Notes under the pieces: generated by a model
Databases searched by the model: none
Seen by the model: the letters and a program-made list of their open reading frames with translations, nothing else
What the model was told of the DNA's origin: nothing
Translations under genes and position numbers: made by a program
Part shown: positions 1 through 64,000 of the stretch, piece by piece
Layout: each line of letters opens with the position of its first letter
How positions within the stretch are numbered: position 1 is the stretch's first letter
Source of the DNA: an uncultured Candidatus Saccharibacteria bacterium
GTDB lineage: Bacteria; Patescibacteriota; Minisyncoccia; Phycocordibacterales; SBAW01
Reading direction: 5' to 3'
Length of the DNA: 64,000 nucleotides
NCBI GenBank assembly: GCA_964615415.1
Contig: CAZTNI010000001.1
Location: 240,746-304,745 of the forward strand

Positions 1-569
1 TGGTAGATATTGAATTGCCGTCTGCGGGTCTTGCGCTTGCTATTTACTACGTCATCATGCCGGCAGAGGTATCTACAAACTTGGCACGTTTTGATGGAGT
101 GCGCTACGGACTGTCTCGTACAGGAAGTACGCAGTGGGAAGACTATGCGAAGTCGCGTGGCGAAGGGTTTGGTCCCGAGGCACGTCGCCGCATTATGCTC
201 GGTACGTACGTGCTTTCTAGTGGGTACTATGATGCCTACTACGGCAAAGCAATCGCGGCGCGCGCCAAACTTACGGAAGAGGTGCAAGAGGTTCTCTCGC
301 GAGTAGACGTTATTGCGACACCGTCCGCACCTTCCCCTGCTACCAAGCTTGGCGAACACACTCACGACCCGCTTGCTATGTACCTGCTCGATATATTTAC
401 CGTAACTGCAAATCTTACTGGCAACCCAGCGCTGTCAGTGCCTATGGGTGTCGTTGGGCGCGAAGGAGCAAAGCTTCCTGTTGGAATTCAATTCACTGCT
501 GCACATAAAGGAGAAGCTACACTCTTTGCTATAGGAAAAGCAGTGGAGAAGAATTCTGTACTACAATAG
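1..569 (+). CDS. gatA: Glutamyl-tRNA(Gln) amidotransferase subunit A, C-terminal part; 5' end lies outside the window
   Basis: The translation (…GNPALSVPMGVVGREGAKLPVGIQFTAAHKGEATLFAIG…) matches the conserved C-terminus of amidase-family GatA. The ORF runs in from the window edge. Confidence 0.8.
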   Translation, partial: VDIELPSAGLALAIYYVIMPAEVSTNLARFDGVRYGLSRTGSTQWEDYAKSRGEGFGPEARRRIMLGTYVLSSGYYDAYYGKAIAARAKLTEEVQEVLSRVDVIATPSAPSPATKLGEHTHDPLAMYLLDIFTVTANLTGNPALSVPMGVVGREGAKLPVGIQFTAAHKGEATLFAIGKAVEKNSVLQ

Positions 570-575
570 AGGTGC

Positions 576-1169
576 ATGTACGATATAAATTTTCTTAACA
601 TCGGCTACATCTTTTTGAGCCTGCTTAATGCTGTACAGGGGCTGTATGTTGACCCGTCGACCGTGCCTGCATACGTGGCGTACCTTGCGGGGCAAGTGTT
701 GGTGCTTGGTAGCGCGGTCTCTGTACTTATTTTGGCGCTTACTGCGTACGTGCGGATTCGCCTTATCATGGTTGAGCATGAAGGTTTTCATGGTCATCAT
801 GATGAAAGTCATCCGGGTGGTGTGCATCAAGAAACCGAAATCATTGGCACTCAAAAAAACTCGCGCTGGGAACACGTGCTTGCACTTAGTACCTCAGCAA
901 ACGAAGGTGACTGGCGACGCGCTATTATCGAGGCTGATATTATGCTCGGCAATTTACTCACCGATAAAGGGTATCCCGGTGCAACTATAGGAGATCAATT
1001 GAAAACAGCTAATCCGCTCCAATTTACGACCCTTGATGTGGCATGGACGGCTCACAAAATGCGCAATGACATAGCTCATGCGGGCGAGTCATTTCGTCTA
1101 ACCGAGCGGGACGTACGTGCAACTATCGCGCAATACGCGCGAGTATTTGAAGAATTTGGAATTATATAG
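576..1169 (+). CDS. Hypothetical membrane protein with two N-terminal TM helices; C-terminal region is possibly DUF4145/HEPN-like
   Basis: 197-aa ORF with a hydrophobic N-terminus. The C-terminal motif MRNDIAHAG resembles DUF4145, but that assignment is weak. Confidence 0.45.
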   Translation: MYDINFLNIGYIFLSLLNAVQGLYVDPSTVPAYVAYLAGQVLVLGSAVSVLILALTAYVRIRLIMVEHEGFHGHHDESHPGGVHQETEIIGTQKNSRWEHVLALSTSANEGDWRRAIIEADIMLGNLLTDKGYPGATIGDQLKTANPLQFTTLDVAWTAHKMRNDIAHAGESFRLTERDVRATIAQYARVFEEFGII

Positions 1170-1184
1170 TATAATAAAGGTATA

Positions 1185-1257
1185 GCGGGGTGGAGCAGTG
1201 GTAGCTCGCCAGGCTCATAACCTGGAGGTCGCTGGTTCAAGTCCAGCCCCCGCAACA
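1185..1257 (+). tRNA. tRNA with anticodon CAT (Met, or Ile2-lysidine type); CCA not encoded
   Basis: A cloverleaf is readable: D-arm GAGCagtGGtAGCTC, anticodon stem-loop CCAGG-CTCATAA-CCTGG, T-arm GCTGGTTCAAGTCCAGC. The T-arm resembles Ile2(k2CAT)-type tRNAs. Confidence 0.75.
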
Positions 1258-1283
1258 AGTATTACAAAATAACGAACTATCTG

Positions 1284-1994
1284 ATGACTTTCTCTATAAA
1301 AGAGTCGTTAAGATCCGGGTGGCAGCAATTTAAGGCGCATAGCGGCATCGTACTTACCGTATTCCTGATCGTCTTTGCGGTAAATATTTTCGCATCCATG
1401 TTTGATAGCGCTCTAGAAGGAAATGGATTTGTACAGTTTATAAGTAGCGTGTTATTTGGAATTGTGGGTGTTGTGGTAGGTACTGGAGCTACGTACATAG
1501 TTCTTAAAATTGCAAAAGGAGAACGGGCTGTGCGACGTGACATTGTGCCACCGCTTTCTTTATTGTGGCGATACTTTGTAGTAAATATGCTTGTTACGGT
1601 AATCACCTTGGGCATCTGTGCTGCCTGCGCTCTTGTTGGCTTTTCGGTAGTGACGGGACTTCTTGCGCTCGAGTTGCCTTTACTTGCAACGCTTGCGGGG
1701 ATCGTTATCGCGACAACAGGTATAGCCTTTCTGATATACGTAGCACTTCGGTATTCAGTTGCCTCGTTCGCTATTCTTGAAGGTGCAAAGATTATGGAGA
1801 GTGTTCACCGAAGCGCGGTACTTACACGAGGAGTAAAGGGGAAACTCGTACTTTTTGTACTCGTTGCCGGACTCATTAACCTCCTCGGTCTTTTAGCGCT
1901 TGTGGTGGGGTTGCTTCTAACGATCCCGCTCACGGCCCTCGCGTTTGCAAACGTATATCTTGCGCTTAAAAAGCGTGTTGAAGTAACGGCGTAA
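1284..1994 (+). CDS. Hypothetical polytopic membrane protein
   Basis: 236-aa ORF with at least six hydrophobic segments. No recognisable catalytic motif. Confidence 0.55.
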   Translation: MTFSIKESLRSGWQQFKAHSGIVLTVFLIVFAVNIFASMFDSALEGNGFVQFISSVLFGIVGVVVGTGATYIVLKIAKGERAVRRDIVPPLSLLWRYFVVNMLVTVITLGICAACALVGFSVVTGLLALELPLLATLAGIVIATTGIAFLIYVALRYSVASFAILEGAKIMESVHRSAVLTRGVKGKLVLFVLVAGLINLLGLLALVVGLLLTIPLTALAFANVYLALKKRVEVTA

Positions 1995-2048
1995 AAATGC
2001 TACTTTGAGTCCACGTCGGATAAGCGAAGCTTTCCACGTATCTTATTT

Positions 2049-2122
2049 GTCGGCGTAGCTCAGGTAGTTAGAGCATGGGACTCATAAACCCAAGGTCGAA
2101 GGTGCAAGTCCTTCCGCCGACA
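2049..2122 (+). tRNA. tRNA with anticodon CAT (Met/initiator-like); CCA not encoded
   Basis: Acceptor GTCGGCG/CGCCGAC, D-arm TAGCTCAGGTAGTTAGAGC, anticodon loop CTCATAA flanked by a GGG/CCC run, T-arm GAAGGTGCAAGTCCTTC. Confidence 0.75.
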
Positions 2123-4478
2123 CTAGTGTAGGGGACGTTTCTTTGCTGCACATAGACTCCATTGGGTGCTTTGCAACCCAAGCTTTTACGTGTGTGAGGA
2201 GTCGATCAAAATCCGCGATGCTCGAGTTGTGGGAGAAGGAGATGCGGGCAATATCTTTAACTGGTTTGATATAGATCTGCTGCTTTTTTAGGTAGGCAGC
2301 GAGCGCTGCTGGGTCGGACACGCGCAGTGCAATAATATTGCCCTGGTCTTCGTCGTGGTCGATAAACGAAATATTTTCTTCAGTAAGACGTTTTTTGCAA
2401 GCCGCAAGGAATGCCTTGTTCTTTTTCTCTACTGTGCGAATACCAATCTGGTTTATGTGCTTTAAGGCCGCGTGGAGCGTTACGACACCCATCAAATTAA
2501 CCGTGCCACCTTCAAAACGGCTGGCTGTGTCTTTGAGGGTGTAACTTTCTGTATCGAAGTGTGCCATGCTGCGCATGCCTACTTGAGTCTCTTTAAGGAG
2601 TGGCATGAGGTTTTTGTTGACGTACATAAAGCCCATACCCACCATGCCCCCCATATATTTTTGTCCGCCACACAGAAGAAAATCGACAGGAGTTTTTTGC
2701 AGGTCAATGGCACGCACGCCTATCCCTTGTACACCGTCTACCACAAGGAAGATTCCTTTACTGCGACAAATGCGGGAAAGTTTTGCGAGGTCAGGAAGGT
2801 AGCCGTCGTAGTGCTGCGCCCATGAAATTGAGATTACTTTTGTCTTGGGAGTAATGTTTGCGATGAGTGCGTCAAATGTTTCTTTGCCGTTTGCGCCATC
2901 AATCAAGCGTACGGTAATACCCTCTTTCTGTTTCTTCTGCCAGACAAAAATATTTGCAGGATATTCTTTTGCACCGAGCAACACTTCGTCGCCTTTGCGC
3001 AAGGGGAGCGCTTCGCTTGCAATATTAAGCCCTTCCGTGGTGTTTTTGATGTAGGTAATTTCACTCGGATCGCAGTGTACTAATGTTGCGGCTTCTGCCG
3101 CGAGTTTTTCTATATAGGGTTCGTATTTAAGAAGTATGTCAGGAGGGCCAACTCGGAAATATTCTTCCAAAAAATTTGCAGCAGCCTTGTAGACATGCGC
3201 TCCCATAGGACCAACGGTGCCGTAGTTAAAGAACACTTTTTTCTTTGGCTCTTCCGCGTTCTGTGCCGCTGTTTTAGTTGTAGTGGTTGGCGCTTGTTCC
3301 CACTTAATAGTAGGCATGATGATAGAACGGTCGATGTTGTCTTTGTAGCGCTTGGTGAATTCTAAAAGGTTCGCTAGTTCTGTTTGGAGCCGTCGGTCTT
3401 TTTTGGTATGCGATTGTGCGACAACAGGGTGCACCTCAACCTCTTTTTTAAGTGAACCATTGTTTTCCTTGCGTGGATTTTCTATGTATTGCACCTCAGT
3501 TGCGCCCGCGAGGTTTGTTAGTGTTTCCGCCATTTCCTTAATCGAAAGGCGTTGTGTGTAGTTGTGTGCAACGTCGTGCGTGCCCGGAGTCATGTCTGTG
3601 TTCGCAAAGTCGAGGAAATGGTCGACGGTGTCGGTCAAACTGATGAGTCCGGTCGTTTGTGATCCGTCACCGTACACAGTGAGCGGGTGACCGATAGCAA
3701 GCTGACAGACAAAACGGTTGAGTACGGTGCTAAATACTGAGTCGTAATTAAAGCGAGTGGAAAGAGAATGATTTTCTACAGCGCGATTTTCATCAATCGT
3801 GGCTCCAAAGATGGTCGACTGTTGCACGGTCAGGATCTTTAACTTCCACACCGATGCGCAGAGGTCGTTAATAAGGAAGTCGCTGATCTTCGACTGGTGG
3901 TAAAAGTCGGTAGCCTGCATGGGGAACCATGCGTTGAGGATTTTCCGTGCCTGGCCCTCGTGTTCAAATGTGAAATCTTTTTTACCAAGCGGCAGGAAGT
4001 CAGTGTCGACGTCCATGTAGCAGCCTGCGGACCCGAGTTTTATGTAGTTAATGTTTTTGTTTACTGCCGCGATAGCCCATAAAACATTCAAGTGACCAAC
4101 AATGTTGTTCGAGAAGGTTGCGGCGGCGTTCTTTGCGTTCATCATTGAAAATGGTGCGGAAGGCTGCTGCGCAGCATTAATGATGACCGAGGGGTTGTGT
4201 TTTTTAAGGAGTTTGACGCAGGCGTCCTGGTCGAGGAGTTCTACCTTTTCAAATGAAATATTTTTCTTACCAAAAATTTTTTCGTATTCTGTAATACGCT
4301 TACGCGGACTGTGAAAGGGGACCAAGAGTTTTGCGTTTACCTCCTTTTCCCATTCGCGCTTAATGAGGTTGTCTGCAAGAACAACTTTTGCGTTAGTGCG
4401 ATTTGCAAATGCGAGACCGAGGCTCCAGCCCAAGTATCCATCGCCTCCTAATATGAGGATAGTGTCGTTTTTGGTCAT
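2082..4478 (-). CDS. Fusion protein: N-terminal NAD-dependent epimerase/dehydratase (SDR, GxxGxxG + YHQSK) and C-terminal class-V (NifS/SufS-like) PLP-dependent aminotransferase
   Basis: 798-aa ORF. The N-terminus reads ILILGGDGYLGWSLGLAF with a YHQSK catalytic dyad. The C-terminal half carries DGVQGIGVRAIDL…CGGQKYMGG, the PLP-lysine motif of class-V aminotransferases. The last ~13 codons overlap the tRNA at 2049-2122 on the opposite strand. Confidence 0.7.
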   Translation of the reverse strand: MTKNDTILILGGDGYLGWSLGLAFANRTNAKVVLADNLIKREWEKEVNAKLLVPFHSPRKRITEYEKIFGKKNISFEKVELLDQDACVKLLKKHNPSVIINAAQQPSAPFSMMNAKNAAATFSNNIVGHLNVLWAIAAVNKNINYIKLGSAGCYMDVDTDFLPLGKKDFTFEHEGQARKILNAWFPMQATDFYHQSKISDFLINDLCASVWKLKILTVQQSTIFGATIDENRAVENHSLSTRFNYDSVFSTVLNRFVCQLAIGHPLTVYGDGSQTTGLISLTDTVDHFLDFANTDMTPGTHDVAHNYTQRLSIKEMAETLTNLAGATEVQYIENPRKENNGSLKKEVEVHPVVAQSHTKKDRRLQTELANLLEFTKRYKDNIDRSIIMPTIKWEQAPTTTTKTAAQNAEEPKKKVFFNYGTVGPMGAHVYKAAANFLEEYFRVGPPDILLKYEPYIEKLAAEAATLVHCDPSEITYIKNTTEGLNIASEALPLRKGDEVLLGAKEYPANIFVWQKKQKEGITVRLIDGANGKETFDALIANITPKTKVISISWAQHYDGYLPDLAKLSRICRSKGIFLVVDGVQGIGVRAIDLQKTPVDFLLCGGQKYMGGMVGMGFMYVNKNLMPLLKETQVGMRSMAHFDTESYTLKDTASRFEGGTVNLMGVVTLHAALKHINQIGIRTVEKKNKAFLAACKKRLTEENISFIDHDEDQGNIIALRVSDPAALAAYLKKQQIYIKPVKDIARISFSHNSSIADFDRLLTHVKAWVAKHPMESMCSKETSPTLVSAEGLAPSTLGL

Positions 4479-4616
4479 GCGGCAAAACAGACGTGTCTGA
4501 AATCAGAAAACAAGTACCTTCCCAGGTGCTATATTTTTACCACTTGGCTTTAGAAAGGTACAAGGAATTTACACATCGCACATGCGAGTGGAAGGAATGT
4601 AAAGATGGGTAAGTAA

Positions 4617-5201
4617 TTAGAGGGAGGTTTGTAGGCGTCGCACGCTGTCGGCAGTGAGGGTTGGCTGCTCAAACGAGGTGTCGAGCTCTCCGGTAATGGT
4701 GACAAAATCGCCCACGTCTACATCGCTTGGAGCAATGCGTTCTCCTTCGTCGTTTATAAACTTAGTACCAAAGTAGCGTTTTTCATATTTTGTCGCGTTT
4801 GTTTGTACGGTCCAGGTAAAAACAACCGAGTGCCAGGTGGTGCGCACGGTAAGGACAGGACCGTCTATTGCGAGTACTTCAGCGCCACGAAGGAGGATGA
4901 GGCCTGTGCGAGCGATGTTGATTTCACTAGGAGGAGTTTCTGTTTCGATAATCGCTTCAAGAGGTGCAGCGACTGCTGCTGGAACTTGTGGCGGGGGAGT
5001 AGAAACCGACTGTAGGGAAACAACGAATGCTGAAAAGGTAACAATGAAAAAGAGAGCGCTGCCGCCTATAGCTATAGTTTTACTATTGAAGCGAGGGTCG
5101 CGCAGCACTTCCACGCCGCGCTCAGCAAGGCGCTCTAAAGATGGAGGAACGCGTACTTCCTCCCACCGTTTTTGTATGACTGAAGAATTTCCTGTGCGCA
5201 T
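4617..5201 (-). CDS. Hypothetical single-pass membrane/secreted protein
   Basis: The ORF has a TM segment (FFIVTFSAFVVSL) followed by a Pro/Ala-rich linker and a beta-rich domain. The start at MRTGN… was chosen over the longer track ORF; the start is uncertain. Confidence 0.45.
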   Translation of the reverse strand: MRTGNSSVIQKRWEEVRVPPSLERLAERGVEVLRDPRFNSKTIAIGGSALFFIVTFSAFVVSLQSVSTPPPQVPAAVAAPLEAIIETETPPSEINIARTGLILLRGAEVLAIDGPVLTVRTTWHSVVFTWTVQTNATKYEKRYFGTKFINDEGERIAPSDVDVGDFVTITGELDTSFEQPTLTADSVRRLQTSL

Positions 5202-5474
5202 AAGCTGAAGTATAGAAACAAAAAATGAAGGGCACATGATGCAAAACGCCGAACGGAAAATCACCGTACAACATGTCTTGCAGAGTTGCAAGTTTTGTTG
5301 GGAGAGAGCTTGGTTAAGAACATTTTTCTGCGGGACTTGGTCAGGCGTTCCAAAATTGCCGTCGCAATTTTGGCCGCACGACCCTGCCTCGCGGTTTCGC
5401 CTGCTGGCGAAACATCGCTCCGGCGTTCAAGTCCCTTCGCAAGCAAAATTGTTTGCTTGCGACTCTCGCTACGC

Positions 5475-5500
5475 AAAAACCGCCCGAAGGCGGTTTTTTG
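5475..5500. terminator. Bidirectional Rho-independent terminator hairpin downstream of tRNA-Asp
   Basis: AAAAACCGCCCGAAGGCGGTTTTTT: a perfect GC-rich stem flanked by an A-tract and a T-tract. Confidence 0.7.
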
Positions 5501-5503
5501 ATG

Positions 5504-5578
5504 CGCGAGAGACGGGACTTGAACCCGCAACCTCCGCCGTGACAGGGCGGCGCTCTAACCAAATTGAGCTACTCCCGC
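5504..5578 (-). tRNA. tRNA-Asp (anticodon GTC)
   Basis: The reverse complement reads GCGGGAGTAGCTCAATTTGGTTAGAGCGCCGCCCTGTCACGGCGGAGGTTGCGGGTTCAAGTCCCGTCTCTCGCG. The anticodon loop is CTGTCAC and the acceptor stem pairs with one G·U pair. Confidence 0.85.
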
Positions 5579-5744
5579 AAGTGAGGGACAAAATGAACAC
5601 TGGTTTCATTTTTTCCGAGCGCAGGGGGAGAAAGCTACGCTTACTCCCGCATAACGCTATTTACTTCCGGTAAACAAAGGCATTCTAGCCTAAAATTGAC
5701 GTTTTTCCAATAACCCTTCTCCTTTACTGTGATACGATTTATGT

Positions 5745-6656
5745 GTGCCAAGCCAGTCTATATTCAGTAAAATATTTGCTCCGGTGCCGCTTGCCATACT
5801 TGGTGTTCTTGGATTCGGTGCTCTGGTATATGCAAACGTGCAGGTTTATACGCTTTCTAACCGTCTTGCGGATTTGGCTTCAAGTACGGCAGCACTCGCC
5901 AGTTCTACGGCACAGGCTGACACGTCTCTTGAGCAAAAGGCGACCACCATCTCAGACTCTCTTTACGCATCTCAACAAAATATTGAGGCAATTCAAAATC
6001 GTTTAGGAGGTTTCGAGCAAACGGTCGGCACCATTTCAAGCTCTGTTGGTATTTTAGAGAAGCTTAGTAAAACTGACCCAGAACTTTTGCAAAAATATTC
6101 TAAAGTATTTTTCTTGAGCGAACATTATGCGCCGGAGCGTCTGGCGCAAATTGACCAGCAGTATGTGTACAGTGATACTCGTACAGAAAAAATAAACGCA
6201 CTGGTTGCACCATTTTTAAATAGTTTACTTGTTGCGGCAAAGTCGCAAGGCGTAGAGCTGTTTGTGAAGTCTGCCTACCGCTCATTTGAAGAACAGGCTG
6301 CGCTTAAGTCTTCGTACAAGGTTACCTATGGCGCAGGGACGGCAAACCAATTTTCTGCAGACCAGGGCTATTCGGAACACCAGCTTGGTACCACGGTCGA
6401 TTTTATCTCAACAGGCCAAGGGGGTGTGTTGGAAGGGTTTGATAAAACAGCTGCCTACCAGTGGCTCCTGAACAATGCGTACCGCTACGGATTTATCCTT
6501 TCATATCCGCGTCAGAATGGATACTATATTTTTGAACCGTGGCACTGGCGGTATGTGGGGGTAGCACTAGCGACTCGTTTACACAACGAAAATAAAAACT
6601 TTTACGACCTCGAGCAACGAGAAATAGACATCTACCTCGCAAACATTTTCGATTAA
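5745..6656 (+). CDS. D-alanyl-D-alanine carboxypeptidase, peptidase M15B (VanY-like), with N-terminal TM and coiled coil
   Basis: The motifs SEHQLGTTVDF and EPWHWRY belong to the M15 zinc carboxypeptidase family. Confidence 0.75.
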   Translation: MPSQSIFSKIFAPVPLAILGVLGFGALVYANVQVYTLSNRLADLASSTAALASSTAQADTSLEQKATTISDSLYASQQNIEAIQNRLGGFEQTVGTISSSVGILEKLSKTDPELLQKYSKVFFLSEHYAPERLAQIDQQYVYSDTRTEKINALVAPFLNSLLVAAKSQGVELFVKSAYRSFEEQAALKSSYKVTYGAGTANQFSADQGYSEHQLGTTVDFISTGQGGVLEGFDKTAAYQWLLNNAYRYGFILSYPRQNGYYIFEPWHWRYVGVALATRLHNENKNFYDLEQREIDIYLANIFD

Positions 6657-6863
6657 TAATTAGTGATATACTTCTTCCTATATGGACGGATTAAATAATT
6701 TCTTTCAAATGTTGCTCGGGTTTTTGCTCCAGCTCTTGGAGCTGTTTGTCGGGTTTTGGATCGCGGTATTAAACCTGGTATTAGACTTCGCGCGCTCGCT
6801 TGCCGGACTCGTATCCTAACCCTTCTTTTTTCTTGGCAAATATTGTAGGGTATACCTACATTT

Positions 6864-6939
6864 GCCGTTGTAGCTCAGTTGGTAGAGCAACGCCATGGTA
6901 AGGCGTAGGTCGGCAGTTCGATCCTGCCCAACGGCTCCA
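6864..6939 (+). tRNA. tRNA-Thr (anticodon GGT), CCA encoded
   Basis: GCCGTTGTAGCTCAGTTGGTAGAGCAACGCCATGGTAAGGCGTAGGTCGGCAGTTCGATCCTGCCCAACGGCTCCA, with anticodon loop ATGGTAA. Confidence 0.85.
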
Positions 6940-6960
6940 GCAGTCACGTATAATCTGTAT

Positions 6961-7575
6961 ATGGCTTCACCCACTATTACTAAGGAGCGTATTCTTATAC
7001 TCCTTGCAAACCTCGCGTACATTTTTGGTTTTACGGTCTGGTTTTTGATGCGCGGCAACGTAGAATTTTTGTGGTACGTAGTCGTAATGATCGGCCTCCT
7101 TATCTTTGTGGCTCACAGCCTGAGCTACTCACGACTCCCGAACTCGCTCCTTATATTGCTTTCGGTGTGGGGAGTAATGCATATGGCAGGCGGCGGTGTG
7201 CCCGTCGGAGACCATGTGCTGTATCGCCAAGTACTGTTTCCTATTTTTAATGGAGGCGATGATTTCCTGATTTTTAAATACGATCAGTTGGTTCATGTGT
7301 ACGGCTTCGGTGTCGCTGCTGCAATTGTGCATTGGCTTATCCGCAGTCGCGCGCCTTCGGTGCGACCTATCTGGCGCGGGCTGCTTGCGGCACTTACGGC
7401 AATGGGTCTCGGAGTGGTGAATGAGATAGTAGAATTTGCCGCATTCCTCTCGCTCGACAAAACGGGTATCGGCGGCTTCTATAATTTACAGCTCGACCTT
7501 GTCTTTAATACGCTCGGTGCAGTCGCTGCAGTTATTGGCCTTGAGATATATCTGCGATTGAAAAGAGGCCAATAA
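6961..7575 (+). CDS. Hypothetical polytopic membrane protein
   Basis: The ORF track starts at 6895 inside the tRNA-Thr. I trimmed the start to the ATG at 6961 (MASPTITKE…). The protein has multiple TM helices. Confidence 0.5.
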   Translation: MASPTITKERILILLANLAYIFGFTVWFLMRGNVEFLWYVVVMIGLLIFVAHSLSYSRLPNSLLILLSVWGVMHMAGGGVPVGDHVLYRQVLFPIFNGGDDFLIFKYDQLVHVYGFGVAAAIVHWLIRSRAPSVRPIWRGLLAALTAMGLGVVNEIVEFAAFLSLDKTGIGGFYNLQLDLVFNTLGAVAAVIGLEIYLRLKRGQ

Positions 7576-7605
7576 TATCGTACGATTTCGAAACGGTCTC
7601 AATAA

Positions 7606-7680
7606 GCCGAAGTAGCTCAGCTGGTAGAGCAGCGGTATCGTAAACCGCAGGTCGCCGGTTCAATCCCGGCCTTCGGCTCC
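7606..7680 (+). tRNA. tRNA-Thr (anticodon CGT)
   Basis: GCCGAAGTAGCTCAGCTGGTAGAGCAGCGGTATCGTAAACCGCAGGTCGCCGGTTCAATCCCGGCCTTCGGCTCC, with anticodon loop ATCGTAA. Confidence 0.85.
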
Positions 7681-7722
7681 CGTGTATAAGAAAAAGCCAC
7701 CCGCTCGGGGTGGCTTGTGTGT

Positions 7723-8154
7723 TTATCGGGGTCGTAAAATCCCGGCTTCTTTAAGGACTGTACGATGGTCCTCAAGAAAATCATTCATGAGAAGAATGCG
7801 ATCCAGTCCCATTGCAGTCACTTCGAAGTGTTCGTTTCCCCAGTGTTGTTCGTGGATTCTACGAGCATAAGGAGCGATCTCCGAATGTGGCAATCTTTTT
7901 TCGTACAAATATTGCTTGAAGGCGTGTGGGGAGCTGGGAACAGTTCTTGAGTGTAGGAATGAAAAAGGAGGGGGCAGAGACCATCCTGTTTCTTCTGCAA
8001 GCTCTCGCACTGCAGCTTCTTCAGGACCCTCTCCTAACTCAACGCGTCCTCCGGGAAGTTTCCATACTGGTTGCGGTCGGCGATATTCTCGCACGACCAG
8101 CAGGTGTGTGGGACTGTGTGCTGCAATAAGCACCTGTCCCAGGTTTGTGTTCAA
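7723..8154 (-). CDS. NUDIX hydrolase
   Basis: Nudix box GGRVELGEGPEEAAVRELAEETG (GX5EX7REUXEEXGU). Confidence 0.75.
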   Translation of the reverse strand: MNTNLGQVLIAAHSPTHLLVVREYRRPQPVWKLPGGRVELGEGPEEAAVRELAEETGWSLPPPFSFLHSRTVPSSPHAFKQYLYEKRLPHSEIAPYARRIHEQHWGNEHFEVTAMGLDRILLMNDFLEDHRTVLKEAGILRPR

Positions 8155-8215
8155 CGCAACCTCCGCTTTCTATATTCGTTCTTCTAAATTTCATTAGAGC
8201 ACATGTTTACGAAAG

Positions 8216-9118
8216 TTGCAAGTTCAGGTACACTATGCGGTATCTATGCAGTCAGCAGAGGAGCGCAAACAGCGGATAGAAGCTATTGAAGCTGCTATGG
8301 CTGCGCCTGACTTTTGGAGCGACGTGCAGTCTGCGCAAGCCCTTATTAAAGAATTACAGGAGTTGAAAGTGGAGGCAGAAGGTGGCGGGAAGTACGAAGC
8401 GGGTGGCGCCATCCTTTCGTTTGTTGCGGGCGCTGGTGGTGACGATGCTGAAGATTTTGCCCACATGCTCTACGAAATGTATCGCAAGTTTGCAGAAAAA
8501 AAAGGTTGGGGCCTGCGCGTGCTGCATCAAAACGAAAATGATCACGGCGGGTATCGAAACCTTTCTGTAGAAATTACAGGGAAAAAAGTGTACGGCACGC
8601 TTAAAAATGAATACGGCGTGCACCGCTTGGTGCGCATCTCGCCCTTTAATGCCGCACAAAAGCGCCAGACTTCTTTTGTGCTTGTGGAGGTGCTGCCTAT
8701 TTTGGAAAAAGTTTCCGAAGTAGAAATTCCTGAAAGTGATCTAGAAATTTCTTTCGCTCGTTCAGGCGGGCCGGGCGGGCAAAATGTGAACAAGCGCGAA
8801 ACTGCGGTACGTGTTGTGCACAAACCGACCGGTATTTCAGCACATATGGACGGCGAGCGTAACCAAAATGCTAATAAAGAAAAGGCGATTGCTGTAGTAC
8901 AAGCAAAACTCCTGCATCAGCTTGAAGTTGAGCGGAAGGAAACCATTGCCGACTTGTCGGTCGCGGCAGGTAAAATCGAGTGGGGGAGTCAAATCCGCTC
9001 CTATGTTCTCCATCCTTATAAGCTGGTTAAAGACCACCGTACTGACGTAGAGGTGCGGGATGCAGAGTCTGTATTAGACGGCAACATAGAGGCATTTCTA
9101 GACCAAGCCCAGCAGTAA
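8216..9118 (+). CDS. prfB: Peptide chain release factor 2 (N-terminally short form)
   Basis: SPF motif (RISPFNAAQ) and GGQ motif ([11 protein letters not shown]). The likely start is TTG 8216 or ATG 8246. An in-frame stop at 8186 prevents any longer N-terminus. Confidence 0.8.
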
Positions 9119-9172
9119 GGGGAGTTGTGGTTTTGCACATCTGTAATACTCAAGTATCATATAAGGGTTGTA

Positions 9173-9853
9173 ATGATATATTACGATCGCGTATCCAAAG
9201 TGTACGCAGACAACTCTGTTGCCCTTGAAGACATTTCCTTCTCCGTAGAGCCGGGTGAATTCATTTCCATCGTCGGACATTCAGGGGCTGGCAAAACAAC
9301 TCTCGTAAAACTTCTCCTTGCAGAAGAGCGTCCTTCGACTGGCTCTGTTTTTTTTGAATCTATTAACGTGCACGATATACCACTGCGCAAGATGAACGAC
9401 TTGCGTCGCAAAATAGGTACCGTCTTTCAAGACTTTCGCCTGTTGCCGCAAAAAACTGCATACGAAAACATTGCGTTTGCTATGGAAGCTGCTGGTCGCA
9501 GCGAGGAAGAGATTCATTCTGATGTGCCGCACGTGCTTGAGCTTGTGGACCTGGGCGACAAAATGAATAACTTCCCCGGTGAGCTTTCCGGTGGTGAGCA
9601 GCAACGTGTTGCTATAGCTCGCGCTATCGTGAATCAGCCTGACGTTATCGTTGCGGACGAGCCGACGGGCAACCTCGACCCCGTTAACACATTTGAAGTG
9701 GTGCAAATTTTAAAGAAGATTAACGACCTTGGCACAACTATTATTCTGACTACGCACAATAAAGGAGTGATAGATTCCTTGAAGCGACGCGTCATCACCA
9801 TGGATCGTGGCAAAATTATTCGCGATGACAGGGAAGGTAAATATATATTGTAA
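9173..9853 (+). CDS. ftsE: Cell division ATP-binding protein FtsE
   Basis: MIYYDRVSKVY…GHSGAGKTTL Walker A, the LSGGEQQRVAIARA signature, and the gene sits immediately upstream of an ftsX-like permease. Confidence 0.85.
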   Translation: MIYYDRVSKVYADNSVALEDISFSVEPGEFISIVGHSGAGKTTLVKLLLAEERPSTGSVFFESINVHDIPLRKMNDLRRKIGTVFQDFRLLPQKTAYENIAFAMEAAGRSEEEIHSDVPHVLELVDLGDKMNNFPGELSGGEQQRVAIARAIVNQPDVIVADEPTGNLDPVNTFEVVQILKKINDLGTTIILTTHNKGVIDSLKRRVITMDRGKIIRDDREGKYIL

Positions 9854-9855
9854 CT

Positions 9856-10791
9856 ATGTCGTGGATAACTATTAAACGTATTTTCCGTGCAGGTTTTTTG
9901 GACTTTTGGCGCAACGGCTTTGTTTCGTTTGCTTCGGTCCTTATGATGATCTTCACGCTATTTGTGATAGGTCTCGCTACCTTTACGGGGGTTATCCTTA
10001 ATACCACGCTTGAAGAGTTCCGCAGCAAGGCCGACCTTAACGTCTACTTTACTACCGACGCATCAGAAGACCGTATTGTTGCGCTTCAGCAGTCGCTGCG
10101 CGAGCTTCCGGAAGTTGAGTCGGTTGAATATCTCTCTCGAGAGGAAGCACTTGCACAGTTTCGTGAACGACACAAAAACGACCAGTTGACCCTTCAGGCT
10201 CTTGAGGAGCTTGGAGACAATCCACTAGGCGCTGTATTGAACGTTAAAGCAAAAGACATTACACAGTACGAACGCATTGCAACATTCGTGCGTGGCGAAG
10301 AAGAAGCAGTGGGTCCGGGCGAAGTGCCGATCATCGACAAAATTAACTATTACGACGAGCAGCATCGCGCTGCGCTTGAGCGACTGAGTTCTATTACCGA
10401 CTCGGCGCGGCTGATCGGGCTCGTTATCATCATAATTTTCGTCAGTCTTACGATCGCTATTTCGTTTAATACACTCCGTCTCGCTATCTACTCGTCTCGC
10501 GAAGAGATTTCAGTTATGCGCTTGGTGGGTGCGGGCACCGGATACATCCGCTTACCGTTTATGGTGGAAGGAGTTCTGTATGGTCTTATTGCAGGAGTCG
10601 TAACACTGGTATTGTTTTACCCACTTACGTGGTGGTTGGGGAGTTCTACAGCAGGCTTCTTCGGAGGGATTAATGTCTTCCAATACTACCTCAGTCACTT
10701 CTTGTATTTCTTCTTGTTGATCGTCGGCTCGGGGGTCGTTCTTGGAGCAGTTGCCAGCTTCCTTGCGGTACGGCGCTATCTCAAGATATAA
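9856..10791 (+). CDS. ftsX: Cell division permease FtsX
   Basis: 311-aa ORF with an N-terminal TM helix, a periplasmic domain and a C-terminal 3-TM FtsX-like permease domain. It is adjacent to ftsE. Confidence 0.8.
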   Translation: MSWITIKRIFRAGFLDFWRNGFVSFASVLMMIFTLFVIGLATFTGVILNTTLEEFRSKADLNVYFTTDASEDRIVALQQSLRELPEVESVEYLSREEALAQFRERHKNDQLTLQALEELGDNPLGAVLNVKAKDITQYERIATFVRGEEEAVGPGEVPIIDKINYYDEQHRAALERLSSITDSARLIGLVIIIIFVSLTIAISFNTLRLAIYSSREEISVMRLVGAGTGYIRLPFMVEGVLYGLIAGVVTLVLFYPLTWWLGSSTAGFFGGINVFQYYLSHFLYFFLLIVGSGVVLGAVASFLAVRRYLKI

Positions 10792-10807
10792 CTAGAGACG
10801 AACTATT

Positions 10808-12463
10808 ATGCTTTTTTCTAAGGACAAGGCGACGAAGACCCCTAAATACATCTTCGTCGTCGGCGGCGTTATGTCTGGTGTAGGCAAGGGTGTTGCAACC
10901 TCGGCTATTGGTCTCATTTTAAAATCGAAGGGGTTTGGTGTTACGGCAATTAAAATAGACCCGTACATCAACGTAGACGCGGGCACTATGAACCCAACCG
11001 AGCATGGCGAAGTATTCGTGCTCGATGACGGCGACGAGACCGACCAAGACATGGGCAACTACGAGCGCTTCCTCGACACAACGCTGACGCGTACCAACTA
11101 CATGACTACTGGTCGTGTGTACCAAGAGGTTATTCGCAAAGAGCGTAACTTGGAATATAAGGGCCGCAATGTGCAAGTGGTGCCGGATGTGCCTGCAGAA
11201 GTAATCCGTCGCATTAAGGAGGCACAGCAAAAGGCAGCAGCCGATATTACGATTATCGAAGTGGGTGGCACTGTGGGCGAGTATGAAAATATCCTCTTCC
11301 TTGAGGCTGCGCGCATGTTGAAGCAAGAGTGTCCGGACGACGTTGCGATTGTGATGGTCTCCTACTTGCCCGTGCCACACAACATTGGCGAGATGAAGAC
11401 TAAGCCAACGCAGCATGCGTCGCGCGAATTGAACAGTGCCGGGTTGCAGGCAGATATTATTCTTGCGCGCGCGGTGGTGCCGCTCGATGAAAAGCGCAAG
11501 GAAAAAATCGCCATCTTTTGTAACGTGCGCCCAGAGCGTGTCATCTCTGCGCCAGATGTCGAGAGTATTTACGATGTGCCGCTTAACTACGAAAAGGATG
11601 GGTTAGGAGATACCCTCTGCGATGTGCTCGGACTCGAACATCGCACCAGCGACCTCTCGAAGTGGGAGCAGTTTGTCGCAAAGTCTAAAAATGGCACCAA
11701 GGAAGTAAAAATCGCGATGGTGGGCAAGTATTTTAAGTCGGGAGAGTTTGTACTTTCCGACGTATACATTTCCGTACTCGAGGCGCTCAAGGCAGCTGGC
11801 TACCATCAAGATGTAAAAACAAAAATCACCTATTTTGATTCCGAAGAATTTGAAAAAGATCCTGTTAAGTTAGAAGAGCTTTCAAACTATGCTGGCATTA
11901 TCGTACCGGGTGGCTTTGGCAGCAGGGGTGTTGAAGGTATTGTGGCGGCTATTACATTTGCGCGTGAGCATAAAATTCCGTACCTCGGCCTTTGCTACGG
12001 CATGCAGTGGATGGTTATTGAATATGCACGCAATAAAGCTGGGCTCGCCGGAGCTAATACGAAAGAAGTGTCCGAAACGACCCCACACCCGGTTATCGAT
12101 GTGATGGCTGAGCAGGTAGATAAAATTTCAAGTAAAAACTACGGGGGTACCATGCGCCTCGGTGCGTACCCATGCGTACTGAAAGACGGCAGTGTTGCGC
12201 ATCAGGCATACGGTAAACAAGAAATCTCTGAACGCCATCGCCATCGCTACGAAGTAAATCCGCGCTATGTAGAGCAGCTTGAAGCCGCGGGGCTCGTGTT
12301 TAGTGGCCGTTCGCCCAATGGTACACTGATGGAGATAGCTGAACTGCCGAGCGACGTGCATCCATTTTTTGTTGCGTCGCAGTTTCATCCTGAACTCCTG
12401 TCTCGTCCACTGTCGCCGCACCCGCTTTTTGCTGCATTTATACGTGCAGCTCTAAAGAAGTAA
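10808..12463 (+). CDS. pyrG: CTP synthase
   Basis: N-terminal synthetase motif GGVMSGVGKG, and a C-terminal glutamine amidotransferase domain (LGLCYGMQ, HRHRYEVN). Confidence 0.9.
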   Translation: MLFSKDKATKTPKYIFVVGGVMSGVGKGVATSAIGLILKSKGFGVTAIKIDPYINVDAGTMNPTEHGEVFVLDDGDETDQDMGNYERFLDTTLTRTNYMTTGRVYQEVIRKERNLEYKGRNVQVVPDVPAEVIRRIKEAQQKAAADITIIEVGGTVGEYENILFLEAARMLKQECPDDVAIVMVSYLPVPHNIGEMKTKPTQHASRELNSAGLQADIILARAVVPLDEKRKEKIAIFCNVRPERVISAPDVESIYDVPLNYEKDGLGDTLCDVLGLEHRTSDLSKWEQFVAKSKNGTKEVKIAMVGKYFKSGEFVLSDVYISVLEALKAAGYHQDVKTKITYFDSEEFEKDPVKLEELSNYAGIIVPGGFGSRGVEGIVAAITFAREHKIPYLGLCYGMQWMVIEYARNKAGLAGANTKEVSETTPHPVIDVMAEQVDKISSKNYGGTMRLGAYPCVLKDGSVAHQAYGKQEISERHRHRYEVNPRYVEQLEAAGLVFSGRSPNGTLMEIAELPSDVHPFFVASQFHPELLSRPLSPHPLFAAFIRAALKK

Positions 12464-12472
12464 CGACTCACT

Positions 12473-13423
12473 ATGCAACCGTATATCGTGGCTGGTCTTG
12501 GAGTAGGCGCGCTGCTCGCGGCTTTTGTAGCATGGCAGCCGGTGGTGCCGGTAGCTCAATTGACGTGGGTGAGCGAACAAGAGGAGCAGATAGAGCAAAA
12601 AGCGACAATACTCTTTGGTGGTGATGCGTTTTTCGATCGTTCCGTGCGTACAACGATGGAAGAAAAAGGAGCGCAGTATGTATTTTCGTGCATAGCACCG
12701 CTCTTAAAAGCAGCAGACCTTACGGTATTAAACCTCGAAGGGCCTATTACTGACAACGCATCAGTGAGTGTGGGGAGTGAAGTGGGTTCGCCAAATAATT
12801 TTAGATTTACGTTCCATCCAGATGTAGCGCCGCTTTTGGTAGAGAACAATGTTCGTGTGGTAAACCTTGGTAACAATCACATATTAAATTTTGGATACGA
12901 CGGCGTAGGGCAAACTACCCGCTATCTTGATGCGGCAGGTGTTGCATACTTTGGCGAGCCGGATGCGTATACGGTTACAAAAATGGTGGTCAATGAGATC
13001 CCGCTTGCGTTTATTGGCTATAACGAATTTGGCGGCAGCGCACCGAAAACGCTCGAGCAGATCAAAGTAGCCGTAGAGGAAGGATACCTCCCGGTCGTAT
13101 ATGCACACTGGGGGATCGAGTATGAAACCATCTCGTCTCTTCCGGCGCAGCAGTTGGCGCGCATGTTTGTGGACGCGGGCGCGAAGTTGGTGATAGGCTC
13201 GCATCCGCATGTTATCCAGCAAAGCGAGCTCTACAACGGCGTCCATATTTACTACTCGCTCGGGAATTTCATATTCGACCAATACTGGAACGATGAGGTG
13301 CGCACGGGCTTATTGGTAGAAGCGACGTTCGACAAAAGTGGAGTGCTGTCAGTAGAAGAGGTGCGCACGTACCTTGAACGAGATCGTCGCACGTGTCCGC
13401 TCCCAGAGCCGTTAGTCAACTAA
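12473..13423 (+). CDS. CapA/PGA-biosynthesis family metallophosphatase, membrane-anchored
   Basis: ILFGGDAFFDRS, HWGIEYE and GSHPHVIQ are CapA (poly-gamma-glutamate synthesis) family signatures. There is an N-terminal TM helix. Confidence 0.7.
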   Translation: MQPYIVAGLGVGALLAAFVAWQPVVPVAQLTWVSEQEEQIEQKATILFGGDAFFDRSVRTTMEEKGAQYVFSCIAPLLKAADLTVLNLEGPITDNASVSVGSEVGSPNNFRFTFHPDVAPLLVENNVRVVNLGNNHILNFGYDGVGQTTRYLDAAGVAYFGEPDAYTVTKMVVNEIPLAFIGYNEFGGSAPKTLEQIKVAVEEGYLPVVYAHWGIEYETISSLPAQQLARMFVDAGAKLVIGSHPHVIQQSELYNGVHIYYSLGNFIFDQYWNDEVRTGLLVEATFDKSGVLSVEEVRTYLERDRRTCPLPEPLVN

Positions 13424-14026
13424 TACGGCGTAGACGATTAAGCGGTGTGTATACGTATTCAATTTTTTATCAAACTTCCCCGCACAGGTAATAAGGTTAA
13501 GGCGGGGTTTATCTGCGCGTTCAAATAAAAAGTAGGTTGAAACGTCCTTTAGGTTGGTTAGTTTTGCTTCCTCAACTTTAAAATGTAGCGTCTCTCCGTC
13601 GTTGTTGGTGACGTAGATGTCGTCGCCGGGTTGTACGCGACGTAAATTCCCAAACGCTGCATACACATGAGCGTCGAGCACCGCACTACCTACTTCGCCT
13701 GGAGTAACGCCGCCCGTGTACCAGCCAACGTTTTTACTCTTGCCGTTCGGTACGTCCATTTCACCCTCGGGAGTAATGCCGACTCCTACAATAGAAGCTT
13801 TCAGTTTAATAGAGGGGATGGAAAGGCGGGTCGGAGTAGCACGTGTGGGGAGCGAAGGAGGCGGTACGATTTGTGAGGGTGGTACGACGACTGTTTCGGG
13901 AACGCCTGCTTGCGGCGGAAGTGGAGAGGAGGCGGAGCTAAATGCAGAAAGTGTTTCTTCTTGCACGGCGACGCAAAAAAATATAACGGCACTGAACATG
14001 ACTGAAAAAAGCACTGTGTTTCGCAT
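13412..14026 (-). CDS. Sortase family transpeptidase
   Basis: Active-site TLxTC motif (RLNLITCAG) with the conserved His region, and an N-terminal TM anchor. Start taken at the ATG at 14026; an alternative TTG start lies at 14092. Confidence 0.7.
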   Translation of the reverse strand: MRNTVLFSVMFSAVIFFCVAVQEETLSAFSSASSPLPPQAGVPETVVVPPSQIVPPPSLPTRATPTRLSIPSIKLKASIVGVGITPEGEMDVPNGKSKNVGWYTGGVTPGEVGSAVLDAHVYAAFGNLRRVQPGDDIYVTNNDGETLHFKVEEAKLTNLKDVSTYFLFERADKPRLNLITCAGKFDKKLNTYTHRLIVYAVLVD

Positions 14027-14176
14027 GAAGTGCGATAATTGTAGACGACCAGTTTTGCCTCGTCCAATGAAAGGCTCACAAAATTCAGACAAAAATTCAT
14101 ACTGACTGAAGCGGTTGAGATTCGGGCCTTTTTCAGGTATCTTTGGACTGTATTGCCGGGATCGTTCTCGGTAGAT

Positions 14177-14247
14177 TGCCAGATCGTCTAATGGTAGGAC
14201 AACGGACTCTGAATCCGTTTATCTTGGTTCGAATCCAAGTCTGGCAG
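14177..14247 (+). tRNA. tRNA-Gln (anticodon CTG)
   Basis: TGCCAGATCGTCTAATGGTAGGACAACGGACTCTGAATCCGTTTATCTTGGTTCGAATCCAAGTCTGGCAG. The acceptor stems are perfectly complementary, the D-arm is the short Gln type, and the anticodon loop is CTCTGAA. Confidence 0.85.
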
Positions 14248-14287
14248 CAGAGGAACATCGTGACGAATCGCAGACTTGGATTCGAAC
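14229..14287. repeat. 17-bp perfect inverted repeat formed by the tRNA-Gln 3' end (GTTCGAATCCAAGTCTG) and an inverted copy 25 nt downstream
   Basis: GTTCGAATCCAAGTCTG at 14229-14245 and CAGACTTGGATTCGAAC at 14271-14287. Confidence 0.8.
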
Positions 14288-14370
14288 ACAGGATGGGGTC
14301 GGGAAGGGGTGCTAAGACCTTCCCGTGGAGGAAGGATTGGGAAAACCGAGGGTTTCCCAGCAAGTGAGTG

Positions 14371-14385
14371 ATCCAAGTCTGGCAG
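14371..14385. repeat. Direct partial copy of the tRNA-Gln 3' end (ATCCAAGTCTGGCAG); att-like remnant
   Basis: The sequence is identical to tRNA-Gln positions 14233-14247. It sits in a GAGTGAT…TTTCTGTGTCATAAT context. Confidence 0.7.
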
Positions 14386-14414
14386 CTCGACATTTCTGTG
14401 TCATAATTCGTTCC

Positions 14415-14921
14415 ATGAAAGTCATTCTGTACATGGCAAGCACCGTGAATGGGTTCATCGCAAAATCCACTGATGATACGAGTTGGATAAGTAGCGAAGA
14501 ATGGAATAGTTATAGCAAAGCAACGCGTAAAGCGGGTAATTTGATTGTTGGTCATCGGACCTATGACATTCTTACGAAACAGCGAGAGTTTTCTGAATTC
14601 AAGGATGTAAGAGTGGTAGTGGTAGCCACTACTCCTGTGGAGTTAGTAGCAAAAAATCATTTCGTCGCCTCCAATCCAACGGAAGCGCTGAAAGTGGTGA
14701 GTGATGCAGATGAGATTATTGTTGCAGGTGGAGGAGAACTCAATGCCTCATTCCTGGCTGGGAACTTAGTTGACGAAATCTATCTAGATATAGAACCTCG
14801 GTTCTTCGGTGGGGGAATCGGACTGGCTCATGGTAAGGATTTTGACCTCAAACTAGAACTCGTTGGCACTAAAGAAATTTCACCAAACGAGCTGCAATTA
14901 CATTATCGGGTAGTTAAATAA
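14415..14921 (+). CDS. Dihydrofolate reductase family protein (RibD C-terminal domain type)
   Basis: MKVILYMASTVNGFIAKSTDDTSWISSEEWNSY…VAGGGELNASFL matches the DHFR-like RibD_C/YwjB family. The start was trimmed from the track ORF (14325) to the ATG at 14415. Confidence 0.65.
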   Translation: MKVILYMASTVNGFIAKSTDDTSWISSEEWNSYSKATRKAGNLIVGHRTYDILTKQREFSEFKDVRVVVVATTPVELVAKNHFVASNPTEALKVVSDADEIIVAGGGELNASFLAGNLVDEIYLDIEPRFFGGGIGLAHGKDFDLKLELVGTKEISPNELQLHYRVVK

Positions 14922-15106
14922 GTTCGAATATCGTCCCAGACGGTCAGCAAAATAAAGCGCAGCGAATTTTGCTGCCAGAAGCAGGAGTGCGGGGCACTCC
15001 TGCGGCTTGGATTCGAAAAGCCGGAGCGGGGACCCGTTCAGCAGAACGGGTGGCGAGGCTCGGCTCGAGACCAGTGTGCCGCGACGGCGGCATGCTGAGT
15101 CGAGAG

Positions 15107-15123
15107 GAATCCAAGTCTAGCAG
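15107..15123. repeat. Third direct partial copy of the tRNA-Gln 3' end (GAATCCAAGTCTAGCAG, 1 mismatch)
   Basis: It matches tRNA-Gln 14231-14247 at 16 of 17 positions. Inverted fragments lie nearby at 15006-15017 (CTTGGATTCGAA) and 14971-14983 (TGCTGCCAGAAGC). A GAGTGAT-TTCTGCGACATAAT motif repeats at 15171-15191. Confidence 0.65.
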
Positions 15124-15196
15124 TCAGTTTGAGGTAGGTTCTCGGGCTTGGAACGTGTCGATATGCTCCGAGTGATTTCTGCGACATAATATAAAG

Positions 15197-15793
15197 ATGG
15201 GAATTAAAGAGGTGGTTAGATTTGTAGATTTTCTCAGTGTTTTTCCAAATATCAAAAGAGGAAACAAAATCAAAGGGAAAAATGATTTTGAAAATGATGC
15301 CGAGCATAGCTACCAACTTGCCGTTACGGTTTGGTATCTTGCAGATATTTTGAAGCTTCAAGTCAATCGGCAATTGATTCTAGAATATGCTCTTGCCCAT
15401 GATTTAGTTGAGATATATGCCGGAGATACTGATACTTTTCTTAATAACTCAGATGATCATGCAATTTCAAAACAGAAAAAAGAAGAAGAGGCATTTAATA
15501 AAATAAAACAAGATTTTCCTGAATTTGTGTCTTTGCATAAAAGTATTGAACGATATGAACACCTTTCCGATGCGGAATCAAAACTTGTATATATTGTTGA
15601 TAAAATATTGCCCGACATAAACATCTTTCTTAGTAATGACACTTACTACAAAGATAATGAAGTTACATATGATGGTTGGCAGAAATGGTTTAAATTAAAA
15701 GTACAGAAATCTGGTATTAGAGACGAAAAAATTATGGTCTTGATTGACGAGCTTGCTGAGTTTCAAAAAACCCAAAAAGTTTTTTCTGAATAG
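15197..15793 (+). CDS. HD-domain phosphohydrolase (YfbR-like 5'-deoxynucleotidase family)
   Basis: H…HD…D metal-binding pattern: AEHSYQLAVTVWYLADIL…LAHDLVEIYAGDT. Confidence 0.65.
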   Translation: MGIKEVVRFVDFLSVFPNIKRGNKIKGKNDFENDAEHSYQLAVTVWYLADILKLQVNRQLILEYALAHDLVEIYAGDTDTFLNNSDDHAISKQKKEEEAFNKIKQDFPEFVSLHKSIERYEHLSDAESKLVYIVDKILPDINIFLSNDTYYKDNEVTYDGWQKWFKLKVQKSGIRDEKIMVLIDELAEFQKTQKVFSE

Positions 15794-15858
15794 ACGTCCG
15801 AATAGCGTCGTTTAGAAGATTTTACATAAGCCACTATTTCCAATGAGCTCGACCTGCT

Positions 15859-16728
15859 ATGATGGATTCCATGGCTAAAGTAGTAGCTACCTATCATAAA
15901 GACTGCATCGACGGCACGACTGCCGCGGCGGTTTTGCTGCGTAAGTTTCCTGAGGCTAAGCTTTTCCCGCTTGCGCACGCGTATACTCCTGCGGATTTAG
16001 AAGTAGTATTGCAGGAGGTGGATGCAGGTACGATTTGTTACACGCTCGATTGCGGGCTCGGTGTGCAGGCGTTTTTAGATAAAGGTTGTCAGGTAACGAC
16101 GATCGACCACCACATTGGTGGCAAGGCAGAGTTTGAGGCACTGCAAGCAGCGAACAAAAACTATACCTACGTATTTAATAACGAGAAATCAGGCGCATCG
16201 CTCGCGTGGTCATACTTGTTCTCCGACGAGCCGCTTCCAGAATTAATTAAGCTGGTTGAAGACAGTGACCTCTGGCTCCAGAAGTTCGGAAAAGATACGA
16301 AAGACGTTAACAATTACCTTTCGATGTTTCGTAACGACCCGGCGGCAATATTACGCTGCATAGAAGGCGACCTGAAAGATATTAAAGAAAAGGGAAGCGT
16401 CATTACTATGTACGCAGATAAAGAAGTAGAGGAGCAAATTGCACTCCCTTCCGTGACAGTTACGATTGGTTCATATCAAGTTCCAGCGTTTAATATTACG
16501 TCGTATACATCCGCGAGCGGCAACTTTCTTGCAAAAAAATTAGGCAACGCAGTTGCGATGTTTATTGTTAAGGGAGACGAGGTGAAATTTAGTTTCCGTT
16601 CGCTCGAAGGATACTCGCCATCATCGCTCGAACTCGCAAAACTCCTGGGTGGCGGCGGACACCAAAACGCTGCGGGTGCAACAGTCTCACTTTCAACATT
16701 CCTCAAAATGCTCATCGTATCTAAGTAA
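15859..16728 (+). CDS. DHH/DHHA1 family phosphoesterase (NrnA-like nanoRNase/pAp phosphatase)
   Basis: DHH motif (TIDHHIGG), DHHA1 motif (GGGHQNAAGA) and N-terminal DxD. Confidence 0.75.
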   Translation: MMDSMAKVVATYHKDCIDGTTAAAVLLRKFPEAKLFPLAHAYTPADLEVVLQEVDAGTICYTLDCGLGVQAFLDKGCQVTTIDHHIGGKAEFEALQAANKNYTYVFNNEKSGASLAWSYLFSDEPLPELIKLVEDSDLWLQKFGKDTKDVNNYLSMFRNDPAAILRCIEGDLKDIKEKGSVITMYADKEVEEQIALPSVTVTIGSYQVPAFNITSYTSASGNFLAKKLGNAVAMFIVKGDEVKFSFRSLEGYSPSSLELAKLLGGGGHQNAAGATVSLSTFLKMLIVSK

Positions 16729-17171
16729 TGAAAATTCTTATCATCTCGCCAGGTAAAAAACACGACCATGCGGTCGAGAGTGGTGTTGCGGAGTACGCAA
16801 AGCGCTTGGAGAAAAAATTTCCCCTCGAGTGGGCGTTTCCATCAATTGGTACGAAAGAATCTGAAAGCGAAGCGATACTAAAACAGATCAAAGATACTGA
16901 CGCGGTTGTTCTCCTTGATGAACGAGGAAAAGACATAGACACACCAACCTTTGCAAAGCTGCTTGATAAGCACCTACAGTCGGGCACGAAGCGTCTTGTA
17001 TTTATTGTTGGCGGCGCATTTGGCGTGCACGACTCTGTAAAAGAGCGCGCCGACATGGTTATAAAACTGTCTTCACTCGTATTCCCGCATATGTTGGTGC
17101 GTCTTATTTTGGTAGAGCAGCTCTATCGAGCCTCGTCGATCCTCGAAGGAGGCAAATATCATCACGCGTAA
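16728..17171 (+). CDS. rlmH: 23S rRNA (pseudouridine1915-N3)-methyltransferase RlmH (SPOUT)
   Basis: 147-aa YbeA/RlmH-like sequence (MKILIISPGKK…LVFIVGGAFG…). Confidence 0.75.
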   Translation: MKILIISPGKKHDHAVESGVAEYAKRLEKKFPLEWAFPSIGTKESESEAILKQIKDTDAVVLLDERGKDIDTPTFAKLLDKHLQSGTKRLVFIVGGAFGVHDSVKERADMVIKLSSLVFPHMLVRLILVEQLYRASSILEGGKYHHA

Positions 17172-17173
17172 TT

Positions 17174-17413
17174 ATGTACTTTGTCTACATTCTTGAGTGC
17201 AAAGATGGGTCGCTCTATACCGGCATTACGACAGACGTGGAGCGACGATTTGTAGAACATCAAAAAGGAGTGGGGAGTAACTTTACTCGTGCGAAAAAAG
17301 CTAAGCGGATTGTATATAGCGAGCAACAGGCGAATCGAAGTACTGCCCTTAAACGCGAAGCAGAAATAAAGAAGTTAAAGCGGGAGCAGAAGCTTGCGCT
17401 GATTGAGGTGTAA
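17174..17413 (+). CDS. GIY-YIG nuclease family protein (UPF0213)
   Basis: MYFVYILECKDGSLYTGITTDVERRFVEHQKG is the GIY-YIG motif. Confidence 0.8.
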   Translation: MYFVYILECKDGSLYTGITTDVERRFVEHQKGVGSNFTRAKKAKRIVYSEQQANRSTALKREAEIKKLKREQKLALIEV

Positions 17414-17458
17414 ACAACACGCCTTTCTATTTTGTCCAGAATGCGGTAGGGTACTGAG

Positions 17459-18910
17459 ATGTCTAAGGGTGAAGTAATAGTCCGCTTCGAAGGCGTGTCG
17501 CACAACTTTGGCGTAAGGAAGCCTATTTTAGAGGCTGTGGATTTTTCCCTGCGCCGTGGGATGAAGATAACGCTCATGGGGCAAAACGGCGCGGGCAAAA
17601 GCACCCTCTTTTCGCTCATTACCGGTGCCCAAACTCCAGAGGACGGCATTATTCATATTCAACATGGTCTTACGATAGCGATCGGTCGCCAGGTTATCCC
17701 GCGCGACCAGCTCGACTTAACGGTGCGCGAATTTTTTCAAAAAGTATTTCCTGCAAAAGTCTACGACATTGACCCGAAGATAGATAAAATTTTAGAAGTC
17801 GTTAACCTTGTTGCGCCGTACGACAAGGTAATCCGCTCGTTTTCGGGTGGGCAGCAGGCACGCCTCCTCCTTGCTTCGGCCCTGATCCAAAACCCTGACC
17901 TTTTGTTGCTCGACGAGCCGACCAACAATCTCGACAAAGAGGGCATTGAACACCTAACGAAGTTTTTGATCGACTATAAAAAGACAGTGATGGTCATTTC
18001 TCACGATGCGGAATTTCTTAACTCGTTTACGCAAGGCGTCTTATACCTCGACGTGCATACACACAAGATAGAGCAGTACGTCGGTAACTACTTTGACGTG
18101 GTGGCGCAAATTTCTGCACGTATCGAAAAAGAAAATAGAAAAAATGCACTCTTGGCAAAAGAGATTCAGGAAAATAAAGACAAGGCGAACTTTTTTGCAA
18201 ACAAGGGAGGTCAGATGCGTATGGTGGCAAAGCGCATGCGCGAAAAGGCTGCAGAACTTGAGGAAGAAAAGGTAGATGTCCGCAAGGAAGACAAGGCGAT
18301 CCGTCCGTTCGTTATCCCGCACCAGCCTGACCTCATTGGTGACATCATTCAAATTAGTTCGTTCTTGATGATTAAAAATCACAAGCCAGTGCAGCGCAAA
18401 ACTAAACTCGCACTCCGTAAAAACCAACACCTGCAGTTGGTTGGTCCTAATGGTATTGGTAAGTCGACGCTGCTTGAGTCTATTGCAAGCGGCACGGCCG
18501 AAGGTTCGACCGTTATGCCGGGCGTGCGTGTTGGGTACTATCGCCAAGATTTTTCTAACCTCGATTTTGAAAAGACTGTGCATGACGAACTTGAGGCGGC
18601 TATGGATCGTCCGTACGAAGAGACGCTGCGCTCTGTTGCGGCTGGGTTTTTAATTAATGGCGAGCTGATTAATACAAAAATTGGTCACCTTTCGGAAGGA
18701 CAAAAAGGCTTGGTGGCGTTTGCGCGCTTGGTATTGATGAAGCCAGGTCTTCTTATTTTGGACGAACCGACGAACCATATTAACTTCCGCCACCTTCCGG
18801 TTATTGCAGAGGCGCTTAACAAATACGAAGGAGCGATGATCCTTGTCTCGCACGTGCCGGACTTTGTAAAACAGATCCGCATAGACGAAGTGCTCGACCT
18901 CGAAAAGTAG
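17459..18910 (+). CDS. ABC-F family ATPase (two tandem ABC domains, no TM domain)
   Basis: Two Walker A motifs (GQNGAGKST, GPNGIGKST) and two signature/Walker B regions (SGGQQARL…LLLDEPTNNLD; LSEGQKGL…LILDEPTNH). Confidence 0.8.
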   Translation: MSKGEVIVRFEGVSHNFGVRKPILEAVDFSLRRGMKITLMGQNGAGKSTLFSLITGAQTPEDGIIHIQHGLTIAIGRQVIPRDQLDLTVREFFQKVFPAKVYDIDPKIDKILEVVNLVAPYDKVIRSFSGGQQARLLLASALIQNPDLLLLDEPTNNLDKEGIEHLTKFLIDYKKTVMVISHDAEFLNSFTQGVLYLDVHTHKIEQYVGNYFDVVAQISARIEKENRKNALLAKEIQENKDKANFFANKGGQMRMVAKRMREKAAELEEEKVDVRKEDKAIRPFVIPHQPDLIGDIIQISSFLMIKNHKPVQRKTKLALRKNQHLQLVGPNGIGKSTLLESIASGTAEGSTVMPGVRVGYYRQDFSNLDFEKTVHDELEAAMDRPYEETLRSVAAGFLINGELINTKIGHLSEGQKGLVAFARLVLMKPGLLILDEPTNHINFRHLPVIAEALNKYEGAMILVSHVPDFVKQIRIDEVLDLEK

Positions 18911-18911
18911 T

Positions 18912-20147
18912 ATGTACGACTTACTAGTCATAGGTGGTGGTGCGTCTGGCATGATGGCAGCGGGTACTGCGGCTGCGCGTGGGAAAAAAGTGCTGCTACT
19001 CGAAAAAAACAGAACACTCGGTGAAAAACTGAAAATAACCGGCGGCGGCCGCTGCAACGTAACAAATGCGGAAGACGACGTGCACGAGCTGCTTAAGAAG
19101 TATGGCAAGGCGGAACAATTTCTTTACTCGGTGTTTGCACAGTTTGGTGTAAAGGATACCTTTTCCTTTTTTGAATCAAAAGGTTTGCCACTCGTGGTGC
19201 AGGCGCGCAAGCGTGCCTTCCCGCACACAGAAAAAGCTCGCGACGTGTTTGCCGTACTAGAGACGTACGTAAAAAAGAGCGGCGTCGTTGTTAAAAATGC
19301 CTCCCCGGTGACGCGCATAGAAACAGCGTCAGACGGAACTGTTGCTGCTGTCTATTGTGGCAAGGAACGGTATGAAGCAACTGCCTATGTACTTGCGACG
19401 GGAAGCATGTCACACCCAGAAACTGGCTCAACGGGAGATGGCTTTGAGTGGCTGCGTGACTTAGGCCACACGGTGCATGCGCCAACGCCCACCATTGTGC
19501 CGCTTGCAGTAAAAGAAGAGTGGGTAAAGCAACTTTCGGGAGCATCGCTCTCGTTTATGAAAATCACCTTCTTTTTGGAAGGGAAGAAAAAATTTTCTGA
19601 GACAGGGAAGATTCTTTTTACACACTTTGGCCTCTCGGGTCCGCTTATTTTAAACAGTGCACACAAAGTGCAAGACTTGCTCTATAGCGGGATCGTCACT
19701 GCAACGATAGATGCCTACCCACACACGGACCTCGGTGCCTTGGAAGATACGGTCATTAAAGTGTTTGATGCGCACAAAAACAAGACATTTAAAAACATTG
19801 TCCGCGAGTTCGTGCCCGAAGGTACACACAAGGGCATACTTACCTTGCTTGCAGAGCGTATGGATGTAACGAAGAAAGTGCACTCGATAACGCGCGAAGA
19901 GCGTAAGGTGGTGGTGCAACTCCTCAAAGCCCTGCCGCTTACCATTGAAGGGCTGATGGGCTTTGACCGGGCAGTTGTTGCCGACGGTGGCGTGCCGCTT
20001 GAGGAAGTAGACATGCGCACCATGCGCTCCAAAAAGGTCCCTAACCTCTATATCGTAGGAGACTTGCTCCACATTAACCGTCCCTCAGGAGGCTTTTCTC
20101 TGCAGCTCTGCTGGTCCACAGGCTTTGTTGCCGGGCAACATGTGTGA
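18912..20147 (+). CDS. FAD-dependent oxidoreductase, HI0933/BaiN-like flavoprotein family
   Basis: N-terminal dinucleotide-binding motif MYDLLVIGGGASGMMAAG and the overall ~410-aa architecture of the HI0933 family. Confidence 0.7.
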   Translation: MYDLLVIGGGASGMMAAGTAAARGKKVLLLEKNRTLGEKLKITGGGRCNVTNAEDDVHELLKKYGKAEQFLYSVFAQFGVKDTFSFFESKGLPLVVQARKRAFPHTEKARDVFAVLETYVKKSGVVVKNASPVTRIETASDGTVAAVYCGKERYEATAYVLATGSMSHPETGSTGDGFEWLRDLGHTVHAPTPTIVPLAVKEEWVKQLSGASLSFMKITFFLEGKKKFSETGKILFTHFGLSGPLILNSAHKVQDLLYSGIVTATIDAYPHTDLGALEDTVIKVFDAHKNKTFKNIVREFVPEGTHKGILTLLAERMDVTKKVHSITREERKVVVQLLKALPLTIEGLMGFDRAVVADGGVPLEEVDMRTMRSKKVPNLYIVGDLLHINRPSGGFSLQLCWSTGFVAGQHV

Positions 20148-20292
20148 GGTCTTCATGATCCGGTAGGGCTAGACAGATCCTTCTCGACAGGTATAGTGAA
20201 AAAGTTAGGCACATAGCACGATCTATAGGGGAATTCATATCTGAAAAGGTATGAATTTTTTATTTCGCGTGATTGTCTGACCATATCACTCT

Positions 20293-21621
20293 ATGTTGAT
20301 ATTATCGAACGGATTTCCGACAAACCTTCCTGACTCAGATATTGTCTCTCAAGGAGGGCCTGCAAATTTTGCACGCCTATTCATAAACTATATCCTCTCT
20401 TCTGGTGCAGAGCATAAGTGGGTGGGTGTTATGCTCGAGGGAAGTAACTCTCGAGGTATTTACATGGAAGAGGTGTTTGCGTCTACTTATAGACGCTACT
20501 ATCGCTTGCGTGCGCCAAAAGCGATCATCAATAAAGTAACCCAAGCAAAAAGTTCTCGCGTAAAGCCTGTCGTGGCGTGGAAAAAACCTATTGCAGCACT
20601 TGTTTCTCTTATAGAAGAGCAAAAACCCGACGTTGTGTTTCTAAACGGCTTCGGCGTTTTTAATTGGATGCTACTCCAGGCTGCTAAGGAAACAAATACG
20701 CCGGTCGTGATTCAACATGCGGGAATTTGGACCAAGGAATTAGGTATACATAAAGACCGCTATACGGAGCAGGGTAGAAAATTGCTCGAACGCATGGAGC
20801 AAGATTCTACAGAGCTCTCTTCAATAGAAATTTTTCTTAATACCTGGAGTCGCGAGTATTATGCGACCCATGTTGCTTCGGGCGACGCGCGCAAGACAGA
20901 GATTGTCCCCCTGCCGTTCGACTTCACTTCTTTTAAACAACTGCACAGCAGTGTAACCGCATCTAAATTTTCTTTTTCTACTAAGAAGTTCCATGTCGGC
21001 ATCATTGCTCGGTGGGATGAGATTAAAAATCATGCCGCCGTTCTTGCTCTTGCAAAAGCGGCTCGTGCACAAAAATTACCGTGGCAGTTTCATGCAATAG
21101 TGGACATTCCCGCGTCAGAAGATGCGGCAACGGTGCAGGAGTATAAAAAATATGTTGATGTTATTCCTCCAGTCGATCGCGCAGGCATTTCTGCGTTTTG
21201 TAGTGCGGTCGACCTGCTTTTACTACCATCGTTGTTTGACGTGTCTCCCACGGTGGTGCTGGAAGCGGTCGCGCTTAAAACTCCTATCGTTATCTCGGAA
21301 ACAGTAGGGTATGTGCGAGATTTTGCGTCTCATGGCGCAGCGGAGTGGGTTATAGATCCTTCTGATGTAGCGCAATCTTTAGAAAATCTAAAAAACATTA
21401 TGGGAAAGGAGATGCCAGCTGACTTTACTAATTACATAGTGCGTGCACACAACCATACGCAAGTATTTGCAACCTATCTCGAACTATTTGAGATAGCAAA
21501 ATTAAAATCTCTTCCTATGCCGCAAGTAGTACGAAAACTCTTCCGTAAAGAATTAGGAAAGTATCTGCCTTTTTTGACAGAAGCTTCACAAAAGAAAAAG
21601 GAAAAAGTTGTATCTGCATAA
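20293..21621 (+). CDS. Glycosyltransferase (GT-B fold, GT4-like C-terminal domain)
   Basis: The C-terminal half (…IIARWDEIKNHAAVLALAKAA…EAVALKTPIVISETVGY…) is GT1/GT4-like. The start is uncertain. Confidence 0.55.
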   Translation: MLILSNGFPTNLPDSDIVSQGGPANFARLFINYILSSGAEHKWVGVMLEGSNSRGIYMEEVFASTYRRYYRLRAPKAIINKVTQAKSSRVKPVVAWKKPIAALVSLIEEQKPDVVFLNGFGVFNWMLLQAAKETNTPVVIQHAGIWTKELGIHKDRYTEQGRKLLERMEQDSTELSSIEIFLNTWSREYYATHVASGDARKTEIVPLPFDFTSFKQLHSSVTASKFSFSTKKFHVGIIARWDEIKNHAAVLALAKAARAQKLPWQFHAIVDIPASEDAATVQEYKKYVDVIPPVDRAGISAFCSAVDLLLLPSLFDVSPTVVLEAVALKTPIVISETVGYVRDFASHGAAEWVIDPSDVAQSLENLKNIMGKEMPADFTNYIVRAHNHTQVFATYLELFEIAKLKSLPMPQVVRKLFRKELGKYLPFLTEASQKKKEKVVSA

Positions 21622-21636
21622 TGGTATACTACGCGT

Positions 21637-21876
21637 ATGGAACCAAAGCGACTTTTTAAGAGCGAAGAAAATCGGGTGTTTGCAGGAGTCTTCGGCGGTT
21701 TGGGCGAGTACTTTACCGTCGACCCAGTTATCTTGCGCGTGTTGTGGGTCGTAGTAGTTATCTTCACCGCATTCATTCCGGGCGTCATCGCGTACATTCT
21801 TGCTGCTATTATTATTCCAAGGCGGCCGGTACGTGTGCACCACCAAGAGACACATCACCACGAGTCGCACTCGTAA
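21637..21876 (+). CDS. PspC-domain protein
   Basis: RLFKSEENRVFAGVFGGLGEYFTVDPVILRV is the PspC domain motif, followed by a TM helix. Confidence 0.75.
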   Translation: MEPKRLFKSEENRVFAGVFGGLGEYFTVDPVILRVLWVVVVIFTAFIPGVIAYILAAIIIPRRPVRVHHQETHHHESHS

Positions 21877-22437
21877 ATGACTCATCGTAAACGCGCAGGA
21901 TTCGTGCAAGACTTGGGCATTATTGCGCTAAGTATTTTTGCTGCGATTGTTCTAGTAAAGACGGACGTTATTGTAAATATCCTTACCTCTTCAAAAGAGC
22001 TGGAATTTTTCGGTAGCTTTATTGCGGGCATGTTTTTTACCTCGGTGTTTACGACCGTGCCTGCAATAGTGACGCTTGGAGAAATTGCGCAAGAGTATTC
22101 GCTCGTTATGACCGCGCTCCTGGGTGGTGCGGGAGCGGTGCTTGGCGACCTGCTTATTTTCCGTTTTGTGCGCGACCGCTTTTCGCAACACTTGCTTGAA
22201 GTGATGGGATTGAAAGGTGGTCCACGCCGCTTTACACGCCTCTTTAGTAAAGGTCCGCTGCGCTGGGTAACCTTCCTGCTCGGTGGTCTTATCATTGCTT
22301 CGCCTTTGCCGGATGAGTTAGGCATTAGTCTATTAGGCTTTACGAAAATGAAACTTGCATGGTTTATTCCGCTTGCATTTACGTTTAATGCGATAGGAAT
22401 TTTCCTTATTGGCCTTGCCGCTCGAGCAGTTGGGTAA
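21877..22437 (+). CDS. Hypothetical polytopic membrane protein; start codon abuts the pspC stop
   Basis: 186 aa with 5-6 TM helices. It appears to be operonic with the PspC-domain gene. Confidence 0.5.
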   Translation: MTHRKRAGFVQDLGIIALSIFAAIVLVKTDVIVNILTSSKELEFFGSFIAGMFFTSVFTTVPAIVTLGEIAQEYSLVMTALLGGAGAVLGDLLIFRFVRDRFSQHLLEVMGLKGGPRRFTRLFSKGPLRWVTFLLGGLIIASPLPDELGISLLGFTKMKLAWFIPLAFTFNAIGIFLIGLAARAVG

Positions 22438-22449
22438 TATAGTCAATCT

Positions 22450-23325
22450 ATGAAATATCTTATATATATTCTTGTTGCTGCGGCGGTGCTTGTGGGCGGC
22501 TTTTTTGCCCTCAATACCTATATTTATAAAGAAAAGCAGGGGCCAACTGACTATAAAAACGCAACGTATGTAGTGGAGGGCGAGCCAGTCACTCTCTCGA
22601 ATGGTGTTTCAGCGGATGGAAGTACTCGATACTTTGGAAATGAAGTAACGGGCGATCTTAATGCGGACGGTCGTCCTGATCGCGCCTTCCTACTTACTTC
22701 AGATGGTGGTGGTAGTGGCATCTTTTATTACCTGGTAGGAGCGTTGCAAACCGAGGCAGGAACATACAACGGCACGCGCGCTGTGTTTGTCGGTGATCGT
22801 ATTGCGCCCCAAACTACAGAGTTTCAAAACGGTATCGTTGTTGTGAACTATGCGGATCGTGCCCCGGGTGAGCCTATGACTGCGCAGCCTTCAGTCGGTA
22901 AGACGTTGCGTTTGAAATACGACCCTGTTGGAGAAGATTTCGGCATCGTCGCAAATAATTTTGAAGGTGAGGCAGACCCGTCACGCATGACGCTCAGTAT
23001 GCAGACGTGGGTCTGGGACTCTGCGCTCTATAACGATGGTCGTGAAATAACTCCAAAGAAGACTGGGGCATTTACACTCACGTTTAAAACAGACGGTACA
23101 TTTACCGCTACGACTGACTGCAACCAAATGGGCGGGAGCTATACGACTGCTGCCAACAATCAAATTACATTTGGTGACATCTACATGACCAAAATGTTCT
23201 GTGAAGGTTCGCAAGAAATAGAGTTTTCACAAATGCTCTCAAACACGAGCGGCTATCACTTTACGTCGCGCGGGCAGCTCATACTCGACCTCAAGTTCGA
23301 CAGCGGCTCGGTTGTCTTCCACTAA
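22450..23325 (+). CDS. Secreted META/DUF306 (HslJ-like) domain protein
   Basis: N-terminal TM/signal. The C-terminal domain motifs CNQMGGSY…FGDIYMTKMFC are typical of META/HslJ domains. Confidence 0.55.
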   Translation: MKYLIYILVAAAVLVGGFFALNTYIYKEKQGPTDYKNATYVVEGEPVTLSNGVSADGSTRYFGNEVTGDLNADGRPDRAFLLTSDGGGSGIFYYLVGALQTEAGTYNGTRAVFVGDRIAPQTTEFQNGIVVVNYADRAPGEPMTAQPSVGKTLRLKYDPVGEDFGIVANNFEGEADPSRMTLSMQTWVWDSALYNDGREITPKKTGAFTLTFKTDGTFTATTDCNQMGGSYTTAANNQITFGDIYMTKMFCEGSQEIEFSQMLSNTSGYHFTSRGQLILDLKFDSGSVVFH

Positions 23326-23394
23326 TTATCCCCGGCGGGTCCGTGCGTGCGCAAAACTGATGCTACGATGAAGCCATATAGGTAATTTGTATAT

Positions 23395-23778
23395 ATGGAT
23401 ATCTTTTTTGCGAAGTTCCTTGGTCTTTACTTTGTGATCGTTGGTCTCATTGTGATGATTCGTAAGCAGTCGATCATGCCAACCATGAAGGAACTGCTTA
23501 AAAATCGCTCGCTTTTGTTCTTGCTCGGTATCGCACATCTTACAGCGGGTCTTGTTATTGTCATTACACACCCGATGCTTGCACTCAATGTGCCGGGTGT
23601 TATCTCGCTCATTGGTTGGATCATGACTATTGAAGGTATTTTGTACCTTGCGATGCCGTATCGCGCAGTTCAAAAATTTATTGGAAGCTTTAACCAGCAA
23701 GGATGGTACACCTCGGGCGGTATTGCAGCAGTGCTCCTTGGTATGTACTTGGTCTGGTACGGATTCGGCTTGATGTAA
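23395..23778 (+). CDS. Hypothetical small membrane protein (4 TM)
   Basis: 127-aa hydrophobic ORF. Confidence 0.45.
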   Translation: MDIFFAKFLGLYFVIVGLIVMIRKQSIMPTMKELLKNRSLLFLLGIAHLTAGLVIVITHPMLALNVPGVISLIGWIMTIEGILYLAMPYRAVQKFIGSFNQQGWYTSGGIAAVLLGMYLVWYGFGLM

Positions 23779-23804
23779 TTGGCAGTTTGGTATACTAGTT
23801 CTCT

Positions 23805-24767
23805 ATGCATTCTGAAAACGCGATAGAAATTCGCGGCTTGGTAAAGTCGTATAAAAAATTACAGGTGCTCAAAGGTTTGGATCTTTCGGTGCAAAAGGGC
23901 ACCATGTTGGCCTTGTTGGGACCAAACGGTGCAGGCAAAACGACCACAGTTAAAATCCTTAGTACACTTCTCAAGCCCGACCAAGGCGAGGTTCGAGTTA
24001 ATGGCCTCGATGTGGTTGCCGACGCTGACGGTGTGCGCCACTCAATTGGCTTAACAGGTCAATACGCGGCGGTTGATGAATATTTGACCGGGCGAGAGAA
24101 CCTGGTCATGATGGGGCGTCTGTATCATCTTTCAAAAGCGGCCGCACAAAAGCGCGCGCAGGAACTGCTTGAGCAGTTTGACCTTGTCGAAGCCGCAGAA
24201 CGTGCAGCAAAAACATACTCAGGCGGCATGCGCCGTCGTCTCGACCTTGCGGCAAGCCTAGTTGCTACTCCTCCTATTGTTTTCCTCGATGAGCCGACGA
24301 CCGGCCTCGACCCTCGCAGCCGCATTAACATGTGGGGCGTCATTAAAGGTCTTATGGCCTCTGGCGTTACTATTTTGCTCACTACGCAGTACTTGGAAGA
24401 GGCCGATAAATTGGCAGACCGTATCGCTGTGCTCGACCAAGGAAAGATTATTGCAGAGGGAACTGCCGACACGCTGAAGGCGGGGATTGGCAGCGAACGC
24501 ATTGAGGTAGTGATAGAAAAGCCTCAAGACTTTGAGAGTGCTTTAAAACTTCTTGCAGGAGCTGGCGTACAAGTAGACAAAGAAGAGCGCAGTATTAGCG
24601 TGCCTATTGATGGTAGCGTGGGTGCGGTAAAACGCGTACTCGACTTGCTGCACGACGCAAAAATTGAAATCGATACCATGTCAGTGCACAAACCAACACT
24701 CGACGACGTATTTTTGCACTTAACAGGTCGAGGCGTTGAAACAAAAGAAGAAAAAGTAACTGCATAA
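23805..24767 (+). CDS. ABC transporter ATP-binding protein (DrrA-like, ABC-2 exporter type)
   Basis: Walker A LLGPNGAGKTTT, signature YSGGMRRRL and Walker B IVFLDEPTTGLD. Confidence 0.8.
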   Translation: MHSENAIEIRGLVKSYKKLQVLKGLDLSVQKGTMLALLGPNGAGKTTTVKILSTLLKPDQGEVRVNGLDVVADADGVRHSIGLTGQYAAVDEYLTGRENLVMMGRLYHLSKAAAQKRAQELLEQFDLVEAAERAAKTYSGGMRRRLDLAASLVATPPIVFLDEPTTGLDPRSRINMWGVIKGLMASGVTILLTTQYLEEADKLADRIAVLDQGKIIAEGTADTLKAGIGSERIEVVIEKPQDFESALKLLAGAGVQVDKEERSISVPIDGSVGAVKRVLDLLHDAKIEIDTMSVHKPTLDDVFLHLTGRGVETKEEKVTA

Positions 24768-24771
24768 CCAT

Positions 24772-25554
24772 ATGAAGACTCACTCTGCATTATTTTGGGC
24801 CGTCAGCGACACGTGGGTGCTTATCGTGCGCAGCCTGAAACATATTTTTAAAAACATGGACCAGCTGCTGGGGCTTACCATCCAGCCGGTTATGTTCATG
24901 CTGCTCTTCGGCTATGTCTTTGGTGGTGCTATCACCACAACAGCAGGGAGTTACATTAACTTTCTTGTTGCAGGTATTTTGGTACAGATGGCAGCGTTTG
25001 GTGCAACGACGACTGCGCTCAGTGTTGCGACCGACCTTAAGCGCGGTATTATCGACCGCTTTAAGTCGCTCCCTATGGTGAGTTCTGCGGTGATGACGGG
25101 TCACGTTATCGGCGACCTGGTGCGCAACGGACTTTCGTCCATTATCCTTTTGATCGTTGCATTGTGTATGGGATTCCGTCCGGTCGCATCATTTACAGAC
25201 TGGCTGGTGATTATTGGTATTTTGCTTGTCTTTACGTTGGCGTTTTCGTGGATGGCGGCGATTATGGGTCTGCTTGCAAAGAGCGTTGAGGCAGTGCAGT
25301 GGATGTCGTTCTTTGTGGTGTTTCCGCTCACCTTTGCGAGTGCTGCGTTTGTACCGACCGCAAGTATGCCGGGCGTATTGCGTGCGTTCGCAGAAAATCA
25401 GCCAGTTACCCATGTCATTGAAGCAATTCGCGCTCTTATGATCGGAACTCCGATCGGTAACCATGGGTGGCTTGCACTAGCGTGGTGTGTTGCAATCATC
25501 GCCGTTGCGATGCCGATAGCGTCATACCTTTTCCGCACCCGCGCAGCACAGTAA
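24772..25554 (+). CDS. ABC-2 type transporter permease
   Basis: 260-aa protein with 6 TM helices, immediately downstream of the ATPase. Confidence 0.7.
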   Translation: MKTHSALFWAVSDTWVLIVRSLKHIFKNMDQLLGLTIQPVMFMLLFGYVFGGAITTTAGSYINFLVAGILVQMAAFGATTTALSVATDLKRGIIDRFKSLPMVSSAVMTGHVIGDLVRNGLSSIILLIVALCMGFRPVASFTDWLVIIGILLVFTLAFSWMAAIMGLLAKSVEAVQWMSFFVVFPLTFASAAFVPTASMPGVLRAFAENQPVTHVIEAIRALMIGTPIGNHGWLALAWCVAIIAVAMPIASYLFRTRAAQ

Positions 25555-25576
25555 AGCTGCGTGATATACTCACGGT

Positions 25577-25828
25577 ATGAATCTTTTTAACTTTGGAACC
25601 CTTGGGGTTGATGTGCCGATGCCAGAATGGTTCTACGCATTTATTAGCGTTATCGTGTTGTGGAGTTTGTTCTGGAAGGGTCTTGCTTTGTGGCACGCTG
25701 CTCGCCGTAAACAGCCGTGGTGGTTTGTAATCTTGCTTGTGGTAAACACTATGGGCATCCTCGAGATCATCTATCTCTTTGTAGTTGCAAAACTCAAACC
25801 GAAAGACCTCTTCGATACACATCACTAA
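25577..25828 (+). CDS. Small membrane protein (DUF5652-like)
   Basis: 83 aa with two TM helices and a WWFVILL motif. Confidence 0.45.
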   Translation: MNLFNFGTLGVDVPMPEWFYAFISVIVLWSLFWKGLALWHAARRKQPWWFVILLVVNTMGILEIIYLFVVAKLKPKDLFDTHH

Positions 25829-25837
25829 ATAAAGAAA

Positions 25838-25870
25838 CCCCGCGCAATATAGCGCGGGGTTTTGTTTAAC
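25838..25870. terminator. Bidirectional Rho-independent terminator
   Basis: AAACCCCGCGCAATATAGCGCGGGGTTTTGTTT. Confidence 0.7.
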
Positions 25871-26243
25871 AGTCTGCGCGGGCAATGGGGCCCGTCTGTG
25901 CGCGAATCTGGGTAAGCGTTTTTGCTCGCCGGGCGGGCTTCTGCTCGCTCACCTGGACCGTGCAGCAGTTGTAAAACGTGATCTGTTTTCCGTGGCAGAG
26001 ATGCTCTTCTGCAAGTGGGCGCATCACGTCCGATGCGCAGATACGAATGAGCTGCTTGCCGAGTTCGGATTTCGGATCTTCGGTCGCAAGTTCGCCTCGA
26101 CCGTGAGCAAGTCGGTGGAGATACGTGCAGGCAAGCGGCAAGTCAGCTTGCATGCCTGCAAGAATCAGAGCATCAAGTTCCTGCTCCGAAAGGCTGTCCA
26201 GGTTTTTGCCTGCAGTAGCAGCAATGAGGGACGGAAGAGACAT
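25866..26243 (-). CDS. Hypothetical Cys/His-rich protein, operonic with the upstream CooC/MinD-like ATPase
   Basis: The start (ATG at 26243) is preceded by GGAGG. The protein contains C-x-Y-x-H…C-H-G-K…C-C motifs. The start was trimmed from the longer track ORF. Confidence 0.45.
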   Translation of the reverse strand: MSLPSLIAATAGKNLDSLSEQELDALILAGMQADLPLACTYLHRLAHGRGELATEDPKSELGKQLIRICASDVMRPLAEEHLCHGKQITFYNCCTVQVSEQKPARRAKTLTQIRAQTGPIARADC

Positions 26244-26316
26244 TGATAACCTCCAAAGAACAACACTGGCGATCCTGCCAGCGTGCACCCCGCTATGCAT
26301 CACGGGGCGCACGCTG

Positions 26317-26994
26317 CTAGGATCTTGTAGCTCTAAAAATCTCTTCTATTGCTCGAGCGGTGTCTGTCTCCATCCCAGCCTCTTTATTGTGAACGATGCA
26401 GTGTGGAATAGCTGCCAATCCCAGCTCGTGTTTTATTTGTTCCGCGACACGACGGCTGTGTACCGTTGGTTCCTGAACAATCACTGCAAGGTCAACGCCT
26501 GCAAGAATGCCTGTGGCAACGGGGTCGGTGCCAGCTCGTTCGTCAATCACCACCGCCTCGTCGTCTGTAAGTTTTAACAGGGGGAGATATACCTTGAGCG
26601 GCGCTGCAAGAGAGTGGCTGCACGCCTCTTGGGACCGTACTCGGTCAGTGTGCGGACCAGCTGTTATAAGACGCAGACCTTCTGTAAGCTCACTAGAAAC
26701 ACTTGCGGTGTAGGGATCAGTGGGCGAGAGGGTAAATTCCACCCCGCGTTCTTTTGCGGTAGCGAGCGCATCAGCAAAACTTCCTGCAGGGTGTGACCCG
26801 ACGTAGGTTTTGATTCTGTCGGGCTCAGCCCCCAGAAATACGGTAGGGTCTGCTCCAAGGTTGTAGGAAAGATCCATATTATGGTCGGCGTCGATCGCGA
26901 GTACGGTGGTCCCTCGGGCACGTAAAAAGCGCACGAGCGCGGTCGCCATGGTCGACTTGCCTGATCCGCCTTTCCCCAGAAACGCGATTTTCAT
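26317..26994 (-). CDS. MinD/ParA-superfamily P-loop ATPase (CooC-like metallochaperone type)
   Basis: Deviant Walker A MKIAFLGKGGSGKST and the DADHNMDL motif. Confidence 0.65.
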   Translation of the reverse strand: MKIAFLGKGGSGKSTMATALVRFLRARGTTVLAIDADHNMDLSYNLGADPTVFLGAEPDRIKTYVGSHPAGSFADALATAKERGVEFTLSPTDPYTASVSSELTEGLRLITAGPHTDRVRSQEACSHSLAAPLKVYLPLLKLTDDEAVVIDERAGTDPVATGILAGVDLAVIVQEPTVHSRRVAEQIKHELGLAAIPHCIVHNKEAGMETDTARAIEEIFRATRS

Positions 26995-27037
26995 AAACGC
27001 AAATTACTTGCATTTAATACCATACCGAACAATCACA

Positions 27038-27062
27038 ATAAATGCAAATTTGTTGCATTTGA
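27038..27062. promoter_or_regulatory. Fur-family operator-like palindrome in the divergent fur / CooC-like intergenic region
   Basis: AAATGCAAATTTGTTGCATTT has perfectly inverted 8-bp arms (AAATGCAA / TTGCATTT). A related half-site, CTTGCATTTAAT, lies at 27014. Confidence 0.5.
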
Positions 27063-27066
27063 ATAT

Positions 27067-27519
27067 GTGTGGTATAGTGCGCCCATGCATACACACGCTC
27101 CTGACTTTAAGGCAGTGCTGCGCCAAAGCGGTTACAAAGCGACTCCGGGCCGCGTACTCCTTTTGCAGACTCTGTTTGGTGAAGAGAAGCCCGTGACTGT
27201 TACGTATTTAGAGAAAAAACTAAAAAAAGCGATCGACAAGGTAACGCTCTATCGTGCGCTTGAGTCCATGATCCTTTCTGGAGTGGTTCGTGAGGTGGAT
27301 TTTCGCCATGGACATGCCCACTTCGAGCTTGCGGTATTGCGCCCCCATCATCACCACATTGTCTGTACCAGCTGTGGCTTGGTAGAAGATGTTGCTTGCA
27401 ACACCGAACCGTTTGTAAAAAAAGTAGAGAAAAGCGCAAAGAAATTTAGTGCGATTGATGACCACTCGATGGAGTTTTTTGGTGTGTGCGATGGTTGCGC
27501 AAAAGGTACGTCGCGATAA
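27067..27519 (+). CDS. Fur family transcriptional regulator (Fur/Zur/PerR)
   Basis: Winged-helix N-terminus (VTLYRALE…), an H-rich metal site (HHHHIVC), and C-x2-C pairs (CTSCG…CDGC). Confidence 0.8.
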   Translation: MWYSAPMHTHAPDFKAVLRQSGYKATPGRVLLLQTLFGEEKPVTVTYLEKKLKKAIDKVTLYRALESMILSGVVREVDFRHGHAHFELAVLRPHHHHIVCTSCGLVEDVACNTEPFVKKVEKSAKKFSAIDDHSMEFFGVCDGCAKGTSR

Positions 27520-28573
27520 GAGTGGTGAGCGGCACCGTCAGGATAACCCCGATGCCGCCAATCAATATGCGTACAAGCTCTGTAGCAAACATTTCATTAT
27601 TGAGTAGGGAGGTGACAGACACTGATGCTTGATGCATAAGCAGTAAAAGGGGGAGCGACACGCCGACGTATGCAATCGCGAGCGTGTTTACTAGCGCGCC
27701 AATGTGTTCGCGTCCAATGCGGATTGCTTTTGTATATACTTCCGCAGATGTAAGGTGCTTACCTGCACTATATAGTTCTTCAACTGCAACCGCTTGGCCG
27801 ATTGCCATGTCGTAGAGGATACCCAGGAGGCCGATTATAATCGCGCCAAACAATAATCCAACCATGTTGATGCCCCCGTCGGTGTTGAAGTTGAGGTACA
27901 CGTTTTCTTCCGAGGTGTAGCCGCTTAGCTGTGCAGCGTCGAGCGTAAAGAGCGTGGCGATGCCGGTCAGCACGAGCGTGCCTATCATGCCCAGTACGGC
28001 AGCGGTGGTGGTTTTAGTAAAACCGTGCGTGATGTATGAGCCAAGTATGATGATGAGCGACGAAACGCCGATACTTACAACTATAGGAGAGTATCCTGCA
28101 AGAATGCCTGGAATAAGCAGATACACAATAAGCACCATACTGCCGAGTAGTGTTGCGAGTCCTCGTACACCCTGCATCCCGCCAAATATAAAAATTAAAG
28201 CGACAAATACCGCTCCTAAGAGTGCGAGCGTGTCGAGCCGGTAAGGGTCTGCAACCGTATAAAATTCCGTGCCGTCGAGTTCGTGCACGATGTGGCGCAG
28301 GTAAAATACATCCCCGATATCTAACTGTATGTAGTCGTTTTCAAAGGTAACAACGCTCCCTTTGTCTTCGCCTTCAAGAATTTCAGCCGAGAGGGTCTGT
28401 ACTTTGCTTGGTGTGTTGGTGCCGGGGAGTACTAATTCGTGCTCGTTGGTAACTGTTAGTACCTCTGCTTTTAGGATGGTTACGCTGTCCGTTACGACCT
28501 CATTTTGGGCAAACGAAGTACCCGGAACAAGGAGAAACGAGACGAGTAAGAAAGCTCTACATATAAACGTCAT
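27446..28573 (-). CDS. YibE/F family membrane protein
   Basis: N-terminal extracytoplasmic domain plus a C-terminal polytopic YibE/F-like region (…GMQGVRGLATLLGSMVLIVYLLIPGIL…). The start was trimmed to the ATG at 28573. The 3' end overlaps the fur 3' end by 74 nt on the opposite strand. Confidence 0.6.
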   Translation of the reverse strand: MTFICRAFLLVSFLLVPGTSFAQNEVVTDSVTILKAEVLTVTNEHELVLPGTNTPSKVQTLSAEILEGEDKGSVVTFENDYIQLDIGDVFYLRHIVHELDGTEFYTVADPYRLDTLALLGAVFVALIFIFGGMQGVRGLATLLGSMVLIVYLLIPGILAGYSPIVVSIGVSSLIIILGSYITHGFTKTTTAAVLGMIGTLVLTGIATLFTLDAAQLSGYTSEENVYLNFNTDGGINMVGLLFGAIIIGLLGILYDMAIGQAVAVEELYSAGKHLTSAEVYTKAIRIGREHIGALVNTLAIAYVGVSLPLLLLMHQASVSVTSLLNNEMFATELVRILIGGIGVILTVPLTTLIATYLLRNHRTHQKTPSSGHQSH

Positions 28574-28598
28574 ATATGGTATAACAATTTTATAGTAT

Positions 28599-29477
28599 AT
28601 GAATTTACGAACTATAACCATTCTGTTAACTGTTATTGCTGTTTTGGCAGTGGGAGCGTTTGCGTGGGCGTCGTTTGGGGGCATGTCTGTGCCGAACCCT
28701 GACAATGGCGGAAATGCCACGACTACTCCAGGTACACAGGACAACATGATCCGTGTGACCGCTCCTGTTGCGTATGCAACGGTGGGGAGTCCGCTTCAGA
28801 TACGCGGCCAGGCGCGTGGCGGGTGGTACTTCGAAGCATCGTTCCCAGTACGTCTTGAAGACGCAAACGGTACCGTACTTGCTCAAGCTCCTGCACAAGC
28901 GCAAGGCGATTGGATGACGACAGAATTTGTCCCATTTGAAGCAACGCTTACATTCACTGCTCCAACAACGGAAACCGGTACGCTTATTCTCGAAAAAGAC
29001 AATCCATCGGGCCTGCCAGAAAACGCAGACGAACGTCGCATCCCGGTACGCTTTTCAACGACTCAAAGCGCTTCTTCAACTCAAGTCGTACAGCTCTACT
29101 ACTACAATCCAAATAACGACAAAGACGCGCAAGGAAATATTCTTTGCTCGGCAAAAGGTTTAGTTGCAGTAAACCGCACGATTCCAAAAACCACGACACC
29201 GCTCGCAGACTCTATTAAGCTACTCCTCAAGGGTGCGTTGACCGCACAGGAAAAAGCACAGGGTATTACGACAGAATTTCCTCTGGCAGGCGTGTCGCTT
29301 ACCTCAGCTACCATCACAGGTGGTGTCGCAACGCTTACCTTTGCAGACCCGCAGAACAAAACCGTGGGCGGTTCATGCCGCGTTGGGGTGCTCTGGAGAC
29401 AAATCGAAGCAACGGCAAAGCAGTTTGCAAGTGTAACGAGCGTACAGTTTAAACCGCAAGACCTATTTCAGCCTTAA
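28599..29477 (+). CDS. Secreted protein with Gmad2 Ig-like and GerMN domains
   Basis: N-terminal signal/TM. The C-terminal region (VQLYYYNPNNDKDAQGNILCSAKGLVAVNRT…ADSIKLLLKG) is GerMN-like. Confidence 0.55.
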   Translation: MNLRTITILLTVIAVLAVGAFAWASFGGMSVPNPDNGGNATTTPGTQDNMIRVTAPVAYATVGSPLQIRGQARGGWYFEASFPVRLEDANGTVLAQAPAQAQGDWMTTEFVPFEATLTFTAPTTETGTLILEKDNPSGLPENADERRIPVRFSTTQSASSTQVVQLYYYNPNNDKDAQGNILCSAKGLVAVNRTIPKTTTPLADSIKLLLKGALTAQEKAQGITTEFPLAGVSLTSATITGGVATLTFADPQNKTVGGSCRVGVLWRQIEATAKQFASVTSVQFKPQDLFQP

Positions 29478-29515
29478 TCCTCAACCTTTTGTAAGGCCGT
29501 CCCTACCCAAAAACT

Positions 29516-29551
29516 CTTGACAAAAGAGGCTTTTGGGTATATTATGAAGTA
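29516..29551 (+). promoter_or_regulatory. Consensus sigma70-type promoter upstream of the DEAD-box helicase gene
   Basis: TTGACA, then a 17-nt spacer (aaagaggcttttgggta), then TATTAT. About 130 nt of hairpin-containing 5' UTR follows. Confidence 0.6.
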
Positions 29552-29681
29552 GTAACAATCTCATTAGTTTTGCCCTGCTTTAGTGTAGGGAACTGGAAGC
29601 CACTCCTGGCTTTGTCTAAAAAACTCGCGAGAACCAGTCGACTTTTTATTATAAAGACTGTTGGTTACGAGTAGACAAAGT

Positions 29682-30974
29682 ATGTATTCAAATAATCGTT
29701 CAAGTTCTGGCCGCGGAAATTCTTTTTCTCGTGGTAATTCATTTAATAAAGGTGGAAGTACTCGCCGTTTTGGTGGTGGCTTTAACCGTGGTGGTTCACG
29801 CGGCGGTTCTCGCGGTGGATTTAACCGTGGCGGCAAGGGTCGCACAGGTCAATACATTGATCCATCTAAATTTATCAACAAAGCAGTTATAACCGAAGAG
29901 GCTCCACATTTTGTTCCGGAGCACCGCTTCGAAGACTTTGCCATTGTCGAGCAGCTCAAGAAAGCAATTATTGCAAAGGGCTATACGACACCGACTCCTA
30001 TTCAAGACCGTGCTATTCCGCATGTGCTTAAAGGCTCAGACGTCGTAGGTATTGCAAATACTGGTACCGGTAAGACCGCTGCGTTTTTGATCCCGCTTAT
30101 CGACAAAGTGCTTCGCAATCCGCAAGAGGAAGTGCTTATTATTGTGCCAACACGCGAACTCGCTATTCAAATTGATGAAGAGCTGAAAGGCTTTACGAAG
30201 GGAATGAAACTCTTCTCTACGGTATGTGTGGGCGGTGTTAACATCGGTCCACAAATTTCGCAGCTTCGCTACAAGAATCACTTTGTGATCGGTACACCAG
30301 GTCGTCTTAAGGATCTTATCGAGCGTAAGAAAATCCGCCGCGAAACGTTTAATACTATTGTGTTAGACGAAGCTGACCGCATGCTCGACATGGGTTTCAT
30401 TAATGATATGCGCTATGTCATGGAAGGCATGCCGCAGAATCGTCATACCCTCTTCTTCTCTGCAACGCTTTCTCCTGAAATCGAGAAGCTTATTTCAGAG
30501 TTCCTTCGCGAGCCAGTGCGCATTAAAGTATCAAACGGTACGACGACTTCTGCGCAAATTGACCAAGATGTCGTACGTGTCTCTCCAGGTCAGCAAAAAC
30601 TCGATGTGTTGCAGGAACTCCTTGCACAAAAAGAGTTCAATAAAGTAATTATTTTCGGCCGCACAAAGCATGGTGTCGAGCGTCTTTCGAAGATGCTGGA
30701 GCAGCGTGGCTTTAAGGCTGAGTCTATTCATGGCAACAAGAGCCACTCGCAACGTCAGCGTGCCTTGGATAGTTTTAAGAAGAATCAGGCTCAGGTTCTT
30801 GTTGCAACAGACGTTGCTGCACGTGGGCTCGATATCGCCGACGTCTCACACGTCATCAACTACGAACTTCCTATGACCTACGAGGACTATGTGCACCGCA
30901 TTGGCCGTACCGGCCGTGGTAATAAGCGTGGCAAGGCGCTTACCTTCTTAGAACATAATGAAACCCGCAACTAA
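29682..30974 (+). CDS. DEAD-box ATP-dependent RNA helicase with N-terminal RGG/GS-rich low-complexity region
   Basis: Q-motif/Walker A (ANTGTGKT), DEAD (VLDEADRML), SAT, HRIGRTGR. Residues 1-60 are rich in RGG/GGS repeats. An alternative TTG start lies at 29661. Confidence 0.85.
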   Translation: MYSNNRSSSGRGNSFSRGNSFNKGGSTRRFGGGFNRGGSRGGSRGGFNRGGKGRTGQYIDPSKFINKAVITEEAPHFVPEHRFEDFAIVEQLKKAIIAKGYTTPTPIQDRAIPHVLKGSDVVGIANTGTGKTAAFLIPLIDKVLRNPQEEVLIIVPTRELAIQIDEELKGFTKGMKLFSTVCVGGVNIGPQISQLRYKNHFVIGTPGRLKDLIERKKIRRETFNTIVLDEADRMLDMGFINDMRYVMEGMPQNRHTLFFSATLSPEIEKLISEFLREPVRIKVSNGTTTSAQIDQDVVRVSPGQQKLDVLQELLAQKEFNKVIIFGRTKHGVERLSKMLEQRGFKAESIHGNKSHSQRQRALDSFKKNQAQVLVATDVAARGLDIADVSHVINYELPMTYEDYVHRIGRTGRGNKRGKALTFLEHNETRN

Positions 30975-31125
30975 GACATTTCAAAAAGGAGGCAAGTGGA
31001 TCGAAAAAAAGTCTAAGACTGAGATTCTTGTCTGTGCTTGCGGTAATAAATATATCCGCACCCGTAAAAATCAGGCGAAGTGCTTACAGTGTGTGGTGCG
31101 CGACCTTGCGCTAGCTCAGAAATAA
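30958..31125 (+). CDS. Putative 55-aa zinc-ribbon protein (C-x-C…C-x2-C); overlaps the helicase 3' end by 17 nt
   Basis: ATG 30958 to TAA 31123-31125 encodes MKPATKTFQKGGKWIEKKSKTEILVCACGNKYIRTRKNQAKCLQCVVRDLALAQK. It is too short for the ORF track. No clean SD-start pairing is present. Confidence 0.3.
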   Translation: MKPATKTFQKGGKWIEKKSKTEILVCACGNKYIRTRKNQAKCLQCVVRDLALAQK

Positions 31126-31164
31126 GTTTGACCGCTGCGAGCGGATCGCCTAGACTACTAGTCT

Positions 31165-31458
31165 ATGCATGTAGTAATTAAACACTCGTTTACTAAAGAC
31201 GAAGCGGTGCGTCGTGTAAAAATGGCGCTCGACCAAGCGCGTTCGCAAGCAGGACAGCACGTGGAAGGTTTGCAAGAAAATTGGGACAACGACACGCTTA
31301 ACTTCGCTTTTGATCTCCAAGGGAAAAATATCACCGGTACGCTCGATGTGCGTGACAATGAATTTGAGCTCAATGCGAAGCTTCCGCTCCTGTGGCGCAT
31401 GTTTGAAGGGAAAATAGAAAAGATGATCGAAGCGCAGGCCTCTCAGTTCATCAAGTAG
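31165..31458 (+). CDS. Polyhydroxyalkanoic-acid-system family protein (PHA_gran_rgn-like)
   Basis: 97-aa sequence MHVVIKHSFTKDEAVRRVKMALDQ…NEFELNAKLPLLWRMFEGKIEKMIE resembles the PHA_gran_rgn family. Confidence 0.5.
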   Translation: MHVVIKHSFTKDEAVRRVKMALDQARSQAGQHVEGLQENWDNDTLNFAFDLQGKNITGTLDVRDNEFELNAKLPLLWRMFEGKIEKMIEAQASQFIK

Positions 31459-31466
31459 GCTTCTTC

Positions 31467-31688
31467 ATGATCTCTACAGGGCCCAGCTTTCATACTGGTA
31501 AGGCTGGGCTTATTGGTATAACAAACACACTAACTATGTTAATGACCATTGCGATCGTGCTGATTCTTTTGTGGATCCTCGGGTTGGTATCGTCCTATAC
31601 CATCGGCGGGCTTATCCATATTTTGCTCGTGATAGCAGTCGTACTTTTTTTGGTACGCGTTATCCAGGGACGCAATCCACTGGGGTAG
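31467..31688 (+). CDS. Small membrane protein (Lmo0937-like)
   Basis: 73 aa with two TM helices. Confidence 0.4.
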   Translation: MISTGPSFHTGKAGLIGITNTLTMLMTIAIVLILLWILGLVSSYTIGGLIHILLVIAVVLFLVRVIQGRNPLG

Positions 31689-31724
31689 TGCGAAGCGATC
31701 CGTACTCCCGGGTATACTGAGCAC

Positions 31725-32867
31725 ATGCTTGTACGTGCATGTGCTCTTTGTATTGCGGTACTTATGCCGTTTGCTGCTCTCTATGCAGCGCCGCTGAACA
31801 CGCCCTCATTTGAAGTGGGAGGATGGCTACCGTATTGGCGAGAAGATGAAGGGACTGCTGTTGTAAAAAAACACTTAGATGCGCTTACGACGATCCATCC
31901 CTTTGGCTACACGGTAGACAAAAATGGTGCGCTCCATGACGAGATGGGTGTACGGAAAGAACCGTGGCGGAGTTTTAACGCGGCAGTGCAAGAAACAGCA
32001 GTGCGGCTAATCCCGACTGTTATCTGGCACGACGGCGCTGCTATCCACGATGTGTTAAGCGACCCTATACAACGCAAAGCGCACGTTACAGACATTGTGC
32101 GCACGGTAGAGCGCGAAGGGTTTGATGGCATCGACATCGACTACGAAGCAAAGCGTGCGGAAACGAACCCGTTTTTTACGCTCTTTTTAAAAGAGCTCTA
32201 CGCGGCAATAGGGAGTAAGTTTGTATACTGCACTATCGAGCCGCGTACGCCGCCAGAATCTGCATTTTCTGTCGTGCCAAAAAATCTTCAGTACGCAAAC
32301 GACTACACCGCGCTGCGCGCGTATTGTGACCGTGTCGTTATTATGGCGTACGACCAAGGGACGATTGACCTCACTCTTAATAAAGCGGCAAGGGGTGCGC
32401 CGTATATTCCTGTTGCAGATGTGGCATGGGTAGAAAAAGTGGTGGAGTTGGCGCTGCAGACTCTTCCCAAAGATAAAGTAATTATCGGCATTCCAACGTA
32501 CGGGTACGAGTACACGATAACGCCACTCCAGAAAGGGTATCGCTATGACCGGTTAGGAGCGTTTAATCCGGGCTACGCGCTTGCTATTGCTGAGCGTCTC
32601 GGTATCACACCAACTCGCACGCTTTCTGGCGAACTTGCCGTCACGTATATTGCATCCTCTTCGCCGCTGTATACCGGGGCAAGTATCGCTGCTGGACCAA
32701 GTTTTTCTAAAAACGCTACTGTGTATAGCCTCCTGTGGTGGAGTGATGCTGTGGCTATTAAGGAAAAGATAGACCTCGCTAAAAAATTAGGAGTGCAAGG
32801 GGTGTCTATTTTTAAACTCGATGGGAGTCACGACCCTAAATTGTGGGATATACTTTTGGGATACTAA
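31725..32867 (+). CDS. Glycoside hydrolase family 18 (chitinase-like) protein, secreted
   Basis: GH18 catalytic motif GFDGIDIDYE, with an N-terminal signal/TM. Confidence 0.75.
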   Translation: MLVRACALCIAVLMPFAALYAAPLNTPSFEVGGWLPYWREDEGTAVVKKHLDALTTIHPFGYTVDKNGALHDEMGVRKEPWRSFNAAVQETAVRLIPTVIWHDGAAIHDVLSDPIQRKAHVTDIVRTVEREGFDGIDIDYEAKRAETNPFFTLFLKELYAAIGSKFVYCTIEPRTPPESAFSVVPKNLQYANDYTALRAYCDRVVIMAYDQGTIDLTLNKAARGAPYIPVADVAWVEKVVELALQTLPKDKVIIGIPTYGYEYTITPLQKGYRYDRLGAFNPGYALAIAERLGITPTRTLSGELAVTYIASSSPLYTGASIAAGPSFSKNATVYSLLWWSDAVAIKEKIDLAKKLGVQGVSIFKLDGSHDPKLWDILLGY

Positions 32868-32879
32868 TAACGGAAGCAT

Positions 32880-34118
32880 ATGGACCACACGAACCCATGG
32901 GAGAGTGCTAAAAAGCAATTAGCAAAAGCAACCGCACATATCTCGCTTGATCCGCTCTTACGTGCAACGCTAGAACATCCTGACCGTATTGTAGAAGTGT
33001 CGGTGCCAGTCACTATGGACGATGGGTCTATCCGTGTGTTCGACGGTTTTCGGGTACAGCACAATAATGCGCGTGGTCCGTATAAAGGAGGACTGCGCTA
33101 TCACGAGGAAGTGGACATGGATGAAGTCCGGGCACTCTCGTTTTGGATGACGATGAAAAACGCAGTCATCGACGTGCCGTTTGGTGGAGGGAAAGGCGGC
33201 GTGCGCGTGAACGCCAAAGAACTTTCAGAAGGTGAACTTGAGCGTCTTACTCGAGAATTTGCACGTAAAATCGCTCCTGTGATAGGCCCGGACATAGACG
33301 TGCCAGCACCTGATGTAAATACAAACGGTAAAATAATGCTTTGGATCGTCGATGAGTATGCAAAAGTAACGGGAGCTCCTGCACCTGCGGTCGTAACCGG
33401 TAAGCCGGTCGGCCAAGGTGGTTCAGAAGGTCGCACTGAAGCAACAGGGCTCGGCGGGTCGTACGCACTTGCTGCACTTGCGCCGCGTTTAGGAAAAAAA
33501 CTTTCAGACCTGCGCGTTGCGGTGCAAGGGTTTGGCAATGTGGGGAGCTACGCAGCACAATTTTTACAAGAAGCAGGCTGCACTGTGGTTGCTATTTCCG
33601 ACTCGCAAACCGGTATGTACAACCCTAACGGAATTAAAAACCTACAAGCAGTACGCGAATATAAAGAAAAGACAGGGAAGCTTGAAGGTTGTCCAGAGCT
33701 AGTAGAGGCAGAGCGTGTGCCGCATGACGAAGTGTTAAAGCTTGCGGTAGATGTCATAGTCCCTTCCGCACTCGAAAATGCCTTGACGATAGATAATGCG
33801 CCGCACGTGCAAGCCTCAATTGTGCTTGAAATGGCCAACGGACCAACCACTGCCGAGGCGGACGAATTTTTAACCAATAAAGGTGTTGTTATTATTCCCG
33901 ATATTTTGGCAAACGCCGGGGGTGTTGCGGTCAGTTACTGCGAATGGGAGCAAAATAAAAAGAACGAGCGTTGGAATAAGGAAGACGTCTTTGGGTTTCT
34001 GCAAAAGAAAATGAGTAGTGCTGCAGAACGAGTATGGGACACTGCGCAAACATACAAAGTGTCCTTGCGCGAAGCTGCGTATGTGGCCGCACTTAAGAAA
34101 ATATCAGAAAAATATTGA
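32880..34118 (+). CDS. gdhA: Glutamate dehydrogenase
   Basis: GGGKGG catalytic lysine motif, and an NAD(P)-binding domain with GFGNVGSYAAQ. Confidence 0.9.
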   Translation: MDHTNPWESAKKQLAKATAHISLDPLLRATLEHPDRIVEVSVPVTMDDGSIRVFDGFRVQHNNARGPYKGGLRYHEEVDMDEVRALSFWMTMKNAVIDVPFGGGKGGVRVNAKELSEGELERLTREFARKIAPVIGPDIDVPAPDVNTNGKIMLWIVDEYAKVTGAPAPAVVTGKPVGQGGSEGRTEATGLGGSYALAALAPRLGKKLSDLRVAVQGFGNVGSYAAQFLQEAGCTVVAISDSQTGMYNPNGIKNLQAVREYKEKTGKLEGCPELVEAERVPHDEVLKLAVDVIVPSALENALTIDNAPHVQASIVLEMANGPTTAEADEFLTNKGVVIIPDILANAGGVAVSYCEWEQNKKNERWNKEDVFGFLQKKMSSAAERVWDTAQTYKVSLREAAYVAALKKISEKY

Positions 34119-34159
34119 TGTGTAGTATACTGCCAGTATTACTTATCTAGGCGTACGCT

Positions 34160-34672
34160 ATGAAACAATCAACAATCATTGTGCTTCTTGCTGTTTTGGT
34201 AGTCGTGGGAGGGGGAGTGTATTGGTATAGCAGTATGCAAGGCGGGTCAGTACAGCCGGCAGAGCAGTCTACAAACACAGCAACCACCACGACAGAAAAT
34301 CCTACAGGGCAAGCCTCTACCACAGTAGGTGTTGGCGTAACTGTTGGCTCCTCAGCAGTGCCTATGAGCGCAACAGTCACCTACAGTGCAGATGGTTTTT
34401 CTCCGCAAGCTGTCACTATTAAAAAAGGGGGTACCGTAACCTGGGTGAACGAGGGTGATGGCAACATGTGGGTCGGCGCGGCGTCGCACCCATCGCACAC
34501 AAGCTACAGCGGCACAACACTTGCAGAACACTGTGGCGGCACTGCGCCCGAATCGTTCGATCAGTGCGAGAATGGCGATCAGTACTCATTTACGTTCGAC
34601 AAGGTGGGTAAGTGGAATTATCACAACCACTCTCGCGCGTCGCACTTTGGGTCAGTTACAGTAGTTGAATAA
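34160..34672 (+). CDS. Secreted cupredoxin-like domain protein
   Basis: N-terminal TM, Thr-rich linker, then a beta-sandwich region with His/Cys/Met residues (GGTVTWVNEGDGNMW…HNH). Confidence 0.4.
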   Translation: MKQSTIIVLLAVLVVVGGGVYWYSSMQGGSVQPAEQSTNTATTTTENPTGQASTTVGVGVTVGSSAVPMSATVTYSADGFSPQAVTIKKGGTVTWVNEGDGNMWVGAASHPSHTSYSGTTLAEHCGGTAPESFDQCENGDQYSFTFDKVGKWNYHNHSRASHFGSVTVVE

Positions 34673-35036
34673 TTGTATGATTGCGCGCGTACCAGACCTC
34701 CTGCTTCGTCTTGCGGTTGCGTTTGCGTTTCTCTACCCACCCATCAATGCGTGGGGCGACCCGAACGCGTGGATCGGCTATTTCCCGCAGTTTATGTCGG
34801 GTATTCTCCCAGACGAAACCTTGCTTCATGTGTTTGGAGGTATAGAAATACTACTTGCGCTTTGGATTTTAAGTGGCTGGAAGATAGTCTGGCCTTGTGT
34901 CGGAGCTGCAGTCATGTTGCTTGCTATCGTAGGGTTCAATATGTCCGAGTTCCAAGTGCTGTTCCGCGACGTGTCGATAGCACTCGCTGCGCTCGCGCTT
35001 GCCTACCTGCACAAACCTCAGACACAACACGTGTAA
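34665..35036 (+). CDS. Hypothetical membrane protein (DoxX-like?)
   Basis: 123 aa with 3-4 TM helices. Confidence 0.4.
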   Translation: MNNCMIARVPDLLLRLAVAFAFLYPPINAWGDPNAWIGYFPQFMSGILPDETLLHVFGGIEILLALWILSGWKIVWPCVGAAVMLLAIVGFNMSEFQVLFRDVSIALAALALAYLHKPQTQHV

Positions 35037-35045
35037 TATATCTGT

Positions 35046-35915
35046 ATGCACGACGGTAAACGATTTCAGCCTCTGGTCTACCTGCTTGTAGTTGTGTTCA
35101 TTGTGCTTGTTGGATGGCTCTTGTGGATAGACAAAGGAGTGGGAGGACCAGGATTCATACAGGCTGTTCAGTATACGTGTGCGCAGGAAAAGATAATCCA
35201 GGCTTCGTTTTATGAAGAAGAGGTGCGCCTTGTGCTGAATGACGGTCGTCGCATGACTTTGCCGCAAACTATTTCTGCGTCGGGTATTCGCTATGCGAAC
35301 GCAGACGAGTCGTTTGTATTCTGGAGCAAAGGTAACACTGCCTTTATTACTGAAGGTACGTCTGGGAAAGAAACGTATAGCAACTGTGTGACGGCCGGTG
35401 CCGCCCCGGGAGCACAGGAAGAGGAGTGGGAGACGTTTAGCAAACCATTTTCAAACTACGCTATCCAATATCCCTCTACCTATGCAGTGAATCAAAACTA
35501 TCTCTACACTGCGCTCGGTCCGGGTAAAGAAATTCGCGGCGTAAAGTTTACTATCCCACAGTCTCTTTCAATAGGAACAAATCTTTCTTCCGACACGGGT
35601 CTGAGTGTTGAGGAAATTGCTAACCCGGCGTCCTGCAGTCCAACACGCTTTGTCTACGATGCGCAGGATATCCGCACCGTGTACGAGCACGGTATTGAGT
35701 ACTCCGTGGCAGACAGTGGAGGTGCGGCAGCAGGGAACCTGTACGAGGAACATGTCTACGCTATTCCCGGCACGTCGCCCTGCATAGCTATCCGCTATTT
35801 CATCCACTCAACAAATATTGGTAACTACGAACCAGGCGCAGTCCGCGAGTTCGACAAAGAAGCGCTTATAGCAGAGTTCGACCGGATCCGCAGTACGCTG
35901 AACGTCTCGCGCTAG
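35046..35915 (+). CDS. MliC-domain (membrane-bound lysozyme inhibitor of C-type lysozyme) protein with additional C-terminal domain
   Basis: MliC hallmark …YTCAQEKIIQASFYEE…LPQTISASGIRYANADESFVFWSKGNTAF (the SxSGxRY motif). Confidence 0.65.
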   Translation: MHDGKRFQPLVYLLVVVFIVLVGWLLWIDKGVGGPGFIQAVQYTCAQEKIIQASFYEEEVRLVLNDGRRMTLPQTISASGIRYANADESFVFWSKGNTAFITEGTSGKETYSNCVTAGAAPGAQEEEWETFSKPFSNYAIQYPSTYAVNQNYLYTALGPGKEIRGVKFTIPQSLSIGTNLSSDTGLSVEEIANPASCSPTRFVYDAQDIRTVYEHGIEYSVADSGGAAAGNLYEEHVYAIPGTSPCIAIRYFIHSTNIGNYEPGAVREFDKEALIAEFDRIRSTLNVSR

Positions 35916-35973
35916 AGGTTGACTTTTTGTAAAAATAGGTTACTCTTTCTTCTTAGAAGAACGTCGTAACCGA

Positions 35974-36852
35974 TTGGAGGGGTGCATGGACGCCAGAGTA
36001 ACTGAACGGAGGCCGAAGGTCGAGACGCTTGTCTCGAAGCTTGACCCAAACGAAGTAATCCGGTTCGCCGATATGCAGTACGTGCTCGAGCGCTACGGAC
36101 CGGACGTGGAGCCGCATAAGTCCCGAGAAGCAGAGGCGAACCTGCAGTTCCTTTCCTCGCTTAATGGGGCGCCTGGCTCTAAGGAGGAAATTTATCTTAT
36201 GCGCGTGCGCAACATTCTGTTTGCGTATGCGCGTGACAGAGTCGAGCGGGCCATCAAGTACGACAAGGCAAAAAAGAAGGTGGCGGACCGTTATCGCTAC
36301 ATTCAGGAAAGCCTGCGTCGAGGATGGTGGCAGCGCTTGCTCTACGCGCTGCTCTCGAAAGTTGGGGCCATTACTGTTTTTGCTACATTCGGCTACGGAT
36401 TAGCACAAACACTTGCCCCGATTATTCCCGAAGTGCTGAGCCAGTTTACGGGCGAGACAGGAGGTTCGTTTCTTGTAACGCTGGTGAGTGGCTTCATCGG
36501 CCTTGTGGTGCAGAACGCGCTCGTGGATTATCGCAAGGCAAAAGTAGATCGCGAGCGAGAGTTCCTCTTCCAGTCGGCCAAGCAGGCATACCGGGAAGCG
36601 AAGGAATTTCTCTATAACCAGTACTGGAAAGAGTGCGTCGATGCGTGGGAGGAGTACACCGAAGTTCCGTACGCGCGCATCTCGTTCCATCACGAGATCG
36701 TTCGACAAGAGCTCCGTGAAGAGCGCGAACACGAGCGCGAACTTCGCTTCCTCCGCCTGACCGAACTCCAGCGGGCATGGCGCTACGCGCACGGCCTTTG
36801 GAAGCGCAGCGTGGCTCGGATCAAAGCGCGGCGGAAGTCGGTCAAGACGTAA
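35974..36852 (+). CDS. Hypothetical protein with central TM hairpin and charged coiled-coil regions
   Basis: 292-aa ORF with no recognisable domain. Confidence 0.45.
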   Translation: MEGCMDARVTERRPKVETLVSKLDPNEVIRFADMQYVLERYGPDVEPHKSREAEANLQFLSSLNGAPGSKEEIYLMRVRNILFAYARDRVERAIKYDKAKKKVADRYRYIQESLRRGWWQRLLYALLSKVGAITVFATFGYGLAQTLAPIIPEVLSQFTGETGGSFLVTLVSGFIGLVVQNALVDYRKAKVDREREFLFQSAKQAYREAKEFLYNQYWKECVDAWEEYTEVPYARISFHHEIVRQELREEREHERELRFLRLTELQRAWRYAHGLWKRSVARIKARRKSVKT

Positions 36853-36892
36853 GTGTGGGCGCCCTAGCAATAGGGCGCCCTTTTTCTTTTCC

Positions 36893-36956
36893 GGATTATC
36901 CACACATATGTGTATCTTGTGTATTGCGCTCAAAATGTGTGTGCTACTATACACAT
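36893..36956. promoter_or_regulatory. Candidate LexA operator palindromes upstream of lexA
   Basis: A perfect 12-bp palindrome ACACATATGTGT at 36896-36909 and a second dyad ATGTGT-N10-ACACAT at 36935-36956, directly 5' of the lexA start. Confidence 0.5.
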
Positions 36957-37619
36957 ATGCAGCAGCTACTCACTTTTAAACAACAGCGGGTGCTCTCCGA
37001 GCTTCGCTCACATATTGCAGAGCATAACGAGCCACCAACGCTCGAAGAGCTTCGCAAAACCCTTGGGTTCGAGTCTCTCCGTACGGTGACGCAATACTTA
37101 GACATTCTCGAGCGTAAGGGCTACATCGTCCGCCATAAAGGTTTGAAGAAAAATATCGAACTACGTAATGCAGACGGTGGGTGGGGTACAGTATCTATCC
37201 CTGTTATCGCCAATGTCGGCTGCGACGACCTCTCCGTCTATGCACAAGAACAAGCGGACGAATTTATTGAAGTCGACAAAAAAATTGTCGATGAAGCGGG
37301 GGAAATTGTTGCAGTGCGTGCCGTCGGCGAGTCTATGTTAGACGCAGGTATTAAAAGCGGGGACTATATTCTGGTGCAATTTACAAACAATGTGCAAACC
37401 GGCGACCGTGTTGCAGCAATAGTGGGCGACATGGTCACCGTAAAGCGGCTCGAGAAAAAAGACGGCGTCACTATCCTCTGGCCAGAGTCGAAAGATCCTA
37501 AATACAAACCGATTATTCTCCACGAAGATTTTAAAATCACCGGCAAAGTACTCTGTGTTATTTCTCAGCCAGATGTCGAGATTACGGAAGTGGTTCCTCT
37601 CAAAGAAGACGAATACTAA
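36957..37619 (+). CDS. lexA: LexA repressor (S24 peptidase family)
   Basis: N-terminal wHTH (…LEELRKTLGFESLRTVTQYLDILERKGYI…) and a C-terminal S24 domain with VGESMLDAGI (Ser) and VKRL (Lys). The start was trimmed to the ATG at 36957. Confidence 0.8.
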   Translation: MQQLLTFKQQRVLSELRSHIAEHNEPPTLEELRKTLGFESLRTVTQYLDILERKGYIVRHKGLKKNIELRNADGGWGTVSIPVIANVGCDDLSVYAQEQADEFIEVDKKIVDEAGEIVAVRAVGESMLDAGIKSGDYILVQFTNNVQTGDRVAAIVGDMVTVKRLEKKDGVTILWPESKDPKYKPIILHEDFKITGKVLCVISQPDVEITEVVPLKEDEY

Positions 37620-37749
37620 GAGGTTTCTAAAAATTGCGAGCTACTGTGTTGCAGCCTGTGCTACTCCTTCACAATAAGAAACTATTGCTCAGTCCGTTGC
37701 TCGGGTGCGCCTTGTATCTCATCAATTTTTAGAAACCTCTATAAAAACT

Positions 37750-37890
37750 ATGATCAAAAAGATTGGTAAAAAATACGTGGTACTTTCGGAAGATAGTACC
37801 CGGCGTCTTGGGACGTATACAACTCTTGCTGAAGCGAAGGAGCGTCTGCAACAAATAGAGATTTTTAAACGCCGCAAGGTAAAGAAATAA
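37750..37890 (+). CDS. Small basic hypothetical protein (46 aa)
   Basis: MIKKIGKKYVVLSEDSTRRLGTYTTLAEAKERLQQIEIFKRRKVKK. Weak call. Confidence 0.3.
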   Translation: MIKKIGKKYVVLSEDSTRRLGTYTTLAEAKERLQQIEIFKRRKVKK

Positions 37891-37894
37891 AGAA

Positions 37895-37918
37895 GCCCCG
37901 CGCATGGTGCGCGGGGCT
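37895..37918. terminator. Rho-independent terminator hairpin (U-tract on the minus-strand side)
   Basis: GCCCCGCGCATGGTGCGCGGGGC. On the minus strand it is followed by UUCUUUAUUUCUUU. Confidence 0.65.
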
Positions 37919-38220
37919 GGCTACTAGGGTGCTCCTGGGGTGGAGGCTCGAGCACTCTAGCAGCGTTGCGTGTCCTAGCCGGGGACGCCGGCAAGAATAG
38001 GGTTCTGTCCATGAAGCTGGACAGGGGCGTTCCATGATGCTGAGATCCGTGGCTCCGGTGTGCGGATGCCAGTCTGCTGGAGCTTCTGGATGTGTGCCGG
38101 TATCGTGTCCGGCTTGTTACGCTGCGGTTGCAACGGTATTCCTCCCTTAGTGAATCTGCATGTACTGGCCCCATAACAAACTACACGAGTCCACTGAAGT
38201 GTCAATGAGGCTCGATGAAG
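37919..38220 (-). ncRNA. Candidate structured RNA or structured 3' region of unknown family; GC-rich, hairpin-dense
   Basis: A 300-nt non-coding stretch between convergent genes. GC is clearly above the neighbouring sequence. It contains long imperfect helices (e.g. 37921-37968, a 15-bp stem with one mismatch) and ends on the minus strand with the terminator at 37895-37918. Confidence 0.35.
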
Positions 38221-38745
38221 CTAGCAGATCCGCTCCGCAAAGTAGCGCCGCACCATCTGCTCGTGGAGCGGGAAGGCGAAGTCGCGAGGTATGCTCTGGG
38301 GCGTTATGCAAAAGCGCTCCGTGACCTCGCGTGATGGGGTAAAGCCATGCTCGATCGGCACCACACCCCTGCGTACGATACCGAAGATGATCAGGTGTGT
38401 TTTTGCCGAGTTACTCGTTGGTGCAAAGCTGAGGATATTGTGCTCCGGATCAGGAATCTCAACTTGAATTTCCTCGGCTGTTTCGCGAGCAGCAGCTTCT
38501 TCCCACGACTCACCCTTTTTCATATAGCCGCCGGGCAGGCACACAAGGCCAATGGGCTCGATGCCGCGCCGGCTCATATACAAACCCTGCGGGGTTGGAA
38601 CAAGGAGCGCAACAGCGGCTGCAGGATTCTCGGGGTACGTTGTCCTACCGCACGCCGTGCACAGCATCTCTTCTTTTCCAAGAGATGATTGGTCGTACGG
38701 TGTGCCGCAGTAGTGGCAGTGCGAGTAGGGAACAGGTTTCTTCAC
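38221..38745 (-). CDS. NUDIX hydrolase with N-terminal zinc ribbon (NudC-like NADH pyrophosphatase architecture)
   Basis: C-x2-C…C-x2-C ribbon (CHYCGTPY…CTACG), then Nudix box GGYMKKGESWEEAAARETAEEIQVE. Confidence 0.7.
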   Translation of the reverse strand: MKKPVPYSHCHYCGTPYDQSSLGKEEMLCTACGRTTYPENPAAAVALLVPTPQGLYMSRRGIEPIGLVCLPGGYMKKGESWEEAAARETAEEIQVEIPDPEHNILSFAPTSNSAKTHLIIFGIVRRGVVPIEHGFTPSREVTERFCITPQSIPRDFAFPLHEQMVRRYFAERIC

Positions 38746-38872
38746 GTGGTCCTCCGTGTGTAAGAACAGTTGCGTAGTCTCTTTGTAAAGTACTACAGAA
38801 AAATCGATACGTCAAAACCAGTCGATGAGGTAATTTGAGATCGGATTAGTTTCTCTAACACAAGGGGTACCC

Positions 38873-39157
38873 ATGGAGGGTGTAGTTGGAATACTCGGTA
38901 TTGTTGTTTTTATCGCGTCGGCATGGGCTGCAGGATCCTATCTGACCTGGATTCCAATCCTCGTCATTTCTCTGTTGCTTGTGATGCTCTTGGTGTTTCT
39001 CTATAGAAAGGGGAATTTCCAAGGGTTGGAAGGGATCGCTACGACAATGCTTTTTGTCCTCGGGGTGATCTGGATGCTTGTTGCGTGGATCACGTACTAC
39101 ATGGCAACCGACCAGCGCTGGGTTCAAGACTTCTTCAATACATACATATTCCGTTAA
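38873..39157 (+). CDS. Small membrane protein (3 TM)
   Basis: 94-aa hydrophobic ORF. Confidence 0.4.
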   Translation: MEGVVGILGIVVFIASAWAAGSYLTWIPILVISLLLVMLLVFLYRKGNFQGLEGIATTMLFVLGVIWMLVAWITYYMATDQRWVQDFFNTYIFR

Positions 39158-39171
39158 AGGAGGACAGAGGT

Positions 39172-39570
39172 ATGAGGAAAGTACTCGTCGTGGATGACGA
39201 AGAGATGTGGCGAGATGCGCTGAAGCGAATTTTCGATGACTTGGGGTGCGAGGTAGACTTCGCTACCGACTTTCACGAAGGTAAGGCACGGATCGAGGTG
39301 ACCAAGTACGACCTTATCGTGCTCGACAACGCTCTGGACTACTTCTGGACCGACGCAGGGATTGAACTGCTCCACGTGGTGCGGAAGTATATTATTACGC
39401 CGAACGTGGAAACGCCGATCGTGCTCCATACCGGCGACGACCGCGACTCGACCAAAGAGCGGGTCAAACAGTTGGGCGGTCTCTATCGCTTCAAGGGCGA
39501 CTCGGATACCTTGTATGATTTCCTACAAGCTCTGCTTGCGGGTAGACCAATTCCCGCAACTTCTCAGTAA
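39172..39570 (+). CDS. Stand-alone response-regulator receiver (CheY-like) domain protein
   Basis: AAAGGAGG SD 7 nt upstream of the ATG. Receiver motifs: VLVVDDEE acidic pocket, the LIVLDN phospho-acceptor Asp, and a conserved Lys region. Confidence 0.65.
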   Translation: MRKVLVVDDEEMWRDALKRIFDDLGCEVDFATDFHEGKARIEVTKYDLIVLDNALDYFWTDAGIELLHVVRKYIITPNVETPIVLHTGDDRDSTKERVKQLGGLYRFKGDSDTLYDFLQALLAGRPIPATSQ

Positions 39571-39576
39571 GGGAGG

Positions 39577-40092
39577 ATGGTAATGCATAATCTTGCGAAT
39601 CGTGTTTCAAAATGGACGCGCAATGCACAACACGGTCCCTTCTATATGGAGAGTGGTTTCTATGCCGGTCGGGCGCCCTCGACCAGGGACGTCAATTCAC
39701 AAATTCTTGAGGCTATCCGCATAGGCCTCAGAGATGAAGTGAGTCAGGAAGCTGCGGTTAACTTTGTGCGGATGGTCAACCAGTTGGACGATCTTTCTGC
39801 ATCATCGTTTGTGGTGGCGCTCGAGCGCTTCTTTGCGAGCGATTGCAAAGAAGTGCTGAGCGCACAACGCAAGGAAGACCGTACGCGGATTGATGCGCAC
39901 GGCGATGATCGTGCACGGAAGCAGTCACTCGGTCTTGTGTTGCAGGTAGCGAGCGGGCCCACGATCTCCGAAGAGGATATCGCAGCTCGGTCGGAGGATA
40001 TCAAAGCAGATTTCATCCGCTGGCACGAGCATGACATCCCCAAGGAGGAAAAGTTTTCTCGCGCTCCTTCTCCTCGCTTACGTAAATGGTGA
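39577..40092 (+). CDS. Hypothetical protein, co-transcribed with the receiver gene
   Basis: 171-aa ORF starting 6 nt after the receiver stop. No recognisable motif. Confidence 0.45.
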   Translation: MVMHNLANRVSKWTRNAQHGPFYMESGFYAGRAPSTRDVNSQILEAIRIGLRDEVSQEAAVNFVRMVNQLDDLSASSFVVALERFFASDCKEVLSAQRKEDRTRIDAHGDDRARKQSLGLVLQVASGPTISEEDIAARSEDIKADFIRWHEHDIPKEEKFSRAPSPRLRKW

Positions 40093-40097
40093 CAAAT

Positions 40098-40130
40098 AAG
40101 CCGCTCTTAAGGGAGCGGCTTTTCTTTTTA
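40098..40130 (+). terminator. Rho-independent terminator, member of the repeated GCCGCTCC…GGAGCGGCTTTTCTTTT family
   Basis: AAGCCGCTCTTAAGGGAGCGGCTTTTCTTTTT. Confidence 0.75.
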
Positions 40131-40189
40131 TATATTTACGACTATAGTCTGCTACGGACTGAAGTAACCTAAACGGAAAGGGTAGATTA

Positions 40190-40615
40190 ATGAAAGTATT
40201 TAAGCCGAACTTCAAGCGGACTATCGGCGAGTTTCCAAATCTTGCTATAGCCGTCGTGCAGCATGCACACACGGGCGAGATCCTCATGGTCGCCTTCACA
40301 GACGAGGCCGGCTGGCTGCAAACGCTGCAGACCGGCAATGTCAGTCTCTTCTCGACTTCCCGCGGAAAGAGCTGGGTCAAGGGCGAGGAGAGCGGCAACT
40401 TTATGAAAGTGCTCTCCATTATGGTCGACTGCGATGGAGACGCAATCATCTACTCCGTCGAGCCGCAAGGACCCGGCGTCGCCTGTCACACCGGCGCGGT
40501 GTCGTGCTTCTACCGCGAGGCGTTTACTCCCGAGTATGACCACCCGCCGAAGGAAGGCGAGCATGAGCACCTGGAGATGATCGACGTCGAGGTGCACGAG
40601 AGGTTCCAAACATAA
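40190..40615 (+). CDS. Phosphoribosyl-AMP cyclohydrolase (HisI-like) domain protein, stand-alone
   Basis: LAIAVVQHAHTGEILMVAFTDEAGWLQTLQTGNVSLFSTSRGKSWVKGEESGNFMKVLSIMVDCDGDAIIYSVEPQGPGVACHTGAVSCFY aligns with the HisI PRA-CH core. Confidence 0.65.
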   Translation: MKVFKPNFKRTIGEFPNLAIAVVQHAHTGEILMVAFTDEAGWLQTLQTGNVSLFSTSRGKSWVKGEESGNFMKVLSIMVDCDGDAIIYSVEPQGPGVACHTGAVSCFYREAFTPEYDHPPKEGEHEHLEMIDVEVHERFQT

Positions 40616-40619
40616 CAAA

Positions 40620-40652
40620 AGCCGCTCCCTTGGGAGCGGCTTTTTCTTTTGG
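40620..40652 (+). terminator. Rho-independent terminator, same repeated family
   Basis: AAAAGCCGCTCCCTTGGGAGCGGCTTTTTCTTTT. Confidence 0.75.
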
Positions 40653-41018
40653 AAAGGTATTGTAACGTGTTTATTTTTGTTTTGTACTGTCTGCAAGGTT
40701 TCCCAGTGTTTTTTGAGAGAATCTTTTTTGATTTTGTGATTGATTTAATACTTTAAAAAACTACTGGTAGGGATTTCCTACATGGGCGATCCGAGAAAGA
40801 ATTAGGTAGCAGGAAGTAATTGCCGTGATATCGGGATGCCGAGATATGTCCATTGTCAGGCATTTATTGACACTCAGCTATAAAATAATTGTAAAAATTT
40901 TACCAGTATAAAAAACATATATAAAAACTTTTTTGAATCCTGAGTTTCCCACAGAAAAACCCTTTGTGTGGGCCGTTTTCGTGAAATATTGAAGCTATTG
41001 ATTAGCTAATTTTTATAT

Positions 41019-44000
41019 ATGAATTTCTTCCCACTTCTTATCGCGGGCCCAGGCAAAATAGCACTTCGATTGATGGGAATGATTCTTGTCGTCTCATTTT
41101 TTCTTTCTCCTCTTGCCCCTGTGTTTGCGCAAGAAGCAGATCCTGGAGCTGGTAGCGAAACTCCTGTTGCTGAAGAGTTGCTAACTGAAGAACCCTCTGA
41201 AGCAGATACTTCTACAGAAACTTCTGAAGAACCTGTGGTTGAAGAATCTGATCCAACGCCAACTGACCCAACAGAAGAAACTTCTTCTGAAGAAGTTTCA
41301 GAGTCGGAAATTTCCGAACTCACTGAAGAATCGGAAGAAGACTCACTACTAGAAGAAGAACTTGAACCAGAAGAAGACTCGCTGATGTCATCATCAGGAG
41401 GAGATCAGGGTACTGGAGAAGCTGTCGATTATGCAGCAGCTGGTGCACAAGCGAAGGTGGATGCATTCGGAGCTCTTGTGCAGAAAATTCAAATTGAAGT
41501 TCCTCCTGGTCGCAACGGTCTTCAGCCAGATTTATCTCTGCTTTACAACAGTCTGCAGTATGAAGATGGAAGTCTGGTGGGTTTTGGATGGGGGTTAACG
41601 ATACCGTATATTGAACGACTCAATCGCACTGGTGTTGATCGTTTGTATACCGATAATTATTTTTCGTCCTCTATGTATGGAGAATTAGCCTCCACGAGTG
41701 TCCCAGGTGAATATCGTCCAAGAACTGAAAACGGAGATTTTGTTAAATTTGTTTTTCAAAATAATATCTGGACTGCGTACGATAAACAGGGAACACAATA
41801 CAAATACGGTTCGACTACAGGATCTCAGGTGTACGACACTGCAAGCTCAACACAGGTTGGTGTATGGATGCTGCAGGAAGTTCGCGATACAAACAACAAC
41901 TACATAAAATATAACTATCAAAAAAGTGATAATCAGATTTATCCTTCGACGATTATCTATACAGGCAACGAATCTACCGACGGCATCTTCTCTGTAAGCT
42001 TTTCAAGACAAACACGACCAGATCCTATCTTTAGCTACAAGTATGGTTTTTTGGTAGAGACAAAAGATAGAATAAACCAAATTACAGTAGCGGTGAGTAG
42101 CTCGACTGTCCGCTCATACGCGCTTGCGTATACCTCCGGAAATAACGGGTATCGTTCTATGCTTTCTTCTGTAACTGAAACGTATGTTAATCCTGATGGT
42201 ACTAGTGTTGCGTATGCGCCGTGGCAGTTTGCTTATACTAACCAAACGCTTTCCTTTACTGATCAGGTTGAGAAAGAGGAAGGGGGATATAGGTCGCCAG
42301 CTTTCGTGCGTACCGACTTAAATGGCAACGGTCTTCTCGATATTGTCGCTTCATTTGTTGACTGGTCTCCTGCAGTGCAGAAAAATCTCCGTGTCATAAA
42401 CAATGGAAACTTTTCATTTACTAGCTCGGGTACGTTCTCTCCGGGATCAACAGACGTTCAAGTTACTTGGGCAAATGCTAATCCTTCTCCTAGTTGGCTT
42501 GTTTCCAGCGATCCTGGTGTGCGCCTCATGGACATAAATGGTGATGCGCTGCCAGATGTCGTGCAAAGTTATGTGTGCCAAGTAACATGCTCGACCTCAA
42601 TACAACAATATTTCTTGAATCTTGGTAACGGTCAGTGGCAGTCTACTGCAGCTACTACAACAGGATGGAATTATATTGTACGTGACCAACCAGGCACTTC
42701 TATTCCGCACGCCACAATCGCTATCATTGGAAACGTAAACGGCGACACTGTAGATGATATTTTTCCATACGAAGTAAATTATTTCGCAAGTACAGGTGGA
42801 GGTTCTCCACGTTGGACAAGCAACCAAGGTCAGCTGGTAGATCTTAACCATGACGGATTGGATGATGCATTTGCTCGTTTCGGTACAACTGCTTCTACAA
42901 GTATTAATAGAGGGGGGACAATAGGAATTACCACTGCATCAACCTCATTCAGCTACACAGCGACCTTTAATGGGCCGAGCGCCTATGAAGACAACGTAGA
43001 CAAAGGAATTCGCATCATGGATATAAATAATGATGGTCTTCCGGACCTCGTACGCTCATATCTTTTCTCGGGCGGTTACTCTTCTCATGGTGATGGCCAG
43101 TATGTGCCGCAAGATACAAGTTCTTCGACGCAAATTTATATAAACACAGGTGTTGGGTGGACCAGAATGCAAAACCCTCCAGCTATTCCCGTTATCTCAA
43201 ATCCTTCAAGTCAAAGTGGTTTTTGGACAGGTGCTCAACTTATTGAAGCGGTGTGGGACCAGGATGGTGATGGAGATGCAGAGATTGGTACCTATACCAA
43301 TAACATGAGTCGACAAGATTTGTTGAAGCAAATTACTTTGCCGACGGGAGGGTATGTGTATGCAACAAGTACTCCTACAACACAGCAATTCACCGGTTCT
43401 CAGGCTCACCACCCGAATTCTGTAGTACCTGTGTGGACTGTGTCGGAAATTACACACGATGATGGAAATGGTACACGAGAGACCAGTCGCTATTCTTACA
43501 AAGACGGAACACTCTGGTATGGTGGCATTAATAATCGAAAATATGCAGGCTTCGCAAGCACTACAGAGTCATACTATGGTCTTACTACCAAGTATTACCA
43601 TCAGGGAGATGAGACAGATTCTTCTCGTGGGGAATACCAAGATTCATTTGCAAAGATTGGCAAAATGTATCGTGTAGAGAGAACTAATAACGATGGAGTG
43701 GTGTATGCAAAGACTATCTACAAATGGGATCAGGCTACCACTACGTACGGAAATGTGTTCGCAAAATTAGTGCAGAAAGTAGACATGGAGTACAACGGCG
43801 ACGGTACTCACAAGGATCGTGCAGAGACATATACCTACGACAATGCCTCGGGCAATCTTACTGAAAAGAAGGAGTGGGGAGAGGTGACAGCATCAGACGA
43901 TGGAAGTTTCTCTGACACTGGGAGCGACATATTTGTCACAACGTACACCTATGCAACAGTAAACGCTTCTTCTACTGTTAGTCTTTTAGCGTCACAGTTA

Positions 44001-47000
44001 AAAACAGATCAAGGCGCTAATACTGTTAATGAGTCGAAGTTCTATTACGATTCGCAGTCATTTGGCTCCGCAACAGTAGGTAACCTTACAAAAGCAGAAA
44101 AGAGAATTAACCCAACTACTTTTGCAAGTACTACTAAGACATACAACAGCTACGGTTTACCGACCCAACAAAAGGATGAGAATAATAACGCTACTACGTA
44201 TGTATACGATGCGTTTAATCTCTACCCTGCAACCTCTACCAATGCCCTAAGTCAAAGTACAAAATATCAGTACAACTATGCGCTGGGCAAACTTGCTACA
44301 ACTACTGACTCAAATAATCAGACCTGGGTTAAAAAGTATGACGGCCATGGCCGTTTGCTTGAAGTGCAAGTGCCTGACCCTGCAACCTCAACTGCGCGTG
44401 TAATAAAGACTACCTACACGTATACCGATACTCCGCTTGCTGTGTCGGTAAAAAAGAGTTCGTACCTCGACGCTACTAACATAGTAGATTCTTACACGTA
44501 CTACGATGGTTTGGGGCATGCGATTCAAACCAAACAAGAAGCAGAAGGGGGAGAGTGGATTACTAAAGATGTAAGTTACAACGTGCGTGGTCGAGTATTC
44601 ACAGAAACACTTCCGTATCCAACAACAAATTACGTAAAGAGTTCTCCTACTGCTACTACAACCCTGTATACCAACTACATGTATGATCCGCTTAACCGAG
44701 TAACAGAATCACACACGGTCGTTGGCACTACAACAAATACGTATGATGACTGGAAGAAGACAGTTACGAACCCGCTTGGCATTGCGAAGTCATTCTATAA
44801 CGATGCGTACGATAATCTAGTTCGTGTAGATGAGACTAATAGCGGCTCTACTTATACAACGTTATATACGTGGGATGGAAATGGAGCGCTAACGGGTATA
44901 ACGGATGCTCTCAGTAACATACGCTCGTTTACGTACGACATGTTGGGTCGTCGCACTCAGGCAACAGACCTGCGTGCTTCTGGAGACGGCACATACGGTA
45001 CGTATACATATACCTACGATCCGGCGGGGAACATGAAGTCTAAGGTAACTCCGGTTGGGTCAACCATTAACTACACCTACGATGCGCTTAATCGCCTCAA
45101 GACAGAAGATTATACAGGTCAGGCAGGCACAGAAACCACCTATACCTATGACGCATGTACGCTCGGTGCAGGGAAGTTGTGCGTGGCAAGCAGTACTGCT
45201 TCAGTCGTGGGGTATGCATATACCCCAGCGGGTCTTGTTAAGACTGCAACCACAACTGTGCTAGGCACGCCAACCGTATTTACTACATCGAGTACATATG
45301 ATCGGCAGGGAAATCAGACAACTCTTACATACCCTGACGGTATGGAAGTGAAATACACCTATAATGCGGGTGGCTACATAGAAACCGTTCAGAAGAAAGA
45401 GGCGAGCGAAGGATCATTCTCAAACATAGTGTCTAACTTTAATTACTCACCCGTTGGTCAAGTAAGTCGAACCGAGTATGCAAATGGAGCGGTAACTACC
45501 AATACGTATGATCCTGCCACTCTCTACAGACTCAGCAATAAACAAACTATTCTCGGTGGTTCGCAGCAGGCACAAAACATCAGCTACAGCTACGACGCTT
45601 TGGGAAATATTTTGCAAGTTACCGATGCGTCAAATACGGCAGCTGCAAAAACGGTTAACTACTCGTACGACGACTTGTCTCGCCTTGTTACTGCATCTAC
45701 CACCAACGCAACAAGTAGTCCGAACTATAGATACACATATGCATACAATGCTCTGGGTAATATCACGAACGGTCCACTCGGGGTCTACACATACGCAGGT
45801 ACGAACTATGCAAACCCGCATGCAGCAACTGCTATAGCGACAACTTCAGGAGGTGGAGGAGGCGTTGCGACAACCACGACTCATACAGTATTTGCCGACG
45901 CCCTTACCCCAGGATGGAACGATTGGTCATACAATGCGGTACTCGACCTTAACGCAACTACCACGTACGCAGGAAGCAAAGCTATCAAGGTTACCTACTC
46001 AGTCGCTTGGGGTGGTTCATATTTGCAAAAGACTGCTGGAATCCAAGTTGGTACCTCTACTGCGCTTCAACTCGCCTTGCGTTCAACAAGTTCATCGCCT
46101 GACGTTACCATCGATATATATGGTACCAACGACGCGTATCTTGGATACGCTGACCCTACTGACTATATCGGCGGTCCTATTGCTGCTAACACGTGGTATC
46201 TACTTACTATCCCGTTTTCAGATTTTGGCGCCACTTCAACTATCAGTGGCATCGTAGTTGCACGCGACACTCCAGGTGTTCTCTATATCGATGAATTAAA
46301 GACTGTTGCCACATCTACAGGCGGAGGAGGTTCTGTGGCAACTACCACGCTTGCATACGATGCGAACGGCAACCTTACCTCAGACGGTACATTTACCTAT
46401 ACATGGGATTATCTCAACCGCATGACTCAGTCTGGTAACGGTACTGCCACATCAACCTATGCATACGATCAAGATGGTAATCGCGTAAAAATAGTTGAAG
46501 CAGGCGTCACCACAATCTTCCCAAACAAGTTCTACAACGCAATGCTTGGTGGTGCTGGCACTACTACAAAGCACATATATGCGGGAGACATGCTCCTTTC
46601 TACGATAGAGAATACAAATACTGCCGCTGCGACAACCACTACACACACGGTGTTTACCGACGCACTTGCTGCGGGCTGGAACGACTGGTCGTATAACGCT
46701 ACGCTCAACGTTAACGAAACTGCAGTTGTCTACAGCGGTGCTAAGTCAGCAAAGATCACATACAGCGCACCATGGGGCGGAGCATACATACAAAAAACGG
46801 GTGTAAATGTATCAACCTCTACGGCACTGCAGTTCGCAATCCGCCAACCTGTCACAACTGTTGATGTCGACCTCGATATCTATGGCGCAAACGATCAATA
46901 CCTTGGATACGTTAATATTGAGAATTTTGTGCCCGGAGGTGTGCTCCTTTCCAATACATGGCAGGTGGCAACGATACCGCTGTCAGCTATGGGCGCAACT

Positions 47001-48059
47001 TCTACGATCACGGGTATTGTGTTTGCGCGAGATGCAACAGGTACTCTGTATTTGGATGATATAAAATTCATCGCAACCTCTACCTCAGGAAGCCCTGCAA
47101 CATCAACGGTCCGCTACATCCATACAGATCATCTTGGTGGTACCAACGTTGTCACAAATGCGAGTGGTGCGGTGGTAGAAACAATTGACTACTATCCATA
47201 TGGAGAGACTCGTCTTGATGCGAAGGTTGGGACTTATGGAGGAGAAAAGAATAAATATGCGGGTACTGAGTATGACGCAGGTAGTGGTTTGAACTACATG
47301 CAGGCACGTTATCAAAGCCCAACTCGCGGAAACTTCATATCGCAGGATCCGGTGTTCTGGGAGATTGATATTACTAATGATGGTAAAGCAGTTCTCTCAA
47401 ACCCTCAACTTCAAAATTCATACAGTTATGCTGGCAATAATCCAATCGTAAGTAAAGATCCATCTGGAAGATTCCTAGACACCATTCTCGATTTAGGATT
47501 TATAGCTTACGATGTATACAAAGTTGGCCAGGCGGCCTTCACTGGCGGAAATGTTGGTGAGCAGTTAGGATACTTAGGGCTTGATGTAGCTGGGGCAGCC
47601 GTACCATTTGTCACAGGTGCGGGAGTAGCTGCTAGAGGAGTTAAAGCTGCTAATGCGGTAGCAGATGCAGCCGGCGGCGCCAACAAAGCAGGTAATGCTG
47701 CTCAGGCGGCTAATACCGCAGTAAAATCACTACCGGACTCGACGTTGGTCTGCAGAGGAGGAGGTTGCTCGGTGGAAAGTTTTATTAAGGGCAGTAATGA
47801 AGGAAGGGCGGGTCTTAATCCAAGTCCAACAACTCCTCTTACTGGGGTATCAGTAAATATGGGGGGTTCAAAAAATGCACTTATTAGCAATTTGCCTGGT
47901 GACTACCCTAAAGCAGGTTTTACATTCACCAATCAAATACAAAAACTTGGTGGCAATGCAGTATCTAGCCCTTCTCTTAATAATCCTTTCCACGGTCTAA
48001 TCAACGGCCTCAGTGCCCAGCAATTGAATAATATTTTTAAAGTAGAAAAGATAAAATAA
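41019..48059 (+). CDS. Giant secreted Tc-toxin/RHS-type polymorphic toxin: SpvB/TcB-like N-terminal domain, FG-GAP-like region, YD/RHS repeats, RHS repeat-associated core, unassigned C-terminal toxin domain
   Basis: 2346-aa ORF with a signal peptide and an acidic linker. The SpvB motif (…GLQPDLSLLYNSLQYEDGSLVGFGWGLTIPYIERLNRTGVDRLY…) is followed by many YD repeats (YTYDALNRL, YSYDALGNI, YAYDANGNL, YAYDQDGNR). The RHS core reads RYIHTDHLGGTNVVTNASGAVVETIDYYPYGE…ARYQSPTRGNFISQDPVFW. Confidence 0.85.
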   Translation: MNFFPLLIAGPGKIALRLMGMILVVSFFLSPLAPVFAQEADPGAGSETPVAEELLTEEPSEADTSTETSEEPVVEESDPTPTDPTEETSSEEVSESEISELTEESEEDSLLEEELEPEEDSLMSSSGGDQGTGEAVDYAAAGAQAKVDAFGALVQKIQIEVPPGRNGLQPDLSLLYNSLQYEDGSLVGFGWGLTIPYIERLNRTGVDRLYTDNYFSSSMYGELASTSVPGEYRPRTENGDFVKFVFQNNIWTAYDKQGTQYKYGSTTGSQVYDTASSTQVGVWMLQEVRDTNNNYIKYNYQKSDNQIYPSTIIYTGNESTDGIFSVSFSRQTRPDPIFSYKYGFLVETKDRINQITVAVSSSTVRSYALAYTSGNNGYRSMLSSVTETYVNPDGTSVAYAPWQFAYTNQTLSFTDQVEKEEGGYRSPAFVRTDLNGNGLLDIVASFVDWSPAVQKNLRVINNGNFSFTSSGTFSPGSTDVQVTWANANPSPSWLVSSDPGVRLMDINGDALPDVVQSYVCQVTCSTSIQQYFLNLGNGQWQSTAATTTGWNYIVRDQPGTSIPHATIAIIGNVNGDTVDDIFPYEVNYFASTGGGSPRWTSNQGQLVDLNHDGLDDAFARFGTTASTSINRGGTIGITTASTSFSYTATFNGPSAYEDNVDKGIRIMDINNDGLPDLVRSYLFSGGYSSHGDGQYVPQDTSSSTQIYINTGVGWTRMQNPPAIPVISNPSSQSGFWTGAQLIEAVWDQDGDGDAEIGTYTNNMSRQDLLKQITLPTGGYVYATSTPTTQQFTGSQAHHPNSVVPVWTVSEITHDDGNGTRETSRYSYKDGTLWYGGINNRKYAGFASTTESYYGLTTKYYHQGDETDSSRGEYQDSFAKIGKMYRVERTNNDGVVYAKTIYKWDQATTTYGNVFAKLVQKVDMEYNGDGTHKDRAETYTYDNASGNLTEKKEWGEVTASDDGSFSDTGSDIFVTTYTYATVNASSTVSLLASQLKTDQGANTVNESKFYYDSQSFGSATVGNLTKAEKRINPTTFASTTKTYNSYGLPTQQKDENNNATTYVYDAFNLYPATSTNALSQSTKYQYNYALGKLATTTDSNNQTWVKKYDGHGRLLEVQVPDPATSTARVIKTTYTYTDTPLAVSVKKSSYLDATNIVDSYTYYDGLGHAIQTKQEAEGGEWITKDVSYNVRGRVFTETLPYPTTNYVKSSPTATTTLYTNYMYDPLNRVTESHTVVGTTTNTYDDWKKTVTNPLGIAKSFYNDAYDNLVRVDETNSGSTYTTLYTWDGNGALTGITDALSNIRSFTYDMLGRRTQATDLRASGDGTYGTYTYTYDPAGNMKSKVTPVGSTINYTYDALNRLKTEDYTGQAGTETTYTYDACTLGAGKLCVASSTASVVGYAYTPAGLVKTATTTVLGTPTVFTTSSTYDRQGNQTTLTYPDGMEVKYTYNAGGYIETVQKKEASEGSFSNIVSNFNYSPVGQVSRTEYANGAVTTNTYDPATLYRLSNKQTILGGSQQAQNISYSYDALGNILQVTDASNTAAAKTVNYSYDDLSRLVTASTTNATSSPNYRYTYAYNALGNITNGPLGVYTYAGTNYANPHAATAIATTSGGGGGVATTTTHTVFADALTPGWNDWSYNAVLDLNATTTYAGSKAIKVTYSVAWGGSYLQKTAGIQVGTSTALQLALRSTSSSPDVTIDIYGTNDAYLGYADPTDYIGGPIAANTWYLLTIPFSDFGATSTISGIVVARDTPGVLYIDELKTVATSTGGGGSVATTTLAYDANGNLTSDGTFTYTWDYLNRMTQSGNGTATSTYAYDQDGNRVKIVEAGVTTIFPNKFYNAMLGGAGTTTKHIYAGDMLLSTIENTNTAAATTTTHTVFTDALAAGWNDWSYNATLNVNETAVVYSGAKSAKITYSAPWGGAYIQKTGVNVSTSTALQFAIRQPVTTVDVDLDIYGANDQYLGYVNIENFVPGGVLLSNTWQVATIPLSAMGATSTITGIVFARDATGTLYLDDIKFIATSTSGSPATSTVRYIHTDHLGGTNVVTNASGAVVETIDYYPYGETRLDAKVGTYGGEKNKYAGTEYDAGSGLNYMQARYQSPTRGNFISQDPVFWEIDITNDGKAVLSNPQLQNSYSYAGNNPIVSKDPSGRFLDTILDLGFIAYDVYKVGQAAFTGGNVGEQLGYLGLDVAGAAVPFVTGAGVAARGVKAANAVADAAGGANKAGNAAQAANTAVKSLPDSTLVCRGGGCSVESFIKGSNEGRAGLNPSPTTPLTGVSVNMGGSKNALISNLPGDYPKAGFTFTNQIQKLGGNAVSSPSLNNPFHGLINGLSAQQLNNIFKVEKIK

Positions 48060-48060
48060 T

Positions 48061-48513
48061 ATGAAAATAAAAAATGAATCAGATTTTGTAAATGCAGATA
48101 GTAAATTGAATCTGCGGAAAATCTCTTCTAATGAAATAGAGATAACCGACGTCTATGACATCTGGGATGGGCCTTTAAGTGGTAGCTGTCTCTGGGAAAA
48201 TAAAGATTATTATTTTTTCTCTTTTGATCAACTTGAGGATGATAAATCTGGTGATCGCTGGCCAAGAAAATACATTTTAGTTAGCTTAGATTCTGAGCAA
48301 AAGCAAACTGAAGAAGAATTAAAAAACCTTTATTCGGCTTTGAAAAAAGGTGAATTTACCGCCGAAGAATATAGCAACAAATTAGAAAGAATTCCAAAGT
48401 TACAAATAGAAAATAAGCAAATTGTTGGATGGTTTGATTCTGAAGATGTTGAAAAAAATGGAACTCCAACAAGATTCATGCAATCCTATTTTTCGTGGAA
48501 AGAAAAGAATTAA
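48061..48513 (+). CDS. Candidate cognate immunity protein of the RHS C-terminal toxin
   Basis: 150-aa ORF starting 2 nt after the RHS stop. It is markedly AT-rich relative to the RHS gene. That is the typical position and composition for an RhsI-type immunity gene. Confidence 0.55.
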   Translation: MKIKNESDFVNADSKLNLRKISSNEIEITDVYDIWDGPLSGSCLWENKDYYFFSFDQLEDDKSGDRWPRKYILVSLDSEQKQTEEELKNLYSALKKGEFTAEEYSNKLERIPKLQIENKQIVGWFDSEDVEKNGTPTRFMQSYFSWKEKN

Positions 48514-48608
48514 TTCTCTATTTTTGCTTCCATAAAACGCCCATACTGTTACAAACTTTATGGGGTCTGACCCCAATTCCAAATCTAAAGAATAATAAAA
48601 AATAAATT

Positions 48609-48797
48609 ATGCATATTAAAATTGATAAGGATGTAGGTACGGCTTATATTTACATAGCGGACAACCCAGAAGATCTAAAAGGCTCTGTCCGTTCCGAGCC
48701 AGTCAACTCAGATCTGATTATTGACTACACTCCAGACGGAAAATTATTTGGAATTGAAATTCTTAACCTGAAACTTCTCGATCTTGGTGAGAAATGA
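48609..48797 (+). CDS. DUF2283-like small protein (toxin-antitoxin associated family)
   Basis: MHIKIDKDVGTAYIYIADNPEDLKGSVRSEPVNSDLIIDYTPDGKLFGIEILNLKLL resembles DUF2283 (antitoxin partner of DUF4258). Confidence 0.5.
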   Translation: MHIKIDKDVGTAYIYIADNPEDLKGSVRSEPVNSDLIIDYTPDGKLFGIEILNLKLLDLGEK

Positions 48798-48818
48798 AAG
48801 CTAATTGAGAGGCTAAGT

Positions 48819-49144
48819 ATGATTAATAATTCACGGGATAAATATATTAATCTTGCAGTTCAGTATGGTGAGTATAAAAAGAATGGAGAAGCTGAACTTG
48901 CCAACAAGGTACATCAGCAACTCTCTGAAACATCCGACGCAATAAAAAAATTGATCCAGAGGGTTTTGATTTCATTGCTAGTCCTATGAATCACCCTGAA
49001 CCATTTGTAAGACTGTGGGCCGCAACTGATTCAAAAGATTATAAACCAAAGGAGGCGAGAGCAACTTTACGGGAACTCAAATACAACAAAGACGTAGCGG
49101 GGCTAGATGCTTGGGCGTTGTTAAGCATGTGGGGAGAGGAATAA
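48819..49144 (+). pseudogene. Frameshifted (or phase-variable) ~105-aa gene split at an A7 homopolymer
   Basis: Frame 1 (ATG 48819) reads MINNSRDKYINLAVQYGEYKKNGEAELANKVHQQLSETSDAIKK and terminates after the A7 run at 48943-48949. The -1/+1 frame continues as …IDPEGFDFIASPMNHPEPFVRLWAATDSKDYKPKEARATLRELKYNKDVAGLDAWALLSMWGEE* (stop at 49142-49144). Confidence 0.5.
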
Positions 49145-49253
49145 AAAACTTCTGAAATACAGGTTGTAGAGTTGGGGTCAGGGTCCCTTCAATGACAAAA
49201 TCTATATTGCCAGGCTCTTGCGACTGATGGTGCGGTAAAAGTGTAAAAGAAAT

Positions 49254-49288
49254 CGCCCCGACACTTCATGTGTCGGGGCTGTTTTTTA
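49254..49288 (-). terminator. Rho-independent terminator immediately downstream of the minus-strand gene 49286-49837
   Basis: CGCCCCGACAC-TTCA-TGTGTCGGGGC hairpin with flanking T/A tracts. Confidence 0.7.
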
Positions 49289-49837
49289 TCCTGCTTTTTC
49301 GACTGCGGCGCGGGCAGTTTCTTCCATCGTCTTGTAGATAGGGAAATCGTACCCCAGAAGGAGCGTAGTGTTACGCTCTACCATGTCGAGTCCGGAAAAT
49401 CCTTCCTCGCCGCCTATAACGACACGAGTCTCTTTTCGGTAGAACATGTGCGCTCGCCACTCGCCAAGTTCGCCGTAGGAGTCGCGGCCGTAGGGGCCGG
49501 CTTCCGGTGCACGGGGCTCGCGTTGCTCTTCTGCCCAAAAGAGGATGCAGCCTCGCGGGGTGTGCCACGCGGCCCGTGCAAGGTAGTGCCGCTCCCAGTC
49601 GAGCTGTCGATCAAAGATGTCCGCACCCTCTTGCAGGAAGTAGCCAGCAAGTGGGTGTGTGTTATTCCACCTTGCGGGGCAGGCTATGACGCAGTTGCCA
49701 TCCGTCGCTTGGCGCAGGTGCACGACCATTTCGTGTTGCCAGTCGCCGCCACCGCGGATAGGCCCGCCAAGGAAGAAGAAGGGAAGGTCTTCGAATTCCC
49801 GAAGGTCGGGACAATATTTCGGAACAATAATGCGCAT
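49286..49837 (-). CDS. Nucleoside 2-deoxyribosyltransferase-like (Rossmann/SLOG-type) protein, GC-rich
   Basis: N-terminal FFFLGGPIRGGGDW motif typical of the nucleoside 2-deoxyribosyltransferase/LOG-like fold. GC content is much higher than the flanking AT-rich genes. The family assignment is tentative. Confidence 0.45.
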   Translation of the reverse strand: MRIIVPKYCPDLREFEDLPFFFLGGPIRGGGDWQHEMVVHLRQATDGNCVIACPARWNNTHPLAGYFLQEGADIFDRQLDWERHYLARAAWHTPRGCILFWAEEQREPRAPEAGPYGRDSYGELGEWRAHMFYRKETRVVIGGEEGFSGLDMVERNTTLLLGYDFPIYKTMEETARAAVEKAG

Positions 49838-49917
49838 GTGTTCTCCTTTTGTATGTACCTAGCGGCACTATACCGAAAGAGAAGTGTATTTGCCAGGCGT
49901 ATACTTACACTCAATAT

Positions 49918-50139
49918 ATGAGGACGATAAGCGTGCGCGTAACGGCGGGAGCAAAGAAAGAAAAGGTGGAGGAACTTGCAAACGGCCGGCTTGCTATCGC
50001 TGTTAAAGAAAAGCCCGAGCAAGGCAAAGCAAACGAACGGGTGTTGGAGTTGGTTGCAGCACACCTTAAAGTGCCGCGTAAAAAAGTAAGCATTACCCGC
50101 GGCAGCAAAAGCCCGTCTAAAATAATTACCGTCCGATGA
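49918..50139 (+). CDS. DUF167/YggU family protein
   Basis: MRTISVRVTAGAKKEKVEEL…LAIAVKEKPEQGKANERVLELVAAHLKVPRKKVSITRGSKSPSKIITV matches UPF0235/YggU. The start was trimmed to the ATG at 49918. Confidence 0.6.
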   Translation: MRTISVRVTAGAKKEKVEELANGRLAIAVKEKPEQGKANERVLELVAAHLKVPRKKVSITRGSKSPSKIITVR

Positions 50140-50201
50140 ACTTTGCGGGACCTGACCCAATTCCCAGTCTCAACAAATAGGTCTACAATAAAGAAACTTT
50201 C

Positions 50202-50450
50202 ATGGAATTAGTATTACAAATAGGCATTCTTGTGATAGGAGGCTGGTTTGCTTATATAGGAGGTCGGACTTTGTTCTCAAAAAAATACTACGTATCAAAG
50301 ATTGAAAATATAAAAGGTAAAACGGTTGATAATGCATATAAAAATCTGCCACGCTGGAGAATATGGTTTACTCGGTACGATTATTCGACACAATGGCTGA
50401 TTCTTGGTGTCGGGCTACTCACTCTTTTTGTCTTTAGTTTATTTAAGTAA
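50202..50450 (+). CDS. Small 2-TM membrane protein (orphan immunity-like)
   Basis: 82 aa, AT-rich. First of three tandem small TM genes. Confidence 0.4.
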   Translation: MELVLQIGILVIGGWFAYIGGRTLFSKKYYVSKIENIKGKTVDNAYKNLPRWRIWFTRYDYSTQWLILGVGLLTLFVFSLFK

Positions 50451-50456
50451 ATTCTT

Positions 50457-50723
50457 ATGGATGTTCAACAACTTATACTCACTATCCTTGGAACTGGTTT
50501 AGTCATATTTTGCTACTTTAACTGGGTTAAAGCCAAAGATAAGGAATTTCTATTCTTAGGAGTATCTGCTCTGATAGGTTTGTTATTTGCGGGTGCAAAA
50601 TATCTTCCTGTTTCTTCTGAATTTAATCAAGCAAGGGCCGGCATAGGAGTTATCGTTCTTTCAATTCTGTTCCTTTTAGTTTTACGAATGGGATATAAGT
50701 TGTGGTTCAAAAAAAGAAAATGA
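50457..50723 (+). CDS. Small 2-TM membrane protein (orphan immunity-like)
   Basis: 88 aa, AT-rich. Confidence 0.4.
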   Translation: MDVQQLILTILGTGLVIFCYFNWVKAKDKEFLFLGVSALIGLLFAGAKYLPVSSEFNQARAGIGVIVLSILFLLVLRMGYKLWFKKRK

Positions 50724-50750
50724 TCCATATTTAAGTTATTAACATATCTT

Positions 50751-51002
50751 ATGTTGGATTCTTTTTTAATCGTATTGGTCCAGGCTGGAATCTCAGTGAT
50801 TGTAGGAGTAATGGCAATTTTTTACAGGAAACGCCTGACTCGTGAATTTACAGCAAAATTTATCCAGGTATATGGAAATTTTTTCAATTCTAAAAAAGTT
50901 TTTACTTCAAAGTTCTTCAATGATTATTTAGAAGTGGGTTTTGTAGTATTTGGAATTTGCGCCTTGATATTTGCTTTTTTCAATATTGTTAGGTCGATAT
51001 AA
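50751..51002 (+). CDS. Small 2-TM membrane protein (orphan immunity-like)
   Basis: 83 aa, AT-rich. Confidence 0.4.
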   Translation: MLDSFLIVLVQAGISVIVGVMAIFYRKRLTREFTAKFIQVYGNFFNSKKVFTSKFFNDYLEVGFVVFGICALIFAFFNIVRSI

Positions 51003-51015
51003 AATATTTAAGTCG

Positions 51016-51339
51016 ATGAGCAAGACTTTTAGCGAAAAGGTGGTGGAACTCGCACTTTCTGTACCGCCTGGGCGGGTGACTACTTATGGCCGGATTGCTA
51101 TTGCGGCAGGGGGAGGAAGCATGGCCTCGCAAAGCATTTCTAATATTCTTTGGCGCGCGCAGCAGGAAAGAGGAATAAAAAATATACCCTGGCACCGGAT
51201 AGTCTATGCCGATGGAAAAGTGTGGCTCGACGAAGAGCATAAAAAGAAGAGACTGGCGTTGTATAAGAAGGAGAAAATTGTCTTAGATAAAAATAATAGG
51301 ATAGAAAATTTCGTAGATAAACTTTGGGAGTTTAAATAA
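51016..51339 (+). CDS. Alkyltransferase-like protein (ATL; Ogt C-terminal DNA-binding domain with Trp replacing the active-site Cys)
   Basis: VTTYGRIA…PWHRIV: the Ogt PCHRV motif carries W instead of C, which is diagnostic of ATL DNA-damage sensors. Confidence 0.7.
   Translation: MSKTFSEKVVELALSVPPGRVTTYGRIAIAAGGGSMASQSISNILWRAQQERGIKNIPWHRIVYADGKVWLDEEHKKKRLALYKKEKIVLDKNNRIENFVDKLWEFK
51301..51339. repeat. Left copy of a 39-bp imperfect direct repeat flanking the DUF2726 gene (right copy 51901-51939)
   Basis: ATAGAAAATTTCGTAGATAAACTTTGGGAGTTTAAATAA aligns with CCAGAAAACTTCGTAGACAAACTTTGGAAGTTTAAGTAG at about 32 of 39 positions. Both copies span the stop codon of the preceding gene. Confidence 0.75.
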
Positions 51340-51364
51340 AGAAATATGCTAGGCTAGGAGCTAT

Positions 51365-51916
51365 ATGGATGAGCTACAGATTATATCCTCAATTTCGCCA
51401 CAAACTCTCGGCATTTTAATTTTTGGAATAGTGATATTTGTTGCCGCTGTGTTGTTGGGATTGTCTGTAAAGGAAAAAGTAAACACACCGGTTACCAAAA
51501 TACCAAGCTTTTATAAGAAGAAAGAATATCTTTTTGACTCCATCTCAGAATTTAATTTACATAAAACTCTTGTAGAACTTTTTAGCGATCGTTTTTATAT
51601 TTTCTCTCAAATTCAATACAGTCACCTGGTCGAACCTAAACCAGATCTTTGGTGGGAAATGCGAAGACATAGAAGCAGAATTGATAGAAAATCCGCAGAT
51701 TTTGTCTTGTGTGACAAAGAACGTGTTGTACCACAGCTCGTGATCGAATTAGACGGCAGTAGTCATGAGCTAGAAAGGAAGCAAGAAAGAGATCAATTTA
51801 TAAACGAGACTATGGAAGCAGTGGGTCTTCCTATCCTGCATCTATATACGAATCGATTGAATAAGGACTACGTAAAAGAGGAGGTGGAAAGAATATTGTC
51901 CCAGAAAACTTCGTAG
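51365..51916 (+). CDS. DUF2726-type (PD-(D/E)xK/Vsr-like) nuclease domain protein with N-terminal TM
   Basis: ADFVLCDKERVVPQLVIELDGSSHE…RDQFINETMEAVGLPILHL. Confidence 0.6.
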   Translation: MDELQIISSISPQTLGILIFGIVIFVAAVLLGLSVKEKVNTPVTKIPSFYKKKEYLFDSISEFNLHKTLVELFSDRFYIFSQIQYSHLVEPKPDLWWEMRRHRSRIDRKSADFVLCDKERVVPQLVIELDGSSHELERKQERDQFINETMEAVGLPILHLYTNRLNKDYVKEEVERILSQKTS

Positions 51917-52007
51917 ACAAACTTTGGAAGTTTAAGTAGTAAACCCTATCTTCCTCGGCGTGACACAAGGCTCTGTAGGGGAGCGGAGGATGGAACGTTC
52001 GTAGCAC

Positions 52008-52856
52008 TCACTGCACTTGCTTCAATGTTTCAATTCTTTTTTTCCAAACAGACACGTACTCTTTTTTTGTGTTCTCGCAAGAGGATAACCAGTCTCTAAA
52101 ATCTCTCTTTTGTCCTTTGTCCAAAATATATCTATCAATGTATTCAATTAAAAAAGCCGAGGTCCTTAGACACATGCTTATGATCCAAAACCGTTCATTG
52201 TAAGATTCTTCTTTATAGTAGTAAGGATTTCCGTGAAGTATCTCAGAAATGCTTGAATATATTTCATATGTTCTTTCAATTCCAAAAACTTTTATAGAGT
52301 ATGAAGAGAATCGATTCATATTCGCAGGAGTCAAAAGAATTTCTTTTTGTGCAGCAAAAAGTTTATTATCTCTCATCCAATTTTTTGATAATAATTCAGG
52401 ATTTTGTGGAAAATCTGGTTTTGCTCTTGCGATGAAATCTTTATAGAGCTTAAAAGTCTCATCGTAATAAGGATATTTTCCATTACTATTTTTCAACGTC
52501 TTTGCAATCAATAGAGAATGTGCGATGCAGAAAATTGCTTTGTCGTCGTTACTCGGGCAGTTAATTTCTAGATGTACAAAGTTGGCGTAAATGTCCAACA
52601 GAGTGCGTACATTTGGTAACAAATAAATATATTTCTTTTCATCTTCACTTTGCGCTTCAACACCAAGAAAATCTAAAATTTCTTTGTATCGTTTCAGTGC
52701 TCGTATCTGATATATCCGAATAGCAGAGTCGGCAGCTGAAATAGTAAAAGCCTCCTCTTGAAGAGGAGTGAATACCTTAATCCTTTCATCAAAAAGAATA
52801 GAGGCTTGTTTGATAAGGTCTAGTTGGCTATCAATTACTTCCTTGTCTGACTTCAT
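52008..52856 (-). CDS. Hypothetical protein, AT-rich orphan (282 aa)
   Basis: Long ORF on the minus strand with strongly AT-biased composition. No recognisable motif. Confidence 0.5.
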   Translation of the reverse strand: MKSDKEVIDSQLDLIKQASILFDERIKVFTPLQEEAFTISAADSAIRIYQIRALKRYKEILDFLGVEAQSEDEKKYIYLLPNVRTLLDIYANFVHLEINCPSNDDKAIFCIAHSLLIAKTLKNSNGKYPYYDETFKLYKDFIARAKPDFPQNPELLSKNWMRDNKLFAAQKEILLTPANMNRFSSYSIKVFGIERTYEIYSSISEILHGNPYYYKEESYNERFWIISMCLRTSAFLIEYIDRYILDKGQKRDFRDWLSSCENTKKEYVSVWKKRIETLKQVQ

Positions 52857-53016
52857 ATCGGCGCTTTAGGAGACCGTCCCATAATACATTAATTCTGTTC
52901 TGATCTCGTTCCACGCGGCGCAGTATGTTAATTTTGCTATACTTCACTCATGCAAAAGATACACCTTTCCACTTTTATAAATGCTTTGCGGAAAGGGTAG
53001 TAGATTAAAAAATAAA

Positions 53017-53047
53017 GGACCGCGCTGGGCGGTCCTTTTTCTTTGGT
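53017..53047. terminator. Bidirectional Rho-independent terminator
   Basis: AAAGGACCGCGCTGGGCGGTCCTTTTTCTTT. Confidence 0.7.
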
Positions 53048-53052
53048 TGCTG

Positions 53053-53406
53053 CTAGCTCGCAACCTGAAATGGAGAAGGGGTTTGCAGGCGCTCTAGTTC
53101 TTCAGGTTTAATAAGCCCCATCAACAATTTGCCCTGCAGTATCATGACGCTGTGGCCATGACTAAAGTAGGTTTCTTCCTTTCTTGTGCCGCCCGGGTTC
53201 CACTGCTTCTGGAAGAATGTTACTTCTATATGCGCACGTGTTTTATCTAATCGGACAAAGTGAATGGTCCCATGCTTCCTAAAGTGCAGCTTCTCTCCGG
53301 GCTGCAGTTTCCAGACGGAGCTGGTGGGCCCTATCCAGAGATAGAAGACTCCATTGATGTACGCCAGTGTAGGGAAGTGCGTGTACCTGCGCTTCTTGTT
53401 TGCCAA
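53053..53406 (-). CDS. Hypothetical protein (117 aa, beta-rich; possible PUA-like fold)
   Basis: TTG start at 53406, preceded by an AAGGAGGG SD. Confidence 0.5.
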   Translation of the reverse strand: MANKKRRYTHFPTLAYINGVFYLWIGPTSSVWKLQPGEKLHFRKHGTIHFVRLDKTRAHIEVTFFQKQWNPGGTRKEETYFSHGHSVMILQGKLLMGLIKPEELERLQTPSPFQVAS

Positions 53407-53475
53407 TTGACCCTCCTTGGGTCGCCTAGGGTTGGAACGGAATCCGTGCGTACTATGCCATAGGTAGCATATGCT

Positions 53476-53515
53476 GACAAATAGAAAATATGTGGTAGTG
53501 TAGCGGCAGATTCAA
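53476..53515 (+). promoter_or_regulatory. Promoter/5'-UTR module TGACAAA-N-TGTGGTAGTGTAGCGGCAGA, duplicated at 54068-54108
   Basis: TGACAAATAGAAAATATGTGGTAGTGTAGCGGCAGATTC aligns with TGACAAACATAAAAATTGTGGTAGTGTAGCGGCAGACTTC at about 35 of 40 positions. Confidence 0.6.
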
Positions 53516-53537
53516 AACAAGTCCTTTGGAGGTACCC

Positions 53538-54029
53538 ATGATCGACATTCGTTCTGACTCGGCCGACCCGCGTGCGGCAAGGTTGAGCAACTTTACCGAG
53601 CGGCACTTCATCCTTGATGGTGTGCTGTGCAACTCGCTCGAAGGCTTCTTGCAGGGGCTTAAGGCAGAAGCTCTTGAAGTGCAGTGTGCTATTTGCAAGC
53701 TGGTGGGTATCGATGCAAAACAGGCTGGTAATGTGCTTGTAGTCAGAGATCCCCATTTTCTGTATTGGGAAGATGATGCTGTTGCTCGCGATGAAGTTGG
53801 CTACTTTGAACTGCTGACAAGAGCCTACGATGCGGCGTACGACCAGGACCCGACTTTTCGGGAAGACTTGCTTGCAACGGGGCACGAAGAGTTGCGCTAC
53901 ACGGTGGGCAGGTATGATCCTCTTGCAACGGTTCTTACCGAAACAGAATTTCTCTACCAGCTGTACCGTCTGCGTGCCCGAGCACATCGCGAACCAGTGG
54001 CCCAGCAGGAGCTGCCCGGCATTCGTTAA
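53538..54029 (+). CDS. NADAR (YbiA/DUF1768) family protein
   Basis: LSNFTERHFILDGVLCNSLEGFLQGLK matches the NADAR signature. GGAGG SD 5 nt upstream of the ATG. Confidence 0.6.
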   Translation: MIDIRSDSADPRAARLSNFTERHFILDGVLCNSLEGFLQGLKAEALEVQCAICKLVGIDAKQAGNVLVVRDPHFLYWEDDAVARDEVGYFELLTRAYDAAYDQDPTFREDLLATGHEELRYTVGRYDPLATVLTETEFLYQLYRLRARAHREPVAQQELPGIR

Positions 54030-54042
54030 ATGTGGTAGGTAT

Positions 54043-54072
54043 AAAGGCCGCTCCTCCCAGGGCGGCCTTTTT
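54043..54072 (+). terminator. Rho-independent terminator (variant of the repeated family)
   Basis: AAAGGCCGCTCCTCCCAGGGCGGCCTTTTT. Confidence 0.65.
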
Positions 54073-54133
54073 GCTGACAAACATAAAAATTGTGGTAGTG
54101 TAGCGGCAGACTTCTTTACCACGGAGAAACGCC

Positions 54134-54505
54134 ATGTTTGCTAAGTTTGGTGAATTGCTGCTGTATCTCGTGTTCGGGCCTCAGTACTTCTTTTTCCGGA
54201 TCGTGCGGCTGTTGGTGCGTATGGTTGTACCGAAATGGAGTCGTCGCGTTTCGGAGTTTGAACAGACAGAGATGTACGAGCTGCTAGAAGAGCGTGCAAT
54301 ATGGAGCATTTTTCTTTTGTGGTTCATCGTGGCTTTGGTGCTTGCAGTGATGCTCGGGGCACATGCATCGATACCTCTGGTCCCTGTGGTCATGTTCCAC
54401 ATGGTAACTGGGTTGGGGGTTTACATCTTTGCTCGGCACAAGCGAGTAGAGCTTATTCGCAGGGGAGTACGGAATGACCCGGTACGCACTCGCTCTGTTT
54501 CCTGA
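54134..54505 (+). CDS. Hypothetical membrane protein (123 aa)
   Basis: Preceded by the duplicated promoter module. Three TM helices. Confidence 0.45.
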   Translation: MFAKFGELLLYLVFGPQYFFFRIVRLLVRMVVPKWSRRVSEFEQTEMYELLEERAIWSIFLLWFIVALVLAVMLGAHASIPLVPVVMFHMVTGLGVYIFARHKRVELIRRGVRNDPVRTRSVS

Positions 54506-54680
54506 CGAACCGCGGTGCTTGGTGGAAGGGATTGGATCCAACGTAATTAAATTCGACATCAATGGGTGGAAAATATTTGACTCCCTTGAAGAGATCGAGG
54601 AATTTAAAAGGACGCACAAGAACCATTTCTTCGACCTCAACAAACTCACTATCATTGAAGTCCCAAAGGGTAAAACCTGA
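54474..54680 (+). CDS. Small hypothetical protein (68 aa), overlapping the previous gene by 32 nt
   Basis: MTRYALALFPDEPRCLVEGIGSNVIKFDINGWKIFDSLEEIEEFKRTHKNHFFDLNKLTIIEVPKGKT. Confidence 0.35.
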   Translation: MTRYALALFPDEPRCLVEGIGSNVIKFDINGWKIFDSLEEIEEFKRTHKNHFFDLNKLTIIEVPKGKT

Positions 54681-54759
54681 GGGACTTTTTCTTTACGTGA
54701 CAAAGGTTAATAGACGTGGTATTATACAGATAGACGAATCCCACCAAAGGAGACTACCC

Positions 54760-55068
54760 ATGCTCGCATACATCTTCGACGCCGTGCCGCTTCGCGTGCG
54801 GCAGGGCATCACTCTGGCCTTCTACGCACTCGCTGCCCTGGCGTTCGGCTCCGCGTTCTTTGCGGAGTCGGCGATCGGAGTTGCGTCGATGCTGTGGGCG
54901 GCGATCGCGCTTGTGAGCAGTGCCATGTTCCTCCACATCAACATCCGGACCGGCGTCTTTGCGGAGTCGGTGGCGCCGCGCGCCAGCGCGCTCTGTATGC
55001 TGGTCTTCGCGGTGGCGGTTCTCGGCCTGGTCATCACGAGTGCCCGCTTCGACGGCATGTCCCTCTAA
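54760..55068 (+). CDS. Hypothetical membrane protein (102 aa)
   Basis: AAAGGAG SD 8 nt upstream of the ATG at 54760. A promoter GTGACA-N17-TATTAT lies at 54700-54730. The start was trimmed from the track ORF. Confidence 0.5.
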   Translation: MLAYIFDAVPLRVRQGITLAFYALAALAFGSAFFAESAIGVASMLWAAIALVSSAMFLHINIRTGVFAESVAPRASALCMLVFAVAVLGLVITSARFDGMSL

Positions 55069-55072
55069 CCCC

Positions 55073-55108
55073 AGCCGCTCCCTCACAAGGGAGCGGCTTT
55101 TCTTTTTT
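55073..55108 (+). terminator. Rho-independent terminator, repeated family
   Basis: AGCCGCTCCCTCACAAGGGAGCGGCTTTTCTTTTTT, followed by a GTGACAAA-N17-TATAGT promoter. Confidence 0.75.
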
Positions 55109-55169
55109 GGTGACAAAATATACTTTTCGTTGTATAGTCTGAGCGGAAATTGTTCTCAAGGAGGCTTTA

Positions 55170-55814
55170 GTGATTCCTGCTCAGCTTGCCGAAGCGGCAT
55201 CCCACTCGACACGTGCGTACTACGACGAATGTGCTGCGCGTATTAACCGAGACGAAATCCCGCTGCAACCTACGGTGCACTTGGAAGCATTTATCTCTCG
55301 CTTGCGGCCGATGTCAGTCGTGCTCGACATAGGCTGTGGTACCGGACGAGCTATTCCCTCTATCCGCGGTCGTGTACGGCAGCTCAAGGTGATCGGCATC
55401 GATAACTCTAAAAGTATGCTGCACTACGCGAAGGATCGCTACCCGGACATCGACTTCCGGCTCGGCGATGCGCGTGACGTGCGGGCGCTCGTGTCGGAAG
55501 TGTGCGACGGCTTCTTGTGTATAGACACGCTGTCGCATATTCCTCGGGCGCAGCTCGTCTCGACGCTGCAGAATATCCGCGCTGTTCTGAGGCGTGGTGC
55601 AGTGGGGTACATGACGGTACCGCTTGGCACCAAGACTCAGATCTCTCATCGCGCGAGCGCGCACCCGCCGCCGCACTCCCCGAACTACCAGATCCTGATC
55701 GAGGAGTGGACCTCCGAGCGCCTCTCGCCGTGTCTTGCGCAAGCGGGGTTGCAGCCCATTCTTCCTATTTCGAAGAAAGACAGTACGTTACGGCTTAACG
55801 TGGAAGCAGTCTAG
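55170..55814 (+). CDS. Class I SAM-dependent methyltransferase
   Basis: Motif I VLDIGCGTGR. GTG start with an AAGGAGG SD. Confidence 0.65.
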   Translation: MIPAQLAEAASHSTRAYYDECAARINRDEIPLQPTVHLEAFISRLRPMSVVLDIGCGTGRAIPSIRGRVRQLKVIGIDNSKSMLHYAKDRYPDIDFRLGDARDVRALVSEVCDGFLCIDTLSHIPRAQLVSTLQNIRAVLRRGAVGYMTVPLGTKTQISHRASAHPPPHSPNYQILIEEWTSERLSPCLAQAGLQPILPISKKDSTLRLNVEAV

Positions 55815-55836
55815 TTCCTCGTTCCCGCGATACTAC

Positions 55837-55866
55837 GCCGCTCCGTAAGGAGCGGCTTTTTCTTTT
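55837..55866 (+). terminator. Rho-independent terminator, repeated family
   Basis: GCCGCTCCGTAAGGAGCGGCTTTTTCTTTT, followed by a GTGACAAA-N17-CATACT promoter. Confidence 0.75.
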
Positions 55867-55941
55867 CGTGACAAAGTTACATAATTGTGGCATACTACCG
55901 CCTAGTCTGTTCCTCTGTGGTCACGCGCTAAAAGGGAGAAA

Positions 55942-56283
55942 GTGCGCATGTCGCCTTATGCTAAAAGCATTCTGTTTCATATGGGCTTCTGGTTCCCGAA
56001 AATACTCTTTTTATTTCAAGACGAGTTTTTAGCGGTCAACATGAAGAGTCATCCTGAGCGGATCGACAAGATCGGACTCGATATCATCATAGTCCTGGTC
56101 TGCACATTCCTCTTTTTCTTGGTGCTACAGTTGCTGTTCGGACTGGCAGCGGGGTGGCACGGATGGGCCATCGTTGTTGCCATCTACGTGGTCGCTGGTG
56201 TGTGCTTCGACCTGGTGTATCACCGGGTAAAGTTCCAACACATGCTGGGCTACACTAGCAAAACCGCGCAACGTGCGCGGTAG
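55942..56283 (+). CDS. Hypothetical membrane protein (113 aa)
   Basis: AAAGGGAG SD. Start at GTG 55942 or ATG 55948. Two or three TM helices. Confidence 0.45.
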   Translation: MRMSPYAKSILFHMGFWFPKILFLFQDEFLAVNMKSHPERIDKIGLDIIIVLVCTFLFFLVLQLLFGLAAGWHGWAIVVAIYVVAGVCFDLVYHRVKFQHMLGYTSKTAQRAR

Positions 56284-56288
56284 CAAAG

Positions 56289-56322
56289 CGCCGCTCCCTA
56301 AAGGGGAGCGGCTTTTCTTTTT
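56289..56322 (+). terminator. Rho-independent terminator, repeated family
   Basis: GCGCCGCTCCCTAAAGGGGAGCGGCTTTTCTTTTT. Confidence 0.75.
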
Positions 56323-56345
56323 ATAAGCTGGTATACTCTTTCTGT

Positions 56346-57041
56346 ATGAAAGCAGTATTTATTATTCTTGCAGCAATTATTGGAGTGGTAGGAGCTATTT
56401 GGTATTTCTCTCCGAGCGGCCCTGGCGGAGCGCAGTCACAAAACTCGCAAACCGACCTTTTTGGGTATAGCACCACAACAAATAACGGTTCAGATGTCGC
56501 CGGAGCACAAACACAAACGGGCGCTGTGCAGCAAGGTTCGCAAACTACTACTAACAATAAAGTCATGCAAGCAACACTCAAAACAACTAAGGGCGACATC
56601 GTTATCGAATTTTTTGGCACCGATGCGCCAAACACCGTCGCGAATTTTGCAAAACTCGCGCAAGAAGGATTTTACAACGGCACCAAGTTCCATCGCGTTA
56701 TCGCGGGCTTCATGATCCAAGGCGGCGACCCACTTACGAAAGATGACTCTCAAATGGCACGCTGGGGTACCGGCGGTCCGGGCTATCAGTTTGCAGACGA
56801 AATCCACGCAAACAACCGCAACGTCGTTGGTACTATCTCTATGGCGAATGCAGGTCCGAATACGAACGGCAGCCAGTTCTTTATCAACACTGCTAACAAT
56901 AACTTTCTCGACACAAAGCACACGGTTTTTGGCAAGGTGGTAAAGGGTATGGAGGTTGTGGCCGCTATTGAAGCAACTGCTACAGGCCAGGCTGACCGCC
57001 CGGTTGAGCCTATGGTCATCACGAGCGTTACGGTACAGTAG
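56346..57041 (+). CDS. Peptidyl-prolyl cis-trans isomerase, cyclophilin type, membrane-anchored/secreted
   Basis: FHRVIAGFMIQGGDP and SMANAGPNTNGSQFFI are cyclophilin signatures. N-terminal TM plus a Q/T-rich linker. Confidence 0.85.
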   Translation: MKAVFIILAAIIGVVGAIWYFSPSGPGGAQSQNSQTDLFGYSTTTNNGSDVAGAQTQTGAVQQGSQTTTNNKVMQATLKTTKGDIVIEFFGTDAPNTVANFAKLAQEGFYNGTKFHRVIAGFMIQGGDPLTKDDSQMARWGTGGPGYQFADEIHANNRNVVGTISMANAGPNTNGSQFFINTANNNFLDTKHTVFGKVVKGMEVVAAIEATATGQADRPVEPMVITSVTVQ

Positions 57042-57045
57042 AGTA

Positions 57046-57390
57046 ATGCGAGTAGGGAGGCGAGCACACTACTTAACTCATAAAGAAACAGCGCGCACAC
57101 TCGTGCATGCACGCATTGCACACTTAAACCAGTACTACCAAGTACCGATCCGCAAGGTATTTATTAAAAACCACCGCAGTCGGTGGGGTAGCTGCTCGTC
57201 TAAAGGTAATTTAAATTTTAATTACCGCGTGGCACTCTTGCCGCAAGAGCTGGTTGACTATGTTGTGGCGCACGAGTTGTGTCATTTAAAAGAGTTTAAT
57301 CACTCACAAAAATTTTGGGAGCTGGTTGCGCAGACGGTACCGGCACATAAAGAGTTGCGTCGGCAATTGTTGCGCATCCCGCTGCGTTAA
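57046..57390 (+). CDS. YgjP/DUF45-like M48-family metal-dependent hydrolase (short form)
   Basis: HEXXH motif in VAHELCHLKEFNHSQKFW. The start was trimmed to the ATG at 57046. Confidence 0.6.
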   Translation: MRVGRRAHYLTHKETARTLVHARIAHLNQYYQVPIRKVFIKNHRSRWGSCSSKGNLNFNYRVALLPQELVDYVVAHELCHLKEFNHSQKFWELVAQTVPAHKELRRQLLRIPLR

Positions 57391-57408
57391 AGTTGTATAC
57401 TTTTATAT

Positions 57409-57819
57409 ATGGAACAACCTATGCCAAAAACCGAAGACGAGTGGAAGCAAAAGTTAACTCCCGAGCAGTACGCGGTACTGCGCGAAAAGGGAGCCGAAGC
57501 CCCGTTTAGTGGCAAACTCCTCCATGCCGACGCTACCGGCACGTTTAACTGTGCGGCGTGTAGCAACCCGCTTTTTGCGTCGACTGCAAAATTTGACTCT
57601 GGTACGGGTTGGCCCTCGTTCGACGAAGCGCTGCCGGGCGCAGTTACGCTGAGTGAAGACACTTCGCACGGTATGCGCCGCACGGAAGTAACCTGCGCAC
57701 GCTGCGGCTCGCATCTAGGCCACCTCTTTGACGATGGTCCTACCAAAACGGGCAAAAGATACTGCATGAACTCCGTGTGTTTGGATTTAGAGGAACAAAC
57801 AAAGGGTATTGCTAAATAA
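57409..57819 (+). CDS. msrB: Peptide methionine sulfoxide reductase MsrB
   Basis: Two C-x2-C zinc motifs (CAACSNPLF…, CARCGSHLGHLFDDGP) and GWPSF. Confidence 0.85.
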   Translation: MEQPMPKTEDEWKQKLTPEQYAVLREKGAEAPFSGKLLHADATGTFNCAACSNPLFASTAKFDSGTGWPSFDEALPGAVTLSEDTSHGMRRTEVTCARCGSHLGHLFDDGPTKTGKRYCMNSVCLDLEEQTKGIAK

Positions 57820-57879
57820 GTATTTTGTGGTATAAAAGGTCCGGACGTTTCTCTCATCATTCCAATCAGGAGGTGTGTA

Positions 57880-58596
57880 ATGGCGAGTGTGTTGGTGATC
57901 GGTGCCCACCCGGACGACGAGGTTCTGGGTGTGGGAGGGATCTTGCGGAAACTTCACTTCCAAGACGACGTGCATATTGTCACCTGTTCAGACGGGGCGC
58001 ACAGCCACTCTATCGTGCTCAACGTATTCGAACACCCGACTCCACAAGAAGTTGCGGCAGTGCGGGAGGGAGAACTTGCCCGGGCCTGCAGCATTATTGG
58101 GGAGGGAATGTGCCTCACCCACGAGCAGTGGGCATACTCAGACGGGAAGCTCCAGAAGACTGCTGGGTTACTCGAGGTCGACATACTCGACTTGCTCGGA
58201 AGGTTCTATCCCGACGTCATCTATGTGCACGCCCTGGATGCACACCCAGACCACCGCGCTGTCCATGATGCGGCATTAGCCGCCCTCAGAAGGGCGGGCT
58301 TCGCTGGCGAGATCTACGAGTACTTCATCTGGACACGCGAGTTTGCCCTTGGTCGCCAGGAACTCCTCACCCAAGCGCAGCTCGACCAGATCCAGGAGTT
58401 TACCCCCGACACTATCCATGTGGATGTGTCGGAACAGAACTCCACGAAGCGCAGGGCGCTAGAGGCCTTCGAGAGCCAAGTATCTTCTGCTCCAGCGTAT
58501 CCGGGATGGTTGCCGCAGAAGAAGCCGATCTTGAAGCCGTCCTTCGTTGAATACCATCTGCGCGGTGAGGAGATCATCACTCCCGTTCGGCTCTAG
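57880..58596 (+). CDS. PIG-L/LmbE family N-acetylglucosaminyl deacetylase
   Basis: VLVIGAHPDDEVLGVGG motif. Confidence 0.75.
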   Translation: MASVLVIGAHPDDEVLGVGGILRKLHFQDDVHIVTCSDGAHSHSIVLNVFEHPTPQEVAAVREGELARACSIIGEGMCLTHEQWAYSDGKLQKTAGLLEVDILDLLGRFYPDVIYVHALDAHPDHRAVHDAALAALRRAGFAGEIYEYFIWTREFALGRQELLTQAQLDQIQEFTPDTIHVDVSEQNSTKRRALEAFESQVSSAPAYPGWLPQKKPILKPSFVEYHLRGEEIITPVRL

Positions 58597-58605
58597 TTTG
58601 GGAAT

Positions 58606-58645
58606 CTAACCCGCTCTACCAAGAGCGGGTTTTTTCTTTATTTTG
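58606..58645 (+). terminator. Rho-independent terminator
   Basis: AACCCGCTCTACCAAGAGCGGGTTTTTTCTTTATTTT. Confidence 0.7.
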
Positions 58646-58702
58646 CTTAGTATTTTTGCCTGTGCTAGGCGTCTGTTGGTGATCGAGCTATACTTTAGGA
58701 GT

Positions 58703-59017
58703 ATGTCTACAACAGTAAAATCGATTCTTGTATTACTCGTTATTATCGGTGCAGGTGCAGCTTTGTGGTGGAGCGGTTGGCTTAATAATATCGGTATTCC
58801 TATGCCGTCTACACAAAACAATGCAACCACAACCCCAGAACAAACACAGCAACAGCAGCAAGCAGTAAACGACCTTCCGACTGCAGCTAACGATGCTTCA
58901 GACCAGGCTATCCAGCGCGACATCGCAGCACTTGATGTACAGATCCAAGCAGCTGCAAGTGACGAAACGCAAATTGACCAGGGTATGAACGACAAACCCG
59001 TCGCTCAGGAATATTAA
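58703..59017 (+). CDS. Small secreted Q/A-rich hypothetical protein
   Basis: Signal/TM helix (ILVLLVIIGAGAALWW), then a low-complexity region. The start was trimmed to the ATG at 58703. Confidence 0.45.
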   Translation: MSTTVKSILVLLVIIGAGAALWWSGWLNNIGIPMPSTQNNATTTPEQTQQQQQAVNDLPTAANDASDQAIQRDIAALDVQIQAAASDETQIDQGMNDKPVAQEY

Positions 59018-59039
59018 TTGATCGTTAGCACACACTATC

Positions 59040-59828
59040 ATGCACTCATTCTCTAAAAAAATTATCGCAGCCCTTATCGGCACCTCGCTCCTTGTCCCAG
59101 CGTTTGTGTTTGCACAGACGGGTGCAGGAGTTAATGCGACCGTGCAGGCACAAGTATCGCTTGATGCAAAAGCAACGCGCGGAAAAGACAAAGCTACACA
59201 GGAGATCGATCGTCGTATTGCAGCACTGCAGTCACTATCTGTGCGTATTAACGCAATGACTAAGATCACTCCAGAGTTAAAGACAAATATTACTACCGTC
59301 ATTCAAAACCAGGTTCAGGCATTTTCACAACTAAAAACGCAAATCGCTGCTGCTACCTCTACCGCAAGTGTACGTACATCAGTAGGATTGGTGAATCAGT
59401 CGTATCGTGTGTATGTACTCATCATCCCTCAGGCGCACATCATTGCGTCCTCTGACCGCATTGTCACCATGAGCAACATGCTTAACGGTATTGGATTGAA
59501 GCTGAAAGCACGTATCGAGGCTGCTCAAGCTGCAGGTGCAGACGTAACCTCGCTCGCACAAATGTTGGTTACGCTTGGTACAAAAATCGATAGCGCTAAT
59601 GCCCATGCACAGGCAGCGGTAAACGGTACCATTACACTCCTGCCAGACGAAGGCGACCAGGCAAAGATGAAAGCGAATCAGGATGCACTAAAAGCAGGTC
59701 GTGCAGAAATTGTAGCGGCACATAAAGACATTGCTGACGCACGTAAAGAAATCGCTTCAATCGTTTCCGGTCTTGCCACGCTCCAAGTAAATGCAAACAC
59801 GGGTGCGAGTGCAGGTACTGCTCAGTAA
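59040..59828 (+). CDS. Secreted coiled-coil hypothetical protein
   Basis: N-terminal signal peptide and Ala/Gln-rich heptad-like repeats. Confidence 0.45.
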   Translation: MHSFSKKIIAALIGTSLLVPAFVFAQTGAGVNATVQAQVSLDAKATRGKDKATQEIDRRIAALQSLSVRINAMTKITPELKTNITTVIQNQVQAFSQLKTQIAAATSTASVRTSVGLVNQSYRVYVLIIPQAHIIASSDRIVTMSNMLNGIGLKLKARIEAAQAAGADVTSLAQMLVTLGTKIDSANAHAQAAVNGTITLLPDEGDQAKMKANQDALKAGRAEIVAAHKDIADARKEIASIVSGLATLQVNANTGASAGTAQ

Positions 59829-59834
59829 TCATCA

Positions 59835-60656
59835 ATGACTACGCTGCTTCTCGCATCGCTTCTGGTCATGGCCGCGTCACTCGCGGGAGTAGTGGCGGTC
59901 TGGAAGCGGGCAGGAAGGATACTAGAGCGCAACGCCGACTTCTTGGTTAGCTTTTCTGCAGGTGTCTTCCTTGTCGTTGCATACCGCCTTGCAACTGAGG
60001 CGGTAGAGCATGCAGACTCTTTTGGCGACGGCGTATTGTGGGTTTTCTTAGGAGCACTCTTTACATGGGTGCTCTTTAAGTTGGTACCGATGCTTCACTC
60101 GCATCATGATGATGCAGATGAGCATGAGCATGCTCATGAAGGCCTAGACCAACACGACCATTCTTCGCTCGACATACGACGCATGTTGCTAGGAGACGGT
60201 CTGCATAATATTGGTGACGGTCTGCTGCTTGCTGCGTCGTTTGCGGTAAGCCCAGCGCTCGGTATTGCTGCTGCAGCGAGTGTTTTTGTGCACGAGCTTA
60301 TTCAGGGAATATCAGAGTTCTTTGTATTGCGCAGCGCTGGATACTCGGCCCGTCAGGCGCTCACCCTTAACCTCATCATCAACAGTACGATTCTTATTGG
60401 TGCCCTGGGCGGGTACTTCCTCCTCGATGCTCTTGAGGTGCTCGAGGTACCGCTGTTGGGCCTTGCTGCGGGTACGTTCTTGGTGGTGGTGCTTCACGAC
60501 CTGATCCCTCATTCAGTAAAAAGTTCTACAGAAAAACTGCACTATACAAAGCACATGGTGTGGTTCCTTGTAGGGTTAGCTATCATGTTTGGCGCGTCAG
60601 CATTTATTTCTCATGAAGAGTCTGCAGACGGCGCTCCAGTCCAGCAAACTCAGTAA
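59835..60656 (+). CDS. ZIP family metal cation transporter (ZupT-like)
   Basis: HELIQGISEF and HDLIPHS TM motifs, and a His-rich loop HSHHDDADEHEHAHEGLDQHDH. Confidence 0.8.
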   Translation: MTTLLLASLLVMAASLAGVVAVWKRAGRILERNADFLVSFSAGVFLVVAYRLATEAVEHADSFGDGVLWVFLGALFTWVLFKLVPMLHSHHDDADEHEHAHEGLDQHDHSSLDIRRMLLGDGLHNIGDGLLLAASFAVSPALGIAAAASVFVHELIQGISEFFVLRSAGYSARQALTLNLIINSTILIGALGGYFLLDALEVLEVPLLGLAAGTFLVVVLHDLIPHSVKSSTEKLHYTKHMVWFLVGLAIMFGASAFISHEESADGAPVQQTQ

Positions 60657-60718
60657 GAAAAGAGAGGTTGCAGATGTCTAAAAGTAGAGTACAGTGGAAG
60701 CCTGTCTAACCCAGGTTT

Positions 60719-61297
60719 GTGCGTCTTACTCATTACTTTACATTTCCTATGTATACCCGCCTTCTAACACTTATAGTCGCTGCTTTTTCTTTTGTGGTTG
60801 TACTCGTGCCGGGAACTGCGGCTGCTCAGTACTATCCATCGTATATGTACTATCCGCCGACTGTTCAGGCTCCTCTTGCGTGCTCGGTATCGGTCGCAGA
60901 GGTTCGTGCTGGCGACTCTGTTAGTTTTGTAGCGACAGGCGGGTATGGTGGGGCCTTTAACTGGGCTACTCCTGAACGTACGTATCTTAATATAGGCCCG
61001 ACGCTCACGGTCGCCTTGTATGTCCCTGGAGTTCAAACGGTTACCGTTTCAAGCGGAGTTCAGACTGCGTCATGTACAGTGCGCGTGCTTCCGTCGTTTG
61101 GGTCCGGAGCGTCGGTACAGCAGGTGCCAAGCTACCCGGTTACCTACTTTGCAGCGCAGTACATCCCAAGTCTTCCTAACACGGGCTTTGCGCCCCTCAC
61201 TGCTGCTTCGTTTGGGTTTGCTGCAGTGTTGCTGATCGCTGCAGGTTTGTTTGTTTCACCCTATGTCAAAAGAACCATTGTTGCTACCTTCCGCTAA
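60719..61297 (+). CDS. Cell-wall-anchored LPXTG protein (sortase substrate)
   Basis: C-terminal sorting signal LPNTG, then a hydrophobic segment, then a KRT positively charged tail. N-terminal signal peptide. Confidence 0.65.
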   Translation: MRLTHYFTFPMYTRLLTLIVAAFSFVVVLVPGTAAAQYYPSYMYYPPTVQAPLACSVSVAEVRAGDSVSFVATGGYGGAFNWATPERTYLNIGPTLTVALYVPGVQTVTVSSGVQTASCTVRVLPSFGSGASVQQVPSYPVTYFAAQYIPSLPNTGFAPLTAASFGFAAVLLIAAGLFVSPYVKRTIVATFR

Positions 61298-61985
61298 GAG
61301 CGGTGTTCTGGTACGACGGCCTACTGCATCGCCGCTGTGGCGTATTGCAGCTATTGTAGTTGGGTTGGGTGTCGTGTGTGTGGGTGCAGTCGACGTGTTT
61401 GGCCGGCTTGAAGAGAAGGTTGCTGCATTCGACCTAGGATCGATAGGATTTTTAGCATTTGCGCCGGTGGCTGTTGCAAATGATCCGTCTTTGGTAACCA
61501 GGGTGACGGGAGAGCCAGCTCCTGTTGTTGCGGAGCCACTCGTGCCGCTCTATGTGCGTATCCCTGCTATTGGTGTTGATGCGCTCGTAGAAGCCGTAGG
61601 GAAGAAACCGAACGGCGCCATGGACACGCCGAAGAAGTTTGATGAAGTCGCGTGGTACTCCTTAGGTAGTAAGCCAGGGGCAGCGGGTAATGCTGTATTT
61701 GCTGGGCATGTTAACAATGCGCTAAACCTCGACGGGGTGTTTGCGCACCTGCAGGATGTAGAGGTAGGCACCACCATAGAGGTAGAAGGAACGCATGGCG
61801 AGGTGCTTACGTACGAGGTTGTGGATATACAGACCTATAAGGTAGATGAGGCCCCTTTAGAGGAGATTTTTCGCATTACAGGGCCCTCCCAGATCGTTTT
61901 GATTACCTGTGAGGGGGAGTGGAATTCGGCCGTACGCTCCTACGACGAGCGGCTCGTGGTGGTTGCTAAGCTCCTTCCGTTATGA
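61263..61985 (+). CDS. Sortase family transpeptidase
   Basis: TLxTC active site (QIVLITCEGEW), a conserved His (FAGHVNN) and a C-terminal Arg. The gene overlaps the end of the LPXTG substrate gene. Confidence 0.75.
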   Translation: MSKEPLLLPSAKSGVLVRRPTASPLWRIAAIVVGLGVVCVGAVDVFGRLEEKVAAFDLGSIGFLAFAPVAVANDPSLVTRVTGEPAPVVAEPLVPLYVRIPAIGVDALVEAVGKKPNGAMDTPKKFDEVAWYSLGSKPGAAGNAVFAGHVNNALNLDGVFAHLQDVEVGTTIEVEGTHGEVLTYEVVDIQTYKVDEAPLEEIFRITGPSQIVLITCEGEWNSAVRSYDERLVVVAKLLPL

Positions 61986-62093
61986 TAGTTTGAGGGCGTT
62001 CAGTAGTAAGTTCTCCAACCGGGCACTTTGTGCAATTGGGCGGGAGGGTCGCCTTACGAAAGAACATAAGTAATCCAATTGTTTTCGCGTAAT

Positions 62094-62345
62094 ATGGCAC
62101 GCAAACTGTTCGTAGGTGGTCTTCCTTACCGCACTACTGGAGATGAGTTGAAAGACGCATTTTCAAAGGCTGGTGAGGTAGCATCTGCGTCTATTGTGAC
62201 CGATCGCGAGACTGGTCGCTCACGTGGCTTCGGCTTCGTAGAGATGGCAAACGATGGTGATGCTGACGGCGCAATTGCTATGTGGAATGGCAAGGAGCTC
62301 GGCGGTCGCACTCTCACAGTCTCCGACGCTCGCCCAAAGGCGTAA
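62094..62345 (+). CDS. RNA-binding protein with single RRM domain
   Basis: RNP-2 LFVGGL and RNP-1 RGFGFVEM. Confidence 0.85.
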   Translation: MARKLFVGGLPYRTTGDELKDAFSKAGEVASASIVTDRETGRSRGFGFVEMANDGDADGAIAMWNGKELGGRTLTVSDARPKA

Positions 62346-62461
62346 TCAGCTCTGCTGACTACACCTAAGGTATAGATCAAAACGCCGCATGAGCTTCTGC
62401 TCTGCGGCGTTTTGCATTACCATAAACAAGCTTCGACAAAACTTGTTTTGTTAAAGCCTGT

Positions 62462-63358
62462 ATGCCAAAACTTCTGACTGATTTAAAATCTTTTTATAAA
62501 ACACAGGGGAGGCATACGTTGCCGTGGCGCACAACGCACGACCCATACAAAATTTTAGTGTCGGAAATAATGCTGCAGCAAACCCAGGTTGCACGCGTGT
62601 TGCCGAAGTACGAGGAATTTATAACAGTTTTTCCTACAGCAAAAGCTCTAGCACAAGCACCACTTTCCAAAGTGCTCGGCCTCTGGAGCGGTTTAGGCTA
62701 CAACCGCCGCGCAAAATTTTTACAAGCGGCAGCAAAACAGTTAGCTCTCACAGAATCTCTTCCAGAAAAAGTCCTCGGTTCTCCCGTATCGGGCTCGAAG
62801 CCCTCTCGGGCCAGACTATTTTCTGGAAGAGATTCTGCTGCGCACCTGACGACGGAATTCTTAGAAAGTCTGCCGGGTGTGGGGCCGTACACGGCTCGGG
62901 CAGTTGCTGCTTTTGCGCACAATCGCAAGGAAGTCTTTGTCGAGACAAATATCCGCACCGTCTTCATTCACTACTGTTTTAAAAACCGGCGCAAACTCGA
63001 CTCCCTTATTTCCGACAAAGAGATTTTGCCCTTAGTGGAAGAGGCACTCAAGAAATCTCGGATGCAGCCGCGCGATTTTTATGCAGCGTTAATGGACTAT
63101 GGCTCGTACTTGAAGCAAAAAGGCATCAAGCTAAATATGCGCAGCAAGCACTACGCGAAGCAAAGTAAATTTAAGGGGTCGAATCGCGAACTGCGCGGCG
63201 CTATTTTAAAAGAGCTTCTTAAAAAACCCGCGTCAGTCGACGAGTTGGTCGAAGCGACTATGAGAGTAAAGTCTGAGGTAGTGCGCACACTGGCAGCACT
63301 TTCAAGCGAAGGGATTATTACACTCAAGAAAAATAAGTTTGCTATACTAGATTCATGA
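62462..63358 (+). CDS. HhH-GPD superfamily base-excision DNA glycosylase (MutY/Nth-like), apparently without the 4Fe-4S cysteine cluster
   Basis: N-terminal MutY-like WRTTHDPYKILVSEIMLQQT, HhH LPGVGPYTARAV, and a GPD region. No C-x6-C-x2-C-x5-C motif is present. Confidence 0.6.
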   Translation: MPKLLTDLKSFYKTQGRHTLPWRTTHDPYKILVSEIMLQQTQVARVLPKYEEFITVFPTAKALAQAPLSKVLGLWSGLGYNRRAKFLQAAAKQLALTESLPEKVLGSPVSGSKPSRARLFSGRDSAAHLTTEFLESLPGVGPYTARAVAAFAHNRKEVFVETNIRTVFIHYCFKNRRKLDSLISDKEILPLVEEALKKSRMQPRDFYAALMDYGSYLKQKGIKLNMRSKHYAKQSKFKGSNRELRGAILKELLKKPASVDELVEATMRVKSEVVRTLAALSSEGIITLKKNKFAILDS

Positions 63359-63648
63359 ACAGAAGTTTTAGGATTTTCCTCGCAGCCCTGTATGGTATTT
63401 TATTTGTTCCCGCTACGTACTTTGCGATGATTGTATATGGTCTTTCTGCTATGGATGCTGGGCCGCAGCTAACCCCCATCGTACTGAGCTTTATTGCGTT
63501 ACCAATCACGCTGCTTATTTCCTGCATTGGAGAAATCTGGGCAGCTTCGCGCGACAAGCACCATATGCGCTCATCCGCAGCAACATTTTTTGCAGTGTTG
63601 CCGTGGCTGGTCGTCGCTCTCATGGTCATGTTCCGCTTCGCACAATAA
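63355..63648 (+). CDS. Hypothetical membrane protein (97 aa, 3 TM)
   Basis: Hydrophobic ORF that overlaps the stop of the preceding gene. Confidence 0.45.
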   Translation: MNRSFRIFLAALYGILFVPATYFAMIVYGLSAMDAGPQLTPIVLSFIALPITLLISCIGEIWAASRDKHHMRSSAATFFAVLPWLVVALMVMFRFAQ

Positions 63649-63653
63649 AAATA

Positions 63654-63687
63654 AAAGACCGCCCCATATGTCTTGAGGCGGTCTTGT
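63654..63687. terminator. Bidirectional Rho-independent terminator
   Basis: AAAGACCGCCCCATATGTCTTGAGGCGGTCTT. Confidence 0.65.
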
Positions 63688-63696
63688 GAGGAGGGT

Positions 63697-63894
63697 TTAG
63701 AGCTTTTGAGCAAACATCGCCTCCGCTTCAGGAGTAATGGCGCGGACGACAACATGATGTTGCGTTGCAAGCAGGATGTTCGTTCTAAGCGTATCGGTAA
63801 TGTATCCTGCGCTCACAGTCGCTTCGTCGACCCCGACAAAAGCTTCGTCAGAGAGTAAGGGGGTATCGGGTTCGAGATGCAGCATGCGTGGCAT
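63697..63894 (-). CDS. Small hypothetical protein (65 aa)
   Basis: The ATG at 63894 is preceded by an AAAGGAGG SD. Confidence 0.45.
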   Translation of the reverse strand: MPRMLHLEPDTPLLSDEAFVGVDEATVSAGYITDTLRTNILLATQHHVVVRAITPEAEAMFAQKL

Positions 63895-64000
63895 GGTAGC
63901 CTCCTTTCCGTAAGAGCTGCTGGTTCCACTATACACAGTATGTATAAAAGAAAAAGGGCGCGCAGTTTTCACTGCGCGCCCTCGCCGGCCCCCGCCGACA

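Follow-up and report, generated by a model that had tools for sequence, protein, structure and literature searches.

The copies of the tRNA-Gln 3′ end that lie downstream of this gene are the paired arms of two folded modules and not merely the scars of an integrase. The module family, which is apparently undescribed so far, is located downstream of many tRNA genes in Adlerbacteria (CPR bacteria), where it flanks small islets of accessory genes. Modules are GC-rich, structured and 110 to 150 nt in length, with an inverted copy of the tRNA end (left arm, LA) pairing with the next direct copy (right arm, RA). Only three were found in the 64-kb stretch of DNA that was analyzed (the window): A and B behind tRNA-Gln and C behind tRNA-Asp (Table 1). 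A search of the literature found no description of such elements.

Repeats of the tRNA-Gln 3′ end

The original prediction, made from the letters alone, listed direct and inverted copies of the end of tRNA-Gln; every listed repeat was present and the set was far above chance. The direct copies at 14371-14385 (ATCCAAGTCTGGCAG) and 15107-15123 (GAATCCAAGTCTAGCAG) match at 15/15 and 16/17 positions, respectively. The inverted copy at 14271-14287 is a perfect 17-mer opposite 14227-14243, and that at 15006-15017 matches at 12/12 positions. A third inverted copy, which had been placed at 14971-14983, was real but lies at 14970-14979, where TGCTGCCAGA (10/10) complements TCTGGCAG plus the trailer bases CA. 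A 20-mer search allowing up to three mismatches gave no matches in 100 shuffles of the window, and GGATTCGAA occurred three times in the window, each time at the tRNA-Gln locus, against an expectation of 0.41. A degenerate direct copy, previously overlooked, was detected at 14922-14948, directly 3′ of the stop codon of the DHFR-family gene, and degenerate copies occupy the equivalent position in L057, L058, L060 and L061 (loci used for comparison are given L numbers). A search of other tRNA 3′ ends for similar duplications had been suggested; these were found behind tRNA-Asp in the window and behind many tRNAs of Adlerbacteria, while the two tRNA-Met and two tRNA-Thr genes of the window exhibited no arm copies beyond chance 10-mers.

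Table 1. Coordinates of the tRNA genes, modules, cargo genes and associated sites in the window
Feature	Position	Strand	Description or basis
tRNA-Asp(GTC), anchor of module C	5503-5578	-	ARAGORN, Rfam
Terminator-like hairpin at module C	~5474-5499	-	
Module C (type 1)	5331-5469	-	R1 match 5323-5469, 141.7 bits
Module C LAo, GCGAGAG	5463-5469	-	followed by hairpin H1
Module C LAi, GGGACTTGAAC	5425-5435	-	
Module C RA, CAAGTCCCG	5331-5339	-	
tRNA-Gln(CTG)	14177-14247	+	ARAGORN; Rfam tRNA 66.2 bits, E 1.4e-13
Site S, source of all arm copies	14227-14247	+	last ~20 nt of tRNA-Gln
Type-2 spacer, CAGAGGAACATCGTGACGAATCG	14248-14270	+	kept in L052, remnant in L007
Whole islet (module A, DHFR-family gene, module B, HD gene)	14249-15858	+	comparison with L034
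Module A (type 2)	14271-14385	+	closed by LA-A/RA-A
LA-A	14271-14287	+	perfect 17-nt reverse complement of tRNA positions 53-69 (14227-14243)
Core A (type 2), two hairpins	14288-14370	+	GGGGTCGGGAA..TTCCCGTGGAGGAA..AAACCGAGGGTTTCCC
RA-A	14371-14385	+	exact 15-nt direct copy of tRNA-Gln 3′ end
Promoter-like site	14379-14407	+	-35 CTGGCA, 17 nt, TG-CATAAT
Cargo gene 1, 168-aa RibD_C/DHFR-family reductase	14415-14921	+	Pfam
Degenerate direct copy of tRNA-Gln 3′ end, GTTCGAATATCGTCCCAGACGGTCAGC	14922-14948	+	sequence reading
Palindromic spacer leading into LAo-B, CAGCAAAAT..ATTTTGCTG	14945-14979	+	design also in L051, L057-L062
Module B (type 1)	14970-15123	+	covariance model R1 match 14974-15123, 83.5 bits, E 1.8e-22
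LAo-B, TGCTGCCAGA	14970-14979	+	reverse complement of acceptor 3′ strand + discriminator base + CA
H1, 10-bp hairpin splitting left arm of module B	14981-15003	+	inverted-repeat pairing
LAi-B, CTTGGATTCGAA	15006-15017	+	reverse complement of T-loop + T-stem 3′ strand
Core B (type 1)	15018-15106	+	GCCGGAGCG, hairpin (loop CAGC), GCGAGGC, hairpin (GCGACGGC)
RA-B	15107-15123	+	direct copy of tRNA-Gln 3′ end, 1 mismatch; pairs with LAi-B
Second promoter-motif copy, GAGTGATTTCTGCGACATAAT	15171-15191	+	before HD gene
Cargo gene 2, HD-domain (YfbR-like) hydrolase, ~30% GC	15197-15793	+	Pfam HD_3, E 2.6e-20

Anatomy of the modules

The module folds were far more stable than those of shuffled sequences (z scores of -4.0, -5.5 and -6.1, the last for module B). 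Module A is preceded by a spacer whose sequence is also conserved in L052 and in a remnant in L007, indicating that the spacer is a part of the element and not native flank. RA-A pairs with LA-A over 11 bp. LA-A can also form a hairpin with the tRNA end itself (14227-14287; -29.6 kcal/mol, z score of -5.0), and folding of this region had been suggested as a check for a tRNA-proximal terminator. The hairpin is strong but, being followed by CACAGGAUGGGG, has no U-tract, and it is absent from the list produced by a terminator scan; hence, it is no canonical terminator. Core A is conserved in an alignment with L006, L052 and L022 and is also present behind tRNA-Thr of L010.

The left arm of module B is split by hairpin H1, a helix in which each of the 11 pairs covaries across 13 modules. 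Module C, an equivalent architecture behind tRNA-Asp that was missed by the original prediction, carries tRNA-Asp-matching arms, and its core is homologous to that of module B. Its LAo places an A opposite U69 of the G4.U69 pair of the tRNA, indicating that this arm is the complement of the 3′ strand rather than a copied 5′ strand.

Islet at tRNA-Gln

Relative to L034, the islet is an insertion between tRNA-Gln and a DHH-family gene: 8 nt separate tRNA-Gln from the DHH homolog (61% identity) in L034 compared with 1.6 kb in the window, supporting the designation of this tRNA gene as an insertion hot spot. The order in the window is tRNA-Gln, module A, DHFR-family gene plus module B, HD gene and DHH gene; a sortase and a PGA_cap protein are encoded upstream of tRNA-Gln. 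Assignment of the first cargo gene to the RibD_C/DHFR family was upheld by Pfam, with a RibD_C score of 63.7 bits (cutoff, 24.1; E 2.6e-17) above the gathering score and a DHFR_1 score, 25.0 bits, exactly at the cutoff of 25.0. The same gene had been described as the only remaining cargo, which was incorrect, as the HD gene is part of the same islet. The latter has a GC content of ~30% compared with 48% for the window, and its closest homolog (L003, 71% identity) is likewise preceded by two modules. Neither gene was present in any of the 38 syntenic loci described below. Homologs of the DHFR-family protein with 62 to 77% identity are widespread in CPR bacteria and beyond; one is located beside ClpP and another, in L047, within an island containing a large serine recombinase. 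Neither of these two loci had a tRNA gene detectable with ARAGORN, and L046 and L047 had no match to the type-1 model.

A second repeated motif at this locus is also real (14392-14407 and 15175-15190, 14/16 identical) and corresponds to the -10 region of the promoter-like sites preceding both cargo genes. The -35-like CTGGCA of the DHFR-family gene is located inside RA-A. A Pfam scan of the ORFs of the window outside 15-1994, 41019-48059 and 61251-63770 detected no recombinase, in agreement with the reported absence of an integrase, and neither these ORFs nor the inspected islets yielded a recombinase, transposase or reverse transcriptase.

Module family across Adlerbacteria

The comparison set consisted of 38 syntenic loci from Ca. 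Adlerbacteria/Paceibacterota containing 114 tRNAs. An inverted copy (at least 10 nt) of a tRNA's own 3′ end was detected within 150 nt downstream for 14 of the 114 tRNAs and within the upstream region for none, while a control with the tail of another tRNA type gave 2 of 114. These inverted copies have a fixed position, 20 to 80 nt after the tRNA. Modules recur behind Gln, Asp, Met and Thr tRNAs in many species, and the arms always match the local tRNA.

Three core types have been found so far. For type 1, 30 of the 39 base pairs exhibit compensatory changes on both sides, and 90.3% of cells in the alignment are paired compared with 67.5% in shuffles; slid controls gave 29 to 45%. The covariance model of this type gave 13 matches with an E value below 1e-4, of which 11 start no more than ~100 nt downstream of a tRNA; the remaining two, module B and a module in L053 (4602-4740), are situated 0.7 and 4.3 kb downstream of tRNA-Gln, respectively. 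No tRNA was found in locus L057. A weak match to this model in L022 is a 325-bp perfect inverted repeat. Stability was higher on the tRNA-sense strand for 24 of 25 modules.

Arms and cores are found in different combinations, with a given core type carrying arms for different tRNAs and an identical Gln arm being associated with different cores. The arms of type-2 cores track the tRNA, being those for ..CCAAGTCTGGCAG in the window and for ..CCTAGTCCCGCAAC in L022. An Rfam scan of the tRNA-Gln locus placed only the tRNA above the gathering threshold, the best non-tRNA match being the sul1 RNA (19.2 bits compared with a gathering score of 36.2), and scans of module C and of metagenome examples of core types 1 to 3 likewise returned only tRNA. 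Patterns for the three cores had no matches in 2.9 million viral contigs.

Filled and empty sites

Whether a module is present varies between species, and the sequence after RA is native flank. Comparisons of filled with empty sites defined the inserted DNA as spacer, LA, core and a 13- to 21-nt duplicate of the tRNA end, confirming that the direct copies are insertion boundaries as had been proposed. For tRNA-Asp, the filled site of L037 has a 20-nt duplicate relative to L032; for tRNA-Gln, comparison of L062 with L032 showed the flank (A/G)(C/T)T(T/C)GAGATAGGTTATCCC resuming after RA. The gap between convergent tRNA-Met and tRNA-Asp genes is 746 nt in L010 and 16 nt in L009, and tRNA-end repeats of 20 to 21 nt are present in L037 and L040. 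Accessory genes are located between the tRNA and the distal module, as in L053, where 4.3 kb with four genes extends from tRNA-Gln to a type-1 module, and L061 has a gene followed by a module ahead of the same flank as in L062. Strain variants and empty sites of the source organism were also sought; all contigs found for this organism were identical, and neither an excised form nor polymorphism within the population was seen.

Interpretation of the modules

Our working interpretation, which we hold tentatively and rate at slightly short of an even chance, is that the repeats are the arms of small nonautonomous insertion cassettes targeting the 3′ ends of tRNA genes. Such a cassette consists of a spacer, often a terminator-like hairpin, followed by LA, the conserved structured core and RA. 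LA is the reverse complement of the T-loop, the 3′ strand of the T-stem and the 3′ strand of the acceptor, split in many modules by the covarying hairpin H1, and RA is a direct copy of the last 13 to 21 nt of the tRNA. In a folded single strand, the LA/RA stem would rebuild the duplex formed by the last ~20 bp of the tRNA gene, and a hypothetical recombinase encoded elsewhere in the genome could then swap strands within this block against the tRNA gene. Insertion would duplicate the tRNA end, and new cassettes would enter at the tRNA, displacing older ones downstream. The window would then be read as tRNA-Gln, a gene-less cassette A, a cassette made up of the DHFR-family gene and module B, the HD gene and the DHH gene. 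By analogy with integron attC or CTX attP, these cassettes may be handled in trans as a folded single strand. Several observations count against this interpretation: the ORFs examined in the window and the inspected islets yielded no candidate enzyme; the attC R-box consensus is absent; neither an excised form nor polymorphism within the population was seen; a simple site-specific cassette cannot swap its arms on moving to another tRNA, yet arms and cores occur in different combinations; the unpaired conserved motifs of the core and helices rich in G.U pairs resemble a functional RNA and not the variable part of attC; and gene-less units of 140 to 200 bp are very small for a circular double-stranded intermediate.

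Another possibility, though a somewhat unlikely one, is that the modules act as RNA, i.e., as structured noncoding RNAs transcribed in the direction of the tRNA through read-through or from a start of their own. The left arm would be antisense to the 3′ half of the adjacent tRNA and the right arm a decoy copy, and such an RNA could control 3′ maturation or folding of the tRNA. Alternatively, an RNA-guided recombinase or nuclease encoded elsewhere could use the module as its guide (guide-hairpin-guide), a variant that would also explain the insertion behavior. The preference for the tRNA-sense strand fits a role as RNA, as do the many G.U pairs (helix 2 is almost entirely G.U) and the combination of conserved junction nucleotides with covarying stems, as in riboswitches and ribozymes. 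The left arm complements six more T-loop bases of the tRNA than RA can pair with (14282-14287), and LA has stayed a perfect complement of the tRNA where RA has decayed (13 versus 6 nt for Met in L007, 11 versus 7 for Asp in L010 and 11 versus 8 for Asp in L013); furthermore, some modules are found inside tRNA clusters (L037 and L013). Against this, a terminator-like A-tract/hairpin/T-tract usually separates the tRNA from the module, no promoter is evident ahead of LA, the arm design is common to three unrelated cores, the arm complements the genomic trailer (..GCAG-CA) and not the mature ..G-CCA end, and there is no Rfam match. An RNA role by itself also leaves the duplicated tRNA end, and the native flank after it, unexplained. 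An H/ACA-like guide pocket (guide-hairpin-guide on one target strand) was considered and rejected, the unpaired target dinucleotide being absent (Gln) or GU instead of UN (Asp); to our knowledge, bacteria have no H/ACA machinery. It is unlikely, but worth stating, that the modules are the nucleic acid part of an integration system that can be reprogrammed and is directed at tRNA ends. Both the split left arm, consisting of an antisense acceptor, a scaffold hairpin and an antisense T-arm, and the right arm would then be guides, either RNA or folded single-stranded DNA, which specify the target by base pairing, so that a single trans-acting enzyme could place cassettes behind any arm-matched tRNA and arms and cores would be exchangeable parts. 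Guide-directed gene capture of this type would differ from integrons, IS110 bridge RNAs and CRISPR-associated transposons.

The original prediction viewed the repeats as decayed attL/attR sites left by serial integration and excision, with subsequent loss of the integrase and the inverted copies arising as by-products. The inserted DNA is indeed bounded by direct repeats of the tRNA 3′ end, the accessory genes of the islet have an atypical composition, classical duplications of the 3′ half occur at neighboring loci (tRNA-Gln of L007 and tRNA-Thr of L030), and the DHFR-family homolog of L047 shares an island with a large serine recombinase. This explanation is nevertheless quite improbable and has already been weakened by recurrence and covariation. 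It does not account for the inverted copies, which are not debris since each closes a covarying module with the next direct copy, nor for their fixed position after the tRNA, the H1 hairpin splitting the arm, the conserved covarying cores or the recurrence at four tRNA types. No integrase was present in any islet examined, and the integrase gene expected within such an island was absent from the islet of the window and from L053, L057 and L007. Replication accidents, in which fold-back or template switching at the terminator hairpin behind the tRNA generates functionless inverted duplications, are a very improbable source of the modules: while the tRNA end, palindromic spacer and LA do form one long imperfect palindrome (that of tRNA-Asp in L030 has a 29-bp stem), accidents would not place H1 at the same junction in Asp, Met and Gln modules or yield one of three conserved cores plus a direct copy, and the conserved cores already contradict this explanation. 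There is a negligible likelihood of an artifact or misreading, such as a collapsed tandem array of tRNA-Gln genes or further tRNA genes or pseudogenes. An acceptor-like stem, one hairpin and a T-stem-like helix can be drawn for module B, but three independent assemblies were identical, with the Logan contigs of SRR14271366, SRR14271376 and SRR14271374 matching window positions 13606-24921 at 100% identity, and ARAGORN and Rfam each detected a single tRNA in 13300-16000. The left arm is, moreover, antisense through the T-loop, Asp modules having ACTTGAA versus a sense TTCAAGT. A mini-tRNA with an insertion in the T-loop was rejected on the same grounds, as the loop is antisense in the left arms of the Asp and Met modules (ACTTGAA/ACTTGCA).

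Comparison with known systems

Several known systems come close to the modules, but each of them also differs. Integrons resemble them in having a promoter-poor ORF followed by a 60- to 150-nt imperfect palindrome, attC, whose structure and not sequence is kept and whose single-strand fold has a stem mimicking a double-stranded recombination site; cassettes, including some without a gene, are stacked at a single fixed site in the chromosome. The structural features expected of attC were observed, with fold z scores of -4 to -6 and the compensatory changes in 30/39 pairs described above. In contrast to attC, the modules are anchored at a tRNA 3′ end and not at attI, the arms vary with the tRNA, the stretch between them is conserved (three core types) instead of variable and the favored strand is the gene-sense strand. 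The R-box consensus of attC (R″ RYYYAAC / R′ GTTRRRY) is absent: the outer ends of the modules are acceptor-strand copies, CAGA../..TCTGGCAG, and the GTTCGAA/TTCGAAC located at the inner end breaks the consensus at two positions. No IntI-like gene was found near the tRNA-Gln locus or in the other ORFs examined.

In the CTX attP(+) site, two inverted target copies located ~90 nt apart anneal in single-stranded DNA and rebuild the target duplex, and for both CTX and IMEX the recombinase (Xer) is encoded by the host and acts in trans, with tandem arrays being formed. The modules resemble these elements in the annealing of inverted target copies, the proposed trans-acting recombinase and the arrays but target the end of a tRNA gene and not dif, are 0.14 to 4 kb in length and lack phage genes. 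Tyrosine-integrase islands share 3′ tRNA insertion, direct repeats (14227-14247 versus 14371-14385 and 15107-15123 at this locus), accessory cargo and variability between species; the modules differ in having no integrase, in the inverted target copy and structured core of each unit and in units as short as ~140 bp. The gene modules of Acinetobacter pdif are bounded by inverted recombination sites without an internal recombinase gene. They are thus similar as discrete gene units with boundary sites in inverted orientation and no recombinase inside, but pdif sites are XerC/D dif-like 28-mers on plasmids, whereas the modules are chromosomal tRNA-end copies enclosing a structured noncoding core.

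MITEs, REPINs and PATEs are also small, noncoding, hairpin-rich intergenic elements served by an enzyme in trans, while the terminal inverted repeats of the modules are not constant and equal the end of the adjacent tRNA. Classification as a MITE was rejected, as modules B and C share a core but differ in arms (Gln versus Asp) and there are only three modules per 64 kb. Elements of the IS200/IS605 type act on single-stranded DNA and have an internal sequence that base pairs with the cleavage or target site, but this target is 4 to 5 nt and is not duplicated, compared with the 13- to 21-nt target copy of the modules. The hairpins of PATEs are present, alongside this 13- to 21-nt copy, and no Y1 (HUH) transposase was found in the 64 kb. 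The IS110 bridge RNA is a structured RNA of ~150 to 200 nt whose guide-hairpin-guide loop complements the insertion target; in the modules, both halves of the left arm complement one strand over the full ~20 nt and pair with RA, and no DEDD recombinase gene adjoins the modules. A lead from L003 was rejected, the IS110 of this locus being itself inserted in a type-3 core such that the module is its target; a tblastn search of the window with its protein gave nothing better than an E value of 0.45.

Implications for CPR bacteria

CPR bacteria have tiny genomes and few recognizable mobile elements, and hence, their gain and loss of accessory genes are poorly understood. A family of tRNA-anchored cassettes without a recombinase would be a concrete route for this traffic; the genes borne by the cassettes would include those for a DHFR-family reductase, an HD hydrolase, NUDIX and GNAT proteins and a peptidase. 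In the arm design, a conserved fold is enclosed by a full-length complement of the target and by a copy of it, both on the same strand. The logic of this design resembles that of attC and CTX attP, except that the target sequence differs between sites, and the system would be programmable if the arms truly specify the target. The modules also explain the GC-rich "orphan" intergenic blocks and the contig breaks beside tRNA genes in Adlerbacteria assemblies, and they provide three new structured motifs for RNA and repeat libraries.

Paired copies of the tRNA-Gln 3' end

All of the repeat copies named in the original prediction, which read them as decayed att sites, were found at the tRNA-Gln locus. 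A 20-mer of the tRNA end, allowing up to 3 mismatches, matched in 0 of 100 window shuffles, and GGATTCGAA was confined to this locus (3 occurrences versus 0.41 expected). ARAGORN and Rfam detected a single tRNA, indicating that the copies are not additional tRNA genes. Contigs of three independent SRA-run assemblies were 100% identical over 13606-24921; the arrangement is, therefore, neither misassembled nor a collapsed repeat.

The copies were paired up: an inverted copy (left arm, LA) had a direct counterpart (right arm, RA) about 90 nt further on, and the two arms base-pair, enclosing a GC-rich, hairpin-built segment (core). The intergenic stretches folded well beyond shuffles (z of -4.0, -5.5 and -6.1). 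In module B, LA is split by a hairpin (H1), and a small palindrome after the degenerate tRNA-end copy leads into this arm. LA is genuinely antisense to the tRNA; that of module A is complementary to six T-loop bases beyond the pairing reach of RA. The hairpin at 14227-14287 has a strong fold but lacks a U-tract. The "second motif" of the original prediction is present and corresponds to the -10 element in promoter-like sites preceding both cargo genes; the -35-like hexamer of the first gene, CTGGCA, falls within a tRNA-end copy. A GTG-start ORF (198 aa, 14325-14921) crosses the core and RA of module A, shares its frame with the DHFR-family gene and is probably fortuitous, since the ATG at 14415 comes after the promoter-like site.

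In L034 (L numbers denote comparison loci and contigs), a homolog of the downstream DHH gene (61% identity) begins 8 nt after tRNA-Gln, thereby defining the islet. Both cargo genes were missing from all 38 syntenic loci obtained by an FtsX protein search (labels mostly Ca. Adlerbacteria or Paceibacterota, the remainder other or unspecific CPR), and the HD gene has a GC content of about 30% versus 48% for the window. A DHFR-family homolog (66% identity) was present in L047 (1454-2752) within an accessory-gene island containing large serine recombinase, methyltransferase, GrpB, HAD and NUDIX genes; this reductase moves with mobile DNA in further lineages.

Features of the tRNA-Asp and tRNA-Gln loci (window positions)
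Feature	Position	Remarks
tRNA-Asp	5503-5578	minus strand; design repeated downstream, arms Asp-specific (module C)
tRNA-Gln(CTG)	14177-14247	ARAGORN, Rfam
Islet	14249-15858	module A, RibD_C/DHFR-family gene, module B, HD-hydrolase gene
Module A	14271-14385	
Inverted tRNA-Gln end copy	14271-14287	17/17
Direct tRNA-Gln end copy	14371-14385	15/15
Degenerate tRNA-Gln end copy	14922-14948	immediately 3' of DHFR stop codon
Module B	14970-15123	
Inverted tRNA-Gln end copy, split LA	14970-14979	10/10; antisense acceptor strand; complementarity extends over two bases past discriminator
H1 of module B	14981-15003	10-bp hairpin
Inverted tRNA-Gln end copy, split LA	15006-15017	12/12; antisense T-stem and T-loop
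Direct tRNA-Gln end copy	15107-15123	16/17

Recurrence and covariation of the modules

Downstream of tRNA-Asp, a terminator-like hairpin precedes module C, in which GCGAGAG, the antisense acceptor, and GGGACTTGAAC, the antisense T-arm, flank an 11-bp hairpin, with the core and then CAAGTCCCG following. The A of GCGAGAG faces U69 of the G4.U69 pair of tRNA-Asp, indicating that this element is a complement of the tRNA 3' strand rather than a 5'-strand copy. Modules B and C have in common, within their cores, GCCGGAGCG, a CAGCA-loop hairpin, GCGAGGC and a hairpin with GCGACGGC, with unlike stems.

Other tRNA 3' ends were surveyed, as the original prediction had proposed, in 114 tRNAs of the 38 syntenic loci, all having full flanks. 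An inverted copy of the tRNA's own 3' end (at least 10 nt) lay within 150 nt downstream in 14 and upstream in none; the tail of another tRNA type was matched in 2. Direct copies of at least 10 nt were present at +60 to +360 for 18 tRNAs versus 5 upstream, the latter being isoacceptor neighbours. The tRNAs with own-end copies were Gln, Asp, two Met types and Thr.

The cores fell into three recurrent types: type 1 (window B and C, L007, L010 twice, L013, L028, L030, L037 twice, L042), type 2 (window A, L006, L022, tRNA-Thr of L010) and type 3 (L040, L030, L003). A type-1 covariance model detected 13 instances at E < 1e-4, in whose alignment 90.3% of cells were paired, compared with 67.5% for shuffles and 29-45% for slid partners; 30 of 39 pairs, including all 11 H1 pairs, were altered on both sides. 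In helix 2 (15008-15014 with about 15059-15064), the inner LA can alternatively pair with the conserved core segment GGGGC/AGGGU/UCGGC via G.U. This helix was paired in 95% of cells, with one-sided changes only, and may be a structural switch in competition with arm-arm pairing. Type 2 was kept in four loci as GGGGTCGGGAA..TTCCCGTGG.GGAA, its arms tracking the local tRNA-Gln, which differs in sequence in L022. The tRNA-sense strand gave the more stable fold in 24 of 25 modules, a bias indicative of G.U or G.T pairing there.

A metagenome search with the Gln arms only (CTTGGATTCGAA, 70-100 nt, CCAAGTCTNGCAG) yielded 12 contigs: 10 modules and 2 representing one chance coding-region match. Type-1, type-2 and type-3 cores alike were joined to Gln arms and to an H1 of one kind, with compensatory changes. 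Cores and arms recombine freely while the arms match each tRNA, and LA is built as guide-hairpin-guide. In L053, tRNA-Gln and a type-3 module are followed by an accessory stretch of 4.3 kb, with genes for an unknown protein, NUDIX, a GNAT fusion and peptidase S51, and then by a type-1 module and a tRNA-end copy. Its segments 278-325, beside the tRNA, and 4560-4610, before the distal module, are almost identical over ~47 nt (last tRNA bases, terminator-like spacer and outer LA) at a distance of 4.3 kb, a similarity not expected if each insertion simply brought in one cassette.

Other repeats were also seen. Positions 1-325 and 7973-8297 of L022 form a perfect 325-bp inverted repeat around 7.6 kb, each copy holding a module-like structured segment with a weak type-1 match (20 bits), and candidate explanations are an invertible segment, a composite element and an assembly artefact. 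Neighbouring loci also showed tRNA 3' halves duplicated in tandem in the classical manner, with an associated weak match (L030 1472-1600 and 1342-1449; L007 13022-13073): a 39-nt copy of the 3' half of tRNA-Thr(ggt) 12 nt further on in L030, a pseudo 3' half of tRNA-Gln in L007 and, upstream of the L030 tRNA-Thr, a weak type-1-like match in which the 5' end of this tRNA is directly repeated. Immediately after tRNA-Gln in L030 (8978-9200), ~45-nt GC-rich tandem repeats (GAGCGTCGAGCGAGGGCGTCCCGAG.CCAGCAGGGCGAGGGGCAAC) represent a different repeat kind at the same hot spot.

Filled and empty sites

Module presence was patchy across species. In L032, 15 nt separate tRNA-Asp and tRNA-Thr; in L037 a module and a 20-nt tRNA-Asp-end duplicate intervene, followed by a short flank resembling that of L032. 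The gap between convergent tRNA-Met and tRNA-Asp measures 16 nt in L009 and 746 nt in L010, which has a module behind each. In L032, tRNA-Gln-CCA is followed by AGTCGAGATAGGTTATCCC; in L062, tRNA-Gln, spacer, split LA, type-3 core and RA precede CTAACTTGAGATAGGTTATCCC. These three comparisons indicated that the inserted unit comprises the spacer between tRNA and LA, LA, the core and a tRNA-end copy. In L061, whose downstream flank is that of L062, the module is preceded by a gene and by a degenerate copy of the tRNA end.

Modules were present behind none of seven tRNA-Gln genes with encoded CCA (L014, L027, L032, L033, L034, L035, L039) and behind 4-5 of about 24 without it. The displaced copy in L062 ends ..GGCAG-CTA, versus ..GGCAG-CCA in the empty-site relative. 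There are hints in these sequences that the cassette may provide the tRNA with a new 3' end lacking CCA.

Proposed mobility and relationship to known systems

It is very probable that these modules are a recurrent, structurally constrained non-coding family behind tRNA genes, with the tRNA end duplicated, arms matching the local tRNA and accessory genes at times enclosed. The way they move we infer. The LA/RA stem is a one-strand replica of the duplex of the tRNA gene's last ~20 bp, T-loop bases included, a feature hard to reconcile with a tRNA-like RNA fold. The integron attC and the CTX attP(+) hairpin likewise present double-stranded target look-alikes to a recombinase encoded elsewhere, and for this likeness we favour, tentatively, trans-mobilised cassettes. 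Such a cassette would fold as a single strand and recombine with the tRNA end by a recombinase acting in trans; newcomers would enter at the tRNA, displacing older cassettes downstream. No recombinase was found in any islet inspected, and a Pfam scan of the window ORFs lying outside 15-1994, 41019-48059 (an ORF of 2346 aa) and 61251-63770 detected no integrase, transposase or reverse transcriptase.

The main rival, that the modules function as RNA, seems rather unlikely. The sense-strand fold bias, G.U-rich helices, conserved junction nucleotides and LA complementarity to the tRNA extending beyond arm pairing are consistent with such a role, but a terminator-like hairpin usually lies upstream of the module and LA complements the genomic trailer, not CCA. 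Plain integrase scars, as originally predicted, are a poorer fit and quite improbable, fold-back accidents very improbable, and an artefact scarcely credible.

Cores of all three types were without a match among Rfam families, and the three core motifs had no occurrence among 2.9 million viral contigs. In L003 (ENA k141_139570) an IS110-family element (167-1496), whose gene at 245-1294 neighbours the modules and which has ATGAACCCC/GGGGTTCAT as its subterminal inverted repeat, was considered as a lead and rejected: it is an IS inserted into a type-3 core (CCTGTACTG^CTCCTGTAAGG), and the window is without a homolog. Its position in a conserved core suggests that modules are plentiful enough in the L003 genome for IS targeting.

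The nearest systems (integron cassettes, CTX-type Xer-dependent elements, tRNA-targeted islands, MITE/PATE-type elements, pdif modules and IS110 bridge RNAs) each share one or two traits with the modules. Integron cassettes, tRNA-targeted islands, MITEs and IS110 bridge RNAs have at least one defining feature that the modules lack (the attC R-box consensus, for example, is missing), and CTX-type elements and pdif modules were compared from established knowledge only. Full-text searches of the literature covered gave no account of such modules, which is absence of evidence only. That the family represents a distinct, guide-directed capture system is unlikely; it is placed among the tRNA-anchored integrative cassettes, as an apparently undescribed form.

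What the first reader, a model, noticed from the sequence alone, without database searches (positions are those of the whole stretch)
37891..38220. GC-rich, hairpin-dense 330-nt non-coding region between convergent genes (candidate ncRNA or structured 3' UTR)
No credible ORF covers it; the track ORFs there are low-complexity Arg/Ser/Pro reading frames. The region is clearly GC-richer than its neighbours. It contains long imperfect helices, for example GCTACTAGGGTGCTC…GAGCACTCTAGCAGC, a 15-bp stem with one mismatch at 37921-37968. On the minus strand it ends with a strong terminator plus a U-tract (37895-37918). It is therefore transcribed as the 3' extension of the NudC-like gene or as an independent minus-strand RNA. 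I could not match it to tmRNA (no tRNA-like T-arm), RNase P (only a short ACAGAACCC match) or SRP RNA.
Basis: seen in the sequence. Interest (0 to 1): 0.55.

Follow-up and report, generated by a model that had tools for sequence, protein, structure and literature searches.

The report
Orphan GC-rich trailer with strong terminator
The 330-base stretch is real non-coding, GC-rich DNA that ends in a strong transcription terminator behind a Nudix hydrolase gene, but it matches no known RNA family and has no relative in any searchable collection, so it is best read as an ordinary, strain-specific 3' trailer rather than a new conserved RNA.

Summary
The observation mostly holds. Window 37891-38220 lies between convergent genes: a 46-aa ORF (37750-37890, +) and a Zn-ribbon Nudix gene (38221-38745, -). 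No frame shows homologues or genome-typical codon usage. GC is 59%, peaking at 64%, in a 48% GC genome. On the minus strand it ends in an 11-bp intrinsic terminator with a U-tract (37918-37894), preceded by a 14-pair hairpin (37964-37920).

The claim of a hairpin-dense body is overstated. The terminal 81 nt fold at z = -8.1, while the 207-nt body folds at z = -2.4, against a genome background of -0.66 ± 1.56.

Rfam gives no hit at gathering scores, and the weak hits all map to the 3'-terminal hairpin/terminator part (37880-37999). No homologue turned up in genome, metagenome, viral, plasmid or phage collections, or in protein databases queried with the translated frames. The closest relatives (Patescibacteria near Adlerbacteria, LexA 91-95% identical) lose synteny at 37894 and lack both the region and the Nudix gene. 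Every other copy recovered is 100% identical, so covariation cannot be tested.

Best reading: the strain-specific 3' trailer of the Nudix transcript with a terminator module. An independent sRNA is possible but unsupported. Interest is low.

The parts
37894..37918 (-). Intrinsic terminator hairpin: 11-bp stem (9 G-C) and 3-nt loop, followed on the minus strand by UCUUUAUUUC (37893-37884).
   Evidence: Terminator scan. Mean pair probability 0.96. All weak Rfam hits include it. A near-identical terminator sits at 25827-25859.
37920..37964 (-). Long imperfect hairpin of 8 + 6 pairs with a 15-nt C-rich loop (GAGCCUCCACCCCAG), directly upstream of the terminator.
   Evidence: Pair probability 0.99-1.00. 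Together with the terminator it folds at z = -8.1. As a palindrome it forms on either strand.
37966..38172 (-). GC-rich body with several short, well-determined hairpins (38120-38135, 38096-38113, 38050-38071, 38006-38023, 37978-37992). A possible closing helix pairs GGGGC (38172-38168) with GCCCC (38028-38024).
   Evidence: Partition-function fold. The body is only modestly structured: z = -2.4 on the minus strand and -1.1 on the plus strand.
38178..38205 (-). Promoter-like site: TTGACA, 16 nt, TAGTTT, lying 15 nt after the Nudix stop codon. If used, it would give an RNA of about 280 nt starting near 38172.
   Evidence: Pattern search found 2 such sites in the window against 1.8 expected by chance, so there is no statistical support. 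The stricter promoter scan did not report it.
37975..38133 (-). Possible 52-aa ORF from a UUG start, with GGAGG 7 nt upstream, in the same frame as the Nudix stop codon. Probably not a gene.
   Evidence: Codon score about +0.04 (scored from 38139, two codons upstream of the UUG), intermediate between real genes (0.22 ± 0.08) and off-frames (-0.32 ± 0.17) and similar to the Nudix gene at 0.01. No homologue. The start codon lies inside a hairpin with pair probability 0.96.
38221..38745 (-). Upstream gene whose transcript would run into the region: a Zn-ribbon plus Nudix hydrolase of 174 aa starting at GTG.
   Evidence: Pfam NUDIX at 4.7e-10. Sub-threshold match to NAD+ diphosphatase NF001299. 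The N-terminal CxxC is conserved in P0002. Only one distant homologue exists among 5.8 billion proteins.
37750..37890 (+). Convergent 46-aa ORF whose stop codon lies 3 nt before the terminator hairpin.
   Evidence: Conserved in L006 (83% DNA identity), L003 and L005. The exact protein is on record.

Best explanation
The region is the non-coding 3' trailer of the minus-strand Nudix hydrolase transcript.

How it most likely works:
- Transcription that starts upstream of the Nudix gene runs about 300 nt past its stop codon.
- It is released at the intrinsic terminator (37918-37894 plus U-tract).
- The 14-pair hairpin just upstream and the terminator hairpin together form a stable 3'-end module. 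That module would stop read-through into the convergent 46-aa gene and protect the mRNA's 3' end from exonucleases.
- The GC-rich body carries short hairpins, but there is no evidence that it is a conserved functional RNA.
- The region and the Nudix gene are missing from the closest relatives' loci, and the Nudix gene has atypical codon usage. They probably arrived together as strain-specific DNA.

Shown: the non-coding status, the terminator and its orientation, the lack of any family match, and the absence from relatives.
Inferred: the transcription itself and the stabilising and insulating role.
For: - The terminator with a U-tract exists only on the minus strand. No other terminator-like site lies between the Nudix stop codon and this terminator.
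- The terminal 81 nt fold at z = -8.1, while the body folds at only z = -2.4. The genome background for 300-nt windows is -0.66 ± 1.56.
- There is no Rfam family at gathering score, and sub-threshold hits all map to the 3'-terminal hairpin/terminator part.
- No tRNA or tmRNA is present.
- No protein homologues or domains turn up in any frame.
- No DNA homologue was found in any collection.
- Synteny with the closest relatives ends at 37894. They carry neither the region nor the Nudix gene.
- The Nudix gene has atypical codon usage (0.01 against 0.22 for core genes) and only one distant homologue.
- The promoter-like site is no more frequent than chance.
Against: - A 59-64% GC non-coding gap in a 48% GC, 86% coding genome is unusual. 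It falls in the top 0.5% of windows, and GC-rich gaps are a classic sign of structured RNA.
- A perfect TTGACA sits just after the Nudix stop codon, so an independent transcript is possible.
- The minus strand folds better than the plus strand.
- The absence of homologues may reflect limited search reach. DNA scans needed exact patterns, and the Logan and ENA assemblies could be reached only through protein identity.
- No expression data could be consulted.
Confidence: 0.5

Rival explanations
1. An independent, or 3'UTR-derived, trans-acting small RNA of about 280 nt. It would be transcribed from the TTGACA-N16-TAGTTT site, or cut from the Nudix mRNA, and would end at the terminator. Its C-rich loops, such as CCUCCACCCC in the long hairpin, would pair with G-rich target sites on mRNAs.
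For: - Promoter-like site directly after the Nudix stop codon.
- Strong terminator.
- GC enrichment.
- Strand-asymmetric folding, z = -4.1 against -2.5.
- Well-determined hairpins with C-rich loops.
Against: - The promoter pattern is at chance frequency, and its -10 box matches only 3 of 6 consensus positions.
- The body z-score of -2.4 is unremarkable against the genome background.
- No homologue exists and the region is absent from close relatives.
- No enriched complementary target was found in the window.
- Most genes here lack Shine-Dalgarno sequences, which weakens an anti-SD mode of action.
Confidence: 0.25
2. A non-functional relic: decayed coding sequence or spacer DNA carried in with the horizontally acquired Nudix gene. 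Its GC content and incidental hairpins would reflect the donor's composition rather than selection.
For: - The region's GC matches the adjacent Nudix gene (53-59%) rather than the host average.
- It lies in a variable island.
- It is a complete orphan.
- Frame -0 has Nudix-like codon scores.
Against: - No protein or domain similarity appears in any frame, even at permissive thresholds.
- It is not a remnant of the genes found at this position in relatives.
- The terminator and long hairpin are intact and placed where a terminator is needed.
Confidence: 0.15
3. A small protein-coding gene. Either the 52-aa ORF starting at UUG 38133 (GGAGG 7 nt upstream, frame -0), or the 150-aa ORF that automated gene callers annotate (37722-38174, -).
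For: - Good SD-to-start spacing for the 52-aa ORF.
- Its codon score of about +0.04 is above the 95th percentile of off-frames.
- The 150-aa ORF was called as a gene in public assemblies.
Against: - The 150-aa ORF scores -0.32 per codon. It also runs through the terminator and antisense across the conserved small ORF, and its only database hits are to that antisense part.
- Frame -0 has no homologue.
- The 52-aa product is rich in Pro and Gln and poor in hydrophobic residues.
- Its UUG lies in a stable stem.
Confidence: 0.07

Closest known systems
Rho-independent (intrinsic) terminator with an upstream stabilising hairpin, at the 3' end of a bacterial mRNA between convergent genes
   Same: It has a G+C-rich 11-bp stem, a short loop and a U-rich tail on the transcribed strand. 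A second stable hairpin lies just upstream. It sits in the gap between convergent genes.
   Different: The trailer before the terminator, about 300 nt, is long for a compact Patescibacteria genome and is unusually GC-rich.
3'UTR-derived and terminator-sharing bacterial sRNAs (the class described in enterobacteria, such as CpxQ and SroC; recalled from general knowledge, not tested here)
   Same: It lies directly downstream of a coding gene, shares that gene's terminator, and has a possible internal promoter.
   Different: No evidence exists of a separate transcript, a processing site, a conserved seed or targets. At about 280 nt it is much longer than typical members. It is not conserved in relatives.
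Bacterial RNase P RNA, type A (RF00010)
   Same: It contains the short strings ACAGAACCC and GGGAGGAA, which recall CR-V and CR-I. The two segments can pair with each other in the minimum-free-energy fold.
   Different: No RNase P covariance-model hit appears even at E ≤ 10 on 341 nt. The P4 sequences differ from the universally conserved ones. No specificity-domain motifs are present. The core of about 200 nt is too short. The region is also absent from close relatives, which an essential RNA would not be.

Membership tests
Intrinsic (Rho-independent) terminator | G+C-rich stem-loop followed at once by a U-tract on the transcribed strand | tested here: met
   11-bp stem with 9 G-C pairs, 3-nt loop and tail UCUUUAUUUC on the minus strand. 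Pair probability 0.96.
Any Rfam 15 family (4227 covariance models) | Covariance-model score at or above the family's gathering threshold | tested here: not met
   The only gathering-level hits in the window are 6 tRNAs elsewhere. At E ≤ 10 the hits score 13-22 bits against cut-offs of 37-93, and all map to the 3'-terminal hairpin/terminator part, 37880-37999.
RNase P RNA (bacterial) | P4 helix built from conserved CR-I and CR-V sequences, a specificity domain, and a covariance-model match | tested here: not met
   No RF00010 or RF00011 hit at E ≤ 10. Only 9-nt and 8-nt string resemblances are present.
tmRNA | tRNA-like acceptor and T-arm domain plus a tag-peptide reading frame | tested here: not met
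   ARAGORN finds no tmRNA in the window. There is no Rfam tmRNA hit.
SRP RNA / 6S RNA | Covariance-model match, meaning the domain IV motif for SRP RNA or a rod with a central bubble for 6S RNA | tested here: not met
   No hits. The predicted fold is multi-hairpin, not rod-like.
Conserved structured ncRNA (any new family) | Homologues in other genomes with covarying base pairs | tested here: not met
   No homologue in the genome, metagenome, viral, phage or plasmid collections, or in 28 loci from relatives. All other copies are 100% identical. Search reach was limited to exact patterns and protein-indexed assemblies.
Independent sRNA gene | Its own transcription start or a processing site that yields a discrete stable RNA | not testable with these tools
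   Only a promoter-like string at chance frequency is available. This needs RNA-seq or 5' RACE.
Repeated extragenic elements (REP/BIME, MITE) or repeat arrays (CRISPR, TIGR, ToxI-like) | Several copies in the genome, or tandem or interspaced repeats | tested here: not met
   No second copy in 64 kb apart from the terminator-like hairpin at 25827-25859. No tandem repeats.
Protein-coding gene | Homologues, a domain match or genome-typical codon usage in an open frame | tested here: not met
   Searches found no homologues or domains. Codon scores are -0.32 for the 150-aa frame and about +0.04 for the 52-aa ORF, against 0.22 ± 0.08 for real genes.
NudC (NAD+ diphosphatase), for the neighbouring gene | NCBIfam NF001299 score at or above 158 bits, with a Zn ribbon plus a Nudix domain | tested here: not met
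   36.4 bits, covering model positions 103-192 of 263. The Zn-ribbon CxxC…CxxC and the Nudix domain are both present. The resemblance is in architecture only.

The most novel reading that the evidence does not exclude
The region encodes a lineage-restricted structured RNA of about 280 nt that works together with the adjacent NudC-like Zn-ribbon Nudix hydrolase. It could be a capped or otherwise modified RNA that the enzyme processes. The pair would move as a two-part mobile module in a Patescibacteria genome.
Probability: 0.04. Interest if true: 0.6.

Novelty: new member of a known kind. Interest (0 to 1): 0.15.

Why it matters
If the ordinary reading is right, the practical value is for annotation:
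- The 150-aa gene called here in public assemblies is spurious.
- The Nudix gene start is miscalled. The called start drops half of the Zn ribbon.
- The gap is a terminator-bearing trailer.

GC-rich non-coding gaps in small Patescibacteria genomes are a reasonable hunting ground for new RNAs. This one, however, fails the conservation test that would make it a priority. It would matter only if expression data showed a discrete stable RNA linked to the Nudix enzyme.

Tried and rejected
- **Rfam**: gathering mode on the whole window, and E-value mode on 801 nt and on 341 nt. Only weak matches confined to the 3'-terminal hairpin/terminator part appeared.
- **ARAGORN**: no tmRNA.
- **RNase P by eye**: the ACAGAACCC and GGGAGGAA strings do not build a P4 helix of conserved sequence. 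Rejected.
- **Homologues through the Nudix gene**: one scan of genome contigs found none. The protein search found only the gene itself and one 37% relative in a different context.
- **Homologues through the spurious 150-aa ORF**: the exhaustive HMMER hits cover only the part antisense to the small ORF. Their loci (L003-L005) carry nothing similar next to it.
- **Homologues through LexA synteny**: relatives of 76-95% identity (L006-L008, L014-L023, L026-L029) have neither the region nor the Nudix gene.
- **DNA pattern scans**: a 19-mer found nothing in genome contigs. A 16-mer in viral contigs gave only chance matches.
- **Back-translated frames as degenerate multi-pattern scans**: nothing in metagenome contigs (two scans) or viral contigs.
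- **blastn** against phages and plasmids: nothing.
- **Relic of the genes present at this position in relatives** (MFS, LapA): no similarity.
- **Integron attC**: the R''/R' consensus does not fit, judged by eye.
- **REP, MITE or repeat arrays**: no repeats.
- **Strain variants for covariation**: every other contig recovered is 100% identical.
- **Target search for the C-rich loop**: not enriched.
- **Literature**: nothing on Patescibacteria RNase P RNA or structured ncRNA.
- **Not attempted**: a covariance model from the single sequence. Only about 240 kb of relatives' DNA was held, and the closest relatives lack the locus.

Full report
**Location and context.** The window comes from a cellular genome of the Patescibacteria, near Candidatus Adlerbacteria in the Paceibacterota. 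The best hits to its LexA protein carry those names, and the window encodes housekeeping enzymes such as CTP synthase and glutamate dehydrogenase.

The finding (37891-38220) lies between two convergent genes:
- On the left is a 46-aa ORF on the plus strand (37750-37890). It is conserved in other assemblies.
- On the right is a 174-aa Nudix hydrolase on the minus strand (38221-38745; Pfam NUDIX 4.7e-10).

The N-terminal CxxC…CxxC zinc ribbon of the Nudix protein is conserved in its only homologue, P0002 (37% identity). The GTG at 38745 is therefore the likely start, not the shorter 148-aa call found in public assemblies. The protein resembles NudC in architecture only: 36 bits against NF001299, whose cut-off is 158.

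**Checking the observation: coding status.** The region is non-coding as far as can be tested.
- Public gene callers annotate a 150-aa ORF here (37722-38174, minus). Its part inside the region scores -0.32 per codon on a codon model trained on 25 long genes of the window. Real genes score 0.22 ± 0.08 and off-frames -0.32 ± 0.17.
- That ORF runs through the terminator and antisense across the small ORF.
- An exhaustive HMMER search of 1.84 billion proteins found only the ORF itself, plus two proteins that align to the antisense-of-small-ORF part.
- Six-frame Pfam found nothing.
- Frame -0 continues in frame from the Nudix stop codon. It holds a 52-aa ORF starting at UUG 38133, with GGAGG 7 nt upstream, and has no homologue. 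Its codon score of about +0.04 is ambiguous and close to that of the Nudix gene (0.01).
- P0002 ends at the same relative position as the Nudix protein, so a lost C-terminal extension is unlikely.

**Checking the observation: GC content.** GC is 59% over the region. The sub-window 37901-38100 is 64%, in the top 0.5% of 200-nt windows of a 48% GC window. This is the GC-richest of the 12 non-coding gaps of 250 nt or more. The adjacent Nudix gene is itself 53-59% GC.

**Checking the observation: structure.**
- The terminator is real. It has an 11-bp stem (9 G-C) at 37918-37894, a 3-nt loop and then UCUUUAUUUC, on the minus strand only.
It has 14 pairs, with one G-U and one mismatch on either strand.
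- The whole region folds at z = -4.1 on the minus strand and -2.5 on the plus strand.
- I folded 319 windows of 300 nt along the minus strand, each with 25 dinucleotide shuffles. The background is z = -0.66 ± 1.56. The windows covering the region (z = -4.4 and -5.2) rank about 9th to 13th, among tRNA-containing windows and several other stretches.
- Splitting the region is more informative. The last 81 nt (long hairpin plus terminator) give z = -8.1. The 207-nt body gives z = -2.4 on the minus strand and -1.1 on the plus strand, which is within the ordinary range for this genome.
- 'Hairpin-dense' therefore describes the 3' end well. The body has a few short, well-determined hairpins but no exceptional structure.

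**Known families.**
- Rfam 15 at gathering thresholds finds only six tRNAs elsewhere in the window.
- With permissive thresholds on 801 nt and on 341 nt, every hit scores 13-22 bits, far below its family cut-off. All of them map to the 3'-terminal hairpin/terminator part, 37880-37999.
- ARAGORN finds no tmRNA.
- The strings ACAGAACCC and GGGAGGAA recall RNase P CR-V and CR-I, and they can pair with each other in the minimum-free-energy fold. However, there is no covariance-model hit, the P4 sequences are not the conserved ones, there is no specificity domain, and the core is too short.
- There are no tandem or interspaced repeats. There is no second copy in the window apart from a near-identical terminator at 25827-25859 behind another gene.

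**Search for relatives.**
- The Nudix gene has no relative among 185,579 species genomes. It has a single distant homologue among 5.8 billion proteins, in a different context.
- LexA, 270 nt to the left, has hundreds of close relatives. In the closest ones (95% and 91% identical; L006, L007, L008), nucleotide similarity to the window stops at 37894, just after the small ORF's stop codon. Different genes follow.
- Comparison with L007 shows that about 11.7 kb of the window (37.6-49.3 kb) sits where L007 has about 0.5 kb. This segment holds the region, the Nudix gene, a response regulator, a DUF7718 protein, a HisI-like protein and a 2346-aa SpvB/RHS protein.
- Loci of relatives with 76-78% identical LexA also lack both the region and the Nudix gene.
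- Direct DNA pattern scans gave nothing beyond chance matches. Scans with two translated frames of the region, used as degenerate multi-pattern probes, also gave nothing. Neither did blastn against phages and plasmids.
- All other contigs that carry parts of the locus are 100% identical to the window. No sequence variation is available, and covariation cannot be assessed.

**Interpretation.** The simplest account has four parts:
1. The Nudix transcript continues about 300 nt past its stop codon.
2. It ends at the only properly oriented terminator.
3. The tandem hairpins form a 3'-end module. It stops read-through into the convergent small gene and protects the mRNA's 3' end.
4. The body is strain-specific DNA, probably acquired together with the Nudix gene. 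The Nudix gene has atypical codon usage, and both it and the region are absent from relatives.

I give this reading a confidence of 0.5.

An independent or 3'UTR-derived sRNA remains possible (0.25). A TTGACA-N16-TAGTTT site follows the Nudix stop codon, but such sites occur at chance frequency in the window, with 2 found against 1.8 expected. The C-rich loops have no enriched targets. Most genes here look leaderless and lack Shine-Dalgarno sequences.

A non-functional relic (0.15) and a small protein gene (0.07) are the remaining alternatives.

The 'structured 3' UTR' reading survives.

**Limits.**
- Collection scans needed exact pattern matches.
- The largest assemblies (Logan, ENA) could be reached only through exact protein identity.
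- No expression data were available.
- A nucleotide-level search of all public data, together with RNA-seq from the source samples, would settle the matter.

Noticed in passing
window 37619-37744: A 122-nt element with perfect 18-nt terminal inverted repeats (AGAGGTTTCTAAAAATTG / CAATTTTTAGAAACCTCT) folds into one long hairpin (MFE -43.6, z = -6.6). It is an insertion relative to the closest relative, L006, where the small ORF's ATG follows the LexA stop codon by 4 nt. It could be MITE-like or a regulatory hairpin between LexA and the small ORF. There is a single copy in the window and none in viral contigs.
   Followed up: partly
window 37620-49290: A variable island of about 11.7 kb lies between LexA and a conserved 149-aa gene (49292-49729, -). 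It holds the Nudix gene, a 94-aa membrane protein, a stand-alone response regulator, a DUF7718 protein, a HisI-like PRA-CH and a 2346-aa SpvB/RHS-type protein. In relative L007 about 0.5 kb occupies this position.
   Followed up: partly
window, many gene starts (e.g. 22450, 23805, 31725, 35046, 36957): TATACT- or TAATAT-like boxes lie 6-9 nt upstream of the ATG and no Shine-Dalgarno sequence is present. This suggests that many mRNAs in this genome are leaderless.
   Followed up: no
window 38221-38745 (-): Public gene calls start the Nudix gene at an internal ATG (148 aa) and so drop the first CxxC of its zinc ribbon. Alignment with P0002 supports the GTG start at 38745, giving 174 aa.
   Followed up: yes
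window 25827-25859 (-): This terminator is almost identical in sequence to the one at 37894-37918 (CCCCGCGC…GCGCGGGG followed by UUCUUUAUUU). It sits behind an unrelated minus-strand ORF of 148 aa as listed from a GTG start (25866-26312), probably about 125 aa from an internal ATG.
   Followed up: partly
window 39801-40100, 40601-40900, 62201-62900, 26201-26500 (minus strand): These 300-nt windows have fold z-scores of -5.3 to -6.4, as strong as or stronger than the finding. They were not examined further.
   Followed up: no
window 37943-37963 and 38207-38227: An imperfect 21-nt direct repeat (17 of 21 identical, GAGGCTCGA…CTAGCAG) occurs once inside the long hairpin and once across the Nudix stop codon, with a start-to-start spacing of 264 nt. 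It may be chance.
   Followed up: no

Follow-up and report, generated by a model that had tools for sequence, protein, structure and literature searches.

Architecture of the Rhs gene and its neighbours

The window, i.e., the whole analysed stretch of 64,000 nucleotides (64 kb), contains a gene for a large Rhs/YD-repeat polymorphic toxin (positions 41019..48059 with the stop codon counted, 2346 aa). The gene was delimited from the list of ORFs and its translation and was identified through Pfam and NCBIfam. It and all the other features described below lie on the forward strand. The RHS/YD repeats are recognized by Pfam RHS_repeat in eight stretches (90.3 bits) and by TIGR01643 (56.5 bits), and the NCBIfam matches of the protein are Rhs_assc_core and YD_repeat_2x.

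The protein starts with a predicted Sec signal peptide (aa 1-37, 41019..41129), which was read by eye from the sequence and would be cut after VFA and before QE. An acidic low-complexity linker comes after it. The SpvB/TcB-like N-terminal domain (aa 151-309, 41469..41945) was found with Pfam PF03534 (E 1.5e-13, 51.1 bits). The FG-GAP_3 family, sought as the beta-propeller of the TcB mid-region, scored 20.3 bits, which is below its cut-off of 26.9.

The Rhs-associated core, i.e., the plug or aspartyl-protease region (aa 2027-2152, 47097..47474), was located by TIGR03696 (aa 2058-2150, 51.4 bits with a cut-off of 32.5) and by alignment with the TccC2 and TccC3 cores. It ends in NPIVSKDPSGRF (aa 2141-2152), a putative cleavage motif of the PxxxxDPxGL type in which Arg replaces the usual Leu.

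The remaining variable C-terminal region of 194 aa (aa 2153-2346, 47475..48056) is made up of a Gly/Ala-rich hydrophobic stretch and then about 110 aa. It is a putative toxin by its place behind the core; searches in Pfam and the PDB gave no match. An ORF of 150 aa taken from the ORF list (48061..48513) begins 2 nt past the Rhs stop codon and is a candidate immunity gene, which gave no match to a Pfam or PDB family. A comparable ORF is also located downstream of the Rhs homologue L002 described below. No orphan cores or toxin cassettes were seen when we looked for them downstream of the Rhs gene. A delivery partner was not found in the window either: every other ORF is at most 798 aa long, thus no TcA-sized partner is encoded nearby.

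Two related modules within the last RHS repeats

Two segments ahead of the core, designated M1 and M2, differ from the surrounding RHS repeats. The last repeats before M1 (landmark "Aup", aa 1550-1612, 45666..45854) end in ...YANPHAATAIA. They are followed by M1 (aa 1616-1770, 45864..46328, domain E 1.2e-50 with the HMM of the module family), by a spacer of 98 aa of ordinary RHS repeats with visible YD motifs (landmark "Mid", aa 1772-1869, 46332..46625) that aligns to TccC2 and to the homologues, and by M2 (aa 1870-2025, 46626..47093, domain E 3.3e-55), whose end lies 6 residues ahead of the core. The module limits given here are HMM envelopes.

An earlier note on this DNA described the modules as tandem. 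However, the 98 aa of RHS repeats lie between them, and they are two separate beta-hairpin insertions. Its positions were right except for being 2 nt out of frame, as the first codon of TTTHTVF is at 45873. All the motifs it had listed are there (TTTHTVF, GWNDWSYNA, WGGxY, DIYGxND and STIxGIVxARD), and its estimate of about 55% identity between the modules agrees with the BLASTP result (82/145, 57%, E 4e-56). It had also placed G/S linkers around each module. This holds for M1, whose linkers are Gly-rich (TTSGGGGG before and ATSTGGGGS after), but not for M2, where the linkers are rich in Thr, Ala and Ser (NTNTAAATTTT before and ATSTSGSPATST after).

The DNA identity of M1 and M2 is just 61% over the aligned codons, with no long identical stretches; the duplication is thus old. 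The Rhs protein was recovered on two contigs, and the contig shown was found in four samples.

Assignment of the modules to CBM family 8

A profile built from 55 members of the module family matched 7t7y, a crystal structure of the CBM8 of Dictyostelium, with E 3.8e-21. The match spans profile positions 6-151 and residues 6-150 of the 154-residue chain. The M1 sequence by itself matched the same chain with E 0.0037. An AlphaFold2 model of the module made with the 55-sequence alignment has a pLDDT of 96.7 and a pTM of 0.90; we used it instead of a mediocre run with a two-sequence alignment (pLDDT 65). In a Foldseek search, which the earlier note had proposed, the best PDB match of the model was again 7t7y (TM 0.80/0.81, rmsd 2.1 Å over 151 columns, 24% identity), and the next fold matches were CBM29 and CBM11. 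Chains of the mosquito protein SGS1 were not among the best 50 fold matches. Profile and modelled fold together establish M1 and M2 as CBM8 homologues, which bears out the earlier description of them as non-YD beta-sandwiches of carbohydrate-binding type.

Pfam matched no family on M1 or M2. Scattered weak Pfam matches to CBM_11, CBM30, SGBP_B_XBD and CBM_4_9 across the module family reflect similarity at the superfamily level and not membership. Word-indexed homologue searches with M1 and with the 55-sequence alignment returned no relatives, and an exhaustive HMMER search gave 1294 cluster representatives at E<=1e-3. Therefore, the negative results are an effect of the index and do not indicate rarity. 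Among the best 150 of these 1294 members are tandem arrays, a GH5 cellulase and a subtilase/deacetylase protein.

Ligand-binding residues of the Dictyostelium discoideum CBM8 (DdCBM8) are W572, W574, Y600 and Q686; mutation of the aromatic triad abolished binding, and Q686A caused an intermediate loss (Liberato et al. 2022, PMC9079177). In M1 as well as in M2, these four positions align with W21, Y23, W49 and A133. By alignment, then, both modules retain the aromatic platform on which binding by DdCBM8 depends. Since the Q686 equivalent is Ala in both, the ligand may differ or the affinity may be weak. Aromatic residues are kept at the three triad positions in 21, 23 and 24 of the 24 Rhs-embedded modules, respectively. 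The W572 position is occupied by Trp in 21/24 of these modules vs 186/293 of the non-Rhs ones, and the Q686 position by Gln in 9/24 vs 180/293.

Insertion junctions in Rhs homologues

M1 is located between NPHAxT and xxTLAYDANGN (site A), and M2 in a hairpin turn, preceded by ...LLSTIENTN and followed by VRYIHTDHLGG (site D). TccC2 aligns on either flank of each module, the studied protein being longer by about 140 residues each time, and the Mid segment aligns to TccC2 residues 443-492.

We analysed the junctions in 41 homologues that were picked by Rhs similarity, mapping the landmarks with phmmer and counting as inserts segments of at least 80 aa. The landmarks are contiguous in 28 of the 41 homologues, where Aup adjoins Mid without a gap. 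Inserts are present at the same junctions in the other 13 (eight at site A, five at site D and one inside Mid; one protein is counted at both A and D). They include CBM8, Laminin_G_3, DUF2341 and unannotated domains. The named close homologues belong mostly to Patescibacteria, and by the homologues the window, too, is likely patescibacterial. Judging by the alignments, M1 and M2 have truly been inserted, and at precise junctions. The earlier note was right in placing them as insertions into the RHS shell near the core, since TccC2 aligns on both sides of them and close homologues are without them at these very junctions. It overstated the rarity of such binding modules, which it had implied: 13/41 close homologues carry inserts, and embedded lectins have been known since 2012.

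A search for loci with the single protein revealed one GTDB locus (L002, from a Saccharibacteria MAG) and one weak metagenome match without the module. The L002 homologue is 54% identical; its site A is occupied by a CBM8 and its site D by another insert (about 225 aa), which has no match in Pfam or the PDB. Beyond the Rhs gene no synteny was found between the window and L002. The presence of other lectin-like domains at the same junctions of related toxins suggests that this is a swappable targeting region.

Proposed function and alternatives

The reading that we regard as probable is that M1 and M2 are paralogous CBM8 modules seated in turns of an Rhs cocoon, displayed on its outside and binding glycan, which would make the toxin retargetable. 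The protein that carries them would be a Sec-exported Rhs toxin cocoon of the TcB/TcC-fusion type, with each module spliced via Thr/Ser/Gly-rich linkers into a different beta-hairpin turn of the last four RHS repeats. The modules would project from the shell, close to its plug or toxin pole, and bind a polysaccharide of the target or host cell envelope, so that the cocoon is held on that surface. The core autoprotease would cut off the C-terminal toxin, which the cocoon would then release, and swapping or duplication of the inserted domain would retarget the toxin. Outward display and glycan targeting are proposed here, as is the receptor binding that the earlier note had suggested.

An unlikely alternative is that the glycan bound by the modules belongs to the envelope of the producer itself, so that the secreted cocoon stays attached to the producer and the modules have no role in target recognition. 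The protein has a predicted signal peptide and no wall or membrane anchor recognisable in Pfam or NCBIfam, and Zhang et al. (2012, PMC3482391) propose that carbohydrate-binding domains tie some toxins to the producer's wall. Because cultivated Patescibacteria are described as epibionts growing on host bacteria, a toxin held by its producer would still face the host. However, the anchoring domains of Zhang et al. are usually N-terminal, and embedded or C-proximal ones are suggested there to serve target contact. The type of insert also differs between close homologues; diversifying target recognition accounts for this better than binding to a conserved wall of the producer does.

Less plausible still is a role unrelated to glycans, in which the CBM8-like sandwiches have been recruited to mediate contacts between proteins (in oligomerisation or with a partner or receptor protein) or are no more than inert spacers. 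The loss of the Q686 equivalent from both modules, the lower share of Gln at this position in Rhs-embedded modules than elsewhere, and the fact that other inserts at the shared sites are not recognisable as lectins speak for it. The aromatic triad speaks against it, being kept in nearly all Rhs-embedded modules, as does the W572 position, which is Trp more strictly in them than in the non-Rhs modules.

It is very improbable that the cocoon encloses the modules, either as additional cargo or as a part of the plug. M2 does adjoin the core, and the Rhs/TcC core is an internal plug in solved structures. By a rough estimate, though, a cavity of the TcB-TcC size would be too cramped for two folded domains of about 16 kDa next to a 194-aa toxin. 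Both modules are N-terminal to the core autoprotease motif and so would stay behind when the toxin is released, their flanking T/S/G linkers are flexible, and the inserted CBM of SGS1 is on the shell exterior (PMC9935623).

We give practically no weight to the two cases that the earlier note had named as refuting its claim, degenerate RHS repeats and a duplication introduced by the assembly: the profile and the fold match CBM8 and not RHS, an artefact is excluded by the 61% DNA identity, the lack of long identical stretches and the recovery of the protein on two contigs, and nothing was found in favour of either.

The preferred reading of M1 and M2 as outward glycan-binding modules can be extended to a wider one, which we put forward only tentatively, as a possibility. 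In the Rhs toxins of Patescibacteria (CPR), the last four RHS repeats before the core may offer, in their hairpin turns, a dedicated cassette for the display of exchangeable domains. Different lineages would exchange or duplicate lectin-like domains at these turns (CBM8, Laminin_G_3, DUF2341 and one or more unannotated ones, among them that of about 225 aa), and a Sec-secreted cocoon lacking a TcA or T6SS partner would thereby be retargeted to glycans on the surface of certain host bacteria. If so, the inserts would be determinants of host range or host attack in epibiotic ultra-small bacteria.

No description of Rhs toxins of Patescibacteria was found in the literature searched. Provided that the cocoon does display the CBM8 modules and that these bind glycan, the protein would offer a concrete, testable element of host recognition, and the pattern of inserts and empty sites at fixed junctions would be a simple sequence marker of retargeting across metagenomes. 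The small family CBM8, whose earlier characterisation was on a cellulase, is extended here to a scaffold for toxin delivery. The protein also shows that defined hairpin turns of an Rhs shell can accommodate whole domains, which is useful for the engineering of Rhs/Tc cocoons.

Comparison with known systems

The modules share full-length homology and a beta-sandwich fold with DdCBM8 of the D. discoideum endoglucanase CelA (PDB 7t7y/7t7z). The W572/W574/Y600 platform of DdCBM8 corresponds to W/Y/W in M1 and M2, and Q686 to Ala. DdCBM8 is appended to a glycoside hydrolase, whereas M1 and M2 are tethered to a toxin shell by both termini, as loop insertions.

Among solved structures, the best sequence relatives of the Rhs region are the TcB-TcC cocoons (TcdB2-TccC3, PDB 4o9x and 6h6e; TccC2, 6l7i), with which the protein shares the SpvB N-terminus, the RHS shell and the core with an autoproteolysis motif. 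TcC has nothing at either junction. Here, B and C form a single polypeptide with a predicted Sec signal peptide, which has no TcA-sized partner in the window. Among teneurin domains, none of TTR, FN-plug, NHL propeller, ABD and Tox-GHH was found in the Rhs protein with Pfam, and the TEN_YD-shell match was only faint.

Lectin domains within RHS repeats are not a new idea. Zhang et al. (2012, PMC3482391) mention lectin-type domains "embedded among the RHS repeats" and propose that they enhance contact with target cells. The passage in question names firmicutes, actinobacteria, proteobacteria and bacteroidetes; it does not list CBM8 and describes no fixed insertion junctions beside the core.

Two beta-sandwich carbohydrate-binding domains encoded as insertions within Rhs/YD repeats are also a feature of SGS1 of Aedes aegypti, where a CBM and a lectin-CRD are located on the shell exterior (Nat Commun 2023, PMC9935623). 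SGS1 is a eukaryotic protein with inserts in the middle of the shell, whereas M1 and M2 are in the last repeats ahead of the core. Its cargo consists of helices predicted to be transmembrane, in contrast to the putative C-terminal toxin without a family match. The authors suggest cooperative binding by the two domains of SGS1 (PMC9935623). The likeness to decorated shells that the earlier note had drawn is thus apt, and SGS1 is its best precedent.

Two diverged copies of a module in the Rhs protein

The Rhs/YD-repeat toxin protein of the window (2346 aa; 41019..48059, + strand, from the ORF list and its translation) contains two similar modules, M1 (aa 1616-1770) and M2 (aa 1870-2025), which are 57% identical (E 4e-56). 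The earlier note had outlined this pair correctly. The feature is real and all the motifs quoted there were found, although the coordinates were off frame by 2 nt. The description of the modules as tandem has to be dropped: the 98 residues between them (aa 1772-1869) are normal RHS repeats. An assembly artefact had been named as the case against the duplication. The copies share only 61% identity in DNA (aligned codons), the same protein was recovered from two contigs, and the contig shown is present in four samples; thus the duplication is old, and collapse or duplication during assembly does not account for it.

The modules belong to the CBM8 family

No Pfam model covers either module. An exhaustive HMMER search with a profile of M1 and M2 gave 1294 cluster representatives at E<=1e-3. 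In most of the best 150 of these 1294 matches, the module forms an array of 2-9 copies in a non-Rhs protein; a GH5 cellulase and a subtilase/polysaccharide-deacetylase protein are among the carriers. A 55-member family profile matches, over its full length, the crystal-structure sequence of DdCBM8, the family-8 module of Dictyostelium CelA (PDB 7t7y, E 3.8e-21). The AlphaFold2 model obtained from the 55-member alignment (pLDDT 96.7, pTM 0.90) has the same 7t7y as its top PDB neighbour (TM 0.80/0.81, rmsd 2.1 A, 151 columns); next come CBM29, an MtGlu5 chain (7vt8) and CBM11.

Mutations W572A and Y600A abolish binding by DdCBM8 and Q686A reduces it; W572, W574, Y600 and Q686 are reported to be conserved family-wide (Liberato et al., PMC9079177). 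Both M1 and M2 have W, Y, W and A at these positions. Among the matches listed, the aromatic positions are retained in 21/24, 23/24 and 24/24 Rhs-embedded modules, and Gln at the Q686 position is found in 9/24 Rhs-embedded versus 180/293 non-Rhs modules. The profile and model matches together with the binding residues therefore identify M1 and M2 as members of the CBM8 family in which the aromatic platform is intact and the auxiliary residue has changed.

The Rhs-embedded subfamily has a common Thr-rich N-terminal strand (TTTTHT/TTTTYT/TTTTNT), located at 45864-45893 and 46626-46655 and also present in the Rhs-embedded modules of homologues P0013, P0015, P0025 and P0029. In the model this start is a beta-strand (residues 2-10) rather than disordered, so some of the apparent linker belongs to the fold.

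The modules are inserted at defined junctions

TccC2, a solved TcC protein, aligns on either side of each module, with ~140 extra residues in the query at both places; TccC3, also solved, aligns to the core and upstream of M1. Three RHS landmarks were taken from the window protein, namely Aup (aa 1550-1612), Mid (aa 1772-1869) and Core (aa 2027-2152), and mapped on homologues picked by Rhs similarity alone. We call the Aup/Mid junction site A and the Mid/Core junction site D. Counts of homologues and modules are drawn from the best 120-150 matches per search, not from entire families. Among the best matches listed, 41 homologues have all three landmarks. These are contiguous (gaps within ~16 aa) in 28 proteins; the remaining 13 carry inserts, each 80 aa or longer, with eight at site A, five at site D and one within Mid, P0151 being counted at both A and D.

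In the multiple alignment, insert-free homologues read ...YANPHAVT then SVGTTTFAYDLNGN... at site A, where the window protein has ...YANPHAATAIATTSGGGGG, M1 and STGGGGSVATTTLAYDANGN...; at site D they read ...LLATIEGTGAxxVYSVHTDHL..., where the window protein has ...LLSTIENTNTAAA, M2 and TSGSPATSTVRYIHTDHLGG... Further turns bearing CBM8 in Rhs proteins follow WDYxNRL... (P0023, P0061, P0091) and YDQNGNLT (P0094). These alignments show M1 and M2 to be true insertions, each placed precisely in a hairpin turn.

Different domains occupy the same junctions

The closest match among species-representative genomes is L002, a Candidatus Saccharibacteria MAG locus, which encodes a 2434-aa protein with 54% identity over aa 2-1865. 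In this protein site A carries CBM8, but site D holds an unrelated, Thr/Ser-rich segment of ~225 aa (aa 1880-2105; 7887-8570 of L002), for which Pfam and PDB sequence searches gave zero matches. The layout of P0151 (61% identical) is the same, with the site-D domain at aa 1191-1422; in P0153, site D holds 208 inserted residues (~aa 506-715). The unannotated Thr/Ser-rich domain of ~210-230 aa, found at this site in L002 and these two JGI proteins, may be a second kind of displayed module. Laminin_G_3 occurs at site A in P0170 (source name Candidatus Wildermuthbacteria), DUF2341 with Laminin_G_3 at site A in P0160 and P0245, and two Laminin_G_3 domains at site D in P0207 (source name Candidatus Peregrinibacteria). 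By this sequence comparison, the junctions are hot spots for differing domains. The source-named close homologues among the matches listed are mostly Patescibacteria (Parcubacteria, Wildermuthbacteria, Peregrinibacteria, Sungbacteria, Uhrbacteria, Paceibacterota, Saccharibacteria).

M1 and M2 match each other best (57-59%); M1 and its positional orthologue in L002 share only 45% identity. The pattern suggests that, once the window and L002 lineages had diverged, the module was duplicated within the gene into site D or gene conversion took place.

Gene context and possible role

The protein starts with a putative Sec signal peptide (aa 1-37, recognised by eye), then has an acidic linker, an SpvB/TcB-type domain (aa 151-309, Pfam) and weak FG-GAP repeats. 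An extended stretch of RHS repeats leads from these N-terminal domains to the Rhs-associated core (aa 2058-2150, TIGR03696), which ends in NPIVSKDPSGRF. The 194-aa region after the core (47475-48056, + strand) has a Gly/Ala-rich hydrophobic start (...DVAGAAVPFVTGAGVAARG...) and then ~110 aa. A candidate immunity gene for an acidic 150-aa protein (48061-48513, + strand) begins 2 nt past the Rhs stop codon. Pfam and PDB searches gave zero matches for both, and they may be an uncharacterised toxin/immunity pair.

The surrounding genes are chromosomal housekeeping ones (CTP synthase, release factor, glutamate dehydrogenase, tRNAs), with six tRNA genes among them in the first 15 kb of the window (1184-14247). 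Upstream of the Rhs locus, on the + strand, are genes for a GH18 glycosyl hydrolase (31725-32867), a protein of 289 aa that carries an MliC lysozyme-inhibitor domain (35046-35915) and a LexA-like repressor (LexA_DNA_bind and Peptidase_S24; 36777-37619). Three successive ORFs of 82, 88 and 83 aa, ~2 kb downstream (50202-51002, + strand), have two hydrophobic helices each and may encode small membrane proteins.

In a set of related Rhs proteins (P0170, P0244, P0201, P0233, P0250), VanY/Peptidase_M15_4 and CHAP are found C-terminally after the core, and the precomputed Pfam lists also show M23 and GH18. The presence of such peptidoglycan- or chitin-active domains in several proteins suggests that some related Rhs shells ("cocoons") carry cell-wall-degrading enzymes.

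We infer that M1 and M2 hang on the cocoon exterior near the plug pole. The support for this is indirect: the linkers are flexible, the modules are N-terminal to the autoprotease site and the domains inserted in SGS1, an Aedes aegypti Rhs/YD cocoon, lie outside the shell. By a rough estimate, a location inside the cavity would also cause crowding. There the modules would bind a polysaccharide of the target or host envelope and concentrate the Sec-secreted cocoon at that envelope, before the C-terminal toxin, severed by the core's autoprotease, is released. The main rival to this envelope targeting is retention of the toxin, through the modules, on the wall of the producer itself. A role other than glycan binding is less likely, since the aromatic triad is conserved among Rhs-embedded modules.

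Comparison with known systems

We found no account of such inserts in the literature on Rhs proteins of Saccharibacteria, CPR or Patescibacteria. What appears to be new is CBM8 as an inserted domain, the Patescibacteria setting, and the fixed core-adjacent junctions with all-or-nothing inserts and exchange of domain types. Lectin-type domains lying within RHS repeats had already been described by Zhang et al. (2012, PMC3482391). The insertion of carbohydrate-binding domains in an Rhs shell is shared with SGS1, whose solved structure, with an inserted CBM and a lectin-CRD on the shell exterior, provides a structural proof of principle (PMC9935623).
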